64,000 bases of DNA from positions 4,092,001 through 4,156,000 of the forward strand of contig JAWMAR010000199.1 of assembly GCA_036785375.1 (NCBI GenBank). The letters run 5' to 3'. Below the pieces are notes generated by a model. That model did no database searches. It was not told where the DNA came from and worked only from the letters and a program-made list of their open reading frames with translations. Positions 1 through 64,000 of the stretch are shown in pieces (the first letter of the stretch is position 1; the number at the start of each line of letters is the position of its first letter). The stretch is from Leucoraja ocellata (Eukaryota). The translations under genes and the position numbers were made by a program.

Positions 1-324
1 GATCTCAACTCTTCTTCTGTGCCAATTCCCCATTTCCCTCAACCAATGACCCTTCAAAAATCCATCCACCTCCACTTTAAATATTTGTAATAAGTCGGCT
101 CCACAACTCTCTGGGATAAAGAATTCCAGAAACTCAGTACTTTCTGCGAGAAGAAATGTCTGTGTCTCAGTTATAAATCACCTGTCGCTTACAAGCATGT
201 ACCAGCGATCAAGACTCTCCCACTGGTGGCAACATCTCAACGTCTACCCTGTCACCTTCTTGTTTATCTCAATAAGATCATAACTCATTGGACTCTTTGA
301 TCTAAAGACGATTTGATTTGTATC

Positions 325-835
325 TTTTAGGTTTAGGTTTATTATTGTCACATGTATCGAGGTACAGTGGAAAGTTGTCTGTTGCAAACTATCCAACCAG
401 ATCAGACTCACCAGCAGTTCCTTCCTTCCTTCACCAACCGTACTTAAATACAATCGTCAAACTCAAATACAACAGTCAGAGCAAAGGGGAAGATAGAGTG
501 CAGAATATAGTTCTCAGCATTGTAGTGCATCAGTTCCAGACACAAAGTCCAATGTCCACAATGGGCTAGAGGTGACTCAGACGTTCAGAAGCCTGACAAC
601 AGAGGGGAAGAAGCTGTTCCTAAGTCTGGAGGTGCACACTCTCATGTTTCTGTACCTTCTGTCTAATGGGAGCAGGGAGAAGGAATAACTGGGTTGGGAC
701 AGATCTTTGATGATGTTGGCTGCTTTTCCCAGGCACATGGATGGAGTCACTAGTGGGGAGTCTAGTGTGAGTGATGGACTGGGCCACATCCCATGTAGGG
801 TCATGATCATGTATAGCTGATGTAGGCAACAACGT
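325..835 (-). mobile_element. Rex1/Babar-type LINE 3' fragment
   Basis: Minus ORF 577-840 ends GKAANIIKDLSQPSYSFSLLPLDRRYRNMRVCTSRLRNSFFPSVVRLLN, the typical Rex1/Babar ORF C-terminus. The 3' UTR ends in aataataaac(ctaaa)n. Confidence 0.75.
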
Positions 836-920
836 AACAATGGTTACAAAATTGTACAGAGACCTTGTACCCTTTTACTTTACTGTGCAATGTAATGACA
901 AAAGGTCGTGGTCGCTACTT

Positions 921-2758
921 TGGTGAGTCCAGTCGATTGAGTAAAGTAAGACAATGAAGCGATCTGGCTGTTTAGAACAGCAGAAAATACGAAGCTGCTT
1001 CTAACAGGGTGGAGTTTGAATGAATGCTATACAAAACCCCACGAAAACATTCCCGTGCCAGCCATTATATCGAGGGTTTGTGATGCCCCAGGCCACCACT
1101 AGGTGCCGCTACAGGACCACCCCCCCCCCCCCCAGACCCCGAGGTCCAGAACGGAGCGGGGAACCGGACAAGGCCTCGGACCGAGTGGACACAAGGGACA
1201 GGACGGGCCATACAAGTGGGACTGGTGAAACAGAGCCAGGAAACGGTAACGGTGCAGGGGAAACAGGCACAACAGGTGCGGACGGACTCTACGCCGGGGT
1301 TGAGCCACCACCACCGGGCTATCGACATCCAGGTGGGCGTGCTTGAGGCGAGCGACCGAGACGATCTCCTCCTTGCCCCCGACATCCAACAGGAAAGTCG
1401 CGACGCCAGCACAGCCAGGAGGGCAGGGCAGGACAGAGTATCGGCAACCATGTTGAGCTTACCGGCCACGTGCTGGACGTCCGTGGTGAATTCAGACACG
1501 AACGCCAGGTGCCGCTGCATCCGGGCAGATCAGGGGTCAGACATCTTGGCCAAGGCGAACGTCAGGGGCTTGTGGTCAGTGAAGGACGTGAACGGCCTGC
1601 CCTCCAGAAAATACCGAAAACGGCAGACAGCCAGGTATAGGGCGAGGAGCTCCCGGTCGAAGGCGCTGTAACTGCGCTCCGGGGGCCGCAGATGACGGCT
1701 GAAAAAGGCAAGCAGCCATCGATGAGCTACTCGAGCGCCCCTCCAACAGCCGTGTCAGAGGCGTCTACCATGAGGGCCATCGGAGCAGCGGCCCGCGGGT
1801 GTACCAGCATGGTGGCTTTGGCCAACGCCTCCGTCACACCATCGAACGCAGCCACGGCCTCGGCTGTCCACACGAGGTCCTGTGGTTTACCAGCGAGCAC
1901 TGAAACAAAGGCCGCATGACCCTGGCAGTCTCCGGCACGAAACAATGGTAAAAGTTCACCGTGCCGACAAACTCCTGCAGCCCCTTGATGGTGAGCGGCC
2001 GAGGGAACTAGCCGCGGACCAGGTCCACCTTGGAAAAAAAGCTGCAGGGGGTCAGCGAAGTCCGATCCAGCGAGGAGCAGGCGGATGTCGTCAGGCATCT
2101 GCTCTAGGAAGGCCTGCTCAAACCGGTGGCCATCCATCAGAGCGAGCATCTCACTCATGAGTGCGAATGGCTTCCAATCTCCGAGGCCGTCTATGTGGAG
2201 CAGGCGGTGGCGCGATCGCAGCTGCTGAGCCCAAACGTGCGGAGCAGCCGGGCCTTGAGGCCCTCGTACTTGCTGTAGGATCCTACAGGTGGGGCAGCAA
2301 CCAGGTGGCCGTCTCTTGGCTAAGTGCCCCGACCCACGTAGAAATATCAGCTGGTGTCCACGACGATATTTCTAAGTTGGAATTGGACCTCAATGTGGGT
2401 GAATCACACTTGAGGCTGCTCCGCCCAGAAAACGGGCAGTTTCAGGCCCACAGCATTTGGCTGGGGTAGCTTGGCATCGGGGTTAGAGGCGGCTTGCATG
2501 GTCGAAGTCCGAATAAATGACCGGACTGACGGGGTCACCACTTTGGTGAGTCGAGTCGATTGAGTAAAGTAAGATTCTTTATTTTGAACGAGAATAAAGT
2601 GATTTACTCAAACGCCAAAAATACGAAGCTCCTTCTAACAGGTTGGAGCTTGAATAAATTTATACAAAAGTCTGCGAAAACACTCCCGCCATCACATGAC
2701 TGCGCCAGCCAAGAGCGAGGGTTCGTGATGCCCCAAGCCACCAGTAGGTGCCGCTACA
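921..2758 (-). mobile_element. Internally deleted Gypsy/Ty3 LTR retrotransposon
   Basis: LTRs at 2544-2758 and 921-1113 (minus strand TGTAGCGGCACC...CTCACCA). PBS TGGTGACCCCG at 2530-2540 is tRNA-Trp-like. G-rich PPT at about 1114-1133. Disrupted gag (KLPVFWAEQPQV), RT end/RNase H (MVDASDTAVGGALE, YSAFDRELLA, FTDHKPL, NMVADTLS) and integrase tail (VSVARLKHAH). Confidence 0.9.
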
Positions 2759-3644
2759 CTACATAACTTGAATGCAGTGCAGACTATGCACCTTCACCCT
2801 GGAACAATGCAATGCCAAACATCATATCATTCTCCTCTGTCTACAATGATGCCAGGGCACAATGAACATTCAAATATTTGTCAGGTTCAGACTGGGAGAG
2901 AGAAGGTCTCTGCTGAGCAGTTTGTTCAGCGATGTTAGATAAAGAGATCTTGTCAACGTGGACCTTGACATCTACATCTGCCGCTAATCCCAGTTATTTT
3001 TAACACACGGTAGGGGAGCCTGAATTCTATGTTTAGCATTTGAGCCTTTCCAATACACGCTGCTATTACTCATCTTTGTAACCGTCTGTCAGCAAGGATT
3101 GAGAAAATTGCTCTCGTTACTCACTGCGTTTCTGAGAGAGCTGTGAATATTCTATGATGATGGAGAAGCACAGAGCTGCTGCCTGTCCCACTGACTTACT
3201 CCAGCATTTTATGTCTATCTTCGATTTAAACCAGCATCTGCTGCTCTTTCCTGCACATTTAGTCTACCCAGGCTGCTTGTATCCACACAAGTGGGCAGGC
3301 GGCAGCTATTTCTGTCCAGGGTCCATCCTTAGACACAGTTCCTACTGACTTTCTCCGGCTGCAGTCTGCCAGCTCTGTAATTTACAGGGGATGTCACAGT
3401 TTTGGTTTCTCAGACTCACCGAGTCACGGACATGGATGGACTTTGTCCACCATGTCACCCAACGTCTGGGGCAACTCTGAAGAGAGCTGTTCCTCTCGGT
3501 CCCAGTCGCTGGAGAACCCCAAGCCACAGTACAAAATATCTTATTTATTGATCGCAAACTGGATGATGACTTCAACAAATCAAACTGAATTTTGAACCAA
3601 AAAATAACTTTAGATAATTAAGATAAATGAATGAACATTTTATC

Positions 3645-4425
3645 ATGACAAAGTATTGCATTTTGGGATGTCGAACAAGGGCAGGACCTACACAGTAAAG
3701 GGTAGGCCTCTGGGTAGTGTTGTAGAGTAGAGGGATCTAGGAGTACAGGTGCATGGTTCCTTTAAGGTTGAGTCGTAGGTGGTCAAAAAGGCTTTTGTCA
3801 CATTCGCCTTCATCAGTCAGAGCTTCATCAGTCAGAGTATTGAGTATAGAAGTTGGGAGGTCATGTTGCAGTTGTATAAGATGTTGGTGAGACCGCATTT
3901 AGAATATTCAGTTCTGGGCACCATGTTATGGGAAATATATTGTCAAACTTGAAAGGGTTCAGAAAAGATTTACAAGGATGTTGCCAGGACTAGAGGGTGT
4001 GAGCTATAGGCTGAGGTTGAGTAGGCTGGGTCTCTATTCCATGGAGCGTAGGAGGATGAGGGGAGATCTTAGCAAGGTATACAAAACCATGAAAGAAATA
4101 GATCGGGTAGATGCACAGAGTCTTTTGCCCAGAGTTGGGGAATCGAGGACCAGAGGACATAGGTTCAAGGTGAATGGGGAACGATTTAACATGGATTTCC
4201 ACACAAAGGTTTGTGGGTGTATGGAACGAGCTGCCAGAGGAGGTAGTTGAGGTTGGGACTATCCCATGTTTAAAAAACGGTTAGACAGGTACATGGATAG
4301 GACATGTTTGGAGGGATATGGACCAAGCACAGGCAAGTGGGACTAGTGTAGCTGGGACATTGTTGGCCGGTGTGGACAAGTTGGGCCAAAGGGCCTGTTT
4401 CCACGCCGTATCACTCTATGACTCT
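3645..4425 (+). mobile_element. CR1/HER1-type LINE 3' fragment
   Basis: ORF 3978-4250 (MLPGLEGVSYRLRLSRLGLYSMERRRMRGDL..VYK..TRGHRFKV) is the CR1 ORF2 C-terminus. The 3' tail reads gggccaaagggcctgtttcc..actctatgactct. Confidence 0.85.
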
Positions 4426-7400
4426 CTACAAGATAAATATCAAAGGCAAACCTTGGGAATTTGTGGGAAGTTACGCATTTAGGAGATGATAGCAAGACAA
4501 AAGTTTACATTAATTCATCACACACATGCCACCCAATCAGGAATTAGAGTAAGATTATGAAACGTGCCGACATTGTAAGTTATAGGAACAGAATTAGACC
4601 ATTCGGCCCATCAATGCATGCATTCCAATTGGAGTAGGCAGATGTTGCGTTACTGAGCAGCAACTTGGTGTAAAATACCAATGGTTCTCAGTAGAGTACG
4701 GAGAGCTGGAGCTGTCTGTCCACTGTTGGGCTGGGAACATTCTGGTGAATGGGCATGAGGTTAAACCCAGCGCAGGATAATGAGTCCAGTCATTTGTATG
4801 AAGTGTAATGGCTGCAGGGACAAGGTAGATGTAAGGTCGTTGACATGTTTTGGATTAAGTGTCTTCATGTAAACTAAGTTTATTATTGAAATAACCTGAG
4901 TAATTTAAAAAATATATATATATTAATTAGATTAGACATAATTCTCAATGTCAGGGACAGTCAGATCTTTATCCAACTGGTTTAAGCCAACATAAACAGC
5001 ATGACTCTGATGCTGAACAATCTAATCTGTTCCCAGTGGGGACACAAGAGACTGGTGTAACTCAGTGGGTCAGGCTGCATCTTTGAAGGGAATGGACAGG
5101 AAAGTTTCGGATCGAGATCCTTCTTCACTTTGTCCAGGAGATTGAAACTGTCAGCGCAGGGCTGGGGAATGATAAGGTTAAAGGCTGTGCAGTGGAGATT
5201 GCCAGAATCTAGAAGGGTCCTGGTGAATAGAACAGTCTACATCACAGACAATCATGGTCAGGTTTCACAGATTGCTCTGAATGAATGGTCCTTGTGGCTG
5301 GAGTCTGGCAAAAGAACGCACATTCACAAGATGAAGATCAGCAAATTGATGAAGATGTTCTCCATACAATATTTATAATTCACAGTTCATAAATTCATGT
5401 GATAGGAGTAAAATGAGGCCATTTGACCCATCAGACTCTACTCTGCCATTCAATCATAGCTGATCAATCTCTCCCTCCTAACCCCATTCTCCTGCCTTCT
5501 CCATAGTTGACTGTGACGGTGAATGGCAGTAGATGCTTGTTTGCTGTATATTTCACAGCAGACATTGAACGAGGAAATCAGAAATATGTGAGAATACACA
5601 GGGTGTAGTTTTGGAAATCGCCGGTGATAACAAGGTTACAGTCAATGCAACTTTAAACTAAAATAAAGCTAAATTTGCTGCATTCACGAAATTCTCGAAT
5701 GCGGTGTCGGAGCAAACCGTGGGGTTATTTAATGAGGCGCTTTCAAAATATTCAATTGAGTACAGTGGACTTGAGCTGCTGAGTATATTGATGGGACTAT
5801 TGAGCTAAAGGTGACGTAATGAGACTTGTGTGTCAGCAGGTAATTTGAATTGAATTTTCTCCCCGTAAGCAAGTGGTTTGCAAGATAAATATGTCAGTCT
5901 GACCCTGGCTGCCTAATCTGTAGAAACTGCACAGCTTGCTGGAACCAGAATGTTAAACTATTCTCTATCAATTATGTGTAAGAATGAACTGCAGATCCTG
6001 GTTTAAACCGAAGATAGACACAAAATACTGGAGTAACTCATCGGGACAGGCAGCTTCTCTGGAGAGAAGGAATGGGTGATGTTTCGGGTCAAGACCCTTC
6101 TTCTATTATGTCCTGGCCTCCCATAGCACAGTGAGTGAGATTAGAATAAAGATGACCAGGAACAATGGGAATAGTGGCCTTTGGCACTTCTATTGTAGGC
6201 ATGGATGTTACAGCATTAAAATGGGCCATTCAGCCCCTCTACTCTGTGGTGGCACTCAAGTCTCAAATATGCCCCCTCTCACCCATCTTCACCCAACTCA
6301 ACATGGCCTTCCATCCATATTCTCTCTTGTAACAACAGGAGAAATTAGGTGGAGAAGACCACTCGGCCCCATCAACATGGGATAGGATGATCATCTTAAT
6401 CCCAATTCTTTGTTGAAGGGCAGTGGCTGAGGTTGAATGAAGAAGAAGGGTCTCGACCCGAAAAGTCACCTATTCCTTCTCTCCAGAGAAGCTACCTGTC
6501 CCGCTGAGTTACTCCAGCATTTTGTGTCTCCTTTCATCAGGTATTAATGACTACATGGTGGTTATTTCCATATTATACTATCTTTTGTTCATTTAGGCCA
6601 TTTATGAAAGTCAGAACATTTGTGAGGAATGTCCAAATGTGGGTTTCTGCAACATTTCCCCCAAATTCATGACTGAAAACTGGAAGCATAAATTGGCAAA
6701 ATCTACCTCCAAAAATAAACCACTGCTTCCACTTTCCCATTTATTCTTCTTCATTATGATTTATTTTCTGTGCACAAGCATCAAGGATCTGCAGTAAATG
6801 ATGCAGTTTCTCATTTCTTAATTAAAATAGAAAAAAATGAATCCTCTCCTTAATGATATTCTGTCATTGCTAAGATGTGTACTTAATTGGCTGGTAAAAA
6901 GTGTGATATTCTCCTTGGCCATATGTAATATAATGAATCAAATATGTTTGTTACATTTTAATGCAACATTGGACAGTGCTAATGGAAGCTGCTGATAATG
7001 ATCTAACATGTTGTTCCACTGTTGAAACAAGTTGTTGAGCATCTATTCATTTACCATCTTATCAGAACTATTTACCTGTAGCAAGATGACATGTCAGTAG
7101 AACATCTTCAGATTTTGTTTCTCAAAACTCCAACACAAATGTTCACACCTGGCCATAAAATTAATGTATTGTATAATTAGATAATTAGAATTGTGGTGTT
7201 TCTGGTATTTTTGTTTATACCTCTCAGATTGTCTACACAAATTGTCATGCTCTTTTGGCATCTGCTGTGGGACTCTTCCACAGTAAATCTTCCACAGTAA
7301 AGCTGGCTGTCAACTGGTGATAGGCTTGTATGAGGCAGGTTAAGCATTGAGTTCCAGGATGAGATCTCTGACCATGGGATGTTTCTTTTTATAACCTGGT

Positions 7401-7924
7401 GGTGAGCCATCCATTGTAACCTGTACAGTCCATGTGATGAAAACACTCCCACAGTGTGGATTTAGTCATCTCACCTGGGACAATGGAGGACCAGTCTACA
7501 TTTCCCAATCACACGATACTGGAGAACGTGCACAACTCTTGCCCACAGCGCCTTGGGGATCAATTGTGAATTTGGACAAACTGCAGAAACTGCAACAGTG
7601 ATGGAGAGAATAATGGTAAATAAGATGCCCTGTCAAAGAGCCACTGTGAATGGGAAGGCACTGAGCTGCTTGGCAAGAGAAGATGAGAACATTCTACCAT
7701 GTTGTCAGAGGGGGCTGTTATTGTGGGTCTGATATTTGGAAGATGAGGCTCCATTGACCTGTTGTTTCTCAGAACCTCCTGCGCTCACAGCGGGTACAGT
7801 TCTTGTTGAGAATAAGACTAATTATGACATTAATTGTAAAGGTATTGTGTTCTGGATCTCCTACCAATGTGTCTTCTTTCTTCTGATAGTGAGCATCACC
7901 AGATCATTCACAATCTGCGTGTGA

Positions 7925-8107
7925 TTTTAGCTTTAGACTTTACAGATACAGCATGGAAATAGGCCCTTCGGCCCACCGAGTCTGTGCCTACCAGCGATTA
8001 ACCTGCACACTAACACTATCCTACACACTGGGGACAATTTACATTGTACAGAAGCCCATTAACCTACAAACCTGCACGTCTTTGGAGTGTGGGAGGAAAC
8101 CGGAGCA
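7925..8107 (-). mobile_element. HE1-like V-SINE, 3' half
   Basis: Reverse complement of the body and CR1-like tail of the full copy at 32943-33253. Truncated where the adjacent Rex1 fragment begins. Confidence 0.8.
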
Positions 8108-8754
8108 CCATTAAGAAAGGACAACAACGCCTATATTTCCTCAGACAGCTCAAAAAGTTCAGAGTCCATAAACACCTCCTGGTCCATTTCTATCAATCCA
8201 TCATTGAAAGCATCTTCACCTCCTCAATCACAGTCTGGTACAGAAACACTGACAGTCACTCACTACACAGAATACAGCGCATTGTCTCCAAGGCCTCCAG
8301 GATCATCAACTCCCCCCTCCCCTCAATCCATTCCATTTACCTCCAACGTACCTCAAAACGGGCAATAAAGATCATCTCGGACCCCTCCCATCCAGCAAAC
8401 CACCTTTTCCAGTCTCTCCCTTCAGGGAGGCGCCTCAGGTCACTTGCTACAAAATCCACCCACTTTAAAAACAGTTTCTTCCCCTCAGCAATAAGAACAC
8501 TCAATTCCCTCCAATAACAGACAATATTAAGGACTTCTGATGTATACAGTGTCTTGTCTATGGTCTTTGTCTGTTCTTTTGCACTATATATTGTTGATGA
8601 GATTTGTGATTTGTGTTGTGGTATGGATGAACTTTATTACTGTGATCTGTGTTGTTATTAGTGTTAATGTGACTAAAGCAGTGTACCATCATGTACCGAA
8701 CCCACATACCACCAACCCTGGTCGCCTGGCAAATAAACATTCTATTCTATTCTA
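8108..8754 (+). mobile_element. Rex1/Babar-type LINE, 5'-truncated, intact 3' ORF segment
   Basis: Uninterrupted IKKGQQRLYFLRQLKKF...FYQSIIESIFTSSITVWY...DPSHPANHLFQSLPSGRRLRS...FKNSFFPSAIRTLN to the stop at 8517, then 3' UTR, aataaac and an (attct)n tail. Confidence 0.88.
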
Positions 8755-9347
8755 TGTCAGGAATTCCCAGCAACTTGGTCACAGCCAATATAACCAGAGC
8801 ATCAAATGCTGCACCTCACCACATCTGTCTCATATTATCTGCTGAACAAGATCATGGAAGCTTCAATTGATCTTTCCTTATTGCAGGAGTAATATGTTCA
8901 GGTACATTTACCTGTCACACCTGGTTTATTGGCAGCAAGGTGTGGTGAGAGACAAAGTCATTAAAATTAACGGATTTCAATTAGTGTGACAGTGGGAAAC
9001 AGATTTCAATGCATGGAAGATGTGTACCAATGGGGAAATTAATCAGCTTTGACACCGACTTTCATTTAAATCTCCACATGTCCTTAACTGGCAAGGCAAT
9101 TCTTTTTATACCTTGTCTGCTACATTTTTCACCCTGGCTGCACAGAAACATCGAGGAGTTTCAGCTGAAATGTGCACTTGTGAAACATTAGAATGTTATT
9201 AGTGCAGATACAAAGTCATTATAGATAACAAAGTAGAAATAGAGAGTGTCTTGCAACCAAACTTTTATGCTGAATGCAGGAGAAGTAAGGTAAAAATATT
9301 TGTCATTACTTCATGAGAATGCAAAGGGTCCAAATTGATTTTTATCA

Positions 9348-10088
9348 TCTTCTATATTACTAAATCTCTGTTCTTGACCGCTTTTGGCCTTGTGTTCTGC
9401 GATTTCCGAGAGAACACCACCACCTACGGCCGTCATTTTTGGCCACCTCGCTCAGAGCCCCCCTCCGCTGCATGTGTGCCGAGGATTTTTCCAGTTGATG
9501 AAAAATGACAGAGATATTAATGTTTTTACGAAATTCCCCATTCTCTCTGCTGCCCCTGCTGGAGGGAGGGGGAGGGACTATAAAACCAGGAAGTGGTGTG
9601 CCTCAATCAGTCTCTGCAAGTGGTGTGCCTCAATCAGAGCTCTGAATAACACTGAACAAATGTCTCCACAGCTGTGAGTACCCATAATGTGGTTTGAAAA
9701 TGAAAATATGGTTAGTTTGAGGAAAAAAGCACTGCCTGCAAATGGTTGTTTGGGTTGAAGTAAAAAGGCACCCTCTCTATCTTTCCCCCCTCCTCTCTCT
9801 CCCTATCCCTCTCTCTTTCTCTCCTCCCCTGTCTCTCTCCCTTTCTCTCTCTCTCACCCCCTCCTCCCCCCATCACCCTCCTCTCCACATCACCCTCCTC
9901 TCCCCATCACTCTCCTCCCCCCCCCCCCTCCCTCTGTGCAAATTAATAATATTAATATAATATCAAGGGGGGTAATTAGCGTGAGTGGGGGGGCGGAGCG
10001 GGGGGGGGATAGTTAGTGTGTGTGATGCTACCCCCCCCTACAACCGCACGTTGGGGGAACAGACCCAACGGGTCTGCACTTGGTCTAG
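9348..10088 (+). mobile_element. Non-autonomous Helitron
   Basis: Begins TCTTCTATATTAC after a host A and ends CTAG before a host T. Subterminal hairpin CAGACCC-aac-GGGTCTG (10060-10076) lies 8 nt before CTAG. No TSD or TIR. Confidence 0.8.
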
Positions 10089-10584
10089 TTTTTTAATAAA
10101 TATTGTTGCCCTCGTCAACCCCCCAATTTGATTCCTGTGTTGGGATCAGTGCTATTAACGCTGTTTAGTCTTCAGTGTCTTGCCCAAAAGGTCTTCCTTG
10201 TTTGTGAGACAAGGTAGACACAAAATGCTGCAGCAACTCAGGACCACAGGCAGCATCTCTGGAGTTACTTCCTACACATTTTGTGAACCAAGGTATTGAG
10301 TCCTGATCACCAGGGCAATTCCCCATAGGACCTGCTGACACATAGCCCTTCCAGCTAGTGATGTCCAAATCATGGAGCTTCCTATATCCATCTGCTCAAC
10401 CAGTCCAACAGCTCTTTCAATGAATTCCCAACATTTTGTCACAACCAAATAAATGTCTTGGAAGAAATGTTATTCACTCTCTCTCCAAGATTGTTCATGG
10501 TAGTATCAACAAGTTTATTTTTCTTGCCAGGAACCTCCAGCATAATCTGGGTGGATAGCAACCTGAGTTATGGCACAGATCTTA

Positions 10585-10833
10585 TAGGAACCTGATGGGT
10601 AACTTTTTCACGCAACGGGTGGTGGGTGTATGGAATGTGCTGCCGGAGGAGATAGTTGAGGCAGGACTATCGCAACATTTAAGAAGCAATTAGACAGGTA
10701 AATGGATAGGACAGGTTTAGAGGTATACGGGCCAAACACAGGCAGGTGGGACATGTTGGTGAGGGTTGGCAAGTTGGGCCAAATGCCCTGTGTCCACACT
10801 GTATGTCAGTCTATGACTATGTCTATGACTCTA
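10585..10833 (+). mobile_element. CR1/HER1 LINE 3' end
   Basis: Same 3' UTR and tail as 4190-4425. Confidence 0.75.
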
Positions 10834-11008
10834 TCCCTGGATGGTAGTTAGGAATGAGAACTATTCTGAATTTCCACTTCACTGGAAGTTGGATTTAAGA
10901 ACTTCCAAATGTGTTTGTTTCTGTTTCAGTGTGTTGTCCAACGAGACCATTGTCTTTAAATTAGAGCTCTGCGTGCAAACATTTATAGGCTGGCTCGGCA
11001 ATGTTATT

Positions 11009-11207
11009 GTAGAAACAAGGAACTGCAGATGCTGGTTTACTGAAAAGGACACAAAGTGTTGGAATAACTCAGCGGGTCAGGCAGAACATGGATAGGTGAC
11101 GTTTTGAGTTGTGATCTTCTGAGTCTGAAGAAGAGTCCCGACCCAAATGTAATTTATCTGTGGCTGCCTCACTCGCTGAATTACTCCAGCACTTTGTGTC
11201 ATTTTCA
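11009..11207. mobile_element. Penelope-derived inverted (fold-back) terminal-repeat insertion
   Basis: Minus and plus copies of the element lie back to back, with a degenerate CTGAAGA core. Flanking direct repeat gcaatgttatt at 10998-11008 and 11208-11218. Confidence 0.7.
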
Positions 11208-13375
11208 GCAATGTTATTCTTTGCTGGATTAGTTCTTATGCTGTTGCAGTGCCCAATGTCTAGACGCCATTACCATGACTGATTTGACTCCATTATAAAA
11301 ATGTCACATTACACTTGCAAATCAGCCTCAGTATGCTTATTGATGGTTGCAAGAAAAACATAATTTAAAGCAGCGTAACTTGCTGGTACGGAATAATTAG
11401 TGGAACCAGACTGTAAGATCTTAATTGTTAGAACAGGGGCATCGTTAGGTCAGTTGAAGGAAACTCCCTTTTACCTGGGAATTTATCTGATATTAGTGGC
11501 AATAATTGGCTTCCTCCCTTTATATTCTATTCTACATTATAGGAAATTACACACATAACAAAACAAGATGACAGCCTGAAAGCAGATGTGCTGTCTGCTA
11601 ATCTTTATTCAAAGTTGCTTAATCAAATCATCTGTGAATTTAAATTGAAGTTGCACAAACACATTTCTATTACTATTAATATCAGTTAAAGGTCTGAAAG
11701 TACTCATCTTATGCCAGCTGTTTCAGCACCACCAATGTTATGTTCCTCATGGAACAATGGAATCCATATATCCATGTCTGTGCCATGCTGTGTAGACTGA
11801 ACCACACAGTAGGGCAGGCACCAACACACCTGACCCCCCCCCCCCCACCTCTGGCTCCCAGTCTGGTCCTGGATCCACATGTACTAACGGCCCACATGCA
11901 CTTCAGATCTGGCCCCTCAGCAGAGTCAACATTGACTGCACAATGAGTCATCGGAGAAGGCAAAGGTTAAACTAACTTTCTCTTGTATTTATCTAATATT
12001 AAATTAATTTTCACCACATAGCGTTAATAATTAAATGTATTATTTTTTTCAATTTTTAATATTAATTATTCCTTTACCGGTCTTTAACTGCTCCTGTAAG
12101 TAGTGGCACTTGGTACCAGATGAAAAGCCTTTGGCAGTGCAGGCTGTCAGAAGGCCTTCAGGGTGGTGCCAGGTGGGTTCAGAATCCTCCGTCTGAGTCT
12201 CCTCTGCATCTCCATCTCCTCCTGGAACCGCTGCAGCAGTGGTTATGGGGGTTTACAGCTTACTGCTCCTTAAGGGAGAAGTCCAACATCAATGCTTGTA
12301 GCATATGCTGATCAACAGCATTTAGCATTTCAAACAAATACAATTTTAATTACAAAGGATATATGCACTATATAAATGCAATTTGTGCATCTTTCAGCTA
12401 TTTTCCATGTCATAGGAGCAGAATTAGGCCATTCAGCCCATCGAATCTACTCCGCCATTCAATCATGGCTGATCTATCTTCTCTCGACCCCATTCTCCTG
12501 TCTCCTCCCAATCTTGACACCCGTACTAATAAAGAACCCTTCCTTTTCAACAAGAGCTTTAACATCATATTTAACATATTTAGTATTCATGTAGATCAAT
12601 TTGAGGAAGGAACTGAGATGCTGGTTTTTCAGTTTGACTTTTGCTATTGTTGGATGTAACGATTCACAAAATAATTAGAATAGTTCTGTACTTGTTCACC
12701 CCACTTGATCTCATCCTTCAGACCAACTTCCCAAGTTAGAATCTAGCTACATCTTAGATGAATGTGGTGCCAGGCCTGCAGCCTATCCTGTTGACAAAAT
12801 TAATGCTTTGTACAATCTGTCTGGAGTCCTAATATTGAACTTGTCTCATCTGAACTGTGGCCCGGTACTTCTAAATAAATCTGCACGTATTCCTTTTATT
12901 CTTGTGTGATGTGCATCAAAAGACCTTTCTAGGCAGGTGGTTTCTCAGGAGCAGAGCTCACTCCCCTAAACACAAACAACCAGTCGTGTCTCATCCTCTG
13001 CTGACCCCTGGGGCTGTCAAACTGCATCATTTGTACTGATGAACTGGTCAACAGTGCTGGAACACTCACATTTATTCTTTGATGCAAGTTGACCTGTGAA
13101 GGAGGTGATTTATGAGGGAAGATTTGATAACCTGCACTGCGTAACCACATACCAGAAAGTACTTTACCATAAGATACATCCATGTGTAATTCAGCTTAAG
13201 ATCATTTCTCCTGAGATATTGTGGGGATAGTGGCTCTATACTCGCTATGGTTCTATGCAGGTTATGCCTGTGGCCCTGACCCGAACCCTAACCCTATGCA
13301 TGTGGTTGAGGAATCTATTGAAATATCTAAGATTGTGAGCAACAGTTTTGATGTAAATGGATCAAAAACTTGTCA

Positions 13376-13503
13376 GTGTCTGAAGAAGGGTCTCGACCCG
13401 AAACGTTGCCCATTTCCTTCGCTCCATAGATGCTGCCTCACTGAGTTTCTCCAGCATTTTGGTCTACCTTCGATTTTCCAGCATCTGCAGTTCCTTCTTA
13501 AAC
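13376..13503 (+). ncRNA. Penelope-type terminal repeat with intact minimal hammerhead ribozyme core
   Basis: CTGAAGA(13380)-a-GGGT-ctcg-ACCC-GAAAC-GTT, followed by the family tail ..ccagcatctgcagttccttcttaaac. Confidence 0.7.
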
Positions 13504-14030
13504 TGATAGTACAAGACGTTGGTGAGGCTGCACTAGGAGTATTGCGTTCTGCTTTGGCCACCCTACTATAAGAAGGATGCCATGCTGGAATATGGACAGA
13601 GATTAGTGAGGATTTAGCTAGGATTTGAGGACCTGGGCTAACGGGAGAGATTGGGTAAACTGGGACTTTTAGCTCATGAGATTATCTTCAAGAAGTGTAT
13701 AAAATCATGAGGGGGATAGATAGGGTGAATGCAAAAAACAGAGGATGTAGATTTAAGGTGAGAAGAGAAAGATTTAATAGGATTCTGGGGGACAACCTTT
13801 TCACTCAGAATGATGGCGGTGTTTGGACTTAGTTATCAGCGGAGGTAGCTGAGGCAGGTACAGTAACAACATTTAAAAGACAATTGGACAGGTGCATGCA
13901 TACATGGGTAGGAAAGGTTTAGAGGGATATTGGCCAAATCTCAGTAAACGGGACTAGCGTAGATGGGGCATCTTGATCGGCATGGATGATTTGGACTGAA
14001 GGGCCAGTTTCTGCGCTGTAAGACATCGTG
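13504..14030 (+). mobile_element. CR1/HER1 LINE 3' fragment (degenerate)
   Basis: Visible similarity to 3870-4425 (tacaagacgttggtgagg..., gtgtataaaatcatgagggg, tttaaggtgaga). Confidence 0.75.
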
Positions 14031-15227
14031 ACTAAACTCATGGAGCATGCAGCTACTGCAACGGTGAGGGAGTGAACTGAAATCCCACAGTGGCAAGAAC
14101 TGAAGGTTTCAATGAAACAGTCTAGATGTCTTTTCATTTCAATGTATTATTGGCAATATTTTGTTGGTTCACTAATATTCTTCAAGAGAGAGGTGTTATC
14201 ACCGAACATTTGACTCCAGTTTCACATGGCACACTTTGACTCTCGAGGCTCTTGCATTTGTTCAAGAACCACCTTTAATTTTCACAGTTTATGAAAATGA
14301 TAAATGTGACCTGGCTAGAATCACTCATGTGGTGTTACACAGAAGAGAGTCGAAGGATGCAGTCAGTGATGTAATGAAGTGAAGGTGAGTGGTAGCAGAA
14401 ACACAGGTGTGTGTTTCACTTCACTGATTACTTTGTGTCTGTCAACACACTGTGTCTCCAGCAGTGAATCTTGGAGTGATGGGATTGGTCTCCTGACATC
14501 AGGCCTGTCATTACCAGCATGTTGGTGACTCAGGAATCCACGGTTTAGAACTCAGTTAAACTGTATCTTATTACCAAGAATTTATTCCAACTTCTCTGTG
14601 ATATTTATGTAGATGTTTTGATCAAAATTGTACCTCTGATAGAAGCAGGAATGATCTTTGTAAATGTGTGTTCTTCATATTAATACTTGACGTGCATGTG
14701 AGCAGTGAGAGTTGTGACTTCACATCCCCGGTTTAAACTCCAGTAATCTGCATTATTTATTGCAATGCTAGTAATTTGCATAGCTTAAACGTTAAGGTCA
14801 GTGGGAATTAACTTTTAAATAAGTGCCTATCACACCTCTCTCTGTTACGTACAAAGTCTGGATCAGACCAGATGTTGTCACATAGTGACCCATTATCCCC
14901 AATATCATCAAACTCACCAACGATTACTGCATTGCCCATTTAATGGGAAAACTAATTCAAACCCAGCATTTGTGAAGAAAGGCAGTTAAAAGCATTTTAA
15001 CCCAAACTTCAGCTTCAACCCAAACAAATAAGATGCAGATTCCTTTCTTGATGCTTGTTGAGTTCTGGCAGAGATAGTCAAGCTTGTTCTCAGCCAGTAT
15101 CCACAGACCTGTGGTTTGCTCATAATTACTCTGCTTTGGTTTTAAGTTGCTGGGCTGAAATGCCAAAGGATTTCCACCTTCAAGAACTGAGTTTCCATCA
15201 AGATACTGCCACCTGATATCAGCGCCA

Positions 15228-15470
15228 CTGACAATAGACAATAGGTGCAGGAGTAGGCCATTCGGCCCTTCGAGCCAGCACCGCCATTCAATGTGATCAT
15301 GGCTGATCATCCACAATCAGTACCCCGTTCCTGCCTTCTCCCCATATCCCCTGACTGCTATTTTTAAGAGCCTATTCTAGCTCTCTCTTGAAAATATCCA
15401 GAGAACCGGCCTCCACCGCCCTCTGAGGCAGAGAATTCCACAGACTCACCACTCTCTGTGAGAAAAAGTG
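15228..15470 (-). mobile_element. CR1-type LINE 3' end (second subfamily)
   Basis: The minus strand reads cactttttctcacagagagtggtgagtctgtggaattctctgcc..gaagggccgaatggcctactcctgcacctattgtc. Related pieces at about 5395, 12410, 20445, 26725, 44700 and 53150. Confidence 0.7.
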
Positions 15471-17166
15471 CCTGATCCCACTGCTTACATAATGGGGCTT
15501 AATCTAATATTGATCAAAGCTAAATATTTTATATCCAAGCTGAACCAATGATTTTTAATGTTCCCTTCGCAGCTTGTGTTCAGAAATTATTTACTAGAGT
15601 TTCAAATTACTCGGCATTCCCAGAATGATCCATCCTGGCTCTTCATCAATTATGGAGAAATAGCCCATGGATTCATTCATTGTGTGCTCTTCACTATTAA
15701 TACATGACATGCATTTGATCGGTGAGAGATAGGACCTTAGCAAGGACACGGGCCCCTCAACCCGAGTGTGCCCTGAGCATCAAACTCCCGTTTGAACTCG
15801 TCTACACTAATCTCATGTCATTCTCCCCAGAGTCCTCTCAACTTCCCCCAAATTATAACCTTCACCCACATCCTTACGGGTGTTTCCCAGAGGCCATTTC
15901 ATCTCCTGGACCACACAACTTTGACATTTTCCCATATGACCAACTTAACATGCCTTGCCAAAGTCCATGTAGACAATATCTGCCAACCCACTCTCATCAA
16001 TCCTCTTGGTCACCTCTTCAAAAAAACGTAACCACGATTTCCCATGCACAATGCTATATGACCATGTCTCTTATGACCCTGTCTCTCAGAACCCCCCCCC
16101 CCCCCCCCCCCCCCCTCCCACCACCGGGCTGTAATTTGCTTGCTTCCCCTTGCAATCCTTGGTGAATAAAGCCACAACATTGTCTGCCTTATTATCTACT
16201 GGTACTACACACAAGAATAAGGAAAATGAAAAACTCTGCCGGAGTTCCTGCATATTCTTTGCTTCTCACAATGTCCTGGGATACTTTGGGTCAGGCCCAA
16301 AGGACTTTTCCACCTTTATGCACCTCATCGCTGCCAGTAATTCCACTTTCATAATGTCAGTATGTTCCCTTTACCAATTTGCTAGCATCCATGATCTTAT
16401 TCACAGTAAATACATATTAATTTAATTTCTTGTCTGTCTATTGTGGCTCCAGGCATAGATGACCACACTGATTCTTAAAGTGACCCATTTCCTCCCGAGT
16501 TACCCTTTGCTCCTTAATATACTTCTAGAATCTCTTAGGATTCCCTTTTACCGTATCTGCCAAGGACATGTCAAGTCTCCTTATTGTTCTCTTGATTTTC
16601 TTAAGTGTACTCCAACATCCTTTGTGCTCCTTAGGATTTGCCTGATCCCAATTGCCTGACGTACATATCCTTCTTTTTACTGATCAAACCCTCACTCTCC
16701 CTCTTCAGCCATGTCCTTATTCCTGAATTATCCCAATCTCAAGTTTAAATGCTTCTCACTTGCCAAATATCCCTTTGCCTGCTAACCGTTGCAAGTTCCT
16801 GTCTAATGCCATCAAAATGTGCTTTGCCCTAATTTAGGACTTTAACTTGTGGACCAATCCTATTTATTTCCATAACTATACTTCAGCCATTCCCCAGCCT
16901 CATGCCCCACAGTAGTTGCATTTTGCCCCTCTCTCAGATTACTTGAGAAAACTTTCCTTGAAACCCTTAACAAATTGTGACCCATCCAGTATTTGGTCAT
17001 CAGGCTCAGCTCCTTGTGGTCAATGGTTTCAAGAACAAGTAGGTCAACAATGAGACTTTAGTTTGAGAATTGTTTAGTGGTTTGTCCGGTACATTGGGAG
17101 TGCGACTTTATGTAAGAGGACTTTGTTGCGAATACTGACTGCACTATCTGTCTCTGTTTGTTCCAG

Positions 17167-17298
17167 CATTCCCGGGTCGGCCATCTGTGCCTTCGACATG
17201 GAGCAGATTTCCAACATTTTTGACGGCCGTTTCAAGGAGCAGAAATCCCCAGAATCTATCTGGACGCCAGTTCCTGAGGAATTAGTCCCAAAGCCAAG
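17167..17298 (+). CDS. sema6b: Semaphorin-6B-like, internal coding exon (Sema domain)
   Basis: Acceptor ttccag| and donor AAG|gtgaga. Translates (S)[43 protein letters not shown](R), matching the class-6 semaphorin [28 protein letters not shown] motif. Confidence 0.95.
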
Positions 17299-17736
17299 GT
17301 GAGAGATCCATTCCATGATCCACATGATCCATTCCATGATCCACTCCATACCATAAACAGGCAGAACAGTTCAATATGAAATCTCTTGGATCTTAATTCG
17401 GAAACCCAATTTTCCGAGCACCCAAATTAATGTATTAGATGGGAATGTACTACTGTAAATGTCCATTATTTATTTCTTCGATGATAAAAATGAGCTGTTG
17501 GAAGAAGACAGAGACCTGAGGCTGGATCACCAAAGAATGTAGTGGCTGGGGAAGGAGATAGTGAAGGTTGTGGTCTCGTTTAACGGGCTCAGAGTTGCAA
17601 AGGAGCTTTGAAGAATCTGAGAGGAGCATTTAGCGATCAGATGGTTTGAGGGTCAGGGCCTTTTGTGGGCCAAAATGAATCAATGGGTTTGGGTACTGTC
17701 GTGAGATTAGGAGCACATTTGATGAGTTGTGAGTTA

Positions 17737-18034
17737 TGGTGTTTGGAGTCAAAGTTCCTTTCTTAACAGCAGACAACGACAAACTGGTTGAAAGTAAACC
17801 CAGCCAATCTTTAATCGATTTGTCAGACGGGAGTGGCGGGAATTACAAAGAGCACAAACGTTGCTCAGTCTGTCCCTGAGCTCCACTCACAGAACAAAGA
17901 GGAATTAGTGTAGTTATACTATTTTCTTATCAGTAAAACACACCTACCAAGTCTGAATATGGCATGATTGAAAGATTCTATCGCCTTTCAGAATATAGGA
18001 GAAGCTGGGTCCAAATCAAGTTCATCTAATAACA
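17737..18034 (-). mobile_element. Solo LTR (about 298 bp)
   Basis: TG...CA termini flanked by a 5-bp direct repeat AGTTA (17732-17736 and 18035-18039). The minus strand has a TATAAC followed by ATTAAA. Confidence 0.6.
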
Positions 18035-18653
18035 AGTTATTACTTATCTCTGCAGCATCAGCTATTTTTTTTTTTAACCTTGGCTTCTTTATGGCCTTGA
18101 AAGAAGTACATGTTATTACTCAGGTTTCCATCTTAATGTCTTTATTAAAAAGACAACCTGTCCTCAATATTGTGCTCCATATAATTTACAAAGTCATTCA
18201 GACTTGGCACCAAGCCATTCTTTTGTTCGAATACACCTTGCTTTTGTATTAGAAGAAGAACAACTACATTTTGTAAACTATGTTAGATTTGACCATTGGC
18301 TCTTTCATTGGTACTGTGTGGGTTGAGGGAAGGGAAGGGTCATACTCTGCAGAGTCATGGCCAGAATAAATCATAGTAGTCCCAGGAGTGCCTGGTAAAG
18401 AAACAAACTAATTAGTGCTCCAAATGGACACTGAGCAGGGAACAAAGAATTTTCATTCATGAATCACACAAGAGCATGCTGACTAAAAACTCCATGGCAA
18501 GATGAAACTATTGGGAAGTGATTAGGAAAAGCTTCACTCCAATGTTCAGTTGGTTAAAGATGAAAGTACAGGCAATTATGGCCCACCTATTCTGAACATG
18601 ACCAGCAAAAGTCAGATTCAACAAAATGAGACTAAATATTCACCTCTGGCGAT

Positions 18654-19340
18654 TTGCCCTCCACAGCATCCAACTTCATCATTCCCCAGCCCCACTCTTC
18701 ACACTTCCACCTCACTGAACTCATTTCCACATGCCTTGATTCCATCCCAGCCCCCATGTCTTGTTCAATAACTCTTCAATCTCCAGGCCTCCATTGCCAC
18801 ATCTTCACCATGGGCATCTTCACCATGGGCATCTTCACCGTGGGCATCTTCACCATGGGCATCTTCACCATGGGCATCTTCACCGTGAGCATCTTCACCG
18901 TGAGCATCTTCACCATGAGCATCTTCACCATGAGCATCTTCACCATGGGCATCTTCACCATGGGCATCTTCACCGTGGGCATCATCACCGTGAGCATCTT
19001 CACCGTGAGCATCTTCACCATGGGCATCTTCACCATGGGCATCTTCACCATGGGCATCATCACCGTGGACATCATCACCATGGGCATCATCACCGTGGAC
19101 ATCATCACCATGGGCATCTTCACCATGGGCATCCAGTCCTACTACACTTCTATTCCCCACCAGGAAGGTCTCAAGGTCCTCCAGGTCTTTCTCAATCAGG
19201 GACCCAACAGTTTCCCTCTACTAACACTCACCTCCACCTGGCGGAACTTGTCCTCACCCTCACCAACTTCTCTGAGTTAAAGGTGTAGCCATGGGTACTT
19301 CATGGGCCCCAGCTATGCCTGCCTTTATGTGGGTTACTAT
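18654..19340 (+). mobile_element. Penelope-like element reverse-transcriptase remnant
   Basis: LPSTASNFIIPQP..TELISTCLDSI..HIFTM[G/D]..IQSYYTSIPHQEGLKVL..PSTNTHLHLAELVLTLTNFS..KGVAMGT(x)MGPSYACLYVGY corresponds to PLE RT motifs. It carries deletions and frameshifts. Confidence 0.8.
18800..19129. repeat. 15-bp minisatellite (CATCTTCACCATGGG) x22
   Basis: Read directly: 330 bp with variants ccgtg/ccatg, ggg/gag/gga and ttc/atc. Confidence 0.97.
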
Positions 19341-19697
19341 AACTCCACTGTGGCACAAAGACTCCAAAGGACAGAGGGAACTTTCTGTGCAATTTTCAGT
19401 GTAGGTTGCTTTTAAACTTGGTCCGGGAAGCAAATAGCTGATGTCTAAACTCGTCATTCACCAAATGATTTAAAGCTTAATAATTGGATTGAAAAATGTG
19501 TGGAAAGCAAAATTCACACAGTAGAAACATTCACTGTCAGCTTGTTTCCCACTTACAAATTTAAACCAGATTCAGGAACAAGGATGTAAGTCGTGCTGAC
19601 GTACCATCACAATATTGATGAAATGCCAGTCAATGATCAACTCATTCCATTAATCACATTAATCTGGCTCCACTCCAATGCACATCAAGGATCCCAC

Positions 19698-19779
19698 CAC
19701 CGTCTGCGTCCCAGACACCGTCTGTATCCCAGACACCGTCTGCGTCCGAGACACCGTCTACGTCCCAGACACCGTCTGC
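19698..19779. repeat. 18-bp tandem repeat (CACCGTCTGCGTCCCAGA) x~4.5
   Basis: Read directly. Confidence 0.9.
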
Positions 19780-19921
19780 ACTGTCCTGTGAGCTGCTCTG
19801 ACACTTCCCTCATTAACAAAAATCACTGGACATTCTTCTCATTGACATTTGCTGGATTTTGTTGTGTGAACTAGTGGTGTCACATTTGCCTGTTTTGTGC
19901 ATAGATAAGGTATTTTATTAA

Positions 19922-20056
19922 TCATCAGTCTGAAGAAGGGTCTCGACCCGAAACATCGCTCATTCCTTCTCTCCACAGATGCTGCCTGTCCCGAGTTACT
20001 CCAGCATTTTGTGTCTATCTTCGATTTAAACCAGCATCTGCAGTTCTTTCTTACAC
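19922..20056 (+). mobile_element. Penelope-type terminal repeat with hammerhead core (GAAACATC variant)
   Basis: catcagtCTGAAGAagggtctcgacccGAAACATCgct plus the family tail. Followed by a Rex-like 3' end with (cttga)n to about 20147. Confidence 0.7.
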
Positions 20057-20767
20057 AATTGCACAAAAGTCCGCGAGCATTGCCACTTTCATTTCACTGC
20101 ACATCTCGTATGTGTATGTGACAAATAAACTTGACTTGACTTGACTTATTAATATGTTCTCTTTTAATGCCCTACATATTGTTATTTAGACAACAATAAC
20201 AATACATCTGTGCTGTATAAAGGCAATATTTCCAACAAACAATTCATGGATTTAATTCCAAAATCTGAAACAATGTTAAACAATTTTGCAGAGATTGACA
20301 TTTTAATGGATTACTCCAAAGAGTGATGTAATAATCATTCAGAACTTGTCTACAGTCGATGCAGGAAGTGGTTCTACACATGCATGGACCATTGGTACAT
20401 CTGGAAAATCAACTGCGTGGTACAGGAAAAATTCTTAAGTTCATATGGTCCAGGAGCAAAATGAGGCCATTCGGCCCATCAAGTCTACTCCACCACTCAA
20501 TCATGGCTGATCTATCTTTCCCTTTCAATCACATTCTCCTGCCTTCTCCCCATAACCCCTGACACCCAAACTAATCAAGAATCTGCCTTAAAACTCATGA
20601 TCTTATGAATTAACTTGTTGAACTTCAGAAATTTCATTGTGAATATCTCGGCATGTTTAAAAACATCCATTCTGGAGCCCAATGCTGAAAAAGAGATAAT
20701 ATTGAATGATAATTTGGGATAAAGGATAACCGATTGTTGTATATCTCAGAAACCACATTCTATAATG

Positions 20768-20870
20768 TATCAGGCTGAAAGAAGAAGGGTCTCGACTCGA
20801 AACGTCACCCATTCCTCCACTCCATAGATGCTGCCTCACCCGCTAAGTTTCTCCAGCATTTTTGTCTACC
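20768..20870 (+). mobile_element. Penelope-type terminal-repeat insertion with 10-bp TSD
   Basis: gaagaagggtctcgactcGAAACGTCaccc... flanked by ttctataatg at 20758-20767 and 20871-20880. Confidence 0.7.
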
Positions 20871-23049
20871 TTCTATAATGATTCCTTCTGCACCATCCAT
20901 TCTTCATTGAATGTTTCTCTGGATCTTTGCATCCATCATGATCAGATGTCCAAAGGATAAAGATTGATACTTGGAGGGGAATCCCTTGCTGAAATTCCTT
21001 CAACGACCCTACTACAACAATCTGATCCGACTCTTTCAGATTATTTACATTTATTTTCTTGGCTCACCTTTTCGATTTGAATTCTTTCCATCGAACCAAA
21101 AAGGACTAAGTTTCTCCAGTTGCTTCTCACAAATCAAATCTCACGGACGAGTTCAGTTTTTGTGGCTCTTTTATCCATTGCTTGACGATTAGACAAAGCA
21201 CTCAACAAGTAGATTGATAAACACACAATGTCTGAAGGGCCTCGACCCAAAACGCCACCTATTCCTTTTCTCCAGAGATGCTGCCTGACCCACTGACTTA
21301 CTCCAGCTTTTTGTGTCTGACTTCCATTCTGTTGTTTTGGACACATGGGTCAATATTTTATTGGCTTTGTTAACTTCTGCTCCGCAATGATTAGATGTTA
21401 AACAGTGATTCTGCTAAGAAGGTCTCTTTTACCTTCCCTCAAATTTACATATTGTCCAGATTGGCCTTTTGTGCTGATAGTTTAACAAACATGACAGTAA
21501 ATTGCATCTGCCCTGTTCGGTCCACCCATAACCAATCTTCACTCTGTTGCTCCTGCATTGTTTCACAATCAGCTCTTGTTTTCTACTCCTCATTCATTTT
21601 CACAATCGGATTCAACCGTTGTATTTTACTTTGAATCCTAACAGTTTTGAACTCAATTGGTAATCTCTGAAGCAAAAATGTTGCAAGTATATATATAAAA
21701 CATTTTAGAGTTGATCACTGTGCCTTTGTTATTTCTTGGCAAGGAAAATCAAAGAACTGAGGCAGCTGGGAACATCTCGATGTAAAGCAAAGCTGAATAA
21801 TATCTGACCAGGTTGTTAACAATGATGGAGTAACAGTTGAAAAGTTAGTTGAGGAGTAAGGAGACAATTTCCAAAAGAAAGAAGTCAATATTACTCAACA
21901 CCAAATACAGGTTATTTTAGTTTATTGATGAGAACACTTGGATTGTAATCGAATCGTCAGGGATTCAGAATCCATTGACATAAAGACCTCACCTCAGGCA
22001 AAACAAAGAAGTGTATCGTGGTTTGTGGGCGATTTTAGGACTGACATCATTACAGATCAACCTCAAGCTGCTAAAAGTTCCATCAACAATCCCACTGATG
22101 TTATTTGCTGAGGAAACATAAGATTTACATGCGTAGTTTAGCTTAGGGATACAGCATGGAAACAGACCCTTCAACACATCGAGTCCACGCCGACCATCGA
22201 TCACCCGTCCACACTAGATCTACGTTAACCCACTCTCGACACACGAGGGTCATGGGGTCAGAGGCCAATTAACCTACAAACCCGAATGTTGATTGGGTTG
22301 TCAGTGAAAACCAACACAATGAAATGACCGTAAATGATGCATGAATTAAGTTATATTTTAAATAAACTAAGGAAGTGCTGAAACTAAATTTGTAAACCTC
22401 CTTATCAGGCGGTTGATGACAGAATGAAGAGCCTTGGCCAAGGTTCAGGAGCTTGTGGGTGATTTTGAAATAAAGAAATGAGTCTCATCCCCCCCCCGTT
22501 TGGGAGAGAGAATGAGAAAACATAAACCAAATGCAAGAAATGCAAATCCTGTGGCATTTCCCTTCATACAAGTGGAAACTGGCCATATCTATTTGTCAAA
22601 CACAAATGGTGTTATGAGTAAAAAATACCACATTCCATCAAATGAACAATCTTGTGTTATTTCTGTTCCGCTGACATTTGTTAAATAGCAATGATGCACA
22701 AGAACAAGGTGCACCCAATGCAGCAACGGACCTGGCAATTAAGATAAGGAACATTCAACAGTGGGACCATGGCATGTTGGTGTCTTCTTTTAAAATTTGG
22801 GCTAAACTGTGGAATATGTTTTAATATTTTGGACACCACATGTCAGGGACAAGCAGGGCTGAACATTGTACATCACTCACCAAGCCCACACACAGACAGA
22901 TACAAGTAGACCCTGAACATACTGTACTTCCCATCATCTGCACCTCCAGAGCACTCACTTTCCAAATCTGACCATATCTGTGCATAGTTGTGCATGAGAA
23001 GTTGAGGTGATCGGTATGTTCTCATGGAATGCATTTATTGTAATTCATT

Positions 23050-23583
23050 AACAGCTTCTTGATAAAATATGTTCCTGAATGTGTTGAACCAAGTGGAGCC
23101 ACCTTCCATCTAAGTTAGACTTGTGAAGCTGGAAAGAATGCAAAGAAGATTTATGAGGTTGTAGCCAGGTCTCGAGGGCCTGAGCTATAGGGAGAGGTTG
23201 GAGCAGGCTAGGAGGTCCAGGCATGATCATAAGGAGGTGTATAAAATCATGAGGGGACTTGCTAGGGTGAATGAACAGAATCTTAAGGGAATCAAGATCT
23301 AAAAGACATAAGTTTAAGGTGAGGGGAAAGATTTAATTGGAGCCTGAGAGGGAATTGTTTCACATTGAGGGTGATGGGTGAATGTAACAAGCTGCCAGAT
23401 GAGGTCGTTGGGGCACTGAGGAACTATAACAACATTTAAAAGACATTTGGACAGGTACTTGGATAAGAATGTTTGGAGGGATTAAGGCCAAACATGGCCA
23501 GGTGGGACAAGTGTAGATGGGGCACTTTGGTCAGCATGAGCAAGTTGGGCCGAAGGGCCTATTTCTGTGCTGTGTGACTCTCT
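23050..23583 (+). mobile_element. CR1/HER1 LINE 3' fragment
   Basis: Similar to 3900-4425. Ends gggccgaagggcctatttctgtgctgtgtgactctct. Confidence 0.75.
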
Positions 23584-23799
23584 AACTTGTAATTTTAGGC
23601 ATCATGTTTTTAAAAGGTGGTAATGGAGTAACCATCTGAGCTATTTTCTGCACACCATTAACATAAGATTAATGGGAATTGATTGACCAACAGAAAGTCT
23701 CCTAATTTGTCCAGTGGACTGAATTGCTTAAAATGTCCATTTTAATTTCCAATTGAGTGTCCTGTGCTTTCTGTAAATGTTTATTTCTCCCCCATTTAG

Positions 23800-23949
23800 A
23801 CCGGGCTGCTGTGCGGAACCAGGAACAAAATACAACTCCTCTAATGGGTTTCCTGACGAGATGTTGAACTTTGTAAAGACTCATCCGTTGATGGATGACA
23901 CAGTTCCTTCGCTGAACCATGGGCCATGGATCATAAAGACAACCATCAA
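23800..23949 (+). CDS. sema6b: Semaphorin-6B-like, internal coding exon (Sema domain)
   Basis: Acceptor catttag| and donor AA|gtgagt. Translates [49 protein letters not shown] (conserved RPGCCA...[11 protein letters not shown]). Phase is compatible with the previous exon. Confidence 0.95.
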
Positions 23950-24514
23950 GTGAGTTTCAGATACATCGGCTTCAAGAGCATTTGGGATTATCCCAGCTTG
24001 AATGATTTCCAATATGGAGATATCAGAGATTTCAAATCAGTTATAGTCATGAGCTGGGCATTCGGAATTCTGAACAGGATGCTTCTGTCTGCATCATCTC
24101 CATTACAACTGCGTGTGATATTTGGTTTATCCTGTCATAGTAACAGTAAATACATTACATCTGTGGGATACTGCAAGTTTGCACTAACACACATCTATAT
24201 CAGGTGTGCAGAACATTCATGTGTAGGAAGGAACTGCAGATGTTGGTTTACACTGAAGGTGGACACAAACTAAGTGTCTCAGGGCAACATCTCTGGAGAG
24301 AAGGAATGGGATGTGGAACACTAACATGATCCAGTTATCAGGTCTCAGTGTAACAAGCAACAAAGATAAACAGTATACGACGCTATCCCTGGACACGATC
24401 TTGCCATCCACACTGGAGGAGGTCTGTGACTGAGATATGCTTCCATAATCCCGACAAGTTTAGAACCATAGATGGAACAGAATATTCACATCCTGGTTCC
24501 TGGTTCTCCGTTGG

Positions 24515-24695
24515 CCTGGAGCGGGGACTGCGGGACTCGGAGCTGGGGCGGTGGGACCCGGAGCTGGGGCGGCGAGACCTGGAGCGGAGACTGCGGGACC
24601 CGGAGCGGAGACTGCGGGACCCGGAGCTGGGGCGGTGGGACCCGGAGCTGGGGCGGCGAGACCTGGAGCGGAGACTGCGGGACCCGGAGCTGGGG
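24515..24695. repeat. GC-rich 21-bp minisatellite with higher-order structure, inside a retroposon ending (ATTCTA)n at about 25050
   Basis: Units of the types GGGACCCGGAGCTGGGGCGG and GAGACCTGGAGCGGAGACTGC alternate. Downstream are AATAAA and an attcta tail. Confidence 0.8.
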
Positions 24696-26219
24696 CAGCT
24701 GCCTGGAGCTGATGCTGTGGCGGGCCGTCTCGGAGAGGAGACGGCGTTCTGGCTTTCAGCGGCGGTGACATCACCACGGAGGTCCGCTGGACTGGAGGAC
24801 GGCATCTCCGGCCTGGATCGATCGCCTCAGCGTAGAGGGAGAACAAGGAGGGAAGAGACGGAGACTAAAGACTTTGCCTCCATCACAGTGAGGATGTGCT
24901 TGGTGAACTCACTGTGGTGGATGTTTAATTTGTGTTTATTGTATGTTTTGTTTTTATTGGTTCTGTGTATGACTGCAGGCAACATAATTTTGTTCAGACC
25001 GAAAGGTCTAAATGACAATAAAGGATTCTAATTCTAATTCTAATTCTAATTCCTAATGTAAGTAGCCAACCAAGCACATTGGTTGCCAGGGATTCATCTT
25101 GTATCAGTAACTCCAGGGTCATTTACTTTATTCTTTGCCTGAGAAAGTGGCAAAAGTGAATGAAAACATTGTGAACTTTGGCAGCGGTCTTTGAGTTTAA
25201 AACCGTTTGGCACCATCAGCGTGGTTGTAAGAAATGGCGGGATTCAAAGAACCAGTGAACTTGTGAAGAAACGAGGTCCAGTTAAAACAAAGACAGGGGA
25301 TGCTGGTCTCCAGTTACATCCACTCTCCTCACACCCATCGAAACAACGGCTGGAAAACAAAATCCATCTCTAACCAGGATCTAAATTGGTGGGCATCGAT
25401 TGGACGACTGATCATTACAAACAGTGATTTTTGCTTCATTCATTTTCAGTAATGTTGAAACATCAACAGAATTTTACCTCCTGTGTTCACCACCTCAACC
25501 CCAGAGAACCACAACCGTACATTCACCACCTCAACCAACCTCACTGAACCACAATGGTCTTTGCACTCTTGTGGTTGCTCTACACAGCTAGGCTTTTACA
25601 CTATCATGGTCTAGTTTACTTAGAATGACTAATTGTTTATTATATATTTATTGTTCTTGTTTCCAACGTGCCTGTAACACTGCAGCAAGTAATATTGCCA
25701 TCATTCCGGTTCTTAACCGGTGCATATAACAAATGATGCATCCTTGACACACAAGTCTTGACATACTTTACTGTGATGCTGCAAGTATGTTTCCATTCCT
25801 TTCAGTGAGCTCGGCAGCAGAGTAACAGAACTATGAGAGCCCACTGCAGCTCAAGACCAAATTGACCAGAGTGATTGCTGGGACCATCCAAGCCCAGAGT
25901 CCAACATCACTCAGGAACATGTGTTCATTGGTTGAGTATCTGCTCCATTGTCCTGGTTCAAAAGATAAACATCTACATATGAGCTGCAGCAATATCTGGG
26001 GATAGTTGGAGGCAGGAGAAATGATGCATGAAGCCAGGCCGGCCGTTAGCACGTCATGTTTTGGACCGATGGGAAACATTAAGAAGCATCTTTTGTGCTG
26101 CTGGAATAAATGTGCTGGTGACTGCTATTGCACTCTGAAGAATTGGGCACAGCTCCGTCTAATGCTGAAGTGAGTGTACCCGGGAGGTTTTCTGACCAAG
26201 TCCACTTGTCTAAGTTTTA

Positions 26220-26640
26220 GTTTAATTTATTATTTATGTGTACTAAAGTGCAGTGAAAAGCTTTTAGATGCTATTTGGTCAAAGACTATACATGATTACA
26301 ATCAAGCTGTCCGGAGTATACAGATAAAGGATAAACGGTACAATATTTAGTGTAAGATAAAATCCAATAAAGTCTGATTAATGATAGTTTAAGGTTTCCA
26401 AAGAGGTAGATGGGAGATCAGGACTGCACTCTAGGTGGTTTGAGGATGGTTCAGTTGCCTGATAACAGCTGTCTCTGAATCTAGAGGCATGCTTTTTCAC
26501 ACTTATGTACCCCTTGCCCGATGGGATAGGATAGAAGAGAGAGTGGCCAGGGTGAGACTGGCCCTTGGTTATGTTGCTGACCTTGCTGAGGCAGTGTGGT
26601 GTAGATGGAGTCAATGGAAGGAAGGTTGGTTTGTGAGAGG
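26220..26640 (-). mobile_element. Rex1/Babar LINE 3' fragment, followed by CR1 3' pieces (26650-27075)
   Basis: Minus ORF contains HCLSKVSNITKGQSHPGHSLFYPIPSGKGYISVKKHASRFRDS. Confidence 0.7.
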
Positions 26641-28182
26641 AATCGAGGCCAAGAGTACATGTGTTTAAGGTAAGGAGGGAACGATTTAATAGGAACCTGA
26701 GGGGTAACTTTTTTACACAAGGGTCATAAGGTCATAAGGAATAGTAGGATCAGGCCTATCGACCCATCATGTACTCTGCCATTCAATCTCCCCCTCCTAA
26801 CCCCATTCTCCTGCCTTCTCCCCATACTCTCTGACACCCGTCCTAATCAGGAAATAACCATTATACTACCACAGCCCTGGGGCTTAGTGGGTGTATGGAC
26901 CAACTCTGGAGGAGGTAGTTGAGGCGAGACATTTGGACAGGTTCATGGATAGGATAGGTTTAGAGGGATATGGGCAGGTGGGACTCTTGCAGATGGGGGG
27001 GAGGGGGGGCATTGTTGGTCGGCATGGGCAAGTTGGGCAGAAGGGCCTGTTTCCACACTGTGTGACTATGACTCTATAACCTGTTTTCTGCCACTGAGTG
27101 TTGGAGTAAATGAGTAAATGTGTTTCTCTTATTCCTCTTGTCCTGAAACTGCTGAGAGACGATCCCTTATATATTTGTTACCATCTTTTGCTGTATGAAA
27201 ATCAGGGATTATTCAAATGGTCCCTGTTTTGGTTTTCACTTTAGTTCCTGTCTTCATTTTGCAAATGTTAATCCTTCTGATTTATTTGCAACTGTTCCGT
27301 CTCTGTCCTTATCCTGTCTACAGCTTTAATCAGGGCTGCTTCATTTATCTTGCATTCACAACTATTTTCCCCCGTCTATTCCCAGAGGCCTTCATGAACA
27401 TTTCCCAATAATTAAACTGAATGAGGCATGGAGGTGCTGCACTGCACAATAAACTAAACTAATGCAAATGCTGCACAACATGATGGCAGGAGTAGCTGCA
27501 AGGCTGAGTGTTTGGACTGCTAAATCTGAAACTTTACTGCCACCCGGCTCAACATAAGCTGCTCATGTTCTCACGAGCTGACGTACCAGAAAGATCCACG
27601 TGCCCTGAAGTAATCTATGGATCGTTACTCGAGTGTATTCGTCACATACACATACGAGATGTGCAGTGAAATGAAAGTGGCAATGCTCGCGGACTTTGTA
27701 CAAAAAGACAAACAAACAAACAATCAAACAAATTATAAACACTATCATAAACACACACATATTCTTTTACATATTAAATATTGGAAGGACAACTTGACAA
27801 CAACTGGCAAACACTCATTTAAATTACCTGAAAATGTTCTTACTGTTTTACAAGTGACCTGTTTGTCAACATTAGATCTATACTGTCCAGCTTTAAAAAT
27901 ATTCAATAGATTCTCTCCACCCCAATCAGTAATACTAGGGAGAGCATAAATGCAACAGCATAAACAATATCTCTGTGGTCGCAAAATTCAACAACCTGAG
28001 TGGACAGAAGCCCAGAGAGAGATTGATGATATGACATCATGTGATGTGCTAATATTTCAAACTATACCTTGAGGTTTTACAGATAAAAATAGGCCACGTG
28101 TCATGTTTTATTAACTGTTACTGGAAACTGCTCAGTTTTTATCTATTCTGTTATGTAATCAATATCTCATTTCAATACGCAG

Positions 28183-28362
28183 AGATCGCCTGGACAAGAT
28201 CGTGGTGGACACGGAGGCTGGCCCCTTTAAGAACCACACTGTGGTATTCCTGGGCTCTGAAACCGGCATTATTCTCAAATTCCTCATTAGACCAACTACA
28301 AGTACAAACTTTGTCAATCGAAGCTTATTCCTCGAACATTTTGATGCTTACAGCCCAGAGAA
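28183..28362 (+). CDS. sema6b: Semaphorin-6B-like, internal coding exon (Sema domain)
   Basis: Acceptor cgcag| and donor AA|gtaaga. Translates DRLDKIVVDTEAGPFKNHTVVFLGSETGIILKFLIRPTTSTNFVNRSLFLEHFDAYSPE (conserved TVVFLGSE.G..LKFL). Confidence 0.95.
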
Positions 28363-28451
28363 GTAAGAATTCTTTTATACCAAAATAATTGAAAACATTG
28401 CCGAATATTTACAAAGAGTGTGCAAAGACCCAGAATCTTGTATTAAACACT

Positions 28452-29408
28452 NNNNNNNNNNNNNNNNNNNNNNNNNNNNNNNNNNNNNNNNNNNNNNNNN
28501 NNNNNNNNNNNNNNNNNNNNNNNNNNNNNNNNNNNNNNNNNNNNNNNNNNNNNNNNNNNNNNNNNNNNNNNNNNNNNNNNNNNNNNNNNNNNNNNNNNNN
28601 NNNNNNNNNNNNNNNNNNNNNNNNNNNNNNNNNNNNNNNNNNNNNNNNNNNNNNNNNNNNNNNNNNNNNNNNNNNNNNNNNNNNNNNNNNNNNNNNNNNN
28701 NNNNNNNNNNNNNNNNNNNNNNNNNNNNNNNNNNNNNNNNNNNNNNNNNNNNNNNNNNNNNNNNNNNNNNNNNNNNNNNNNNNNNNNNNNNNNNNNNNNN
28801 NNNNNNNNNNNNNNNNNNNNNNNNNNNNNNNNNNNNNNNNNNNNNNNNNNNNNNNNNNNNNNNNNNNNNNNNNNNNNNNNNNNNNNNNNNNNNNNNNNNN
28901 NNNNNNNNNNNNNNNNNNNNNNNNNNNNNNNNNNNNNNNNNNNNNNNNNNNNNNNNNNNNNNNNNNNNNNNNNNNNNNNNNNNNNNNNNNNNNNNNNNNN
29001 NNNNNNNNNNNNNNNNNNNNNNNNNNNNNNNNNNNNNNNNNNNNNNNNNNNNNNNNNNNNNNNNNNNNNNNNNNNNNNNNNNNNNNNNNNNNNNNNNNNN
29101 NNNNNNNNNNNNNNNNNNNNNNNNNNNNNNNNNNNNNNNNNNNNNNNNNNNNNNNNNNNNNNNNNNNNNNNNNNNNNNNNNNNNNNNNNNNNNNNNNNNN
29201 NNNNNNNNNNNNNNNNNNNNNNNNNNNNNNNNNNNNNNNNNNNNNNNNNNNNNNNNNNNNNNNNNNNNNNNNNNNNNNNNNNNNNNNNNNNNNNNNNNNN
29301 NNNNNNNNNNNNNNNNNNNNNNNNNNNNNNNNNNNNNNNNNNNNNNNNNNNNNNNNNNNNNNNNNNNNNNNNNNNNNNNNNNNNNNNNNNNNNNNNNNNN
29401 NNNNNNNN
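28452..29408. other. Assembly gap (957 N)
   Basis: Run of Ns inside a sema6b intron. Confidence 0.99.
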
Positions 29409-30685
29409 AGTATAAAAACTCTGCATTGGCCAACACCAGTTGGTGTTTAGCTTTGTTTAATTGATGTACTTAGTGTTGCCTCACTTTTCTGCCACTGTAC
29501 AAGACACATCATTGTACCAAGTTGCAAGGTCTTTCACTCTGTGAGGAATTCACGACATTGGGACAAATTAATTGCAGTCGCCGTCTCCAAGTCATTCCAA
29601 GATCTCAAAATCTGCCTTCTCTTTATATCTTCCTCAGTACTTTCCGTCTTTCTGCTTTCTGCAGAGCTTCACCGATCTCATCTTCTGAACTGAAACTTAC
29701 TTCTCCCCAAGTTTATAGGGAGGAACTGCAGATGCTGGTTTACATTGAAGGCATACACAAAACACTGGAGTAAGTCAATGGGTCAGGCAGCATCTCTAAC
29801 TTTGCTCAGCCTTGTTGACCCACACTATGTACCCAAGCCCTTGTCAACAGCTTCTTTTCACAACCGACACTGCAAATCAATAAATACTGGCCAGTAATGT
29901 TGCCTGTACACAAAAGACACATCACATTAAAACAGTGATGAAAGGTTGAAGAGAACATTAGCTGACTGTTTACTGGTTGGAAAAAACAAAGAATCAGAAT
30001 GCCTCTGGGAGCAATCCAAATGTTAGCTAATCATCATGGATAATCTAGTTAAAGGGGATTATCAATCATAGCAGTAGTTTCAAGTGTTACAGCTAAAAAT
30101 AGGCCATGTATCATGTTTTATTCAATATCACAGGGAGATACAGAGCACAAACAGGCCCTTCTGTGCACCGTCATCAAATACCCTTAGCTAGTACTAATCT
30201 TACATTAATCCCAGTTTCATGCATTCTTCCCACATTGTCATGAACCCATCAGATTCTACCACTGTGAAAGCTGGGGTGATTTACAGTGGGCACTGTATAC
30301 ACTGGGGGTGGTTTACAGTGGGCACTGTACACACTGGGGTGATTTACAGTGGGCACTGTACACACTGGGGGCATTCAGCCTCCCCACCTTTATGTATTTA
30401 GGAGGAAAACTGGAACATTTGGAAAAGCCACACAGAAGCAGGGAGAATGCAGGGAGGAACTGCACTCAGATATCGCCAGAGGTCTGGGTTAAACCTGGGT
30501 GACTGGAACTGTGATGCAGCAATTCTATTCACTCTGCCACCATGATGCCCTTACGTAGAATAGCTATTTCAACATACTAGCTTGTATGTAGCTGAACCAA
30601 CATACTAGCTATAGGTAGCTATATCATACATGCTATAGGTAGCTGTACCAACCTACCTGCCAGCAAGATAATATCCTTCAATGGG

Positions 30686-31202
30686 AGACAAAAACACTGG
30701 AGAAACTCAGCGGGTGCAGCAGCATCTATGGAGCGAAGGAAATAGGCAACGTTTCGAGCCGAAACTCTTCTTCAGACTGATGTAAGGGTGGGGTGGGGGG
30801 GGCGGGAAGAAGAAAGGAAGTGGTGGAGCCAGTGGGCTGAAGGAGAGCTGAGAAGGGAAGGAGAAAGTAGGGACTACCTGAAATTAGAGAAGTCAATGTT
30901 CATACCACTGGGGTGCAAACTGCCCAATCGAAATACGAGGTGCTGCTCCTCCAATTTACGGTGGTCCTCACTCTGGCCATGGAGGAGGCACAGGACAGAA
31001 AGGTCGGATTCGGAATGGGAGGGGGAGTTGAAGTGCTGAGCCACCGGGAGATCAGGTTGGTTATTGCAAACCGAGTGGAGGTGTTCAACGAAGGGATCGC
31101 CAAGCCTACTCTTGGTCTCACCGATGTAGATCAGCTGACATCTAGAGCAGCGGATGCAATTTTTACCTTCGATTTTCCAGCATCTGCAGTTCCTTCTTAA
31201 AC
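30686..31202 (-). mobile_element. 5'-truncated Penelope-like element: GIY-YIG endonuclease end, 3' terminal repeat with hammerhead, inverted terminal-repeat piece and 13-bp TSD
   Basis: Minus ORF CIRCSRCQLIYIGETKSRLGDPFVEHLHSV..LPVAQHFNSPSHS..RKLEEQHLVFRLGSLHPSGMNIDFSNFR* (stop at 30874). Hammerhead core at 30748-30775. Inverted tail at about 31160-31202. atccttcaatggg at 30673-30685 and 31203-31215. Confidence 0.9.
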
Positions 31203-31398
31203 ATCCTTCAATGGGGCACCAGTTTGGATCCCAGTCCCTGTTGAGTTCACTGATCATAAAGCCTGGCGTTGGGGCTAAAGGCAGGGCAAAGATTTTGCAT
31301 TCAATGGTTTCATGAACCCTTGCTGGCAGGTTCCAAATGCTAGTAACTTTGGGTTTAAGGATGATATTTTAATCATCAGACATTATGTTAATATTCAA

Positions 31399-31502
31399 GG
31401 TACACAAAAATGCAGGAGAAACTCAGCGGGTGCAGCAGCATCTATGGAGCGAAGGAAATAGGCAACGTTTCTGGCCGAAACCCTTCTTCAGATATTATAT
31501 TA
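31399..31502 (-). mobile_element. Penelope-type terminal-repeat insertion with hammerhead core and 14-bp TSD
   Basis: Minus strand CTGAAGAagggtttcggccaGAAACGTTgcc. atgttaatattcaa at 31385-31398 and 31503-31516. Confidence 0.75.
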
Positions 31503-32460
31503 ATGTTAATATTCAATGTCTAGGAATAAGATTCACTTTGGCCTTTTGTGCTTCTGAAGACATTCTGACATTTTGCAACATCAGGGTGAGATCAAAGATG
31601 TCAGGGGGGACAGACTAAATGCAAGTACCAACTATTGTAAAGATGCCCATTTGTCAGTAATCACGCTGAGCTCATGTTGATAACCAATGTAGGGTTGAGC
31701 CAATTGTGAGCCACTGCTAATGACTTTCATCCCCACCAGCTTCACAAGAGCAGACACAATCACAGAAAGAATGAACCTCAGTATCAAACAAAGCAGCAAC
31801 TTAAAGTAATGAATAACATTTGTGAAATTACATTCAGATAATCCACATAAACGGTCGATGAGATGCTGCGTATTTAATAAGAATATAGATAATTCCGAGG
31901 AAATGATTAAAAAAAGCATTAAACATTTTGGGCTCCCTTCCAAGAGCTGTAAAGATATCTGGAGAGGTTTGAGGTCTCCTTGCAACAAGACAATTAGAAA
32001 GGGCCAATGGTCCAAGTATTTTCAATGGTTGATGGAAATTGGCAGAACACAAATGAGTCTCCTTTGAAATGAATGTGAACCACTCTTGGCAATACAGAAC
32101 TAGATGAGGACATTAGGTGCAATCTATTTCAGAGGATAGTCAATAATTACATTAAATTGCAGTCTCATCTCATCACTCCTAAACCAAAACTCCATAAAGA
32201 ACAATATTTTCAGAAAGGGTGAATGAAGCGGGAAGGGGAGGTTGTAAGAAGTTGTGACTTATTATTTTGTCATATTAATGACCATTGACAGGATGTAAAA
32301 TATAAGGACTAACCTATGCACTAATTATCAACCAAAATATATATGAATAGCTCACTGATTGTTCTTTCAAGACTTTCCTGTGCCGAGACCGGTGGACGTC
32401 TCTCCTGCTTTGCAGCATTGAATGTACTCCAGGGATAACTCATTGTCACCCAGTTTGAGG

Positions 32461-32618
32461 AGTAGGAAAGAACTGCAGATGCCAGTTTAAATCAAAGGTG
32501 GACACAAAATGCTGGGGTAACTCTCTGGAGGACAGGCAGCATCTCTAGAGGACAGGCACCGTTCCTTCTCTCCAGAGATGCTGCCTGTCCCTCTGAGTTA
32601 CTCCAGCATTTTGTGTCG
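32461..32618. mobile_element. Fold-back Penelope terminal-repeat insertion with 13-bp TSD
   Basis: Inverted arms (gacacaaaatgctggggtaactc / gagttactccagcattttgtgtc). acccagtttgagg at 32448-32460 and 32619-32631. Confidence 0.8.
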
Positions 32619-32727
32619 ACCCAGTTTGAGGTGTCCTGTGAAGTGTGACGCGGTGTGTATTAAATAATTCCTGTTTATTTGTGCCCCAGCAACAGCACTG
32701 AAGTCATGAATCTGCTCTTTATTACAG

Positions 32728-32868
32728 GTGTAACACCAAAGGGCAAGAGCAGCGCAGGATAGTGAGTATGGAGCTCGACAAGATGAGTGGAACCGTATTG
32801 GTGGCATTTTCCTCGTGTGTTGTCCGAGTTGCCTTTGCCCATTGTCAGCAACATGCTGCCTGCATGAA
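32728..32868 (+). CDS. sema6b: Semaphorin-6B-like, internal coding exon (end of Sema domain, start of PSI)
   Basis: Acceptor ttacag| and donor AA|gtgagt. Translates CNTKGQEQRRIVSMELDKMSGTVLVAFSSCVVRVAFAHCQQHAACM. Confidence 0.93.
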
Positions 32869-32942
32869 GTGAGTCCGACTACAGATCACTACTCAAACTT
32901 TGCCATAATACCTTCAATTTATGACATGTACCCGTTAATTCT

Positions 32943-33253
32943 GCACGGTGGCGCAGCGGTAGAGTTGCTGCCTTACAGCGCTTGCAGCACCAGAGACCCG
33001 GGTTCAATCCCGACCACGGGTGCTGTCTGTATGGAATTTGTACATTCTCCCCGTGACCTGCGTGGGTTTTCTCCGAGATCTTTAGTTTCCTCCCACACTC
33101 CTAAAATGTACAGGTTTGTAGGTTCATTAGCTTGGTGTAAACATATAATTGTCCCTAGTGTGTGTAGGATAGTATTAATGTGCGGGGATCGCTGGTCAGC
33201 ATAGACTCGGTGGGCCGAAGGGCCTGTTTCCGCACTGTATTTCTAAACTAAAC
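32943..33253 (+). mobile_element. Full-length tRNA-derived HE1-like V-SINE
   Basis: A box TGGCGCAGCGGT, B box GGTTCAATCC (33001), central V-domain-like body, and CR1-like tail gggccgaagggcctgtttcc..(ctaaa)n. Confidence 0.85.
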
Positions 33254-34004
33254 TCCTCTGTCTCTGTCTCGCTTCCATGTTCTCCCTTCCTCCCACACAT
33301 TGATGTTCTTGTCTTTGAGTTGGTGAGTTCCATTCTCATTGCAGTTTGATTGCAGGGTCAGGGCTGATACCCCATGGTGACACTGAGAGAGTTCTCAGTG
33401 ATGAGAGCGTGCAGGTGAGATGTTAAACCAAGAACATGAATAAATTAAAAAGATGCAATGGTGCAAGTTGGAAGTGACCAGAGAGTTCCACCCAGAACCC
33501 AACTCTTTCCATCTCTCACCCTGATCTGCATTCATTCATCTCATGTTTTTTGAGTAGAGCTCTCGAAATTCTCTCTGTGACAATGCTAATGGTGTTTCCA
33601 TAAAGTGATGACTTGATTGTAAAGCTCTTTGGCACATGCTGAAGGATTGGAATCTACGCACAATGAGACTGCTAACACAAGCCAAACTCCCAAACCCTTT
33701 ATCAAGTGCCTGTTGTGAATGAGTTCTGATGGTGGCCAGCTTGATCTTGTCCTACATTCAAACTTCCCACCCGAGGTTAGTCCTTGCATCTGCACAGCTC
33801 TACAATGAAGCCTGTCTCTCCTCAACTAAGTTCAGTGAGTTAAACACAACTGGGAATTACACAATGGATGTTGGGAATGGTCTTGAATTATGACGGTTAT
33901 TGGCCTTCTTCTGAACAATTGAAGGGTAATTAAGCGAATATTTTCACATTGTGTGGATTTTCACCAACTGCAAAACCACGAGATGAAACCAGCACCAAAA
34001 CCTC

Positions 34005-34343
34005 CCAACAACAGGCGGTGAACATGGGATGACATGTAACAACATATGTGAACATGGGATGAACATGGAACAACAGGCTGTGAACATGGGGTGAACATGG
34101 AACAACAGGCGGTGAACATGGGATAACATGTAACAACATATGTGAACATGGGATAACATGTAACAACATCTGTGAACATGGGATTACATGGAACAACATA
34201 TGTGAACATGGAACAACAGGCTGTGAACATGGGATGAACATGGAACAACAGGCTATGAACATGGAACAACAAGCTGTGAACATGGGATGACATGTAACAA
34301 CATCTGTGAACATGGGATAACATGGAACAACAGGCTGTGAACA
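34005..34343. repeat. Compound minisatellite (21/30/32-bp units built on TGAACATGG...AACAAC)
   Basis: Read directly. Confidence 0.9.
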
Positions 34344-34784
34344 TTCCCGATGAATTCCACACTTGAGAAAGATTAGTCAGGCATTTTACAAGACTACATT
34401 TGAAGGCACTTCTTCAGAACCTGGTGTTTTGAATGAACTTGGGTGATATAGAGTTAAGAAAACCCTGCCAATGTTCAATGGGCTGAACACAATGTGCTGC
34501 TCCAGAGTGTCAGCTGTAAACCACAGAGGGAATTCTTGTGCTGAACACAGCATCCGGATTAGAATTCACTCAAATAATCGAAGCTTGACATATCTTTAAT
34601 GCTTTTCTTACACCACATTGAAACTCAGACTACAGGGGGAAACTGGCATGGACCTTGTCAAAACTGACGGCCTCATAGAGATCTCAGAAGGCAGCTGAAT
34701 GAAAATGAGTTTGCAGAGAAAGGCAATGTTAGCTTTGGAGAAAAAAAGGTTACGGAAGATGGACACACAGTATCACAGCAGGAA

Positions 34785-35000
34785 GAGACAAGGGTTCGAT
34801 CCTGACCTTAGGTGCTGTTAGTGTGGAGTTTGCACGTTTCCGGTTACTTCCCATTTCTCAAAGATGTGCCGGTTTGTAGATTAATTGGCCACTTGTGTGT
34901 AGGGGGGTGGATGTACAAGTGGGATAGCACAGAATTTGTGTAAATGGGTAATCGATGGTCAACATGGACTCGGTGGGCCAAAGGGCCTGTTTCCATGCTG
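34785..35000 (+). mobile_element. HE1-like V-SINE (degenerate)
   Basis: B box gggttcgatcc, body and CR1-like tail. Confidence 0.7.
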
Positions 35001-35297
35001 CACTTCACTACTCAGCTTCAATCAATTCAATCAATCTGTTGAGTATGTCTTTAAAATGTGAAAAAGAGAAACTTTAATAGAGTTAGTTCCCTGCCAAAGC
35101 CCTGGAATAGAGTTATAGTCATACAGCACGGAAACAGGCCCTTCAGCCCAACTTGCCCATGCCAACCATCATGCCCCATCTACACTAGTCTTACATGTCC
35201 GCATTTGGCCCATATCGAACCATCTAAACCTATCCGAACCATGTATCTGTCGAAATGCCTTTTAAATGTTGTTATTGTACCTGCCCCCAACTACCTA

Positions 35298-35425
35298 TGT
35301 GAGAAGGAACTGCAGATGCTGGTTTAAATCGTAGACACAAAATGCTGGAGTAACTCAGCGGGACAGGCAGCATCTCTGGAGAGAAAGGGTGGGTGATGTT
35401 TCAGGTCGAGACCCTTCTTCAGACT
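35298..35425 (-). mobile_element. Penelope-type terminal repeat with hammerhead core, abutting a minus-strand CR1 3' end (35108-35297)
   Basis: Minus strand agtCTGAAGAagggtctcgacctGAAACATCaccc. Confidence 0.7.
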
Positions 35426-35722
35426 TAAGTTACTGGATGAGCAGTCATTTCACATCTGATTACATTTCAGGAACTCTTGTTGTAAACATATGTTTATGCT
35501 CCAGGCAACTTCACGATTAACTTCACTTTCAAAGCCCCCACATTTGAATAGTTTGCCAAAAGTCATCACTGAGACTTGCACAGTGAGGACTGGAACTGGG
35601 GAGAGCAGAGTATCAATAGGGTATCTATTATCTATGTGTGGAGAATGAGTTTGAGGAAACAAATGATGATGATTTTATTGACGTTGTCTAACGTATGAAT
35701 GTTTCACATCTTCTCTCTAAAG

Positions 35723-35800
35723 GAGCTGTGTTGGCACACGCGACCCATATTGTGGCTGGATTGGAGATGGACAGTGTGCCTATTTGGAGCCAGGAACCAG
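35723..35800 (+). CDS. sema6b: Semaphorin-6B-like, PSI-domain exon
   Basis: Acceptor ctctctaaag| and donor AG|gtagac. Translates SCVGTRDPYCGWIGDGQCAYLEPGT (PSI signature C...RDPYCGW). Confidence 0.93.
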
Positions 35801-37521
35801 GTAGACCCACCTTAATACCAGAACATAACCAAAGGTTTTTGTTTCAGCATTGGAGAGGCCAGCTGGTAGAAGATGTCCGCTAATGTAGTGGTTAGTTACT
35901 GGACTAGCAGTTAAGAGTAATACTTAGTCACAGGAGTCCTGGATCAGAGGAATTAGTTCATTTTGGCAGTTTAACATTTTAAATTAGAGGAAATATGAGT
36001 ATCAGTCATGCTCAATGTGAGTCTAATTGTCATATACCCAAAAACTTGCTCATCCGAGAAGAAAATCTACCAATCTTATCCAATCTGGCCAATATGTAAT
36101 TGCAAAGCCATCAATATGCCCACTCCAGTTTAGGCATGGGCGATAAATGCAACATTGCCAATGTTGTGCTCATCCTCAGAACAAATGAACAAGGATTTGC
36201 TGATCAGGACATTCGCTTTGTCCACAAAACACTTTGCGATCTGTTGAGTGTAAAGAGTTTGCAAATGATGCCCCTCACTATGAGAGCTGTAGATGGAAGC
36301 ACAATATACTGGAAACAAGGATTTGTCCAAATTACTGAAGAAAATATCTTCCGCTTCACATTCATCCTCGGGTTTCGAAGAACCTGATGCCCAACCTGCG
36401 AGGAAAGAGATTGTCACCTTCATCCAATCAATGTGACTCCAGCCCCAGTGTAGTTGACTCCTAACTGTCAACCAAGACAACTAGCCCAGGGCTGCTAGTT
36501 GGTGACCAATTCCAGCTTGTTAAAGTGGGCTAAGGTTCATCTACTGATTACCCAATGAGTCTGACTCTTGCTGCCCATGCAGTTTACATAATAACATCAA
36601 TAAATGGTGTTGGCCTTTACTGCTCCTCAAACCTGCTCAGCCTACTGCTCCTCAACAAGGCCTACTGTTACCTGCTCACACTGAGTATAGATTCCCCTAG
36701 AGCCCAAACTCTGATCCATGTCAACCTAGAATAAGTCAAATGAGTTAACAACACTGCTCTCGGGGGTAACATGGGAAATGTTCCATGGGCAACCTTCCTC
36801 CTTATCTGATCCTTCATCAGTTGATACACTAATCCTGATATTTTACCCTTCATTAATAGATTCTTCCACCAGAAGCAAATTCCTACCATTATCTTCTCTC
36901 TGTCAATAAGGTCACCTCTTACTTTCCTAAATTCTACAGACTTAGGAAAACACAATCCTACTTCCTACATTCCAGGATCAACATATTCCATCAACACAGA
37001 GCAGTTTGTCCCACACGCCCTAAATTCCCACTATCTCTTGTTTCCATGCCAACACACACAACTTGAACTAAGCAGCAAAAGAAAGAATTTCAAACTAAAA
37101 TATAAAATATAAAATTCTTACTGATGTGACCATCATAGTGGATTTTCAGGCAATCTCCAATAATTGGGAAGAGAATTCCTTTTGCCATGTTCTTGCCTTT
37201 CTTCAGCTGCCTCGCCCAAGTTAAATCCTTCATGCACAAGCCTTTACACTGACAATTAATGGGAATACAGTCATCTGTGTGGGGTGATCATGCATAGTTG
37301 TCTACTTCACACTGCCTGGGCTCAAGCTTAAGAAGTCTAAGATTCCGGAAGATTCGGGAAACTAAGTTCAGGCGAGAACACAGAATACATCATTTTAAAG
37401 CTCACTGCAATCAGATTATTGCAATATTACGTATTGTATGCCTCTGTATTTTCAAACTAATTGGATGATTATTGCAATAAAGATTGTGCATGAACTGTTT
37501 GTTTGTTTGTTCATCCTGCAG

Positions 37522-37580
37522 CATTCCGTTTGAACAAGACGTTGAGCACGGAAACACGACGCACTTGGGTGACTGTGAGG
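37522..37580 (+). CDS. sema6b: Semaphorin-6B-like, 59-bp exon after PSI
   Basis: Acceptor cctgcag| and donor G|gtgagt. Translates IPFEQDVEHGNTTHLGDCE (conserved FEQD...G.T..LGDC). Phase 1 matches the last exon. Confidence 0.92.
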
Positions 37581-40500
37581 GTGAGTTTTCACAGAGTAAT
37601 GTGAATCTCATTATCCCCAATGACTCAATGTTACAAGGAGCTGAACGGTGAAGTGTAATCTCCCAACATGAGCTGGGGGAGTAGCCAGCAAACCAGACAT
37701 AACAAGCAACTCCAGAACTAGACCATGTTCATTGGGCTCAGATGAAGAGATGCCAATCATTGTTCCAACAACCTCACTAACGAGAGGGAGGTTTCACGAC
37801 CTGACTCTCCACTGGAGATCCAGAGATCCATGGTCTTAGACTGGGAATAACATAGATAGAATAGTCACTTGGCCAAATTCAGTCCATTATTCTCTGACCA
37901 TGGGCAAGTGAGTGGACAATGAGAACGCTCTCTGATTTTGCTACCGCCCTAGAAATGGCCTCATACAATTGGGTTGAGTCTTGCATGCAGGCGATTCCCA
38001 CATCCCATAAATTAATAACAATAGACTCCAGGATTTTTTGGGGAGAGGGGGTTTCTACGCCCAGGACTAGGGTGGGTAGGGCCCCACTCTGGGTATGTAT
38101 TGTCGGAATGGACCCTGACTTTCAGAGATGGGTTCCTAAATTCCACAACTGTGACGGTGTTCAATTTTACACATTAAATCAAAAAAAAATGTTCATTATT
38201 TTGCACACTCAAATTGTGCCCAAAAAATACACAGAATGTATTTTTGTCATGAATTTCTGATAAGTGAATCCAGTGTTAAAGCAAACAGATGTACTGATAA
38301 TTGGAATTGACTGTTTCCATGGAAGCAGACTAATTTTTTATAAACTAAAATGAGACACCTTCATTCATTGTAAGTGAGACATGACAAATTTGTGTAATAC
38401 AAAGTTGTGCCAACCCCAGGGACCAAGTGTAAGGAGAATTTTAATGAATATTTATGTCGTTTTTATGGCCTTTTTACACCATTCAATTCAAAAAGCAATT
38501 AATCTTGAAGTTTCTATATATATAAAATAATAACTACAAATAATTGGGTTTTGGCATACATTGTTTATGATTCATCACATTTACCAGCATAAAATATTGG
38601 GACTTGATTTTGAACTTTAGATTCAATTTATTTAAATATCATTGTTTTTAAAGTTCAATTTTCACTGTTTGCTCCTCATTTCAAAGCAATTCTAGCAACA
38701 CATTATAAATTAACAGATGCAAGCAGACGGTGCTGGAAATGTTCAACTACACAAACAGCACCTGTGGAGAGAGAAACAGAGTAAATGTTTCATGTTGATG
38801 CCCATATCCAACCTGCGAACATAGCCACGTGTTTGACGTGGGTACAATGTTGAGCAAAACCTTATGAAGCAACGCAGATACACAGTATTGCATCTGGCAG
38901 AACTAGAACATTGTCTCCACAGTTGAGCAAAACCACTGGATACAACGATAGTAATCAATTAGCCAACAAGTCAATGGGATATAGGAGAAACTGGAGCATT
39001 TGTGAAAACGCATGTGGTCACAGGGAGAACATGCAAACTCCACACAGACAGCACGGGAGCATTGAACCCAAGTAACTGGAGCAGGGAGGTCGTAGTTCTG
39101 CCAGCTGCATTACTGTGTATCTGCGTTGCTTTATAGGGTTTTGCTCAACATTTGAGAAGGATAGATCTGCCTTGATTGAATGGTGGAAATTGATGGGCCG
39201 AATGGCTTAATTCTGCTCCTAGAACTTGTTAATGTTATGAACAAGTGGAACTCCATGAGGAATCCAGAGGGAGAAAGGTCAGCAACAGATGCCCAAGACA
39301 CCACTGATTGATTGACCATTGATTGCCAAGTATCCAGCCTCAGCATTGGGACTGGCACATACACACACAAACCCTAACGTTGATGTCTTGCCCACAATGA
39401 AATGTCGGCAGTTCTGTAGGGAAGTGTTGCCATTTCTCTGTAAAATCCAGATGGTTTGCTGTATCTCACGTGTTCTGATCTGCTGCATAATTCCAGCAAT
39501 GTAATTTATGTTCCAAGACCTGTGTTTGGAAACAAAAATGAATCTGCATTGGTTTTTAATGTTATCTGTTTACTGAAGTAAAGTAGAAGCTTCATAGATT
39601 GTAGATGTGCATGAAAACAGTTGGTAAACATGCCATCCCTATAGATTGACCAAGGCCCATTAGTCACACCCGTGCATTTTGAAATTCAGAGAAAATGTTC
39701 GCTTTAACTGTGTAATCTTTGAAGAGAGAGCAATGAAATGCCTGTTGTCTGAAAATCTTTCTCCTTAATGGAAAATGGAGACAAAAGGGAATGTCAGATA
39801 GAGTGGGCACACTCGAAGTGGATGGTAATTATGATTAGAAGCTGAAAAGCAAGATTCAAGATTTCCAATCAGATTTAATCTAGACAGTTGTGTCTAAAGA
39901 AATGCAGGTTGTTTTGGCTTCTATTGAACGAAGTGAGCTCAATTTGAGAATGGGATGGGTTGTGGAGTTGGGTGTAAGGTGAATGATGAAGGGTGAGGGG
40001 TGGTTGTAAAGAAAGTTCACTATTGAAGTGGTGCAGGTGAACTTGACATGGTTAATGTATCCTGAATGAACTCCACAATATATATTTGAGATGAGCTAAC
40101 CAGTCTCAGTCAGAGACAGCTGTGGGAAGATTTAGTCATTGCTGTTCCCCAGGGATGATAAGGAAACAAACCAATCCCATTGCAGCCAAGTCCAGGCACT
40201 GCTACCTGTGACTTGAGTGATTAAAGGAAATGAATTATGCCCAAGGGGAAAAAAAGCTAATTAAACTTCTGTTAATAAAAGTTAGGCTTAGATGCTTGCT
40301 CTAAAGTCAAATCAATAGAATGCTTAGAATTTCAATTATAAAAAAAAATGTTTCTTACCTAATCCATAGAAGGGCCAGAGAAATATGCATCTGGCTAGTT
40401 AAGTTCATCTCAAGGACTAAAACATAAAACGTGATTTAATTTTATCAAATAGAGGGTTTGGAGTTATAATTATACAAGAGGGAACTGACAGACTTTGTTA

Positions 40501-40769
40501 AGAACAGGTGCAACCTGTTTAATGTTGAAAGTATTCTCAATGTGTGCCACCACAGTTGGTCTGTCCGACTGCTAAGTACAACAGGGGTCCTGATGAACAC
40601 TACAGCCCCAATGTTCAGGTGATAATCCAATGCCTATCAGACTTTAGGCATTCTATCTACCCTGCGCTGCTTTTAACTCAACTGCTTCCAACGTCTCCCC
40701 GTGTGTTAGAAACATCAAACTGAAACGTGAATTCATTGATAAACTGTCATCCCAAGAGTAAAGGCATCA

Positions 40770-41430
40770 ATGGGACCAAGTCAAGTCCAGTGAGGCTCAG
40801 GTACCAAGAAAAACCTTGCTTGCAGCATTGCACACACACATGCACACGCACACACACATGCACATGCACACACACACACGAACACACACGCACGCACACT
40901 GAAGGCATTAAACATAAATTACACAAACTTTTTAAAATAAAGAAGTCTGTGGAAATAACATGCTTTTAGTACAAAACACAATTGAAAATTAAGCAGGTGG
41001 ACCATAGTGGCCTTCATCAAGCTATCACTAGATAGGTTGGCTGAAGAACCTGATGGAGTCACGCAGCAAGCCCTCAGCCTGACATCCATCTCAATAAAAT
41101 ACCCTATGCTCCCTGAACATTGTAGGAAAGAAGCTGTTCTTCAACCTGGTGGTGTGAGGCTTCACGTGTCTGAGCCAACTGCCCAATGGTAGAGATGAAC
41201 TGTGCGCAGGGGATCCTTGATGGTAGATGCCACATTCTGGAGGCAGTGCCTCATGTGAATGAATGGGAGGTATGTGTCCATGATGGACCAGGCTTGGTCT
41301 ACCTCCCTCTGCAGCCTCTTGCATTCCCGCATTGGAATGGCCATACCAATCCATGATGCCACCTGTCAGAATACTTTGTATAGGACATCTGTAGAAGTGT
41401 GTTGGGGTCTTCAGAGACATACAGAACCTG
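40770..41430 (-). mobile_element. Rex1/Babar LINE 3' fragment
   Basis: Minus ORFs FYRCPIQSILTGGIMDWYG, ECKRLQREVDQAWSI and VKPHTTRLKNSFFPT. Confidence 0.75.
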
Positions 41431-42513
41431 ATGGAACAGTGTTTGATTCTCTCGGTATCAGCCAGGCATCATACAGTAACTAACAGTGCATTGGGCTTGA
41501 GAGTAAAGCAATATGCTGGTATTCCCACACCCATGGCTAACACTCCCAATGCAAACACAAGTGTGGGCTGAAACATGTTTGGCTGTGATATGCATTGGCT
41601 ATACATTTATGCACAATAGCTCCTCCTAAAGTATTAGAAAACTGTACATGATTGTGATGTCCCACCACGTCCAGCTAAGCGGTAACTACAGTAGTTCACG
41701 TGAGTTCTTGAAACTAAAGCTCGGCAGTGACTCAACCAGTAGAAGCTGCAGAAGATCCGCCTTGCCATTGGACCAGAGGATTCCAGACCAGTTCTGCTCC
41801 CACAGTTCCCATTGGGTGGTCAGTGGACTCACTCTGGGTGGTCATTGGTTGTTCAGTGGGCAAGCCATTGGATTGGATGGTGTAATATTGCCAGTGGCCA
41901 ACCAGCAGCCCATTTTGCATTTGGCTCCATGCTGGTTTCTATGGCCACAGATCAGTTAGTGCCCGACACCACACGCCTTGTGCCCAACGCGACACCACAC
42001 GCCTTGGCCCCAACCCGACACCACACGCCTTGTGACCCAACCCGTGAGGACAGTGACTCCACCCTCTCCGTGCCAGCCAGCACAGTTGGGGGGGGGGGGA
42101 GGGGGCAGAGATGTCCACTGTACACTGTGGGCGGCTCAATTGTAATCATGTATTGTCTTTCCACTGACTGGATAACAAGCAACAAAAGCTTTTCACTGTA
42201 CCTCGGTACAGGTGACAATAAACTAAACTGACTGACTGAGAAAGCATAATGGGCAAATGATGAGATGGGGATAAACTTGTAAAACATGAAATGGAGGCAA
42301 CACAGGAAAATGCATTAATAGTTGAGGAACTTTGTGAGCATGAGATAAATAAAACATGGCATCAGTTAACTGAACATGTAATGCAAGTGGAATTATGAAA
42401 TAGCAAACTAGACCTTGTCATATACAGGAATGATGAACCTTGGCAATGATTAGTGGTGTCCCTGGGGTCAATAAACAATGTTTGTTAACTTATTATGTGT
42501 GTTCCCACCACAG

Positions 42514-43511
42514 GCCTGATCCATGAGAGTTTTGTCGAGGAGCCCAATGGCCTGGTTTCCGTCAACCTCCTGGTGATCTCAGCCATTGCTGCCTTTGTGA
42601 TCGGAGCAGTCATCTCTGGGTTCAGCGTCTGTTGGTTCATTGGCCACCGGGACAAAAAGGACACGGTCAGGAGGAAGGACAAGGAAACTATCCTTTCTCA
42701 CAGTGAGTCGGTGGTCAGTGTAACCAAGCTGGGTGGCATGGTGGAGCGCCGGTCCAGAGGGCAGCCGGAAACCCTGCTCGCTCCACTCATGCAGAACGGC
42801 TGGTCAAAGACCCTGATGAAAACCAGCCAACATCACCTGGATTCCACAGTCCTGCCAACGCCAGAACAAACTCCACTGCAGCAGAAACGCAGTGCAGGAA
42901 TGCGGAGCTGTGAGTGGGATCAGAACCTGATCAACGCCAGTCTGAGAGAGACGTCCTGTGCCGGGTCACCAATGATACTGGTCGACTCCACTCATCACCT
43001 TGGCAACATGCGGGTCATCCCAACCTCCCGACATTCCTTCCACCGGGATAAGGAGCTGGTGAGTGAGAGTACAGATATCATGGACAACCATTATCTTTCC
43101 CACAGCATGAGAGGACAGCTAGACAATGCAGGCTCTCATTACAGGTCATCACTCGGTGGCAATGGAGGCAACCATGCCTTTGTGGAATACTCAATCTCTC
43201 CACATAACAGCCCCAAGAGAAGAAGGGACACGTCAACACCTGTGTTGCCACAAGACTATATTGGGGATGACCCAACATGTTCCACGCAGTGGAATTACGA
43301 GAAAGCTAATGCACCCATACCTTCACAACAAGTGAGGAGTCAAACATTTAACAGAGGGGACAGTTCAGCTGCTCTGCAGAGAAAGGAGCCAGTGACTGTG
43401 CATCACGTACATCTCCATCAGCCAGTCCAATCCATCACTGGCCAACCAGACATCGCAACCTTCAAACCACCAAAAAAGTCAGGCGTGGAAAGGACACCTT
43501 CAGCAAAATGA
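42514..43511 (+). CDS. sema6b: Semaphorin-6B-like, last coding exon (TM helix and cytoplasmic tail)
   Basis: Acceptor ccacag| inside ORF 42495-43511. [56 protein letters not shown] and [13 protein letters not shown] match SEMA6B as I recall it, better than 6A/6C/6D. The seven exons total 1738 nt (1 nt plus 579 codons including the stop). Confidence 0.93.
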
Positions 43512-45441
43512 GACACATTCTGCTTTCCTATTTCTTCATTAATCTTTGTGAAAATGTGTGACAAATATTTAAAAGCAAACGTTAACTACTTGAGGGAAAA
43601 CTGGGCAAGGAGACAACAGTGCTCCTTAAACAAAGACCTGTCCTCAAATTTATCAAATTATTTTCTTTGCAAAAAAAGTACATGAGCTTCAGAAGGATGT
43701 GGGGGAGAATATTACCGAGCAATCTTACTGGATTTCTCCCTACTGCTGCCTCTTCAGGAGCCATAATAACTGAGAAAAATTATCCAGGAATTTTAATTAG
43801 CAATTATTCACAGCAAGATTTTTATTATTGCTAATCTAATAAAACAAATCCCAACTGCACAAGATACTGACTGTGCACTTCACAAAATCATTAGACTCTC
43901 ATCTGAGTTTCTAAAGTTGATTTACTATTACTTTATATCATTGCTGAAACATATTCAGCACAATGCTATGTCTGGCCAAGCGAAACTGGGCTTAATTTCA
44001 CATTTATGCAGATTTGATTAACAGCCATGTATCAGAATCCTAGATTGATACAGCACTTCTGGTCAAACAAACCCTCTCAACATTTTCAACAGAATATTTT
44101 ATTTACACCCATTTTCTTGCTTTTCCCTAAATCAATATTCTTCATCAAATTTCTTTTGAAGACTTGTTGAATCTGCTTTTTTTTAATCTTCTCAGATAGT
44201 TCACGTCAGGTCCTGGCAACACACTGCACAAATGATGTCTTCCTCAAGCCTCGACTTGTTCTATTGCCAATGACCCCATGCTCAAATCATCCACGTACCC
44301 ACCCTCTAACAAAGGAAACAATTTCTCCATTCTCATCCTACAACTCATTTGTCCCTCCAATAACTGAGGTTCCCCATTCTCAGTACCAGTCCTCTATGGC
44401 TCCTTTAAAGCTGTGACACCCGTCCTCACAATTAGCAGCCAAAATTGGCCGTAGAATGTCGGGTCTGACCAGTTAATCAAAACTTCAATTCTTTAGTGTG
44501 TTCTTTATAAAGCCAAGGATCCTGAAAGCATTTTGATAAACCTGGCCATCTTCAGAGATCTGTGGAGATAAACCCTCATAGCTGTCTGTTCTTGCACTCC
44601 CTGTAAAATTGTATTTACATGGTAACATTGATATTAACATGCCCCATGTATTGCTACCCATTAGTATGATTCAATATTGGACACCATTCAAATAAAGTGA
44701 GTTACGGGGAGAAGGCAGAAATGTTGAGAGGTGGATCAGCCATGTTGAATGGCAGAGTAGATGATGGGCTGAATGGCCTAATTCTGCTCCTATCACTTAT
44801 GAACAGGAGATATATTTTCCAAATCTCTCCTGCTGCCCCTTTCTCTTCTGATTTGAATTGCCCAGTGAATGCTTGGCTTGAAGACTGTAGGAGCCACAAG
44901 GGAGTTCAGTTTCCTTCTCATCTGGGATTAGATAATATAATTGACTGATCCCCCCCCCCCCCCCCCCCCCCCCCAATCATTCCTGTGCTAATTGTGCTGC
45001 TGCCTACAATCACCAATACAATTTACCAAGTAATGCATTAACATGAGCATTGAGTTTGCTATTGTCTAAGCACCTAATCAATGAAAGGTTTGTATTCCAC
45101 GACATCAGCCACCTTACAGAAAACACAAATCTAAATTGCATTTTCCTGCTAAATGAAAATATCAGTCATTTTTTTTACATGAAAAGAAAAGCTGCAGGAA
45201 ATCATTTTTGTTTGTCATCCAACCGAAAAGTATAAAATTATAAAGTTGACTTTGAATTTATTATGTAGATTTTCTGTCATGGAGCCAGTTTCTCTAACTC
45301 GACAGGTGTGGTTGTCTCTCTACATTGTTCTACAGCCATGTTTCTACAGGTGTGTTCATGTTCCTGGTTCACAGATGCCCTGTGTAATCTGGAACTCAGA
45401 ACAACAACACCTGAGTTGAATATGGATTGCTTTTAATGTGA

Positions 45442-45522
45442 ACACACACACTCTCTAATACACGCATACAAACACACACACACTCTCTAATACACGCATA
45501 CAAACACACACACACACAAACA

Positions 45523-45579
<57 letters not shown>

Positions 45580-45583
45580 ACAC
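45442..45583. repeat. (CA)n microsatellite
   Basis: Read directly. Confidence 0.95.
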
Positions 45584-47879
45584 AGCCATGTTTAAACTGT
45601 ACCGAATAGCATGAAACAAAATCTTTCCTGTTCATTTATTTTTCAGAAATACTTGATATTTATCTGCCTTCTATCACTTCCAGGAAGTGATGAAAGAAAT
45701 GAACTGAGGTCCAGATTTGGCATAAATTTGATAAGAACCAATTTTGTTTCTAAAACATGGAAAAGCAGTGAAATTATTTTAATTAGTTTGATTCAGATTT
45801 GAACAAAAATGATAACAAATAGTTTAAATTTTAAGCGTTGAATATGGGAATAGAAAACTTCCTTAAGTTCACATTTCAATTCTGTCCAGTACTTATTGAA
45901 ATCTAATCTTTACAAAATACTAAATCTAAGAGGAGCTCCTGGAAGGCAGCAATGAGGGTCCAGGTATAATCGTGATAGCACAAACATTTCTTGGAGAAAA
46001 TATCATTTTATAAAATTTTTAGATAAAGTACAATTTAGAAGCACTGATAATTATGATGATGGTTTAATGGTTGAATTTTGTAACGACTGTGAAAGACTTT
46101 CTCAGTATTCATATATTTATTGTGTGAGGTTGCTAGAACTGTTAGGGAACTTGCTCAGTGCTATACAGTACAATGGGTGGGCACATTGTTCATATCATGC
46201 CCAACAGACCTGTGAAAAACCACACCACACAATGCAGATTCTGTCCTATTTGCACTTGGTTGTGTCCATATGAAGGGTGTTGAGCAGTGCACTAGTGGTT
46301 ACACATCACTAGTAGTGACTGGAGCAGCTGAAGCTGATGAAGATATTATGTGACACAAGTAGCCTATTGGCACAAAGGTGAAATGTATTTGCTCAGGTGC
46401 AATGTTACCTGTGGTGCCCCGCTATCAATGACAACACTTCATTCCAGTGTTCTTCTCACCACTCCCCCTGTGGTCATGTTCCGCTGGGAAATGAGAACAA
46501 TTATCTGACCACTGGCTGTATAAGCCAATTTATAATCTGCTTCAATTCACTGGTCATTGAACAACCGAGGCAAGCTAGCAATGGTGCCAGTCCAGTACGT
46601 GGGTAAGATCATCATTAGGGACTAAGAGGCAGGAGCAGCCTGTCAGAATGTATATACACCACCAGCCGGCTGGGCTTTGAAAGATGTATCATTCTTCCCA
46701 CTCTGCACTATTTATTTTCCATTCATGTTCCCAGCTTGGTGGCAAAAGTCTGCATCAGACTGGGTCTTTCTGCTTTATACTCAAGAACACAAATGTCTAG
46801 TAGCCAATGGGCTTACGAATTACAACTAGCGGCAACCATGGTGATTATTTAAACCATATCCTGAAACATCCATAAAAATGTTTCAACAAGTGTGACTTAA
46901 ATATCAGCAGTTCTATTTATAGCTTTATCTGTTAGGTCAAAATGTATTTTTCAGGTAACTTTGAATCTGATGAGCCAACTGAAGGATATGACAACTATGG
47001 CGGAGAAATTGATCATTAACAATTATACAAAAAGTCTGTTGTTTACTCATTGCTCGCTTTGCATGGTGCATGCCTTGTGTGGGTCTGTGCAAACCTCTTT
47101 TGACATGGGCTTAGATTTGGGCATGGAATGTAGACCCGAGCCAAACTGACCAACCCGTCCAAACCTGTCCAGCAAGGCACTCTGGGCATTGTTTCAGAGC
47201 TAGGCCAAGACTGAATGCAAGACTTCAGGGGACAAACCTTTCTCTTGTAAATAGTGTGTCGTTTACCTCCATTGCATTTGACAAAAAGTAATATTCTACG
47301 ACAGATTCATGATGTTCCGAATTAAACAACTGGGAGTTTGATTCTGCCGTTAACCGTAGCTTTCTTCAACCTCTTTGCATAATTATAATTGTCAGTGCAT
47401 TAAATACAATTTGTCTTAAGGCTGCCAAATCAGTTTCCTTGGGCACCAATTGGAACCACATCACAATGGTTACAGACAACATTTGACCTTCTGTAAACGT
47501 TACCCATGGACATTAGACCTGTTTAAAGAATATCCAATCTGATTCCTGATGATATTGGCGTAAACAATGAACATTACCAGCAAATCCGAGAGGCACAAAT
47601 ATTGGGAACTAGTTTGGTCTTCAGAAGATGGGAAATGCTGCTAGTTTGAAAGGGAAGTCCATTACTAGATCTGACAAGACATAATAACCACACCTCTCTC
47701 GTCAAAATAATGGAGAAAGGGAACTTCTGTAGCATAGCACTTGATTTCTAGCCATAGGTCACAGATATGATGTGCAGGCTAGCCTGCCGCATGTGTGTTT
47801 CTGGTTGAGGGGTGTAATGCCATTGAATGCAGTGCCACGCAATAACAACACGTTACAGTGTAGAAGGAAACATGCAGCA

Positions 47880-48070
47880 TATCTCTACCATAGAGAGTAT
47901 CTCCACCATGGAGAGTATCTCCACCATAGAGAGTATCTCCACCATGGAGAGTATCTCTACCATGGAGAGTATCTCTATCATGGAGAGTGTCTCCACCATG
48001 GAGAGTATCTCCACCATGGAGAGTATCTCCACCATGGAGAGTATCTATCATGTGGAGTACCTCTATCATG
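47880..48070. repeat. 18-bp minisatellite (TATCTCCACCATGGAGAG) x~10
   Basis: Read directly. Confidence 0.95.
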
Positions 48071-48284
48071 CTGACCTGCTGCTGATCATGGTGGTTTTTG
48101 CAGATGTCCTCAACTCAGAAAATGGAGGAAGATGGATGGTGTTGAGATCTTTAAAGGATAACAAATCTCCCAGTTCTAATGGGAAGCTCTGTGTGTGCGC
48201 ATTTGTGTGAGTGTGTTTGTGTGTCAGTGTGTGTTTTTGTTTTACAAAGGGACTGGAACAACAAAATTTCGTTTTTGTTTATGG

Positions 48285-48290
48285 AATAAA
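48285..48290 (+). promoter_or_regulatory. Candidate distal polyadenylation signal of sema6b (alternatives at 43838 and 44691)
   Basis: AATAAA preceded by a U/GU-rich stretch and followed by a tttgttgt element. It would give a 3' UTR of about 4.8 kb. Not provable from DNA alone. Confidence 0.35.
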
Positions 48291-48601
48291 ACCCAATGAA
48301 ATTGCTTTATAATGAAATACCTTTGTTGTCGAATCCACCCCTGATCAGTTCACATTTTGTTCCCATACATAAGTAGAAAAGTGGAAGAGAAGGGAAATCA
48401 TCCTGAACTCTTGTCTTTTTATCAGTGTAGTTATCAATGCTCATTGGGAATGGGATGACATTCAGCTCCACATCCTCATATAGGAAAGGAATCTGTCAAT
48501 CCTCGATATAACCATACGATGAGATTTTATGCTGTTTTAGTGGTTTTAGATATCACCACGAGTCAGTCTGTTGACACAAGATTTCCCAAAGTGGCCCATA
48601 A

Positions 48602-49044
48602 CCCGACCCAAAACGCCACCTATCCATGTTCTCCACAGATGCTGCCTGACCCGCTGAGTTACGCCAGCACTCTGTGAAACGTCACCTATCCATGTTCTCC
48701 ACAAATGCTGCCTGACCCGCTGAGTTACTCCAGCACTCTGTGAAACGTCAGCTATCCATGTTCTCCACAAATGCTGCCTGACCCGCTGAGTTACTCCAGC
48801 ACTCTGTGAAACGTCAGCTATCCATGTTCTCCACAGATGCTGCCTGACCCACTGAGTTACTCCAGCACTCTGTGAAACGTCACCTATCCATGTTCTCCAC
48901 AAATGCTGCCTGACCCGCTGAGTTACTCCAGCACTCTGTGAAACGTCAGCTATCCATGTTCTCCACAGATGCTGCCTGACCCGCTGAGTTACTCCAGTAT
49001 TTCGTGTCTTTTTGTAAACCAGTATCTGTAGTTCCTTGGTTCTA
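48602..49044 (+). repeat. 66-bp satellite array (6 units) of the Penelope terminal-repeat 3' half
   Basis: GAAACGTC recurs at 48676, 48742, 48808, 48874 and 48940. The last unit runs into the normal family tail. Confidence 0.92.
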
Positions 49045-50423
49045 ACGTTAAATCTGTTTCAGGTACGCATTTTGTAAATCCGCTGTAAAATGACATTAGG
49101 TGAATCTTAGGTATTGATGGATCACGTGAGATTAACGATTTTATAAATTCCAATTATCATTCTTCAGGCACCACAGGCAACCGTGAGTGGAATTTTTCCC
49201 CAATTGAAAAATCTCCCTTTTTTTTAAAACACATTATTCATTCCTTTGAAATTTCCAGAGAGCAGAAGTGGTTAATGTATTTACAATTGTGGAGCATCAG
49301 TTGGGAATACATCTGACTGTTTGAGTTAGTCTTCCCATTACCAACAGTCAGACCCACTGGTTTGATCAAAGGATTCTCACTGCTTTGAGAATCAGGTGAA
49401 CCTCTAATTAAATACATTGAGTTGATGACTAACACTGGCAGTAGCTGTCATGGTGTGCACAATGGCCGAACAAGAGATGAATAACTGGAGCATAGAATGG
49501 GAGTGTTCATTCGACCATGTATAAACCTAGCAGTTTAGGGTTCTATGTACCAGGCTGTATCTTAACTCCAAATTATTGTATTGTGCAAAGATCCAAGTGG
49601 CTTTCCCCAAAAGGCTGTCCCAGACTCTTGTGAAACAGATACACACTGGCTCTTTTCTAAATATGGTGTTCTCTTTCTGAAATGTGAATTTAAAATGCTT
49701 ATAAAGGTCCTACATAATAAAAAAAAATCTGATATTGTAGCTGTCCTTTACTTTGTTTGCTGTTCTGATGTTATAGCAAAAGAACAACATTGTGTTGGGG
49801 CATTTCATCATGGCCATGTGTGATATTCTGGAGCACATAACAAATAGCTATGAAATCTTGTACAAGTGAAACACAACACCATCAAACCCAAGCTGTTTTC
49901 TTCGACAGTCCGTGTTTTGCTTAATGTGTGGGGAATATATGTGGGATTTTCAACACTTTATTATGAGTTGTTGTGTCTCATCGCCAGAGATGTCTGCAGT
50001 AAGTGGCAGGGTGAGTTGAATACTCTGCATTATTTCTGATGAATGTTATATCAGTGCACAGTAAGTGGAGATTGAATGCCAACGTGGATTTAACATAGAT
50101 CTTTCAAAACACCTACCAGAATTAAAAATCTGTCCATAGTTCACAGCGAAAATTCCCTTTGTGTAGCCACTATTTGAAACACTGTCAGGTTTTGGTATTA
50201 GCGGGTAGTTTAAAGGTGGCATTACATTGGTGATTTTATGGGTGTTCTGGGAACTACACGAGTCGGTTCTGTTTTTCTCAATATTCGTTGCTGGAAAAGT
50301 ACTTTGTGGAAACTTATTCCACAGTTTAGGGAGAAACGTTTGGAAAAGAAACTCTCAACCATTTTGTCAAATATATTTTTGTAACAAGTCACTACACAAA
50401 AAGATGTGCCTTTTTATAATGTT

Positions 50424-50557
50424 TAAGGAGGAACTGTAGATGCTGGAAAATCAAAGGTAGACAAAAATGCTGGAGAAACTCAGCCAGTGAGGCAGCATCT
50501 ATGGAGCTCCACAGATGCTGCCTCACCCGCTGAGTTTCTCCAGCATATTCGTCTGCC
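50424..50557. mobile_element. Palindromic Penelope terminal-repeat insertion with 17-bp TSD
   Basis: Arms of about 45 bp meet at ggagctcc. tgcctttttataatgtt at 50407-50423 and 50558-50574. Confidence 0.82.
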
Positions 50558-51124
50558 TGCCTTTTTATAATGTTCTTCTAGATGCATAATTCACTGATAA
50601 TTGATTATAAACACCAATAATGGATGCTATTCCTTTATATGCTATTGACAGGTAACCTATTGACATGAAAAGCTTCATATCAGGGGACGTATTTGGATTC
50701 CTGTGATCTATTCTGATGCCCGTTTTTGTGGTCGAGTGAACGACACTGAAACCGGAGGCCATGAATATTCAGGAGAGAATTCAGGAGAAACTATTTAAAC
50801 TAAAGAATGGTTGGGATATGGAATTCACCACGACCAGAAGGGGAATAACACATTTTATAGAGGGATAGATAAAGACACAAAGGAGACAGGATAGTGGGAT
50901 TGGAATGAGCTGAAGTACAGGAAGCATTAGTTGACAAATTGTCTTTGTGCTGCGAGTTCTATGTAGTTGTATTTAAAATACATAAATTGCCAGCCACTCT
51001 TCCTGCCACAACAGATTAATTTGTGCTGCTAAAAATGCGGATCAGAGTCTCCATTATGTGGTTTTAGTCTGACACTTAGCAAGCTGTGTCAAAAAATTGC
51101 AACACAAATAAGCAATGGATAATG

Positions 51125-51920
51125 GAGGCACAAGAGACTGTAGATACTGCAAACACAAGACTAGATACTGGAGACACAAGACTAGATACTGGAGACACAA
51201 GACCAGATACTGAAGACACAAGACTAGATACTGGAGACACAAGACTAGATACTGGAGACACAAAACTAGATACTGGAGACACAAGACTAGATACTGGAGA
51301 CACAAGACTGTAGATACTGGAGACACAAGACTAGATACTGGAGACACAAGACTAGATACTGGAGAAACAAGACTAGATACTGGAGACACAAGACTAGATA
51401 CTGGAGACACAAGACTAGATACTGGAGACACAAGACTAGATACTGGAGAAACAAGACTAGACACTGGAGACACAAGACTAGATACTGGAGACACAAGACT
51501 AGATACTGGAGACACAAGACTAGATACTGGAGACACAAGACTAGATACTGGAGACACAAGACTAGATACTGGAGACACAAGACTAGATACTGGAGACACA
51601 AAACTAGATACTGGAGACACAAGACTAGATACTGGAGACACAAGACTAGACACTGGAGACACAAGACTGTAGATACTGGAGGCACAAGACTAGATACTAG
51701 AGACACAAGACTAGATACTGGAGACACAAGACTAGATACTAGAGACACAAGACTAGACACTGGAGACACAAGACTAGACACTGAAGACACAAGACTAGAT
51801 ACTGGAGACACAAGACTAGATACTGGAGACACAAGACTAGACACTGGAGACACAAGACTAGATACTAGAGACACAAGACTAGATACTGGAGACACAAGAC
51901 TAGATACTGGAGACACAAGA
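51125..51920. repeat. 21-bp minisatellite (GACACAAGACTAGATACTGGA) x~37
   Basis: Read directly. Occasional 23-bp variants (gactgtagat). Confidence 0.97.
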
Positions 51921-52436
51921 AAGCTTCTGGAGGAACTTAGTGGGTCATGCAGTATCTGTGAAAATAAATGGATAGTCAACAATTTGTGTCAAAAGCCTAC
52001 ATCTTGACTTCATCTAGACCTTTCATCCAGATATAGGGTCTCAATCTGAAATGTTGATCTTTCATTTCCCTCCACAGATGTTGACTGAACTGCTGAGTTC
52101 CTGAGTAGCTCTCCTTCTTTGCAACCAATGATAAACATTGGGACCAGTGAGTGAGACTCTCCCACATGGCTCAGTACACCAGGTTGGGTTTGATTCTCTA
52201 TATTGTACTGGAATAATGAAAATGAGAATTGGACCAATGTAAGCATATGCTCTGTAAGTAACAGTCACACCAAGGCTGACTGATCACGGAATAGTCTCAT
52301 TCAATTCCTGCATATTGCTACACTAACCCATCAAATAGCTCACTTTAACATAACCTTTTACTCACTATAATCCAACGTCATTATTGGTGCCTCATTGCTT
52401 GTACAGTAATTACCCACATCATCCTAGCAATTACAC

Positions 52437-52725
52437 AAAGTGGTGCAGCAGTCGAGTTTCTGCCTTACAGTGCAAGAGACTGGGGTTTGATCCTGACTCC
52501 ATCTGCTGTCTCTGTGGAGTTTGAACCTTCTCCCTGTAACTGTGTGGGTTTTCTCTGGGTGCTCTGGGGCGGGTTTGTAGGCTAATTGGGCTAATTGGTG
52601 GTTAAATTCCTCTAGTGTGTTGGATGTGAACCTGGGATAATGTAGAATTAGTGTAAACGGGTGATCATTGGTCAGCATGGACTCAGTGGGCCGAAGGGCC
52701 TGTTTCCTTTCTGTATCTCTAAACA
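52437..52725 (+). mobile_element. HE1-like V-SINE
   Basis: Degenerate A/B boxes, body and CR1-like tail. Other copies at about 22135-22290(-), 30135-30545(-), 38950-39115(-) and 54000-54300(+). Confidence 0.75.
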
Positions 52726-53507
52726 AAGTGTTTATGTCTCAAATTCCACTAATTAGACAGCACATTTAATTTACAATCCCGCTGAATGTACTTGATTATA
52801 ACTGTGATCTCCTGCACACTTTAATACCGCTAATTGTGTAAAAAATGTTTCATCTGAGTGATAGTGCCTCAGGCTGTAGTGGGCTTTAAATGAAGGTAAG
52901 TGAAATTTGATTGTAAACAAAGAATGCCAGTGACATGTGATTAAGTGCCCTGTGACTTTTTCTCACAGAGAGTTGTGAGTCTGTTTTCCCTTAAGAATTT
53001 TGTAAGTTTCTATAAGATCCCCCTCAATCTTCTAAATTCTAGCGAGTACAAGCCGAGTCTATCTAGTCTTTCTTCATATGAAAGCCCTGACATCCCAGGC
53101 TGGTTAACCTTCTCTGTACTCCCTCTATGGCAAGAATGTCTTTGGCAAGGGAGATGGAGAGGGCGGTGGAGGCCGGTTATCTGGATGCTTTCAAGAGAGA
53201 GCTAGATAGGGCTCTTAAAGATAGCGTAGTCAGGGGATATGGGGACAAGGCAGGCACGGGTTATTGATTGGGGACGATCAGCCATGAACACAACGAAGGG
53301 CCGAATGGCCTCCTCCAGCACTTATTTTCTATGTCTACATTTTGTCCTGTTGGGCCTAATCTTTTGGCATTATATCACCAAGGGTTCTAAAAATGGAGGT
53401 GCAATTAACACAAAAGTATTTCTAAAGTTAAATACAAGAAAAGCCAACGTGTGGTTGGTGTGGGCAGGATGTAAGTTGTGTACCATGTTGATGTGGTACC
53501 ATTACTG

Positions 53508-53516
53508 CAGAGAGAC

Positions 53517-53561
<45 letters not shown>

Positions 53562-53581
53562 GAGAGAGGGAGAGAGAGAGG
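53508..53581. repeat. (GA)n microsatellite
   Basis: Read directly. Confidence 0.95.
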
Positions 53582-53885
53582 GATATCCTGGACGGCAAAC
53601 AGGCCCATGTTGATGGTGACCATTGACAAATACCAAAGTCCCAGTGGACATCTCAGTCAGGGACCATTTTCACATGATGACAGGAACTCCACTGCCGCGA
53701 TGTGCAATTACGGAGTAACCACAAACTGTGCATGAATGCTCATGCAACTGGCATCCTACCATCCACATTTGTCTTGTAGGCCCAGCTACCTTTGAATTAC
53801 TTTTGTGGATGCTATGGTTCACAGCCAGGTTGTGCCACCCTGTTGAACATCAAACCAACTGTGATCTCAGACCACATTCACCTGT

Positions 53886-53958
53886 CTTGGTACTCCAGGA
53901 GGCCTTGGTACTCCAGGAGGCCTTGGTACTCCAGGAGGCCTTGGTACTCCAGGAGGCC
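53886..53958. repeat. 18-bp tandem repeat (CTTGGTACTCCAGGAGGC) x4
   Basis: Read directly. Confidence 0.93.
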
Positions 53959-54489
53959 TGCAGTATTGGCCGAGTGAGTATCTCGATCTGTTGCTTGCTG
54001 GCAGCCCAGGGGCCCAGCTGGTAGAGCCACTACCTCACAGCACAAGAGACCCAGGTTCAATCCTGACTTCTGCTATTGGCTGCGTGGAGTGCACCAGTTT
54101 GGTTCTTTTGACCATGTGGGTGACCTCCATGTAAACCCATTTCCACCCACATCTCAAAATCAGGCTTTTGTGAAGTTGAATTTAATTAATTGGCCATTGC
54201 AAATTGCTCCCTGTGTGTTGAAGGCATTAACAGAATGAGGAGTATAAATGGAATTGGTTTAAATGCGTGGCTAATGGTCAGTGTGGACTCATTAGATGAA
54301 GGACTCAACCTTCCTTGATTCTACCAGACCAGACTAAGAGAACAGTCCTTGCTACCAACTAACCAACACGAGCAAGATGTAGAAGGAGCAAGTAAGTCTA
54401 CAATGTGGACGTCTCCTTCTGCCTGGAGTCTACATCATCAAACAACTCTGGAGAGACCATAGTAATGGTAGCATCAACTGCAAGTACAA

Positions 54490-54760
54490 GTAGACACAAA
54501 ATGCTGGAGTAACTCAGCGGCTGAGGCAGCATTTCAGGAGAGAATGAATAGGTGACGGTTCAGGTCGAGACCTTTCTTCAGATTGATCAGGGGCGGGGTA
54601 GGGACAAAGAGAATGTAGGCGGAGACAATAAGACTGGAGGGAGGACTGTGAAGGGGAGGGGATGGAGAGAGAAAGCACCTTGTATTTCACTTGTGTAGTT
54701 TACACCCCAGCAGTATGAACATTGACTTCTCTAACCAGATAGCCCTTGTTTTGTCTCTCA
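54490..54760. mobile_element. Penelope fragment with inversion: minus-strand terminal repeat/3' UTR joined to a plus-strand GIY-YIG tail
   Basis: Minus hammerhead-like core at about 54555-54582. The plus strand encodes HLVFHLCSLHPSSMNIDFSN at about 54676-54735. Confidence 0.72.
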
Positions 54761-56446
54761 GCAACCACATGTTGATCAACAGTAGCATGGATCATCAACA
54801 GTAGCATGGATCATCAACAGTTGTATCATCAACAGGTATCTGAGACTGAGAAATATGATCCTGTACCTTAATATCCCTAATGCTACTAACAAATACCACC
54901 TTCCCATCTTGCAGTGCCTATATTTCATCAATCTATATTATTGATCACTGAGTTGATTGTTTATTTATAATGTGCTAATGATGTGCGTGTGCCACTAATG
55001 TATGTGTGTGTCACTGTCACTAAAATATCTGGTCCAGATAATGTCCACATCACTATGTACACTCTGGAACGTTAAGCTGGGAAATAAAGCATTGTATTGC
55101 ACAGAGGCATTGGTCTGCTGTTCATGCAGAACGTATTATATCATGAACAAGAAGATAACGTTCTGTATCAATAGCCCACTAGTCACAGATATAGTTGCCC
55201 TCACACAGTGGGTCAGACCGAGAGATCATTTCATCTTAGTGATGGTGCTGAAAGGCAGAGGGAACCTCATTGTGAGGTTAAATAGAACACGGTTATAACT
55301 GACCTTGGGGGCATGACAGAGTGGATGTGGGAGTACCTGCAGCAAGCCAAGGGGTCACTCATTCACTTACGACAGATGAGGTGATTGTTGTTCCCCCAGA
55401 AGGCTGTGAGTCTTGGGATTCACCTCCTTAAAGAGGCAGATAAGATCAGGGTAAGAATTGTAGAGCTACAGTTGTAATCACATCAGCCATGACTTTATGG
55501 GAGTGGGTAAACGGCTACATTTGCTCCTAATTGACATGTTCATATGTTTAGATTTGTCTTCATTAAGCAGTTGCTGGGACATGGATGGAGTTCATTGCTC
55601 GGGAATAGAGTTCAGGGCAGGATCTGATTACAACAGAAAACTAAAACACTGCTAGAAAATTGGGAGCAAAATCAGAAGGGTTGATAGTGTGGACTTCTAG
55701 TTTCTGATTGCTGTGTATGAATAATGGTGAGATTGGACTGGCCTCACACAGAAACCTGCTTCATGATGGAGGTAATCAGATCATTGGCACAGTGTCAGTG
55801 TCAGTGTGTACATGAGAAGAGAAATAGTTCACCACAACTCTACTGACATAGTGGATTGACAGCACAGACTAAACTGCTATCACCTACATTGCCAAAGGGT
55901 GAATCATTTTGAAAGAGTAAAGCTTCAATTTATCTGCTCTTTGTAATCCAGCGTTCAGGTAATTATCTTTAGAAGAGTATTCAATTCCGTTTCCTTGCTG
56001 ATGTTTCACATCGGTGAGGTGCTTGCAACCATTGGTGAGAATACTTAAACAGACATGGGCAATCACACAAGGCTGGGAGGGGTGATTGGGAGAAGCCATG
56101 GTAATTATTTCCTTGCTTCATTTGAGAAGCTGTACATGTGCAAGTTTTAGATCATGTAGAGAATGAAAGCTGACGTGCAATATTTGGACTTGGCATCTGT
56201 CACAACAACTGTTCTCACTGCAACGTTTAAGCAACACTGGCACCTTGAATGCTTCAGGCAGCAGATAGTAATTACTGTTGCACTGCCCAGACTAATATTC
56301 CACTTCAGTACACAGGGAAAGTTTTACAATGAGTTTGAAAGCTCTCGCAGGTGTGCAATAATGTTCTTCATAACACGTCAATGATTTCATATCAATGCTG
56401 TATACTGAGCAACATTGGCAGGGATGGCGTCGAGAATTCCTTCCCC

Positions 56447-56963
56447 GTTCCTTCTCCCCACAGATGCTGCCTGACCCACTGAGTTACTCCAGCACTCTGT
56501 GAAACGTCACCTATCCATGTTCTCCACAGATGCTGCCTGACCCGCTGAGTTACTCCAGCACTCTGTGAAACGTCACCTATCCATGTTCTCCACAGATGCT
56601 GCCTGACCCGCTGAGTTACTCCAGCACTCTGTGAAACGTCACCTATCCATGTTCTCCACAGATGCTGCCTGACCCACTGATTTACTCCAGCACTCTGTGA
56701 AACGTCACCTATCCATGTTCTCCACAGATGCTGCCTGACCCGCTGAGTTACTCCAGCACTCTGTGAAACGTCACCTATCCATGTTCTCCACAGATGCTGC
56801 CTGACCCGCTGAGTTACTCCAGCACTCTGTGAAACGTCACCTATCCATGTTCTCCACAGATGCTGCCTGACCCACTGAGTTACTCCAGCACTCTGTGAAA
56901 CGTCACCTATCCATGTTCTCCACAGATGCTGCCTGACCCACTGAGTTACTCCAGCATTTTGTG
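56447..56963 (+). repeat. Second 66-bp satellite array (~7.7 units), same unit as 48602-49044
   Basis: GAAACGTC at 56501, 56567, 56633, 56699, 56765, 56831 and 56897. Confidence 0.93.
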
Positions 56964-59900
56964 AGAACCCTGATTCAGTACAGTGGCCTCATCAATAGAT
57001 TTGTGACATCCTTCATTACCTCACCTTAGTATCAGCTGGACCGTTAATATTACCAATGGGCAGACATTGAAAGCAAATGGAGGGAAAGGGAAAGGTTTCA
57101 TTTTATATGGCACCTTTCATGACCTGTCAACGTACTAGATAACTAGAACCTAATAGGTAAAGCTGTTTCTCCAACAGGAAATGTATATCTACTCCTCTCC
57201 AATTATTCCCATGGGATTTTTCATCCTCCAAAAGGATGGCCAGGAACTCAGCTACAGAAACCTCAGAAACATCAATTTCAATTTGTCAACGTGCGTTCTG
57301 TTTCCATCCTAAGAAGAGCCGAAGGGCCGAATGGCCTACTCCTGCACCTAATTTCTATGTTCTATGTTTCTATGAAAATCTCCAGCTGTTATAAAAAATA
57401 GCAACACATATCTTGCATTGTCTGCTTTTATCCCAGTTGACAATATAATGACGCAAGGCCGTTCACCTCTGTTGGCACTGAATGGGTGATGTGTACATTT
57501 AAGATAAGTAACAGGAGCATGTGCCAGTATGAATCTGCACTCAGTATAGACTATTCTAAAGGACAACATTGGGCAGGGAAATCAGTCGTGGTTATAATTG
57601 ATATGAAAAATTGATTTCTTGACATGAAGTTAGCAACCAAAGTTATATTTGGAAACGTCTCATCCTATCGTGCTGGATCCCACTCAAGTAACATCAGGAA
57701 GAATAGTTAACCTATAATTTCCTGTTTCTGTCAGGTTTCTGGGCACCCCTTCCCTTCCAAAAGGAAAACAGCAGCAACTACATTTCAAACAAACAATCCC
57801 CCAACTACTTGCCCCAATTAAATTGATGTCATCAATTACTTTCCTATTATTAGTTGAATAAATCATCTACTTGTGAATAACTTAAATCTACAATTTCATC
57901 CCACAGTACCTGGTATTATCCATCTTTAGAATTATGTCACACACCTTGCTCTGCTTCTCCCTTCATGTACTACACAACTCTAGTGTAGATGGGACATGTT
58001 GGTCAGTGTGGGCAAGTTGGGCCGAAGGGCCTGTTTCCATGCTGTATCACTCGATGACTCTAAGACCACCCCCAGAAACTCACTGGATTTCCTTGCATTT
58101 TACAAATGTTCTTCCTTCTAGCAGTCTACAGACAGTTCCAGCCCAGGCTTGGTGCTTTTCTTTAACTCTCCTTGCTGCTACTTTCAGGCATTGCTGGCAC
58201 CTTGCACTATTGATCTTGAAGATTGCAATGGCCCAAGTCTTGTGTGGACTGTCTTCATGGCAGCACTTGCCCAGCTCAGCAAACCTGGCCCTAACCTGCT
58301 GTGAATTTCCCTCGCAGAAAACAAGTTGTTGCAGGAACTCAATAGGTCAGGCAGCATTTGTGGAAGCAGAGAGATGTTGACATTCAGGTCCTGCTGCTGT
58401 ATCACACCCAAACACATCAACCATCCTTCTCCCTCCATAGATCTGCCTGACTCTCTGAGTTCCTCCAGCACCGTGGTTTTGTTTCCAGTTTACAGCATCT
58501 GCAATATCTTGTGCCTCAATGTCTTCAGCAAAGTTGCCAATTACTTTATTGTCTGGGATTCTTCCAAGTATAAATGGTAAGCCCTGCTTTTACACAAATC
58601 CATTGACAGCTGGCAAAGCCATGCCACAAAACTTAAAGGCTGTGGATCATTTCTGTTATATTCCTTCTTGATTAAACTTGCTGTCCATCTGATGTCCAGT
58701 TGAGTTTGCATACATCATGCATCCTGCAAGCTTGATCGATTATTGACAATAATGGCACATTGACTCAACAATTATCTTCATCATATCGATACTCACAAAG
58801 TCCCAGAAACCATTAAAAAGTTAAACTATTGCAATTTGTAATTCTAAAGGAATTAAACAGTTAAAACAGTAGAAAATATTATACTAGAAATAAATGTAGT
58901 AAAATTAAATAAATTATTTTCTTTGTCAAAGGTCACAGATTCTTAGTCTGGGAACGTTCTTTGGACTACTAAACCAACGCTAATACGTAAACCTCCTTCT
59001 ACCCACCTTCTCCCTTCCAGGCTTCCCCCCCAGCACAATGAATGAGCTCCCTGTACCTGTCAACCTTCGTACCCCACAGCACAATCCAACCACCAGGAAA
59101 TCGCCAGCAATCAGCTGTGTATTTACACGGAGGTCACAACCATCCATGTTGTGCTGGAGATTCTGTTGTCATTATTAGTGAAACGCTGCCAATTGTACAA
59201 GTTCCAACGTACTCTAAATAAGTGAGAGAGAAAAACAGACTGTTGGAGGAACTCAATGCAGGAAGTCAATAGAAGGAAGGCAGTAGACAGCCAATGGTTA
59301 CAATCTTCCCTTAGTCATGACCCAAAACATTATCTGTCCACTTCCTTCCACAGATGCTGCCCAACACATTGAGTTCTTCCAGCAACTCAGCATCTACAGT
59401 CTCTTCTGTCTCCATGTTCTAAATACAGCTCAGAGATTCACACAGGTCTTCCATGTAGAAGGATGGATAAAAAACTATTGCAATCTTGCTTTTTAAAATG
59501 TCGACAGGCAGGGTAAATGTTAATCAACTTGATCTGTTACAGTGCTTCCCACACAACAAGCCGCCAGCTAAAGGCACGAGAATGACCCTAGAGGCATCGA
59601 CCCTAGAGGCATCGTCCCTAGAGGCACTTGGCTGCACCAACGCATCTCTGTGTATCCCTGTTGAAGGCATGTTTTACTGAGGCTTGCTGGGAGTGTGGTC
59701 TCATGCTGCAACAAACAGGACAACTTGGCTCCTCAACCAAGATTTAAGAATTAAAAAATAATCAAAGGATTGAAAAGCAAATTGTTAGAATGGGAGGTTT
59801 TAGAGAAATAAAGGAGAAAAAAATGAAAATAGTGCAAGTAAAGAGATAGAAAGTGAAATTAAACAAAGATAACATTTTTAACACGTTATTAAAATCTCCA

Positions 59901-62900
59901 AAACCAATTTGTTCCACATCTTCACACCTTTAATTACTCACTTTGCAGGCAAGAAAAGTTGATTGGAGGTCATTAACAATTACCATACCATTAAAAGGAT
60001 ACTTACTTTATTAACGACCAGATTTAACTTTCTGCGGATGGGTTTAATGGGCCATGGATGGACAAGAGCTGCAACTTTGTGAAAACTTTGACATAATTTT
60101 AATCAAACTAACCATGGAGGTGTGCAAACTTTTCCTAAAATTATAATGATTTATAACTCAAAGAGATAATCTCCCATTGCTGGCCAACAAACATATTAAT
60201 AACAGTCTGCATTGGTTCTTTTTGGATAATTCTGGCCAAGTGCCAACACTAAATCCTTTCATAAAAGACTCACATTTATGCTGCTCCTTTCATGTGTTTC
60301 ACAGACAATTTCTGAGCTGGGTAGTGGATTTTCACAAATAGGGAGAAGATATCTGAAGGAGTGGCCCTATTTGGATCAGGGGCCACGGGAGAAGATGTGG
60401 ACATTTTTAGAGGTGTAAAAAGATGAGAGATATCAGACTGAAGGAGATTTCAGACATTAAAAGAGTAAAGAAATGAAAGTGAAGGTTTGCCGTGATTCTA
60501 GTTTCATGGATGTTTGGTATTGATTGGTCGTTCCAGCAGATGTTGGAATATTTTTATCCTATCTGATGCAGGAGCCTGAGATACTCAACAATGGATGGTA
60601 TACATACGGAACTTTCTTTTCTCTCTTGTTTATCATATTGTTTACAGTTTACTATGTTTACATATCGTGTTGTGCTGTAGCAAGTAAGAATGTCATTGCT
60701 CTATCTGGGACACTTGACAATAAAACACTCTTGACTGTTGATCCTCTTCTGATATCTATACACAAGCACCTGAAACACCTGACGGCTTCTCTCCCCATAG
60801 GCACTGCCTGACCTGCTCGGTGTTTATAGTTTTTTATTTCAAATTCCTAACATTTTAATTTTGATTTGTAACTTAGTCCTGTTGTGAAGTTGGAAAGGTT
60901 GCACATTGGATGATTTACGTCTACCAGCCTATGTCTCATCAGTATTCCTAATGTTAGACAACAAGAAACACAGGGAAACTTGGACTTAACTTTAAGATAA
61001 TTACCCCAGTCCCCAGATTGTGTTTGTATAATGTTTTTAGGGAAATATCTGAGGTGTTTCACAAGAACATTATCGAATGGCATTTGTTACCATGCTGCTT
61101 AGTAAATACAAGGACACATAGATGTCTAAGTAATCTGGTCAAAAAGGTAAATGTTAATTAGCTTCACAGGAGGAGATCGAGGTTGAGAGAAGGAGAGAGT
61201 TGATCCTCATCTGAGGAGGTAGAATGAATCAGATCGTAACAGGAGGATTGTTCTTGCATCATTCAACAAGAAAAACACTTCCATCTTTGTCATCCGTGAG
61301 CACATCTGTTGTTAGTGCTGAATGAGGAAACGTTGACTACTTGCATCACCTCATCTTCCCAGCTACAACAGATGAATAAAGATCGTTTAATAGCCACTTC
61401 CTTTAGGCTTCACTAAACAGATGGTTTTGCTTAATGCTATTGCAGTTAGGTGCAACGTTTATTCATCCCTGCAATTACAGCTGTATTTGCTATATTGCTG
61501 CATAAATATATTGTAATTTTCAGACTATATTTCATACTGGATATAAAATACTAGAACTTGGTTTCTTTAGTCACCTTTGTAAAATGCTTCAATTCCGATG
61601 CACAATCACAGTTTCTCATGCAATTTATCTAAAGTATTTGGCGATACCTGTGGAGGAGAAAGACTAATCTTTCTCATTCCACTTGATCTACTGACCATAG
61701 AATCAGAAGCTCCCAATAAACCACGGGCAGCCAGGCTGGCTCCATGCAAAGCTGGGAGATTCCCAAATACATTTGAAAGTAACAGAGGGCTTCCAAACAG
61801 CAGAGTCTTACAAGCTGAGATCAAACGCCTCATGGAGCAGTGGGAATGAGGAATGAGCAAGTGGACATGTACAGTGTTTCCATGGAATTGTAAAGCCACA
61901 CAGAGATAGGGCAGAGCACGACAAGAATGTTTAAACTTAGATCACGAACATTAGAAAGAAAGAAACGGGAAGAGGAAGAGAGGAATGAAGACAAGGTGCC
62001 AACTTTGAGGAGCATCTACTGGTTGTCCACCATCTTCACTCTCTGTCCTTCTGCTCTTTGTCTTCAACCTCCCACAATGCTCCAACTGGAAGACACCCCA
62101 ATGTCGGTCATCATGGGTCCACTGGCAGTGGCAGGGTGACAAATGCCAAATGTGAGCCCAGCTCTTCACCACTGACCCACCTGATTAACAGACAAAGACG
62201 CAAAGCACTGGAGCAACTCAACAGGTAAGCAGTATCTTTGGAGAACATGGGTAGGTGATGTCTCAGGTCAGGAACCTTCTTCAGACTGATCTGTTTAACC
62301 ATACAGCCTCTACAGAGCTGGGCTTGAACATTGCTCATTGCTAGGGGAAAGTTATCACAGTTTATTATTATCCAAAAAATGAAATCTGTAGCAAACAGTG
62401 AGTTCTATAGAAAATGTCAGGAAGCCATGAACAGCTTGGTGGCAGAAAGAAAATGTTATTTACTAAAAATAAGATTATGTTAATATATTCTGGAAGGAAA
62501 AACAGGGAAAATGTTGAAATATATCATAGTGATACAGTGTGGAAACAGACCCTTCTGCCCAACTTGCCCACACAGACCAACATGTCCCATCTATACAATT
62601 CCCACCTGCCTGCGTTTGGCTCCATGGAATCATTTCCGTAACATATAGACCATAAAAATAACCATGAGTGCTTTAACTGAGACTGGAGAACAAGAACAAA
62701 CTTATCACAACTTTGTTTAAAGCTCTGGTTTTATCCAAAGTTCATTTTTGAATATATTTCTGAATCCTCATTACAGAAAGAAAGAAAAACAGAAAGTAAG
62801 ATAATAAGAACATCTTATCGGTATTTTACAGGAAGGTTGCAAAGCACCTCGTCTAATGAACTGAAGTGAATCCTTTGTTAGTTAGCAAGCAACTTATGCA

Positions 62901-63574
62901 CAAGAGAGTTGCATAAATAACAATTACATTAATATTCAGTTAATATTCTGTTTTTGGTGGATATGCACAGAGAATTTCTGCTCAAATGGTGCCGTGGGAT
63001 CTAACATTCATCTAATCTGTAGAAAGGCAGATAAGGCTTCATTTTAACATTTCATCTGAAGAAGATTATTTTTTCAAAGCACCCAACTTCTTCAGCTCCG
63101 ATGTGTCCTGTGACTTTCTTATTCAGAAACAAACTGGTCAAATTGAATCAGCACCAGTTCCCTTGAGAACTCGGTAAACAAGTGCATTTTACGCAGTGGA
63201 GATTATATTAACGATTTTTGACTTGTGGTGATTAAATTAGTTTCAACTGGTACTAAGTGGGAGATGTGGTTGACCTTGGAGCCAGGAGGTAAGGCAATGA
63301 GAAATGTTGATATGAATCATTATCCTGTTGCTGGAACGTACGTATCTACACGAAACGGACAACAAACGATTTTAAAACTCAAGATTCATATTTACAAAAT
63401 ACACCATTCATGGCTTCAGGACTTCAACAGGATGTAGGTAGACCCTACAACATGACAATATTTCAGTAATCACTGCTGTAAGGTAGAGCTCTTCCATGTA
63501 GCCTCACTAGCACTGGTGATTATTGGTGGTGTGGGCACCTAGGTGAGGCCCCAAACAGGCCAATGCCTTCCGAA

Positions 63575-63665
63575 ATATCTGAAGAAGGGTCTCGACCTGA
63601 AACGTCACCTTTCCTTCTCTCCAGAGATGCTGCCTGTCCCGCTGAGCTTTTTGTGTCCACCTTCA
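63575..63665 (+). ncRNA. Penelope-type terminal repeat with minimal hammerhead core (GUC triplet)
   Basis: CTGAAGA(63579)-a-gGGT-ctcg-ACCt-GAAAC-GTC-acc. Confidence 0.7.
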
Positions 63666-63759
63666 ACATTCCCTCAGCAAACAAATACTTGCAAAGCCTC
63701 CAGTTTAAATTCAATTTGGAATATTTTAGAGGACCAAGAAACCAAGAACCGACAACGCC

Positions 63760-64000
63760 TCGTGGAACGAGGCCCTTCAGCCCACCGAGCCCGTGCCGAC
63801 CAGTACACTATTTCTATCCTACACACTAGAGACTATTTATAGAACCCAACTAACCTACAAACCTGCACATCTCTGGGAGGAAACCGGGGCACCCAGGGAA
63901 AACCCACGCAGTCACAAGGAGAACATGCAAACTCCGTACAGACAGCACCCGTGGTCAGTGTTGAACCTGGGTCTCTGGCGCTGTGAGGCAGCAACTCTAC
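63760..64000 (-). mobile_element. HE1-like V-SINE running off the window end
   Basis: Reverse complement of the 32943-33253 body, including the B box. Confidence 0.8.

Follow-up and report, generated by a model that had tools for sequence, protein, structure and literature searches.

Dispersed pseudo-LTRs of a Penelope-like element with minimal hammerhead motifs at a skate sema6b locus

The stretch of Leucoraja ocellata DNA analysed here, below called the window, is 64 kb long and contains a 957-base assembly gap (N) at 28452-29408. Its open reading frame at 42489-43511(+) matches a semaphorin-6B-like protein of the skate Rhinoraja longicauda at 92% identity and those of other elasmobranchs at 87-88%, and seven exons of the R. 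longicauda protein could be placed at 17132-43508(+). The identity of the ORF and the mapping of the exons together make the window a batoid sema6b locus. The sema6b exons span 17132-43511(+), with the last coding exon at about 42513-43511. Residues 1-319 of the semaphorin-6B-like protein have no match within the 64-kb window, and their exons are therefore expected upstream of it. The focal repeat at 13378-13503 would thereby lie in sense orientation within a sema6b intron, where it represents one intact hammerhead copy. No orientation bias was seen among the 15 copies of the repeat within sema6b, 6 being sense and 9 antisense. Elsewhere the window holds LTR-retrotransposon-like RT/RNase H debris at 1068-2371(-) (PF17919), LINE-like C-terminal ORF remnants at 8014-8517(+), matching PF09004, and at 41091-41468(-), and minisatellites at 51141-51920, 24515-24696, 34007-34344 and 47880-48046, besides the one that interrupts the RT remnant described below.

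Positions within the repeat are numbered from the C of CTGAAGA (hammerhead C3) as +1. A degenerate 28-nt pattern, allowed at most 3 mismatches, gave nine matches (6440, 13380, 19930, 20779, 30775, 31491, 35422, 54581 and 63579) against none in 100 dinucleotide shuffles, and the decayed sites 5128, 6105, 11124, 21231 and 62284 were recovered too. A profile built on the nine copies gave 44 matches at E<=1 and none in the reversed window. Merged, these amount to 27 loci and 4357 bp, or 6.9% of the non-N bases, a tally that includes endonuclease remnants and two 66-bp arrays and whose weakest member, 60769, has E=0.075. By pattern and profile searches all 14 sites listed in an earlier note on this DNA carry the repeat, and its coordinates for the eight main sites were right to within 1 nt. 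The high copy number that it had put forward is borne out locally, as is its remark that most copies are without coding DNA (25 of the 27 loci). Copy density, and the fact that most copies begin right at the ribozyme edge, are the notable features of the repeat.

The focal unit is a solo pseudo-LTR (pLTR) of subfamily B on the plus strand, made up of the core, a body of about 63 nt and a 33-nt tail, and adjoins at 13504 a repeat which we take to be CR1-like. Its minimal type I hammerhead at 13380-13407(+) begins with CUGAAGA (13380-13386) and a bulged A (13387), followed by helix II (13388-13391 with 13396-13399), GAAA (13400-13403), a loopless ACGU (13403-13406) and U at H17 (13407), so that the CUGANGA-H core, GAAA and NUH are all present. 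Helix I has 2 bp (13378-13379 with 13408-13409), and the cut site is predicted after 13407. The consensus of PMC4209133 comprises CUGANGAH, a G..C helix II, GAAAN, a palindrome and NUH, and 2-bp helices I occur there. The motif fits this PLE consensus and its helix II covaries, which supports the earlier reading of a minimal hammerhead. The palindromic stem III that was proposed with it stands as a loopless ACGU, but in AACGUC the palindrome is ACGU alone. A strict descriptor was passed by five loci of the window, whereas 60 Markov controls gave 0.03 on average. Rfam models matched no hammerhead family in the window or in 13330-13540, and the Rfam miRNA matches in the window are head-to-head hairpins. 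Of the five strict loci, two (13380 and 30775) keep the palindrome at 15.2/16.2 together with a helix I of 2 bp, and they are the only two at which every structural element is retained.

The second fully intact copy, at 30686-30777(-), has a short 3′ end and a compensatory A-U pair in helix II. Further tail-bearing solo pLTRs lie at 19923-20056(+), with its 5′ end at -7 and its palindrome lost by CpG decay, at 35298-35425(-), with a broken palindrome, and at 5976-6104(-), with its 5′ end at +3. Short solo pLTRs were found at 20773-20873(+), with a 10-bp target-site duplication (TSD) and a 4-nt duplication that breaks the core, at 31399-31492(-), with a 14-bp TSD, a broken G10.1-C11.1 pair and membership in subfamily B, at 63578-63660(+), with an intact core and a helix I of 1 bp, at 6440-6533(+), at 21229-21325(+), with a deletion in the core, and, in decayed form, at 5041-5128(-), with a compensatory pair in helix II, and at 62194-62290(-). 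Fragments of presumably LINE-like repeats follow tail-bearing solos directly at 13504, 20061(+) and 35297(-). A chimeric pLTR-LINE origin of 13380 and 35422 was considered and dropped, the composites having no TSD; for 19930, a direct repeat of 8 bp around the copy and the neighbouring repeat fragment is a candidate only. The optional tail of about 33 nt (13471-13503(+) in the focal copy) lies between the two 3′-end classes, and in the anole PLE the tail lies between two internal RT start sites (PMC11167929).

Copies also occur as head-to-head pairs. Those at 11006-11203, at 32462-32621 (without core) and at 50421-50560 (without core, 17-bp TSD) carry TSDs and have one long and one short 3′ end each. 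An older pair at 58312-58503 has short and long ends, and another at 51915-52102, which adjoins a 21-bp minisatellite array, has end classes that were not assigned. Truncated and decayed material comprises a tail-bearing pLTR cut at +45 (3169-3257(+)), core-less arms resembling it on the minus strand (10211-10264, 24221-24310 and 29717-29797), an old decayed copy at 38730-38815(-), and further ones at 59314-59400(+) and, weakly, 60768-60840(+). In the older copies 38813(-), 52004(-), 52027(+) and 58390(-) core position 7 seemingly is T (CUGAUGA-like), which suggests an earlier subfamily. Two pLTRs contain internal 66-bp tandem arrays of the same unit, built of +21..+87, one at 48604-49040(+) ending with the tail and one at 56444-56964(+) with a short end. 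The units are about 96-97% alike and retain GAAACGUC and the cleavage site without CUGAAGA and helix II; the first and last units differ between the arrays, and both arrays close with normal PLE 3′ ends, which suggests a mobile array-bearing variant.

Its sequence identifies the repeat as the pseudo-LTR at the 3′ end of a Neptune-type Penelope-like element (PLE). Remnants of a GIY-YIG endonuclease directly adjoin the hammerhead-bearing pLTR at 31161-30874(-) and 54674-54740(+), and relatives of this endonuclease carry PLE RT and GIY-YIG, so that the earlier label "Penelope-derived" is upheld. The first remnant is part of a composite insertion with a 13-bp TSD at 30686-31202(-), which contains in order an inverted tail arm (31164-31202(+)), the C-terminal 95 aa of the Neptune-type endonuclease (30874-31161(-)), whose stop codon lies 99 nt before C3, a polypyrimidine 3′ UTR (30776-30873(-)), the hammerhead and a short pLTR. 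The UTR is 80% pyrimidine across 60 nt and free of AG from -62 to the AG of the CAG|T immediately before the core. The 5′-inverted insertion at 54488-54760 has pLTR, hammerhead and 3′ UTR on the minus strand (54488-54673) and the endonuclease end with the start of the UTR on the plus strand (54674-54760); this second endonuclease end thus stands in inverted orientation next to the UTR of 54581, a twin-priming geometry. The endonuclease peptide of the window is 80% identical to part of a predicted Leucoraja erinacea protein and has 1846 relatives at E<=0.001, the longer of which combine RVT_1 with GIY-YIG and show the CX2-5CxxC linker as well as the DKG motif. The relatives P0002, P0003, P0162, P0273 and P0274 have the linker and a PLE RT with DKG, and L001 has the linker. 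The CX2-5CxxC linker marks both Neptune and Nematis PLEs (PMC8557442), and the Neptune-type assignment, which would rest on the linker of relatives, carries this ambiguity with Nematis. The fragment linked to 30775 begins after the linker position. A decayed PLE RT remnant at 18636-19345(+) is unlinked and contiguous with no pLTR; its FTM-motif codons have expanded into a 22-copy 15-bp minisatellite (18800-19133) that breaks it.

The window endonuclease fragment gave no Pfam match, a PDB search with P0162 returned nothing informative, no full-length PLE (pLTR-ORF-pLTR) is present in the 64-kb window, and no full-length batoid PLE protein was found in the protein search. The same order of parts recurs in a Neptune-like PLE end in L001 (contig CBDDTI010000588.1, 1501-1529(-)), which comes from the prokaryotic genome collection and where linker, GIY-YIG, stop codon and hammerhead follow one another and the endonuclease is 51% identical to that of the window. 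Its helix I of 4 bp, in which the first two pairs are swapped as compared with the skate, and its outer helix II pair hold even though the search pattern did not fix them. L001 is filed as a bacterial MAG and is probably eukaryotic contamination. Among 154 scanned PLE-like proteins, three (P0130, P0203 and P0256) have what seems to be a translated hammerhead motif downstream of the endonuclease region. The skate gene models P0002, P0003 and P0004, among them neuromedin-U receptor 1 and receptor-transporting protein 3-like, terminate in PLE endonuclease sequence and are either annotation artefacts or carry exonised fragments.

Fourteen copies picked for a recognisable core were aligned, the core being 11 positions and the cells 5′ of the apparent start being excluded in five copies. 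Helix II, closed by G10.1-C11.1 with compensatory changes, is paired in 92.9% of cells and has double changes at three of its four pairs; covariation as high was reached in 9 of 500 shuffles, which ignore the kinship of the copies. Helix I has 2 bp where its 5′ strand is kept (60.7% of cells paired), the ACGU palindrome is unpaired in 5 of the 13 copies that could be scored, and for both 13380 and 30775 its self-duplex is calculated at -5.7 kcal/mol. Non-CpG departures from the majority base affect 3 of 127 core cells and 109 of 835 body cells (p=9e-5), a core conservation that is inflated because the aligned copies were picked for a recognisable core, and private changes affect 3 of 127 and 38 of 835 (p=0.35). 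Differences between subfamilies A and B preserve the fold, consisting of wobbles, C/U at H17 and a loop change. As regards the covariation and core conservation raised in the earlier note, helix II covaries and the core is spared between subfamilies. The pattern fits what selection on master elements, followed by neutral decay of inserted copies, would leave, and the inserted copies would be mostly dead.

Folding predictions, like the Rfam result, count against activity. Each of the four monomers folded had a helix II probability of at most 0.01, since its core is taken up in pairing with the 3′ flank, and the structure that the folding model predicts for it is an inactive core/3′-flank hairpin. 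This competing hairpin is 91% paired across copies, but its covariation was not above that of shuffles (144 of 500 as high, against 9 of 500 for helix II). Cofolding did not recover a double hammerhead, and six copies were not exceptionally stable by MFE folding (z -0.34 to +1.69), so that folding energy gives no support for a ribozyme. A structure in the downstream body and tail was dropped, its consensus fold being a weak 8-pair helix of -2.4 kcal/mol with one covarying pair. Minimal hammerheads are reported to cleave weakly and as multimers only (PMC4209133), dimer cleavage is attributed to Lunse et al. 2017 as cited in PMC6765202, and the ribozyme of the anole PLE requires its own protein and is dispensable for insertion in vitro (PMC11167929). 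Dimer cleavage is plausible here, and most copies have lost an element that it would need.

Own TSDs, claimed earlier for several copies, were found as 10-17 bp repeats at 6 of 28 tested intervals (the 11121 pair, 20779, the 30775 composite, 31491, the 32555 pair and the 50507 pair), but the focal 13380 copy has none; 3.8% of 393 random draws reached the TSD score, mostly in tandem repeats. The 3′ ends of 26 arms fall into two classes, 14 at +87..+98 and 12 at >=+119, with none between. A long and a short 3′ end are combined in five of the six head-to-head units, the sixth being unclassed, and four of the six have TSDs. The 5′ ends of 25 arms were placed by hand, two arms of one pair sharing a junction and the set excluding 7 old arms, array-internal units and a tail-only arm: 13 lie at -7..+3, six at +42..+46, three at +29..+30 and one at +15, and two run into the UTR. 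In uniform simulations over two ranges, 13 ends within a 10-nt window came up in 0 and 2 of 20000 runs, and the end hazard per nt is 0.15 at -7..+3, 0.009 downstream and 0.006 within the pyrimidine tract; only two of the 13 clustered ends are TSD-bounded. Upstream flanks of 11 edge-starting solos are 43-68% pyrimidine, against 78-83% in the true UTR, and the boundary is therefore not a detection limit. It lies at the ribozyme edge, with the cleavage site about 30 nt farther downstream, which means that cleavage did not set the template's 5′ terminus. Cleavage-defined 5′ ends were dropped as a candidate, 3 of 25 arms starting at +29..+30.

At the boundary stands TCAGTCT, which we take to fit the initiator consensus, weakly so for a 7-nt motif with frequent chance matches. 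Three arms reach upstream of the start that such an initiator would predict, and TCAGTCT is also compatible with a 3′ splice site after the 60-nt pyrimidine tract. At 30776-30835(-) the tract and the CAG right before the core resemble a 3′ splice site, and 31491 and 63579 begin exactly one base after CAG. The intron of Drosophila Penelope ends at helix I (PMC4209133).

In a tree of 18 arms the endonuclease-linked 30775 is sister to the solo 31491 (support 94/95), and both are nested in subfamily B with the focal 13380 (96/94), which means that the solos need no master of their own. Endonuclease-linked 54581 groups among other solos in the same tree, and subfamily A, with eight arms, has no endonuclease-linked member in the window. 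Of the very high-copy non-autonomous family proposed in the earlier note, the high local copy number stands, but a separate non-autonomous family is not established, as endonuclease-linked and solo copies share subfamilies. The simplest reading of these relationships would be that the solos are short products of coding elements, and part of the family may be a true non-autonomous lineage. ARAGORN, which would miss decayed heads, detected no tRNA-like head, and the window holds no tandem units with complete hammerheads, the 66-bp arrays having no 5′ half of the core. Dispersed single minimal hammerheads have been taken as truncated PLEs before (PMC4209133).

Identity, anatomy, end distributions and covariation are direct observations, and the model that we consider probable on their basis is that the solos are 100-135-bp by-products of an autonomous batoid Neptune-type PLE; we infer its priming sites, template 5′ end and catalysis. 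Such an element would carry the minimal type I hammerhead just after the stop codon of its endonuclease, and the GIY-YIG domain of its protein would nick AT-rich DNA. Reverse transcription would start inside the RNA at about +92 or +125, as suggested by the two end classes and the anole data, and would copy through the uncleaved ribozyme, which the copies contain. The cDNA would usually end at the 5′ edge of the ribozyme (-7..+3), where the boundary is observed, most likely because the template RNA begins there (the initiator-like TCAGTCT in the upstream pLTR) or alternatively because RT stalls in front of the C-rich tract. The head-to-head pairs would arise when both target strands are primed, one at each start site. 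The ribozyme would be selected in masters and cut after GUH only as a dimer formed through the ACGU palindrome, in tandem master transcripts and probably assisted by protein. Against the model stand the helix I of only 2 bp, the preference of the monomer for the core/3′-flank hairpin, and the secondary 5′-end groups at +42..+46 (six arms) and +29..+30 (three).

The closest alternative differs from this model only in the cause of the boundary, in that no RNA 5′ end would lie there and ordinary 5′ truncation, starting from the 3′ pLTR of a long or circular RNA, would result from stalling of RT at the ribozyme fold or on entry into the C-rich tract. The two copies that read through the boundary into UTR and endonuclease, the second cluster of ends at +42..+46 at the base of a predicted hairpin, and the typical 5′ truncation of PLEs (PMC8557442, PMC8969392) are in its favour, but the steep rise of the end hazard at -7..+3 over both the downstream region and the tract, and the template-limited short products of the anole PLE in vitro (PMC11167929), lead us to regard it as possible but rather doubtful. 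We think it unlikely that the solos are instead a dedicated SINE- or retrozyme-like family, in which 100-135-bp solo pLTR masters would be self-transcribed and rely on the Neptune protein for copying in trans. In its favour are the sharp 5′ boundary in 13 of 25 arms, the missing coding DNA at 25 of 27 loci, the TSDs on solos, and subfamily A with no endonuclease-linked copy in the window; pLTRs of rotifers acted in trans (PMC3846280), and retrozymes have been proposed as pLTR derivatives (bioRxiv 2026.07.22.740005). It is opposed by the lack of a detected tRNA-like head, by 5′ ends that spread over 10 nt with ten arms cut further in, by solo 31491 and focal 13380 sharing one subfamily with the endonuclease-linked 30775, and by arrays that have no 5′ core half and no tandem hammerhead units.

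That this lineage retains the hammerhead only as a vestige, its shape inherited and its cleavage lost, appears equally improbable to us: the changes between subfamilies spare the core and preserve the fold, and helix II covaries while the competing hairpin does not (9 against 144 of 500). The vestige is suggested by the 2-bp helix I, the 91% pairing of the competing hairpin across copies, the Rfam result, the low in vitro activity of minimal hammerheads (PMC4209133), the hammerhead mutants without effect on in vitro insertion (PMC11167929) and the eight of nine Xenopus dimers that stayed uncleaved (bioRxiv 10.64898/2026.07.22.740005). That the tail of some unrelated SINE or LINE resembles the hammerhead core by chance, conceivable for a short motif with no matching Rfam model, has next to no probability left; it is refuted by the PLE endonuclease linked to the repeat at two loci and in L001, and the tails, inverted pairs and consensus fit also speak against it.

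The reading of the solos as by-products of a Neptune-type PLE may be extended, speculatively and with considerable doubt, to batoid Neptune elements that mass-produce "strong-stop-like" 100-135-bp insertions by reverse transcription from tail sites in the 5′ pLTR to a capped RNA end at the ribozyme edge. In its boldest form, ACGU-mediated RNA dimers would be the two templates of the head-to-head pairs and the core-less 66-bp arrays would be trans-cleaved substrates. If true, this would be SINE-like amplification without a SINE, with about 80 strict minimal hammerheads and about 400 pLTR loci per Mb by extrapolation from one window, possibly the densest ribozyme load of any vertebrate genome. 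The uncleaved core in most copies agrees with the in vitro data in pointing to unprocessed RNA as template. If the density holds genome-wide, skate genomes would provide a very large collection of insertions whose ends are sharply delimited, on which the PLE mechanism could be tested with regard to RT starts, the cause of 5′ ends, head-to-head formation and ribozyme use. This interest depends on density and end statistics from one window and needs genome-wide confirmation.

The class itself is known, dispersed single PLE minimal hammerheads having been reported in 2014. The batoid family is undescribed in the literature searched, and Repbase, Dfam and the retrozyme supplements (one chondrichthyan), which fell outside that scope, may hold it. 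Non-LTR retrozymes (PMC7229834; bioRxiv 10.64898/2026.07.22.740005) are likewise non-coding, hammerhead-bearing and pLTR-related, and are reported in the one chondrichthyan sampled (bioRxiv 10.64898/2026.07.22.740005). They are tandem units each with a full hammerhead, whereas hammerheads in the skate window occur as monomers or head-to-head, and its tandem pLTR arrays lack CUGANGA and helix II; membership was rejected on this difference. Poseidon PAc of Anolis (Frangieh et al. 2024, PMC11167929) resembles the skate repeat in two internal RT starts framing the tail, in the cutting and extension of both strands and in a hammerhead upstream of the start sites. It belongs to another clade and its ORF begins in helix II, whereas no ORF start is established in the skate pLTR, and protein-assisted cleavage has been shown for PAc while that of the skate ribozyme is a prediction. 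Neptune PLEs (Craig et al. 2021, PMC8557442; Arkhipova et al. 2013, PMC3846280) share the C-terminal GIY-YIG, the CX2-5CxxC linker found in relatives of the window endonuclease, the pLTR, inverted 5′ copies, a 30-40-bp tail at one end, TSDs and solo pLTRs; the skate window differs in having no full-length copy, in the dominance of solos and in the sharp boundary at the ribozyme edge. The minimal hammerheads of metazoan PLEs (Cervera & de la Pena 2014, PMC4209133) agree in CUGANGA with one unpaired base, G10.1-C11.1, a short helix II, a palindromic 15.2/16.2 without loop III, a short helix I, a site just 3′ of the endonuclease, and an occurrence mostly as dispersed singles with some opposite-strand pairs. 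The helix I of the skate, at 2 bp, lies at the low end of their range, and the examined parts of Fig. S3/Table S1 of that paper include no chondrichthyan. Strict motifs number 5 per 63 kb in this one window, compared with about 4,000 per genome in the coelacanth and about 9,000 in Xenopus (PMC4209133). On the features tested, the repeat appears to belong with the PLE minimal hammerheads.

Follow-up and report, generated by a model that had tools for sequence, protein, structure and literature searches.

Two arrays of one 66-bp unit, found in a 64,000-nt window of Leucoraja ocellata DNA (the whole stretch that was analysed), were derived from a hammerhead-bearing repeat of a Penelope-like element (PLE), and each array sits inside an older copy of this parent repeat. 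The nesting was clear for array B and suggestive for array A at these two loci, and it had been missed by the initial annotation. The family most resembles the SINE-derived satellites of snakes and is not a retrozyme. It was interpreted, with about an even chance of being right, as a dispersed minisatellite derived from a short non-autonomous hammerhead-plus-tail repeat of the PLE, in which one founding duplication was followed by spread, guided by homology, into copies already present and by turnover at each locus.

Anatomy of the arrays and the parent repeat

The period-66 arrays were detected by TRF at 48611-48997 (array A; 5.9 copies, 96% matches) and 56458-56964 (array B; 7.7 copies, 98% matches), about 7.4 kb apart and in the same orientation. 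The 20-nt junction had 12 exact occurrences, five in A and seven in B, and was found nowhere else in the window with up to 3 mismatches allowed (0.02 expected from shuffles), which confirmed the two arrays with one identical junction (12/12) described in the initial annotation. The annotated spans held for the arrays but not for their edges, where 48602-48609, 49006-49045 and 56443-56458 were ends of the parent element. The arrays and their ends were composed of the following features.

48602..48609, plus strand: 3′ strand of hammerhead stem II, the 5′-truncated head of the parent copy holding array A (alignment with intact copies starts 5-6 nt ahead of GAAAC)
48610..48675, plus strand: A1, first unit, with three private letters (positions 1, 7 and 54) and GCC replacing GTC (alignment)
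48676..48939, plus strand: A2-A5, inner 66-bp units, 1-2 letters off the majority unit (alignment)
48940..49005, plus strand: A6, last unit, array-type up to 48997 and host-type from 48998 (alignment and RNA-read comparison)
49006..49045, plus strand: 3′ tail of the parent element after array A (read and contig comparison)
56443..56458, plus strand: head of array B, from a different parent-repeat subfamily (8/16 letters match the unit; 10-13/16 match 11/12 dispersed copies)
56459..56500, plus strand: remainder of B0, array-type, with the first B junction at its end (alignment)
56490..56509, plus strand: example junction, one of 12, with the G of GAAAC at 56501 and the predicted hammerhead cut after 56508 (placed by type I hammerhead anatomy as described in PMC4209133)
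56501..56896, plus strand: B1-B6, inner 66-bp units, 0-2 letters off the majority (TRF and alignment)
56525..56567, plus strand: predicted RNA hairpin, present in each unit, closed by junction letters and weaker in parent copies
56897..56963, plus strand: B7, last unit, closing with CATTTTGTG, the form common among dispersed copies, without the tail (alignment)

The unit extended from the hammerhead GAAAC to just short of the common short 3′ end of the parent repeat. As annotated, it contained GAAAC, the ACGT palindrome and GTC and lacked CTGAAGA and stem II; GTC was present in the units generally, the exception being A1. No CTGA.GA site was found within either array. Units A2-A5 differed from their own majority sequence by 1, 2, 2 and 1 letters of 66, and B1-B6 by 0, 0, 2, 0, 0 and 1; the mean unit distance was 1.83 between arrays, 1.67 within A and 0.87 within B. 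The long open frames on the minus strand across the arrays (170 and 198 aa) were not accepted as coding, because they follow from a 22-codon unit that is stop-free. These frames gave DUF1932 and MerR_1 scores, for B one above and one approximately at the cut-off; no single stretch passed, and the scores were read as repeats summed.

The unit aligned to a dispersed minimal-hammerhead, Penelope-type repeat with 29 further copies in the window, and the tandem unit therefore derives from PLE pLTR sequence. Two copies serve as references.

13372..13503, plus strand: full-length parent copy with CTGAAGA, stem II, GAAAC, body and tail (alignment)
11010..11104, minus strand: dispersed copy of the unit's subfamily, 5′-truncated at AAAC, the same place as the right side of the junction (alignment, by eye)

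Copies at 13378, 19928, 63577 and elsewhere contained a minimal type I hammerhead with a bulged base before stem II and a palindromic stem III, judged by eye against the description in PMC4209133. In the window, Rfam gave no hits at gathering, no hammerhead family at E≤10 and no tRNA family at gathering score; 14 weak hits were hairpin look-alikes. Twenty-three copies were compared, with the omission of six of the 29 that were tail-only or more distant (31156, 51915, 52035, 58330, 58414 and 59347). Their shared sequence started at the hammerhead, no more than 26 nt before GAAAC, which, with the lack of a tRNA family in the window, indicates that the parent is not a tRNA-derived SINE. The 3′ ends lay within 15 nt of TTTGTG in 13/23 copies, at 16-29 nt in 0/23 and at 35-47 nt in 10/23, these offsets being possibly 2 too high owing to an anchor 2 nt early in three references. 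The parent thus has an optional 30-40 bp tail with two 3′-end clusters. One of the 23 copies was truncated at AAAC (the 5′ ends of copies 11010 and 11120, which contain internal gaps, were read from the alignment by eye), and adjacent inverted copies were located at 11010-11205, 32463-32621 and 50421-50566. The distance to the nearest neighbour was 5.0-13.6% for dispersed copies (11/12) and 0-3% for the arrays. No PLE ORF (RT + GIY-YIG) was found among the 18 of 39 window ORFs that were scanned.

The parent repeat resembles the PLE pLTR fragments described in PMC4209133, PMC11167929 and PMC8557442 in its minimal type I hammerhead with a bulged base, its palindromic stem III, its truncated 5′ ends, its inverted pairs and a tail that may be absent. 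The partial tandems described there repeat the element to varying truncation points, whereas one fixed 66-bp junction was amplified here.

Array ends, distribution and the route of spread

When the array ends were compared with the interiors, array A was found to retain half of stem II together with a private tail that is more diverged and is common to orthologues. The stretch 48998-49045 contained five private letters in 48, absent from most RNA reads, against 1-2 of 66 in the inner units. The A tail was single-copy in related genomes, with orthologous contigs in two organisms (depth 23.5 and 28.4) that had two differing letters apiece across 192 and 314 nt, and a third organism matched from 49009. 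Because it was single-copy and common to orthologous contigs, this tail is private to the locus and predates the species split. In array A the contrast in age was modest, with P values of 0.005 if the units are independent, 0.026 when a single unit was set against the tail, 0.15 with A1 pooled with the tail, and 0.28 on distinct sites. Unit A1 is probably mostly host-derived, and by an eye reading of the alignment the letters of A fit a clean gain of five units at host positions 55-58. Array B began in another subfamily and ended in the common dispersed form. In both arrays, at the two loci that were readable end to end, the ends seemed to be of greater age than the interiors or of another type, and this suggests that the arrays landed, guided by homology, in copies already present. 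No convincing target-site duplication was found at either array, the best being 4-5 nt.

The proposed course would begin with a single event in one copy of the ATCCATGTTC-body subfamily, in which the TTTGTG end was joined to GAAAC to give a 66-bp tandem without the catalytic half. The anatomy of this joint was observed directly; it may have been formed by a reverse transcriptase that stalled at the base of stem II and jumped to resume near the first 3′ end, or by DNA slippage with 1 nt of microhomology. The junction would have been present at many loci before several related species split, as was indicated indirectly. Recombination-type repair may then have matched an existing parent copy of any subfamily through the shared ~36-60 nt, and the matched copy would copy or take up several units from another array. 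This could proceed by out-of-register strand annealing (interlocus conversion) or by re-integration of a DNA circle, and the old ends would remain as flanks. A homology of 36-60 nt is short for homologous recombination, and neither a vacant orthologous site nor a DNA circle was observed. Units finally turned over in place, as evidenced by two genome-wide-rare variants shared by A2-A5, one of which, G at unit position 10, accounted for 1.4-2.2% of contig depth and 4.7% of RNA reads. The first-plus-last-unit pattern described for circle re-integration (PMC7403614) was fitted by the letters of A.

Against this course, both arrays end in the same CATTTT-type letters, as would equally be expected from a single master whose last unit was fixed, although T at 49000 was the majority letter in RNA reads. 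Such a hammerhead-(66)n-tail master would be a non-autonomous PLE subfamily inserted by ordinary retroposition with 5′ truncation, its interiors homogenised by inter-array conversion and B produced by a template switch or later conversion. The shape of A, with half of stem II, six units, a full tail and a single subfamily, is exactly that expected, and frequent 5′ truncation, tails and partial tandems are described as PLE features (PMC8557442). This origin was nevertheless considered unlikely: the single-copy tail haplotype of A offers no shared master tail and was farther from the RNA-read majority than the interior, the head of B from the other subfamily needs an extra event, and interlocus conversion is still required.

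The junction extended far beyond the two loci. The DNA runs of six organisms contained 0.85-0.90 of the 20 words of array B, three of them being tiny contig sets of 15-26 million letters. Six metatranscriptome RNA contig sets contained 0.25-0.50 of the words and were given no weight. In one RNA run, 1,646 of 12.9 million reads lay in the 66-nt tandem, against 0-6 reads on the flank; these reads had 219 starts and exceeded the depth of the flank by a factor of hundreds. For each of the other tandem joints (35, 36, 37 and 63 nt) there were 0-3 RNA reads, and the 66-nt joint was thus amplified far beyond them. The summed contig depth at the junction marker letter was 171,000-188,000 times single copy, which suggests, as a rough estimate from contig depth, thousands of copies. 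Presence of the unit at many loci and in related species was therefore established indirectly, from word content, reads and depth. Neither the junction 20-mer nor a family-wide degenerate pattern matched viral, metagenome or prokaryote contigs, and phage records likewise gave no match; these collections contain no host DNA and are uninformative either way.

The claim of the initial annotation that the multimer arose once and spread was supported by these data, and the finding named as contrary to it, a junction at two loci only, was itself contradicted by a wide margin. Local duplication or conversion between the two neighbouring loci, or an assembly artefact, would suit the short distance and common orientation of the arrays and the low contig depth of the explicit go-back-66 joint (959, 559 and 26). 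As the whole story it was effectively refuted by the word content of the six organisms, the tandem in raw RNA reads and the depth at the junction marker; the units also carry distinct variants and do not represent one collapsed read.

Ribozyme motifs, folding and RNA-based readings

The predicted cut lay 8 nt downstream of the junction, which did not support an origin at the ribozyme cut and ruled out a cleavage-ligation scar. A complete hammerhead in each unit, the defining feature of a retrozyme, was absent, and the resemblance to retrozymes drawn in the initial annotation did not hold in this respect.

The proposal that array transcripts serve as trans-cleavage substrates was not supported by folding, in which the hammerhead-shaped duplex was less favourable than the strands left free, by 4.5 and 6.2 kcal/mol, with just 5-6 intermolecular pairs, and ACGU was 87-97% paired elsewhere. 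Activation of a hammerhead in cis by the next unit was likewise not favoured, with a penalty of 11.7-16.1 kcal/mol and ACGU unpaired at 3-13%. No pile-up of read ends was seen at the predicted cut in one oligo-dT RNA run of which ~5% was read, a weak test with a library ill suited to circles. A role for the arrays as trans- or cis-cleavage substrates or dimer partners of intact hammerheads, which would be compatible with any of the origins, was therefore rated highly improbable. It would be suited by the palindrome retained in every unit and by GTC in all but A1; a dimeric minimal hammerhead needs both from its partner (PMC4209133), and in constrained folds the unit hairpin was predicted to close the loop that separates two palindromes. 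Naked-RNA energies may mislead, because the anole PLE hammerhead is described as cutting only with protein help (PMC11167929); at minimum energy, a full hammerhead fold was obtained for 0/6 parent heads as well. Minimal hammerheads are reported to cut weakly even as dimers (PMC4209133), and 8/9 Xenopus dimers did not cut in the literature compared. The leftover half-hammerhead most likely does nothing, and the arrays are most likely passengers.

Among 15 stretches compared, the unit hairpin had the greatest stability (-14.4; the 12 dispersed copies ranged from -6.3 to -12.4), but its z-score was equalled in 3/12 dispersed copies. Covariation was not shown, as one of five consensus pairs had a two-sided change, in one sequence. 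Folding of the circle was modest (-10.7, z -2.2 to -2.7), and a special status of the cut register was not borne out, as it tied with eight other registers.

These results bear on RNA-templated homing, in which the PLE reverse transcriptase would use array transcripts (linear multimers or 66-nt-multiple circles) as templates and the products would enter parent copies where the PLE endonuclease had made a nick. The unit would then be a minimal ribozyme-less PLE parasite that dropped the catalytic half but kept the hairpin and start site. The tandem units are transcribed, one dispersed copy is truncated at AAAC, and the end of the unit lies 2-15 nt short of the first of the two 3′-end clusters; a two-start-site pattern was shown for the anole PLE, which may nick its own pLTR and insert without need of ribozyme cleavage (PMC11167929). 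Such nearness to reverse-transcription landmarks and the retained hairpin suit an RNA route and count against the homology-guided course. The junction away from the cut, the hairpin z-score equalled in dispersed copies, the modest circle folding, the lack of a PLE ORF among the scanned ORFs, and tandem reads in both orientations (660 and 974) without an end pile-up in the partly read run render it doubtful. Of the spread by RNA proposed in the initial annotation, the spread of the multimer stood, while the array ends pointed to homology-guided landing, for which a DNA donor suffices.

Related systems and meaning of the family

The closest match was the snake sSat3SRP described in PMC10702118, a 67-nt unit from the middle of an abundant short retroelement, which occurs together with parent ends at as many as thousands of loci. 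Both families have a unit common to many loci and species and short arrays whose terminal units run into parent ends (at both ends in A, with short ones in B). The parent is a hammerhead-bearing PLE-type repeat here and a tRNA-derived SINE there; units were 97-100% alike here and 82-94% there, and one array here has ends from another subfamily. Unequal recombination and concerted evolution are proposed in that account.

The non-LTR retrozymes and the newt and axolotl hammerhead satellites (PMC7229834; bioRxiv 10.64898/2026.07.22.740005) are likewise transcribed tandems derived from PLE pLTRs and dispersed as short arrays; repeats of this type are reported there for one chondrichthyan, with a mean unit of 363 bp. 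As described, each of their units contains a full type I hammerhead and the monomers undergo cleavage and circularisation, whereas the catalytic half is absent here and the junction lies off the cut site. The 2026 pipeline (bioRxiv 10.64898/2026.07.22.740005) demands complete motifs and would not list the 66-bp family.

The spread of Rsp-like into 1.688 clusters in Drosophila simulans and mauritiana (PMC7403614), for which conversion or DNA circles are proposed, also placed young arrays within older abundant repeats with one junction at many loci. The same arrangement was found here at two loci, clearly for B and suggestively for A. There, two unrelated satellites are joined at 4-7 nt of microhomology, whereas in the present case the donor shares 36-60 nt of homology with its target, a dispersed remnant of a retroelement.

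The snake study describes the pattern of one satellite unit at thousands of separate loci rather than the route by which it gets there. The 66-bp family makes the route testable, because its parent subfamilies are distinguishable, so that array ends record the landing copy, and because close relatives with orthologous flanks have been sequenced. An abundant tandem family derived from a PLE is overlooked by retrozyme surveys based on ribozymes. Were the RNA route true, the family would be a new kind of minimal retro-parasite that turns thousands of dead remnants into arrays with no ribozyme of its own. Short arrays of the 66-bp fragment are common in several related animal genomes and seem to have spread by landing in older copies of their parent.

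The 66-bp arrays and their parent repeat

Array A (units A1–A6, ~48602–49045) and array B (B0–B7, ~56443–56963), both on the forward strand, were confirmed as 66-bp arrays by TRF, with a period of 66 at 48611–48997 (5.9 copies) and 56458–56964 (7.7 copies), respectively. The identical junction described for both in the initial annotation was exact in 12 of 12 copies of a 20-mer, five in array A and seven in array B; it joins a TTTGTG end to GAAAC. No other occurrence was found in the window with up to three mismatches (0.02 expected). The units also contained GAAAC, ACGT, and GTC and lacked CTGAAGA and stem II, as had been described. With the G of GAAAC taken as the first letter of each unit, inner units of array A differed from the majority sequence by 1, 2, 2, and 1 letters, and those of array B by 0, 0, 2, 0, 0, and 1. 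The distance between units of different arrays (1.83 per 66) was similar to that within array A (1.67).

The window contained 29 further dispersed copies of the unit's repeat (31 merged intervals minus the two arrays), 23 of which were aligned. The full parent copy was composed of CTGAAGA, a bulged A, a short stem II, GAAAC, GTC or GTT, a body of ~58 nt, and an optional 3' extension, the tail. Its hammerhead end, the head, agreed with the minimal type I hammerhead of Penelope-type (PLE) terminal repeats (PMC4209133, in part), and no Rfam model detected it. The 3' ends lay within 15 nt after TTTGTG in 13 of 23 copies, at 16–29 nt in none, and at 35–47 nt in 10, offsets that may be overstated by up to 2 nt. 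Extracts of PMC8557442 name an optional tail of 30–40 bp, 5' truncation, and inverted copies lying side by side among the traits of PLEs, and the tail of an anole PLE sits between two reverse-transcription start sites (PMC11167929, excerpt). Three parent pairs in the window were inverted head-to-head (50421–50566, 32463–32621, and 11010–11205). Since none of the 18 window ORFs scanned, out of 39, was a PLE reading frame, the PLE label was based on the tail, truncation, and inverted-copy traits. Two of the inverted pairs met at nearly one point, ~21 nt past GAAAC, and the pairs were the source of spurious miRNA-like Rfam hits; an opposite-strand joint was present in 209 RNA reads.

At least three parent subfamilies were distinguished by eye among the aligned copies. 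The unit belonged to the subfamily with the ATCCATGTTC body, together with 11010–11104 and 62194–62291. Repeats of this type suggest a skate or another cartilaginous fish as the host. The divergence of dispersed copies from the closest other copy was 5.0–13.6% in 11 of 12. Three fragments (24221–24310, 32557–32621, and 56443–56458) had starts only a few letters from where the hammerhead cut is predicted, as expected of retroposed 3' cleavage products.

The right side of the junction was the foot of stem II, the point at which a single dispersed copy among the 23 was independently truncated (11104; by eye), and the left side was the end of TTTGTG, 2–15 nt ahead of the first group of 3' ends. 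At the junction, a C replaced T four letters before GAAAC. This marker C was shared by all 12 junctions, which points to a single founding event, whichever mechanism produced it; a reverse transcriptase jump and DNA slippage across one shared G both fit. The predicted hammerhead cut falls 8 nt downstream of the junction. Therefore, a cleavage–ligation product was ruled out.

Other tandem expansions and fragments

The window was rich in tandem expansions. The 21-bp array was a second minisatellite born of the parent family, located between arrays A and B; the body of its more distant parent-family member lay at 51915–51975. Some 23-bp units in it look like an ancestral form.

Further features of the window
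51141–51975: 21-bp array, 37 copies, within the minus-strand 3' tail of a more distant parent-family member
18800–19133, 24515–24696, 34007–34344, 47880–48046: minisatellites, 15–30 bp
28452–29408: assembly gap, 957 N
1730–2371, minus strand: fragment with a reverse-transcriptase RNase H-like domain, probably a decayed retroelement piece
8014–8514, plus strand: ALKBH8_N domain fragment, probably a decayed retroelement piece

Spread of the junction and ends of the arrays

Among 20 words sampled from array B with its edges, some not spanning the junction, a fraction of 0.85–0.90 was present in 14 DNA-type runs from six organisms and six studies; three of these runs were contig sets of merely 15–26 million letters. 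Four of 23 runs were compared with 48912–49300, which holds one junction, A6, the tail, and unique flank. In the DNA runs of three related animals, organisms A, B, and C, the flank had depths of ~23.5, 28.4, and 45.2 and differed by 2–5 letters per 139–314 nt; such coverage with few other letters marks them as close relatives that have the orthologous site. Summed contig depth for marker C (48936) was 171,000–188,000 times that of the flank, or 5,500–6,100 after division by 31 overlapping words (3,300–5,300 at 48942). Because this depth is no copy number and neither position is strictly junction-specific, the junction's abundance in relatives is put only at a rough order of thousands. By contrast, the explicit joint stepping back by 66 had contig depths of only 959, 559, and 26, presumably because a high-copy repeat yields contigs too short for this joint to appear.

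Raw RNA reads gave firmer support for tandem organization than contig depth. Of 12.9 million reads in an oligo-dT RNA run from organism A, 1,646 (128 per million) stepped back by 66, with 219 starts in the main row, and marker C was present in 3,184 reads versus 0–6 for the flank. Other tandem joints (35, 36, 37, and 63 nt) were found in 0–3 RNA reads and at contig depths of 17–734. Thus, tandem joints arise repeatedly in the parent family, and one spread far beyond the others. The multimer itself had spread, as the initial annotation proposed, and was not a local duplication at two loci; the part that it assigned to the ribozyme is probably wrong.

The initial annotation overlooked what the ends of the two arrays show. 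Array A started at the 3' strand of stem II (48602–48609) and closed with a full parent tail to 49045. From 48998 it carried five minority letters relative to most compared reads (48998, 49003, 49023, 49029, and 49039), giving 5 private letters in 48 versus 1–2 in 66 for inner units. In orthologous contigs (record 6 from 48984, record 16 from 48987, and record 24 from 49009), the tail had single-copy depth, and no more than one of the five letters differed. This indicates that the tail is locus-private, predates the split of these organisms, and does not derive from a shared master. The age contrast between tail and interior was real and modest, not strong (P = 0.005 with units independent, 0.28 for distinct sites, 0.026 for a single unit, and 0.15 with A1 pooled). 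The foreign nature of the end was clearer in kind in array B, whose first 16 letters matched the unit at 8 positions and 11 of 12 dispersed copies at 10–13, and whose 3' end was the commonest dispersed-copy form. No convincing target-site duplication was found at either array. At 56958–56968, the five letters that follow array B (AGAAC) could lengthen the unit's hairpin and resemble GAGAA just to the left of the array (56432–56436). Coincidence, fold-back, or the remains of a target-site duplication could account for this likeness. A G at unit position 10 occurred in three of six A units, in 1.4–2.2% of contig depth, and in 4.7% of RNA reads, and an A at position 29 (three A units) was absent among differences listed at ≥5%. 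The rarity of these common variants elsewhere indicates that array A turned over in place.

Young, near-identical interiors with older or foreign ends are the trace expected of homology-guided repair, and DNA-level spread into existing parent copies is given about an even chance. A break in a dispersed parent copy would be repaired on an array elsewhere, copying several units; alternatively, a small DNA circle would recombine into such a copy. The alignment of array A was consistent with a clean five-unit gain at host positions 55–58, the pattern reported when Rsp-like arrays, which spread by entry into older satellite clusters, re-integrate as circles (PMC7403614, in part). An RNA donor homing into parent copies would leave much the same trace, and the anole PLE inserts without ribozyme cleavage and may nick the terminal repeat that it carries (passages of PMC11167929). 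The unit ends also lay near PLE landmarks, and the predicted unit hairpin, closed by junction letters, had −14.4 kcal/mol versus −6.3 to −12.4 kcal/mol in 12 dispersed copies. However, hairpin z-scores were equally low in three of the 12, the alignment had no real covariation, and the circle was just modestly stable (−10.7 kcal/mol, z −2.2 to −2.7), and RNA-templated homing is considered unlikely. Ordinary retroposition of a hammerhead–(66)n–tail master with later conversion could explain the identical CATTTT-type ends of both arrays, but this end is also the majority form, and such a master is similarly improbable.

Cleavage of array transcripts and known systems

The proposal that array transcripts serve as substrates for intact hammerheads was disfavoured by predicted energies, and such trans-cleavage appears very improbable. 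For two intact heads, the hammerhead-shaped duplex with a junction piece was less favourable than the free strands by 4.5 and 6.2 kcal/mol. In the natural trimer, ACGU had a predicted unpaired fraction of only 3–13%, and forming a cis hammerhead that uses a later unit would cost 11.7–16.1 kcal/mol. No read-end pile-up was found on 48912–49300, a weak test with a fragmented oligo-dT library. Even as dimers, minimal hammerheads cleave weakly (PMC4209133, in part), and eight of nine Xenopus dimers did not cut (bioRxiv 10.64898/2026.07.22.740005, excerpt). The anole PLE hammerhead requires protein (PMC11167929, extract), so naked-RNA energies are limited in what they show.

Non-LTR retrozymes have a complete hammerhead per unit (bioRxiv 10.64898/2026.07.22.740005 and PMC7229834, each in part), whereas the array units do not; this identity was therefore rejected. 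The 2026 preprint reports retrozyme families from one chondrichthyan. The closest behaviour was that of snake sSat3, a 67-nt SINE piece whose arrays have parent ends and occupy as many as thousands of loci, although the parent here was PLE-type, not a SINE (PMC10702118, in part). No description of the 66-bp family was found in the main texts of the literature searched (mostly outside subscription journals, and wholly outside Repbase and Dfam), nor any mention in the passages searched of an elasmobranch genome preprint (10.1101/2025.06.08.657570). The 66-bp family, apparently undescribed to date, is a real, widespread PLE-derived minisatellite with a single founding junction.
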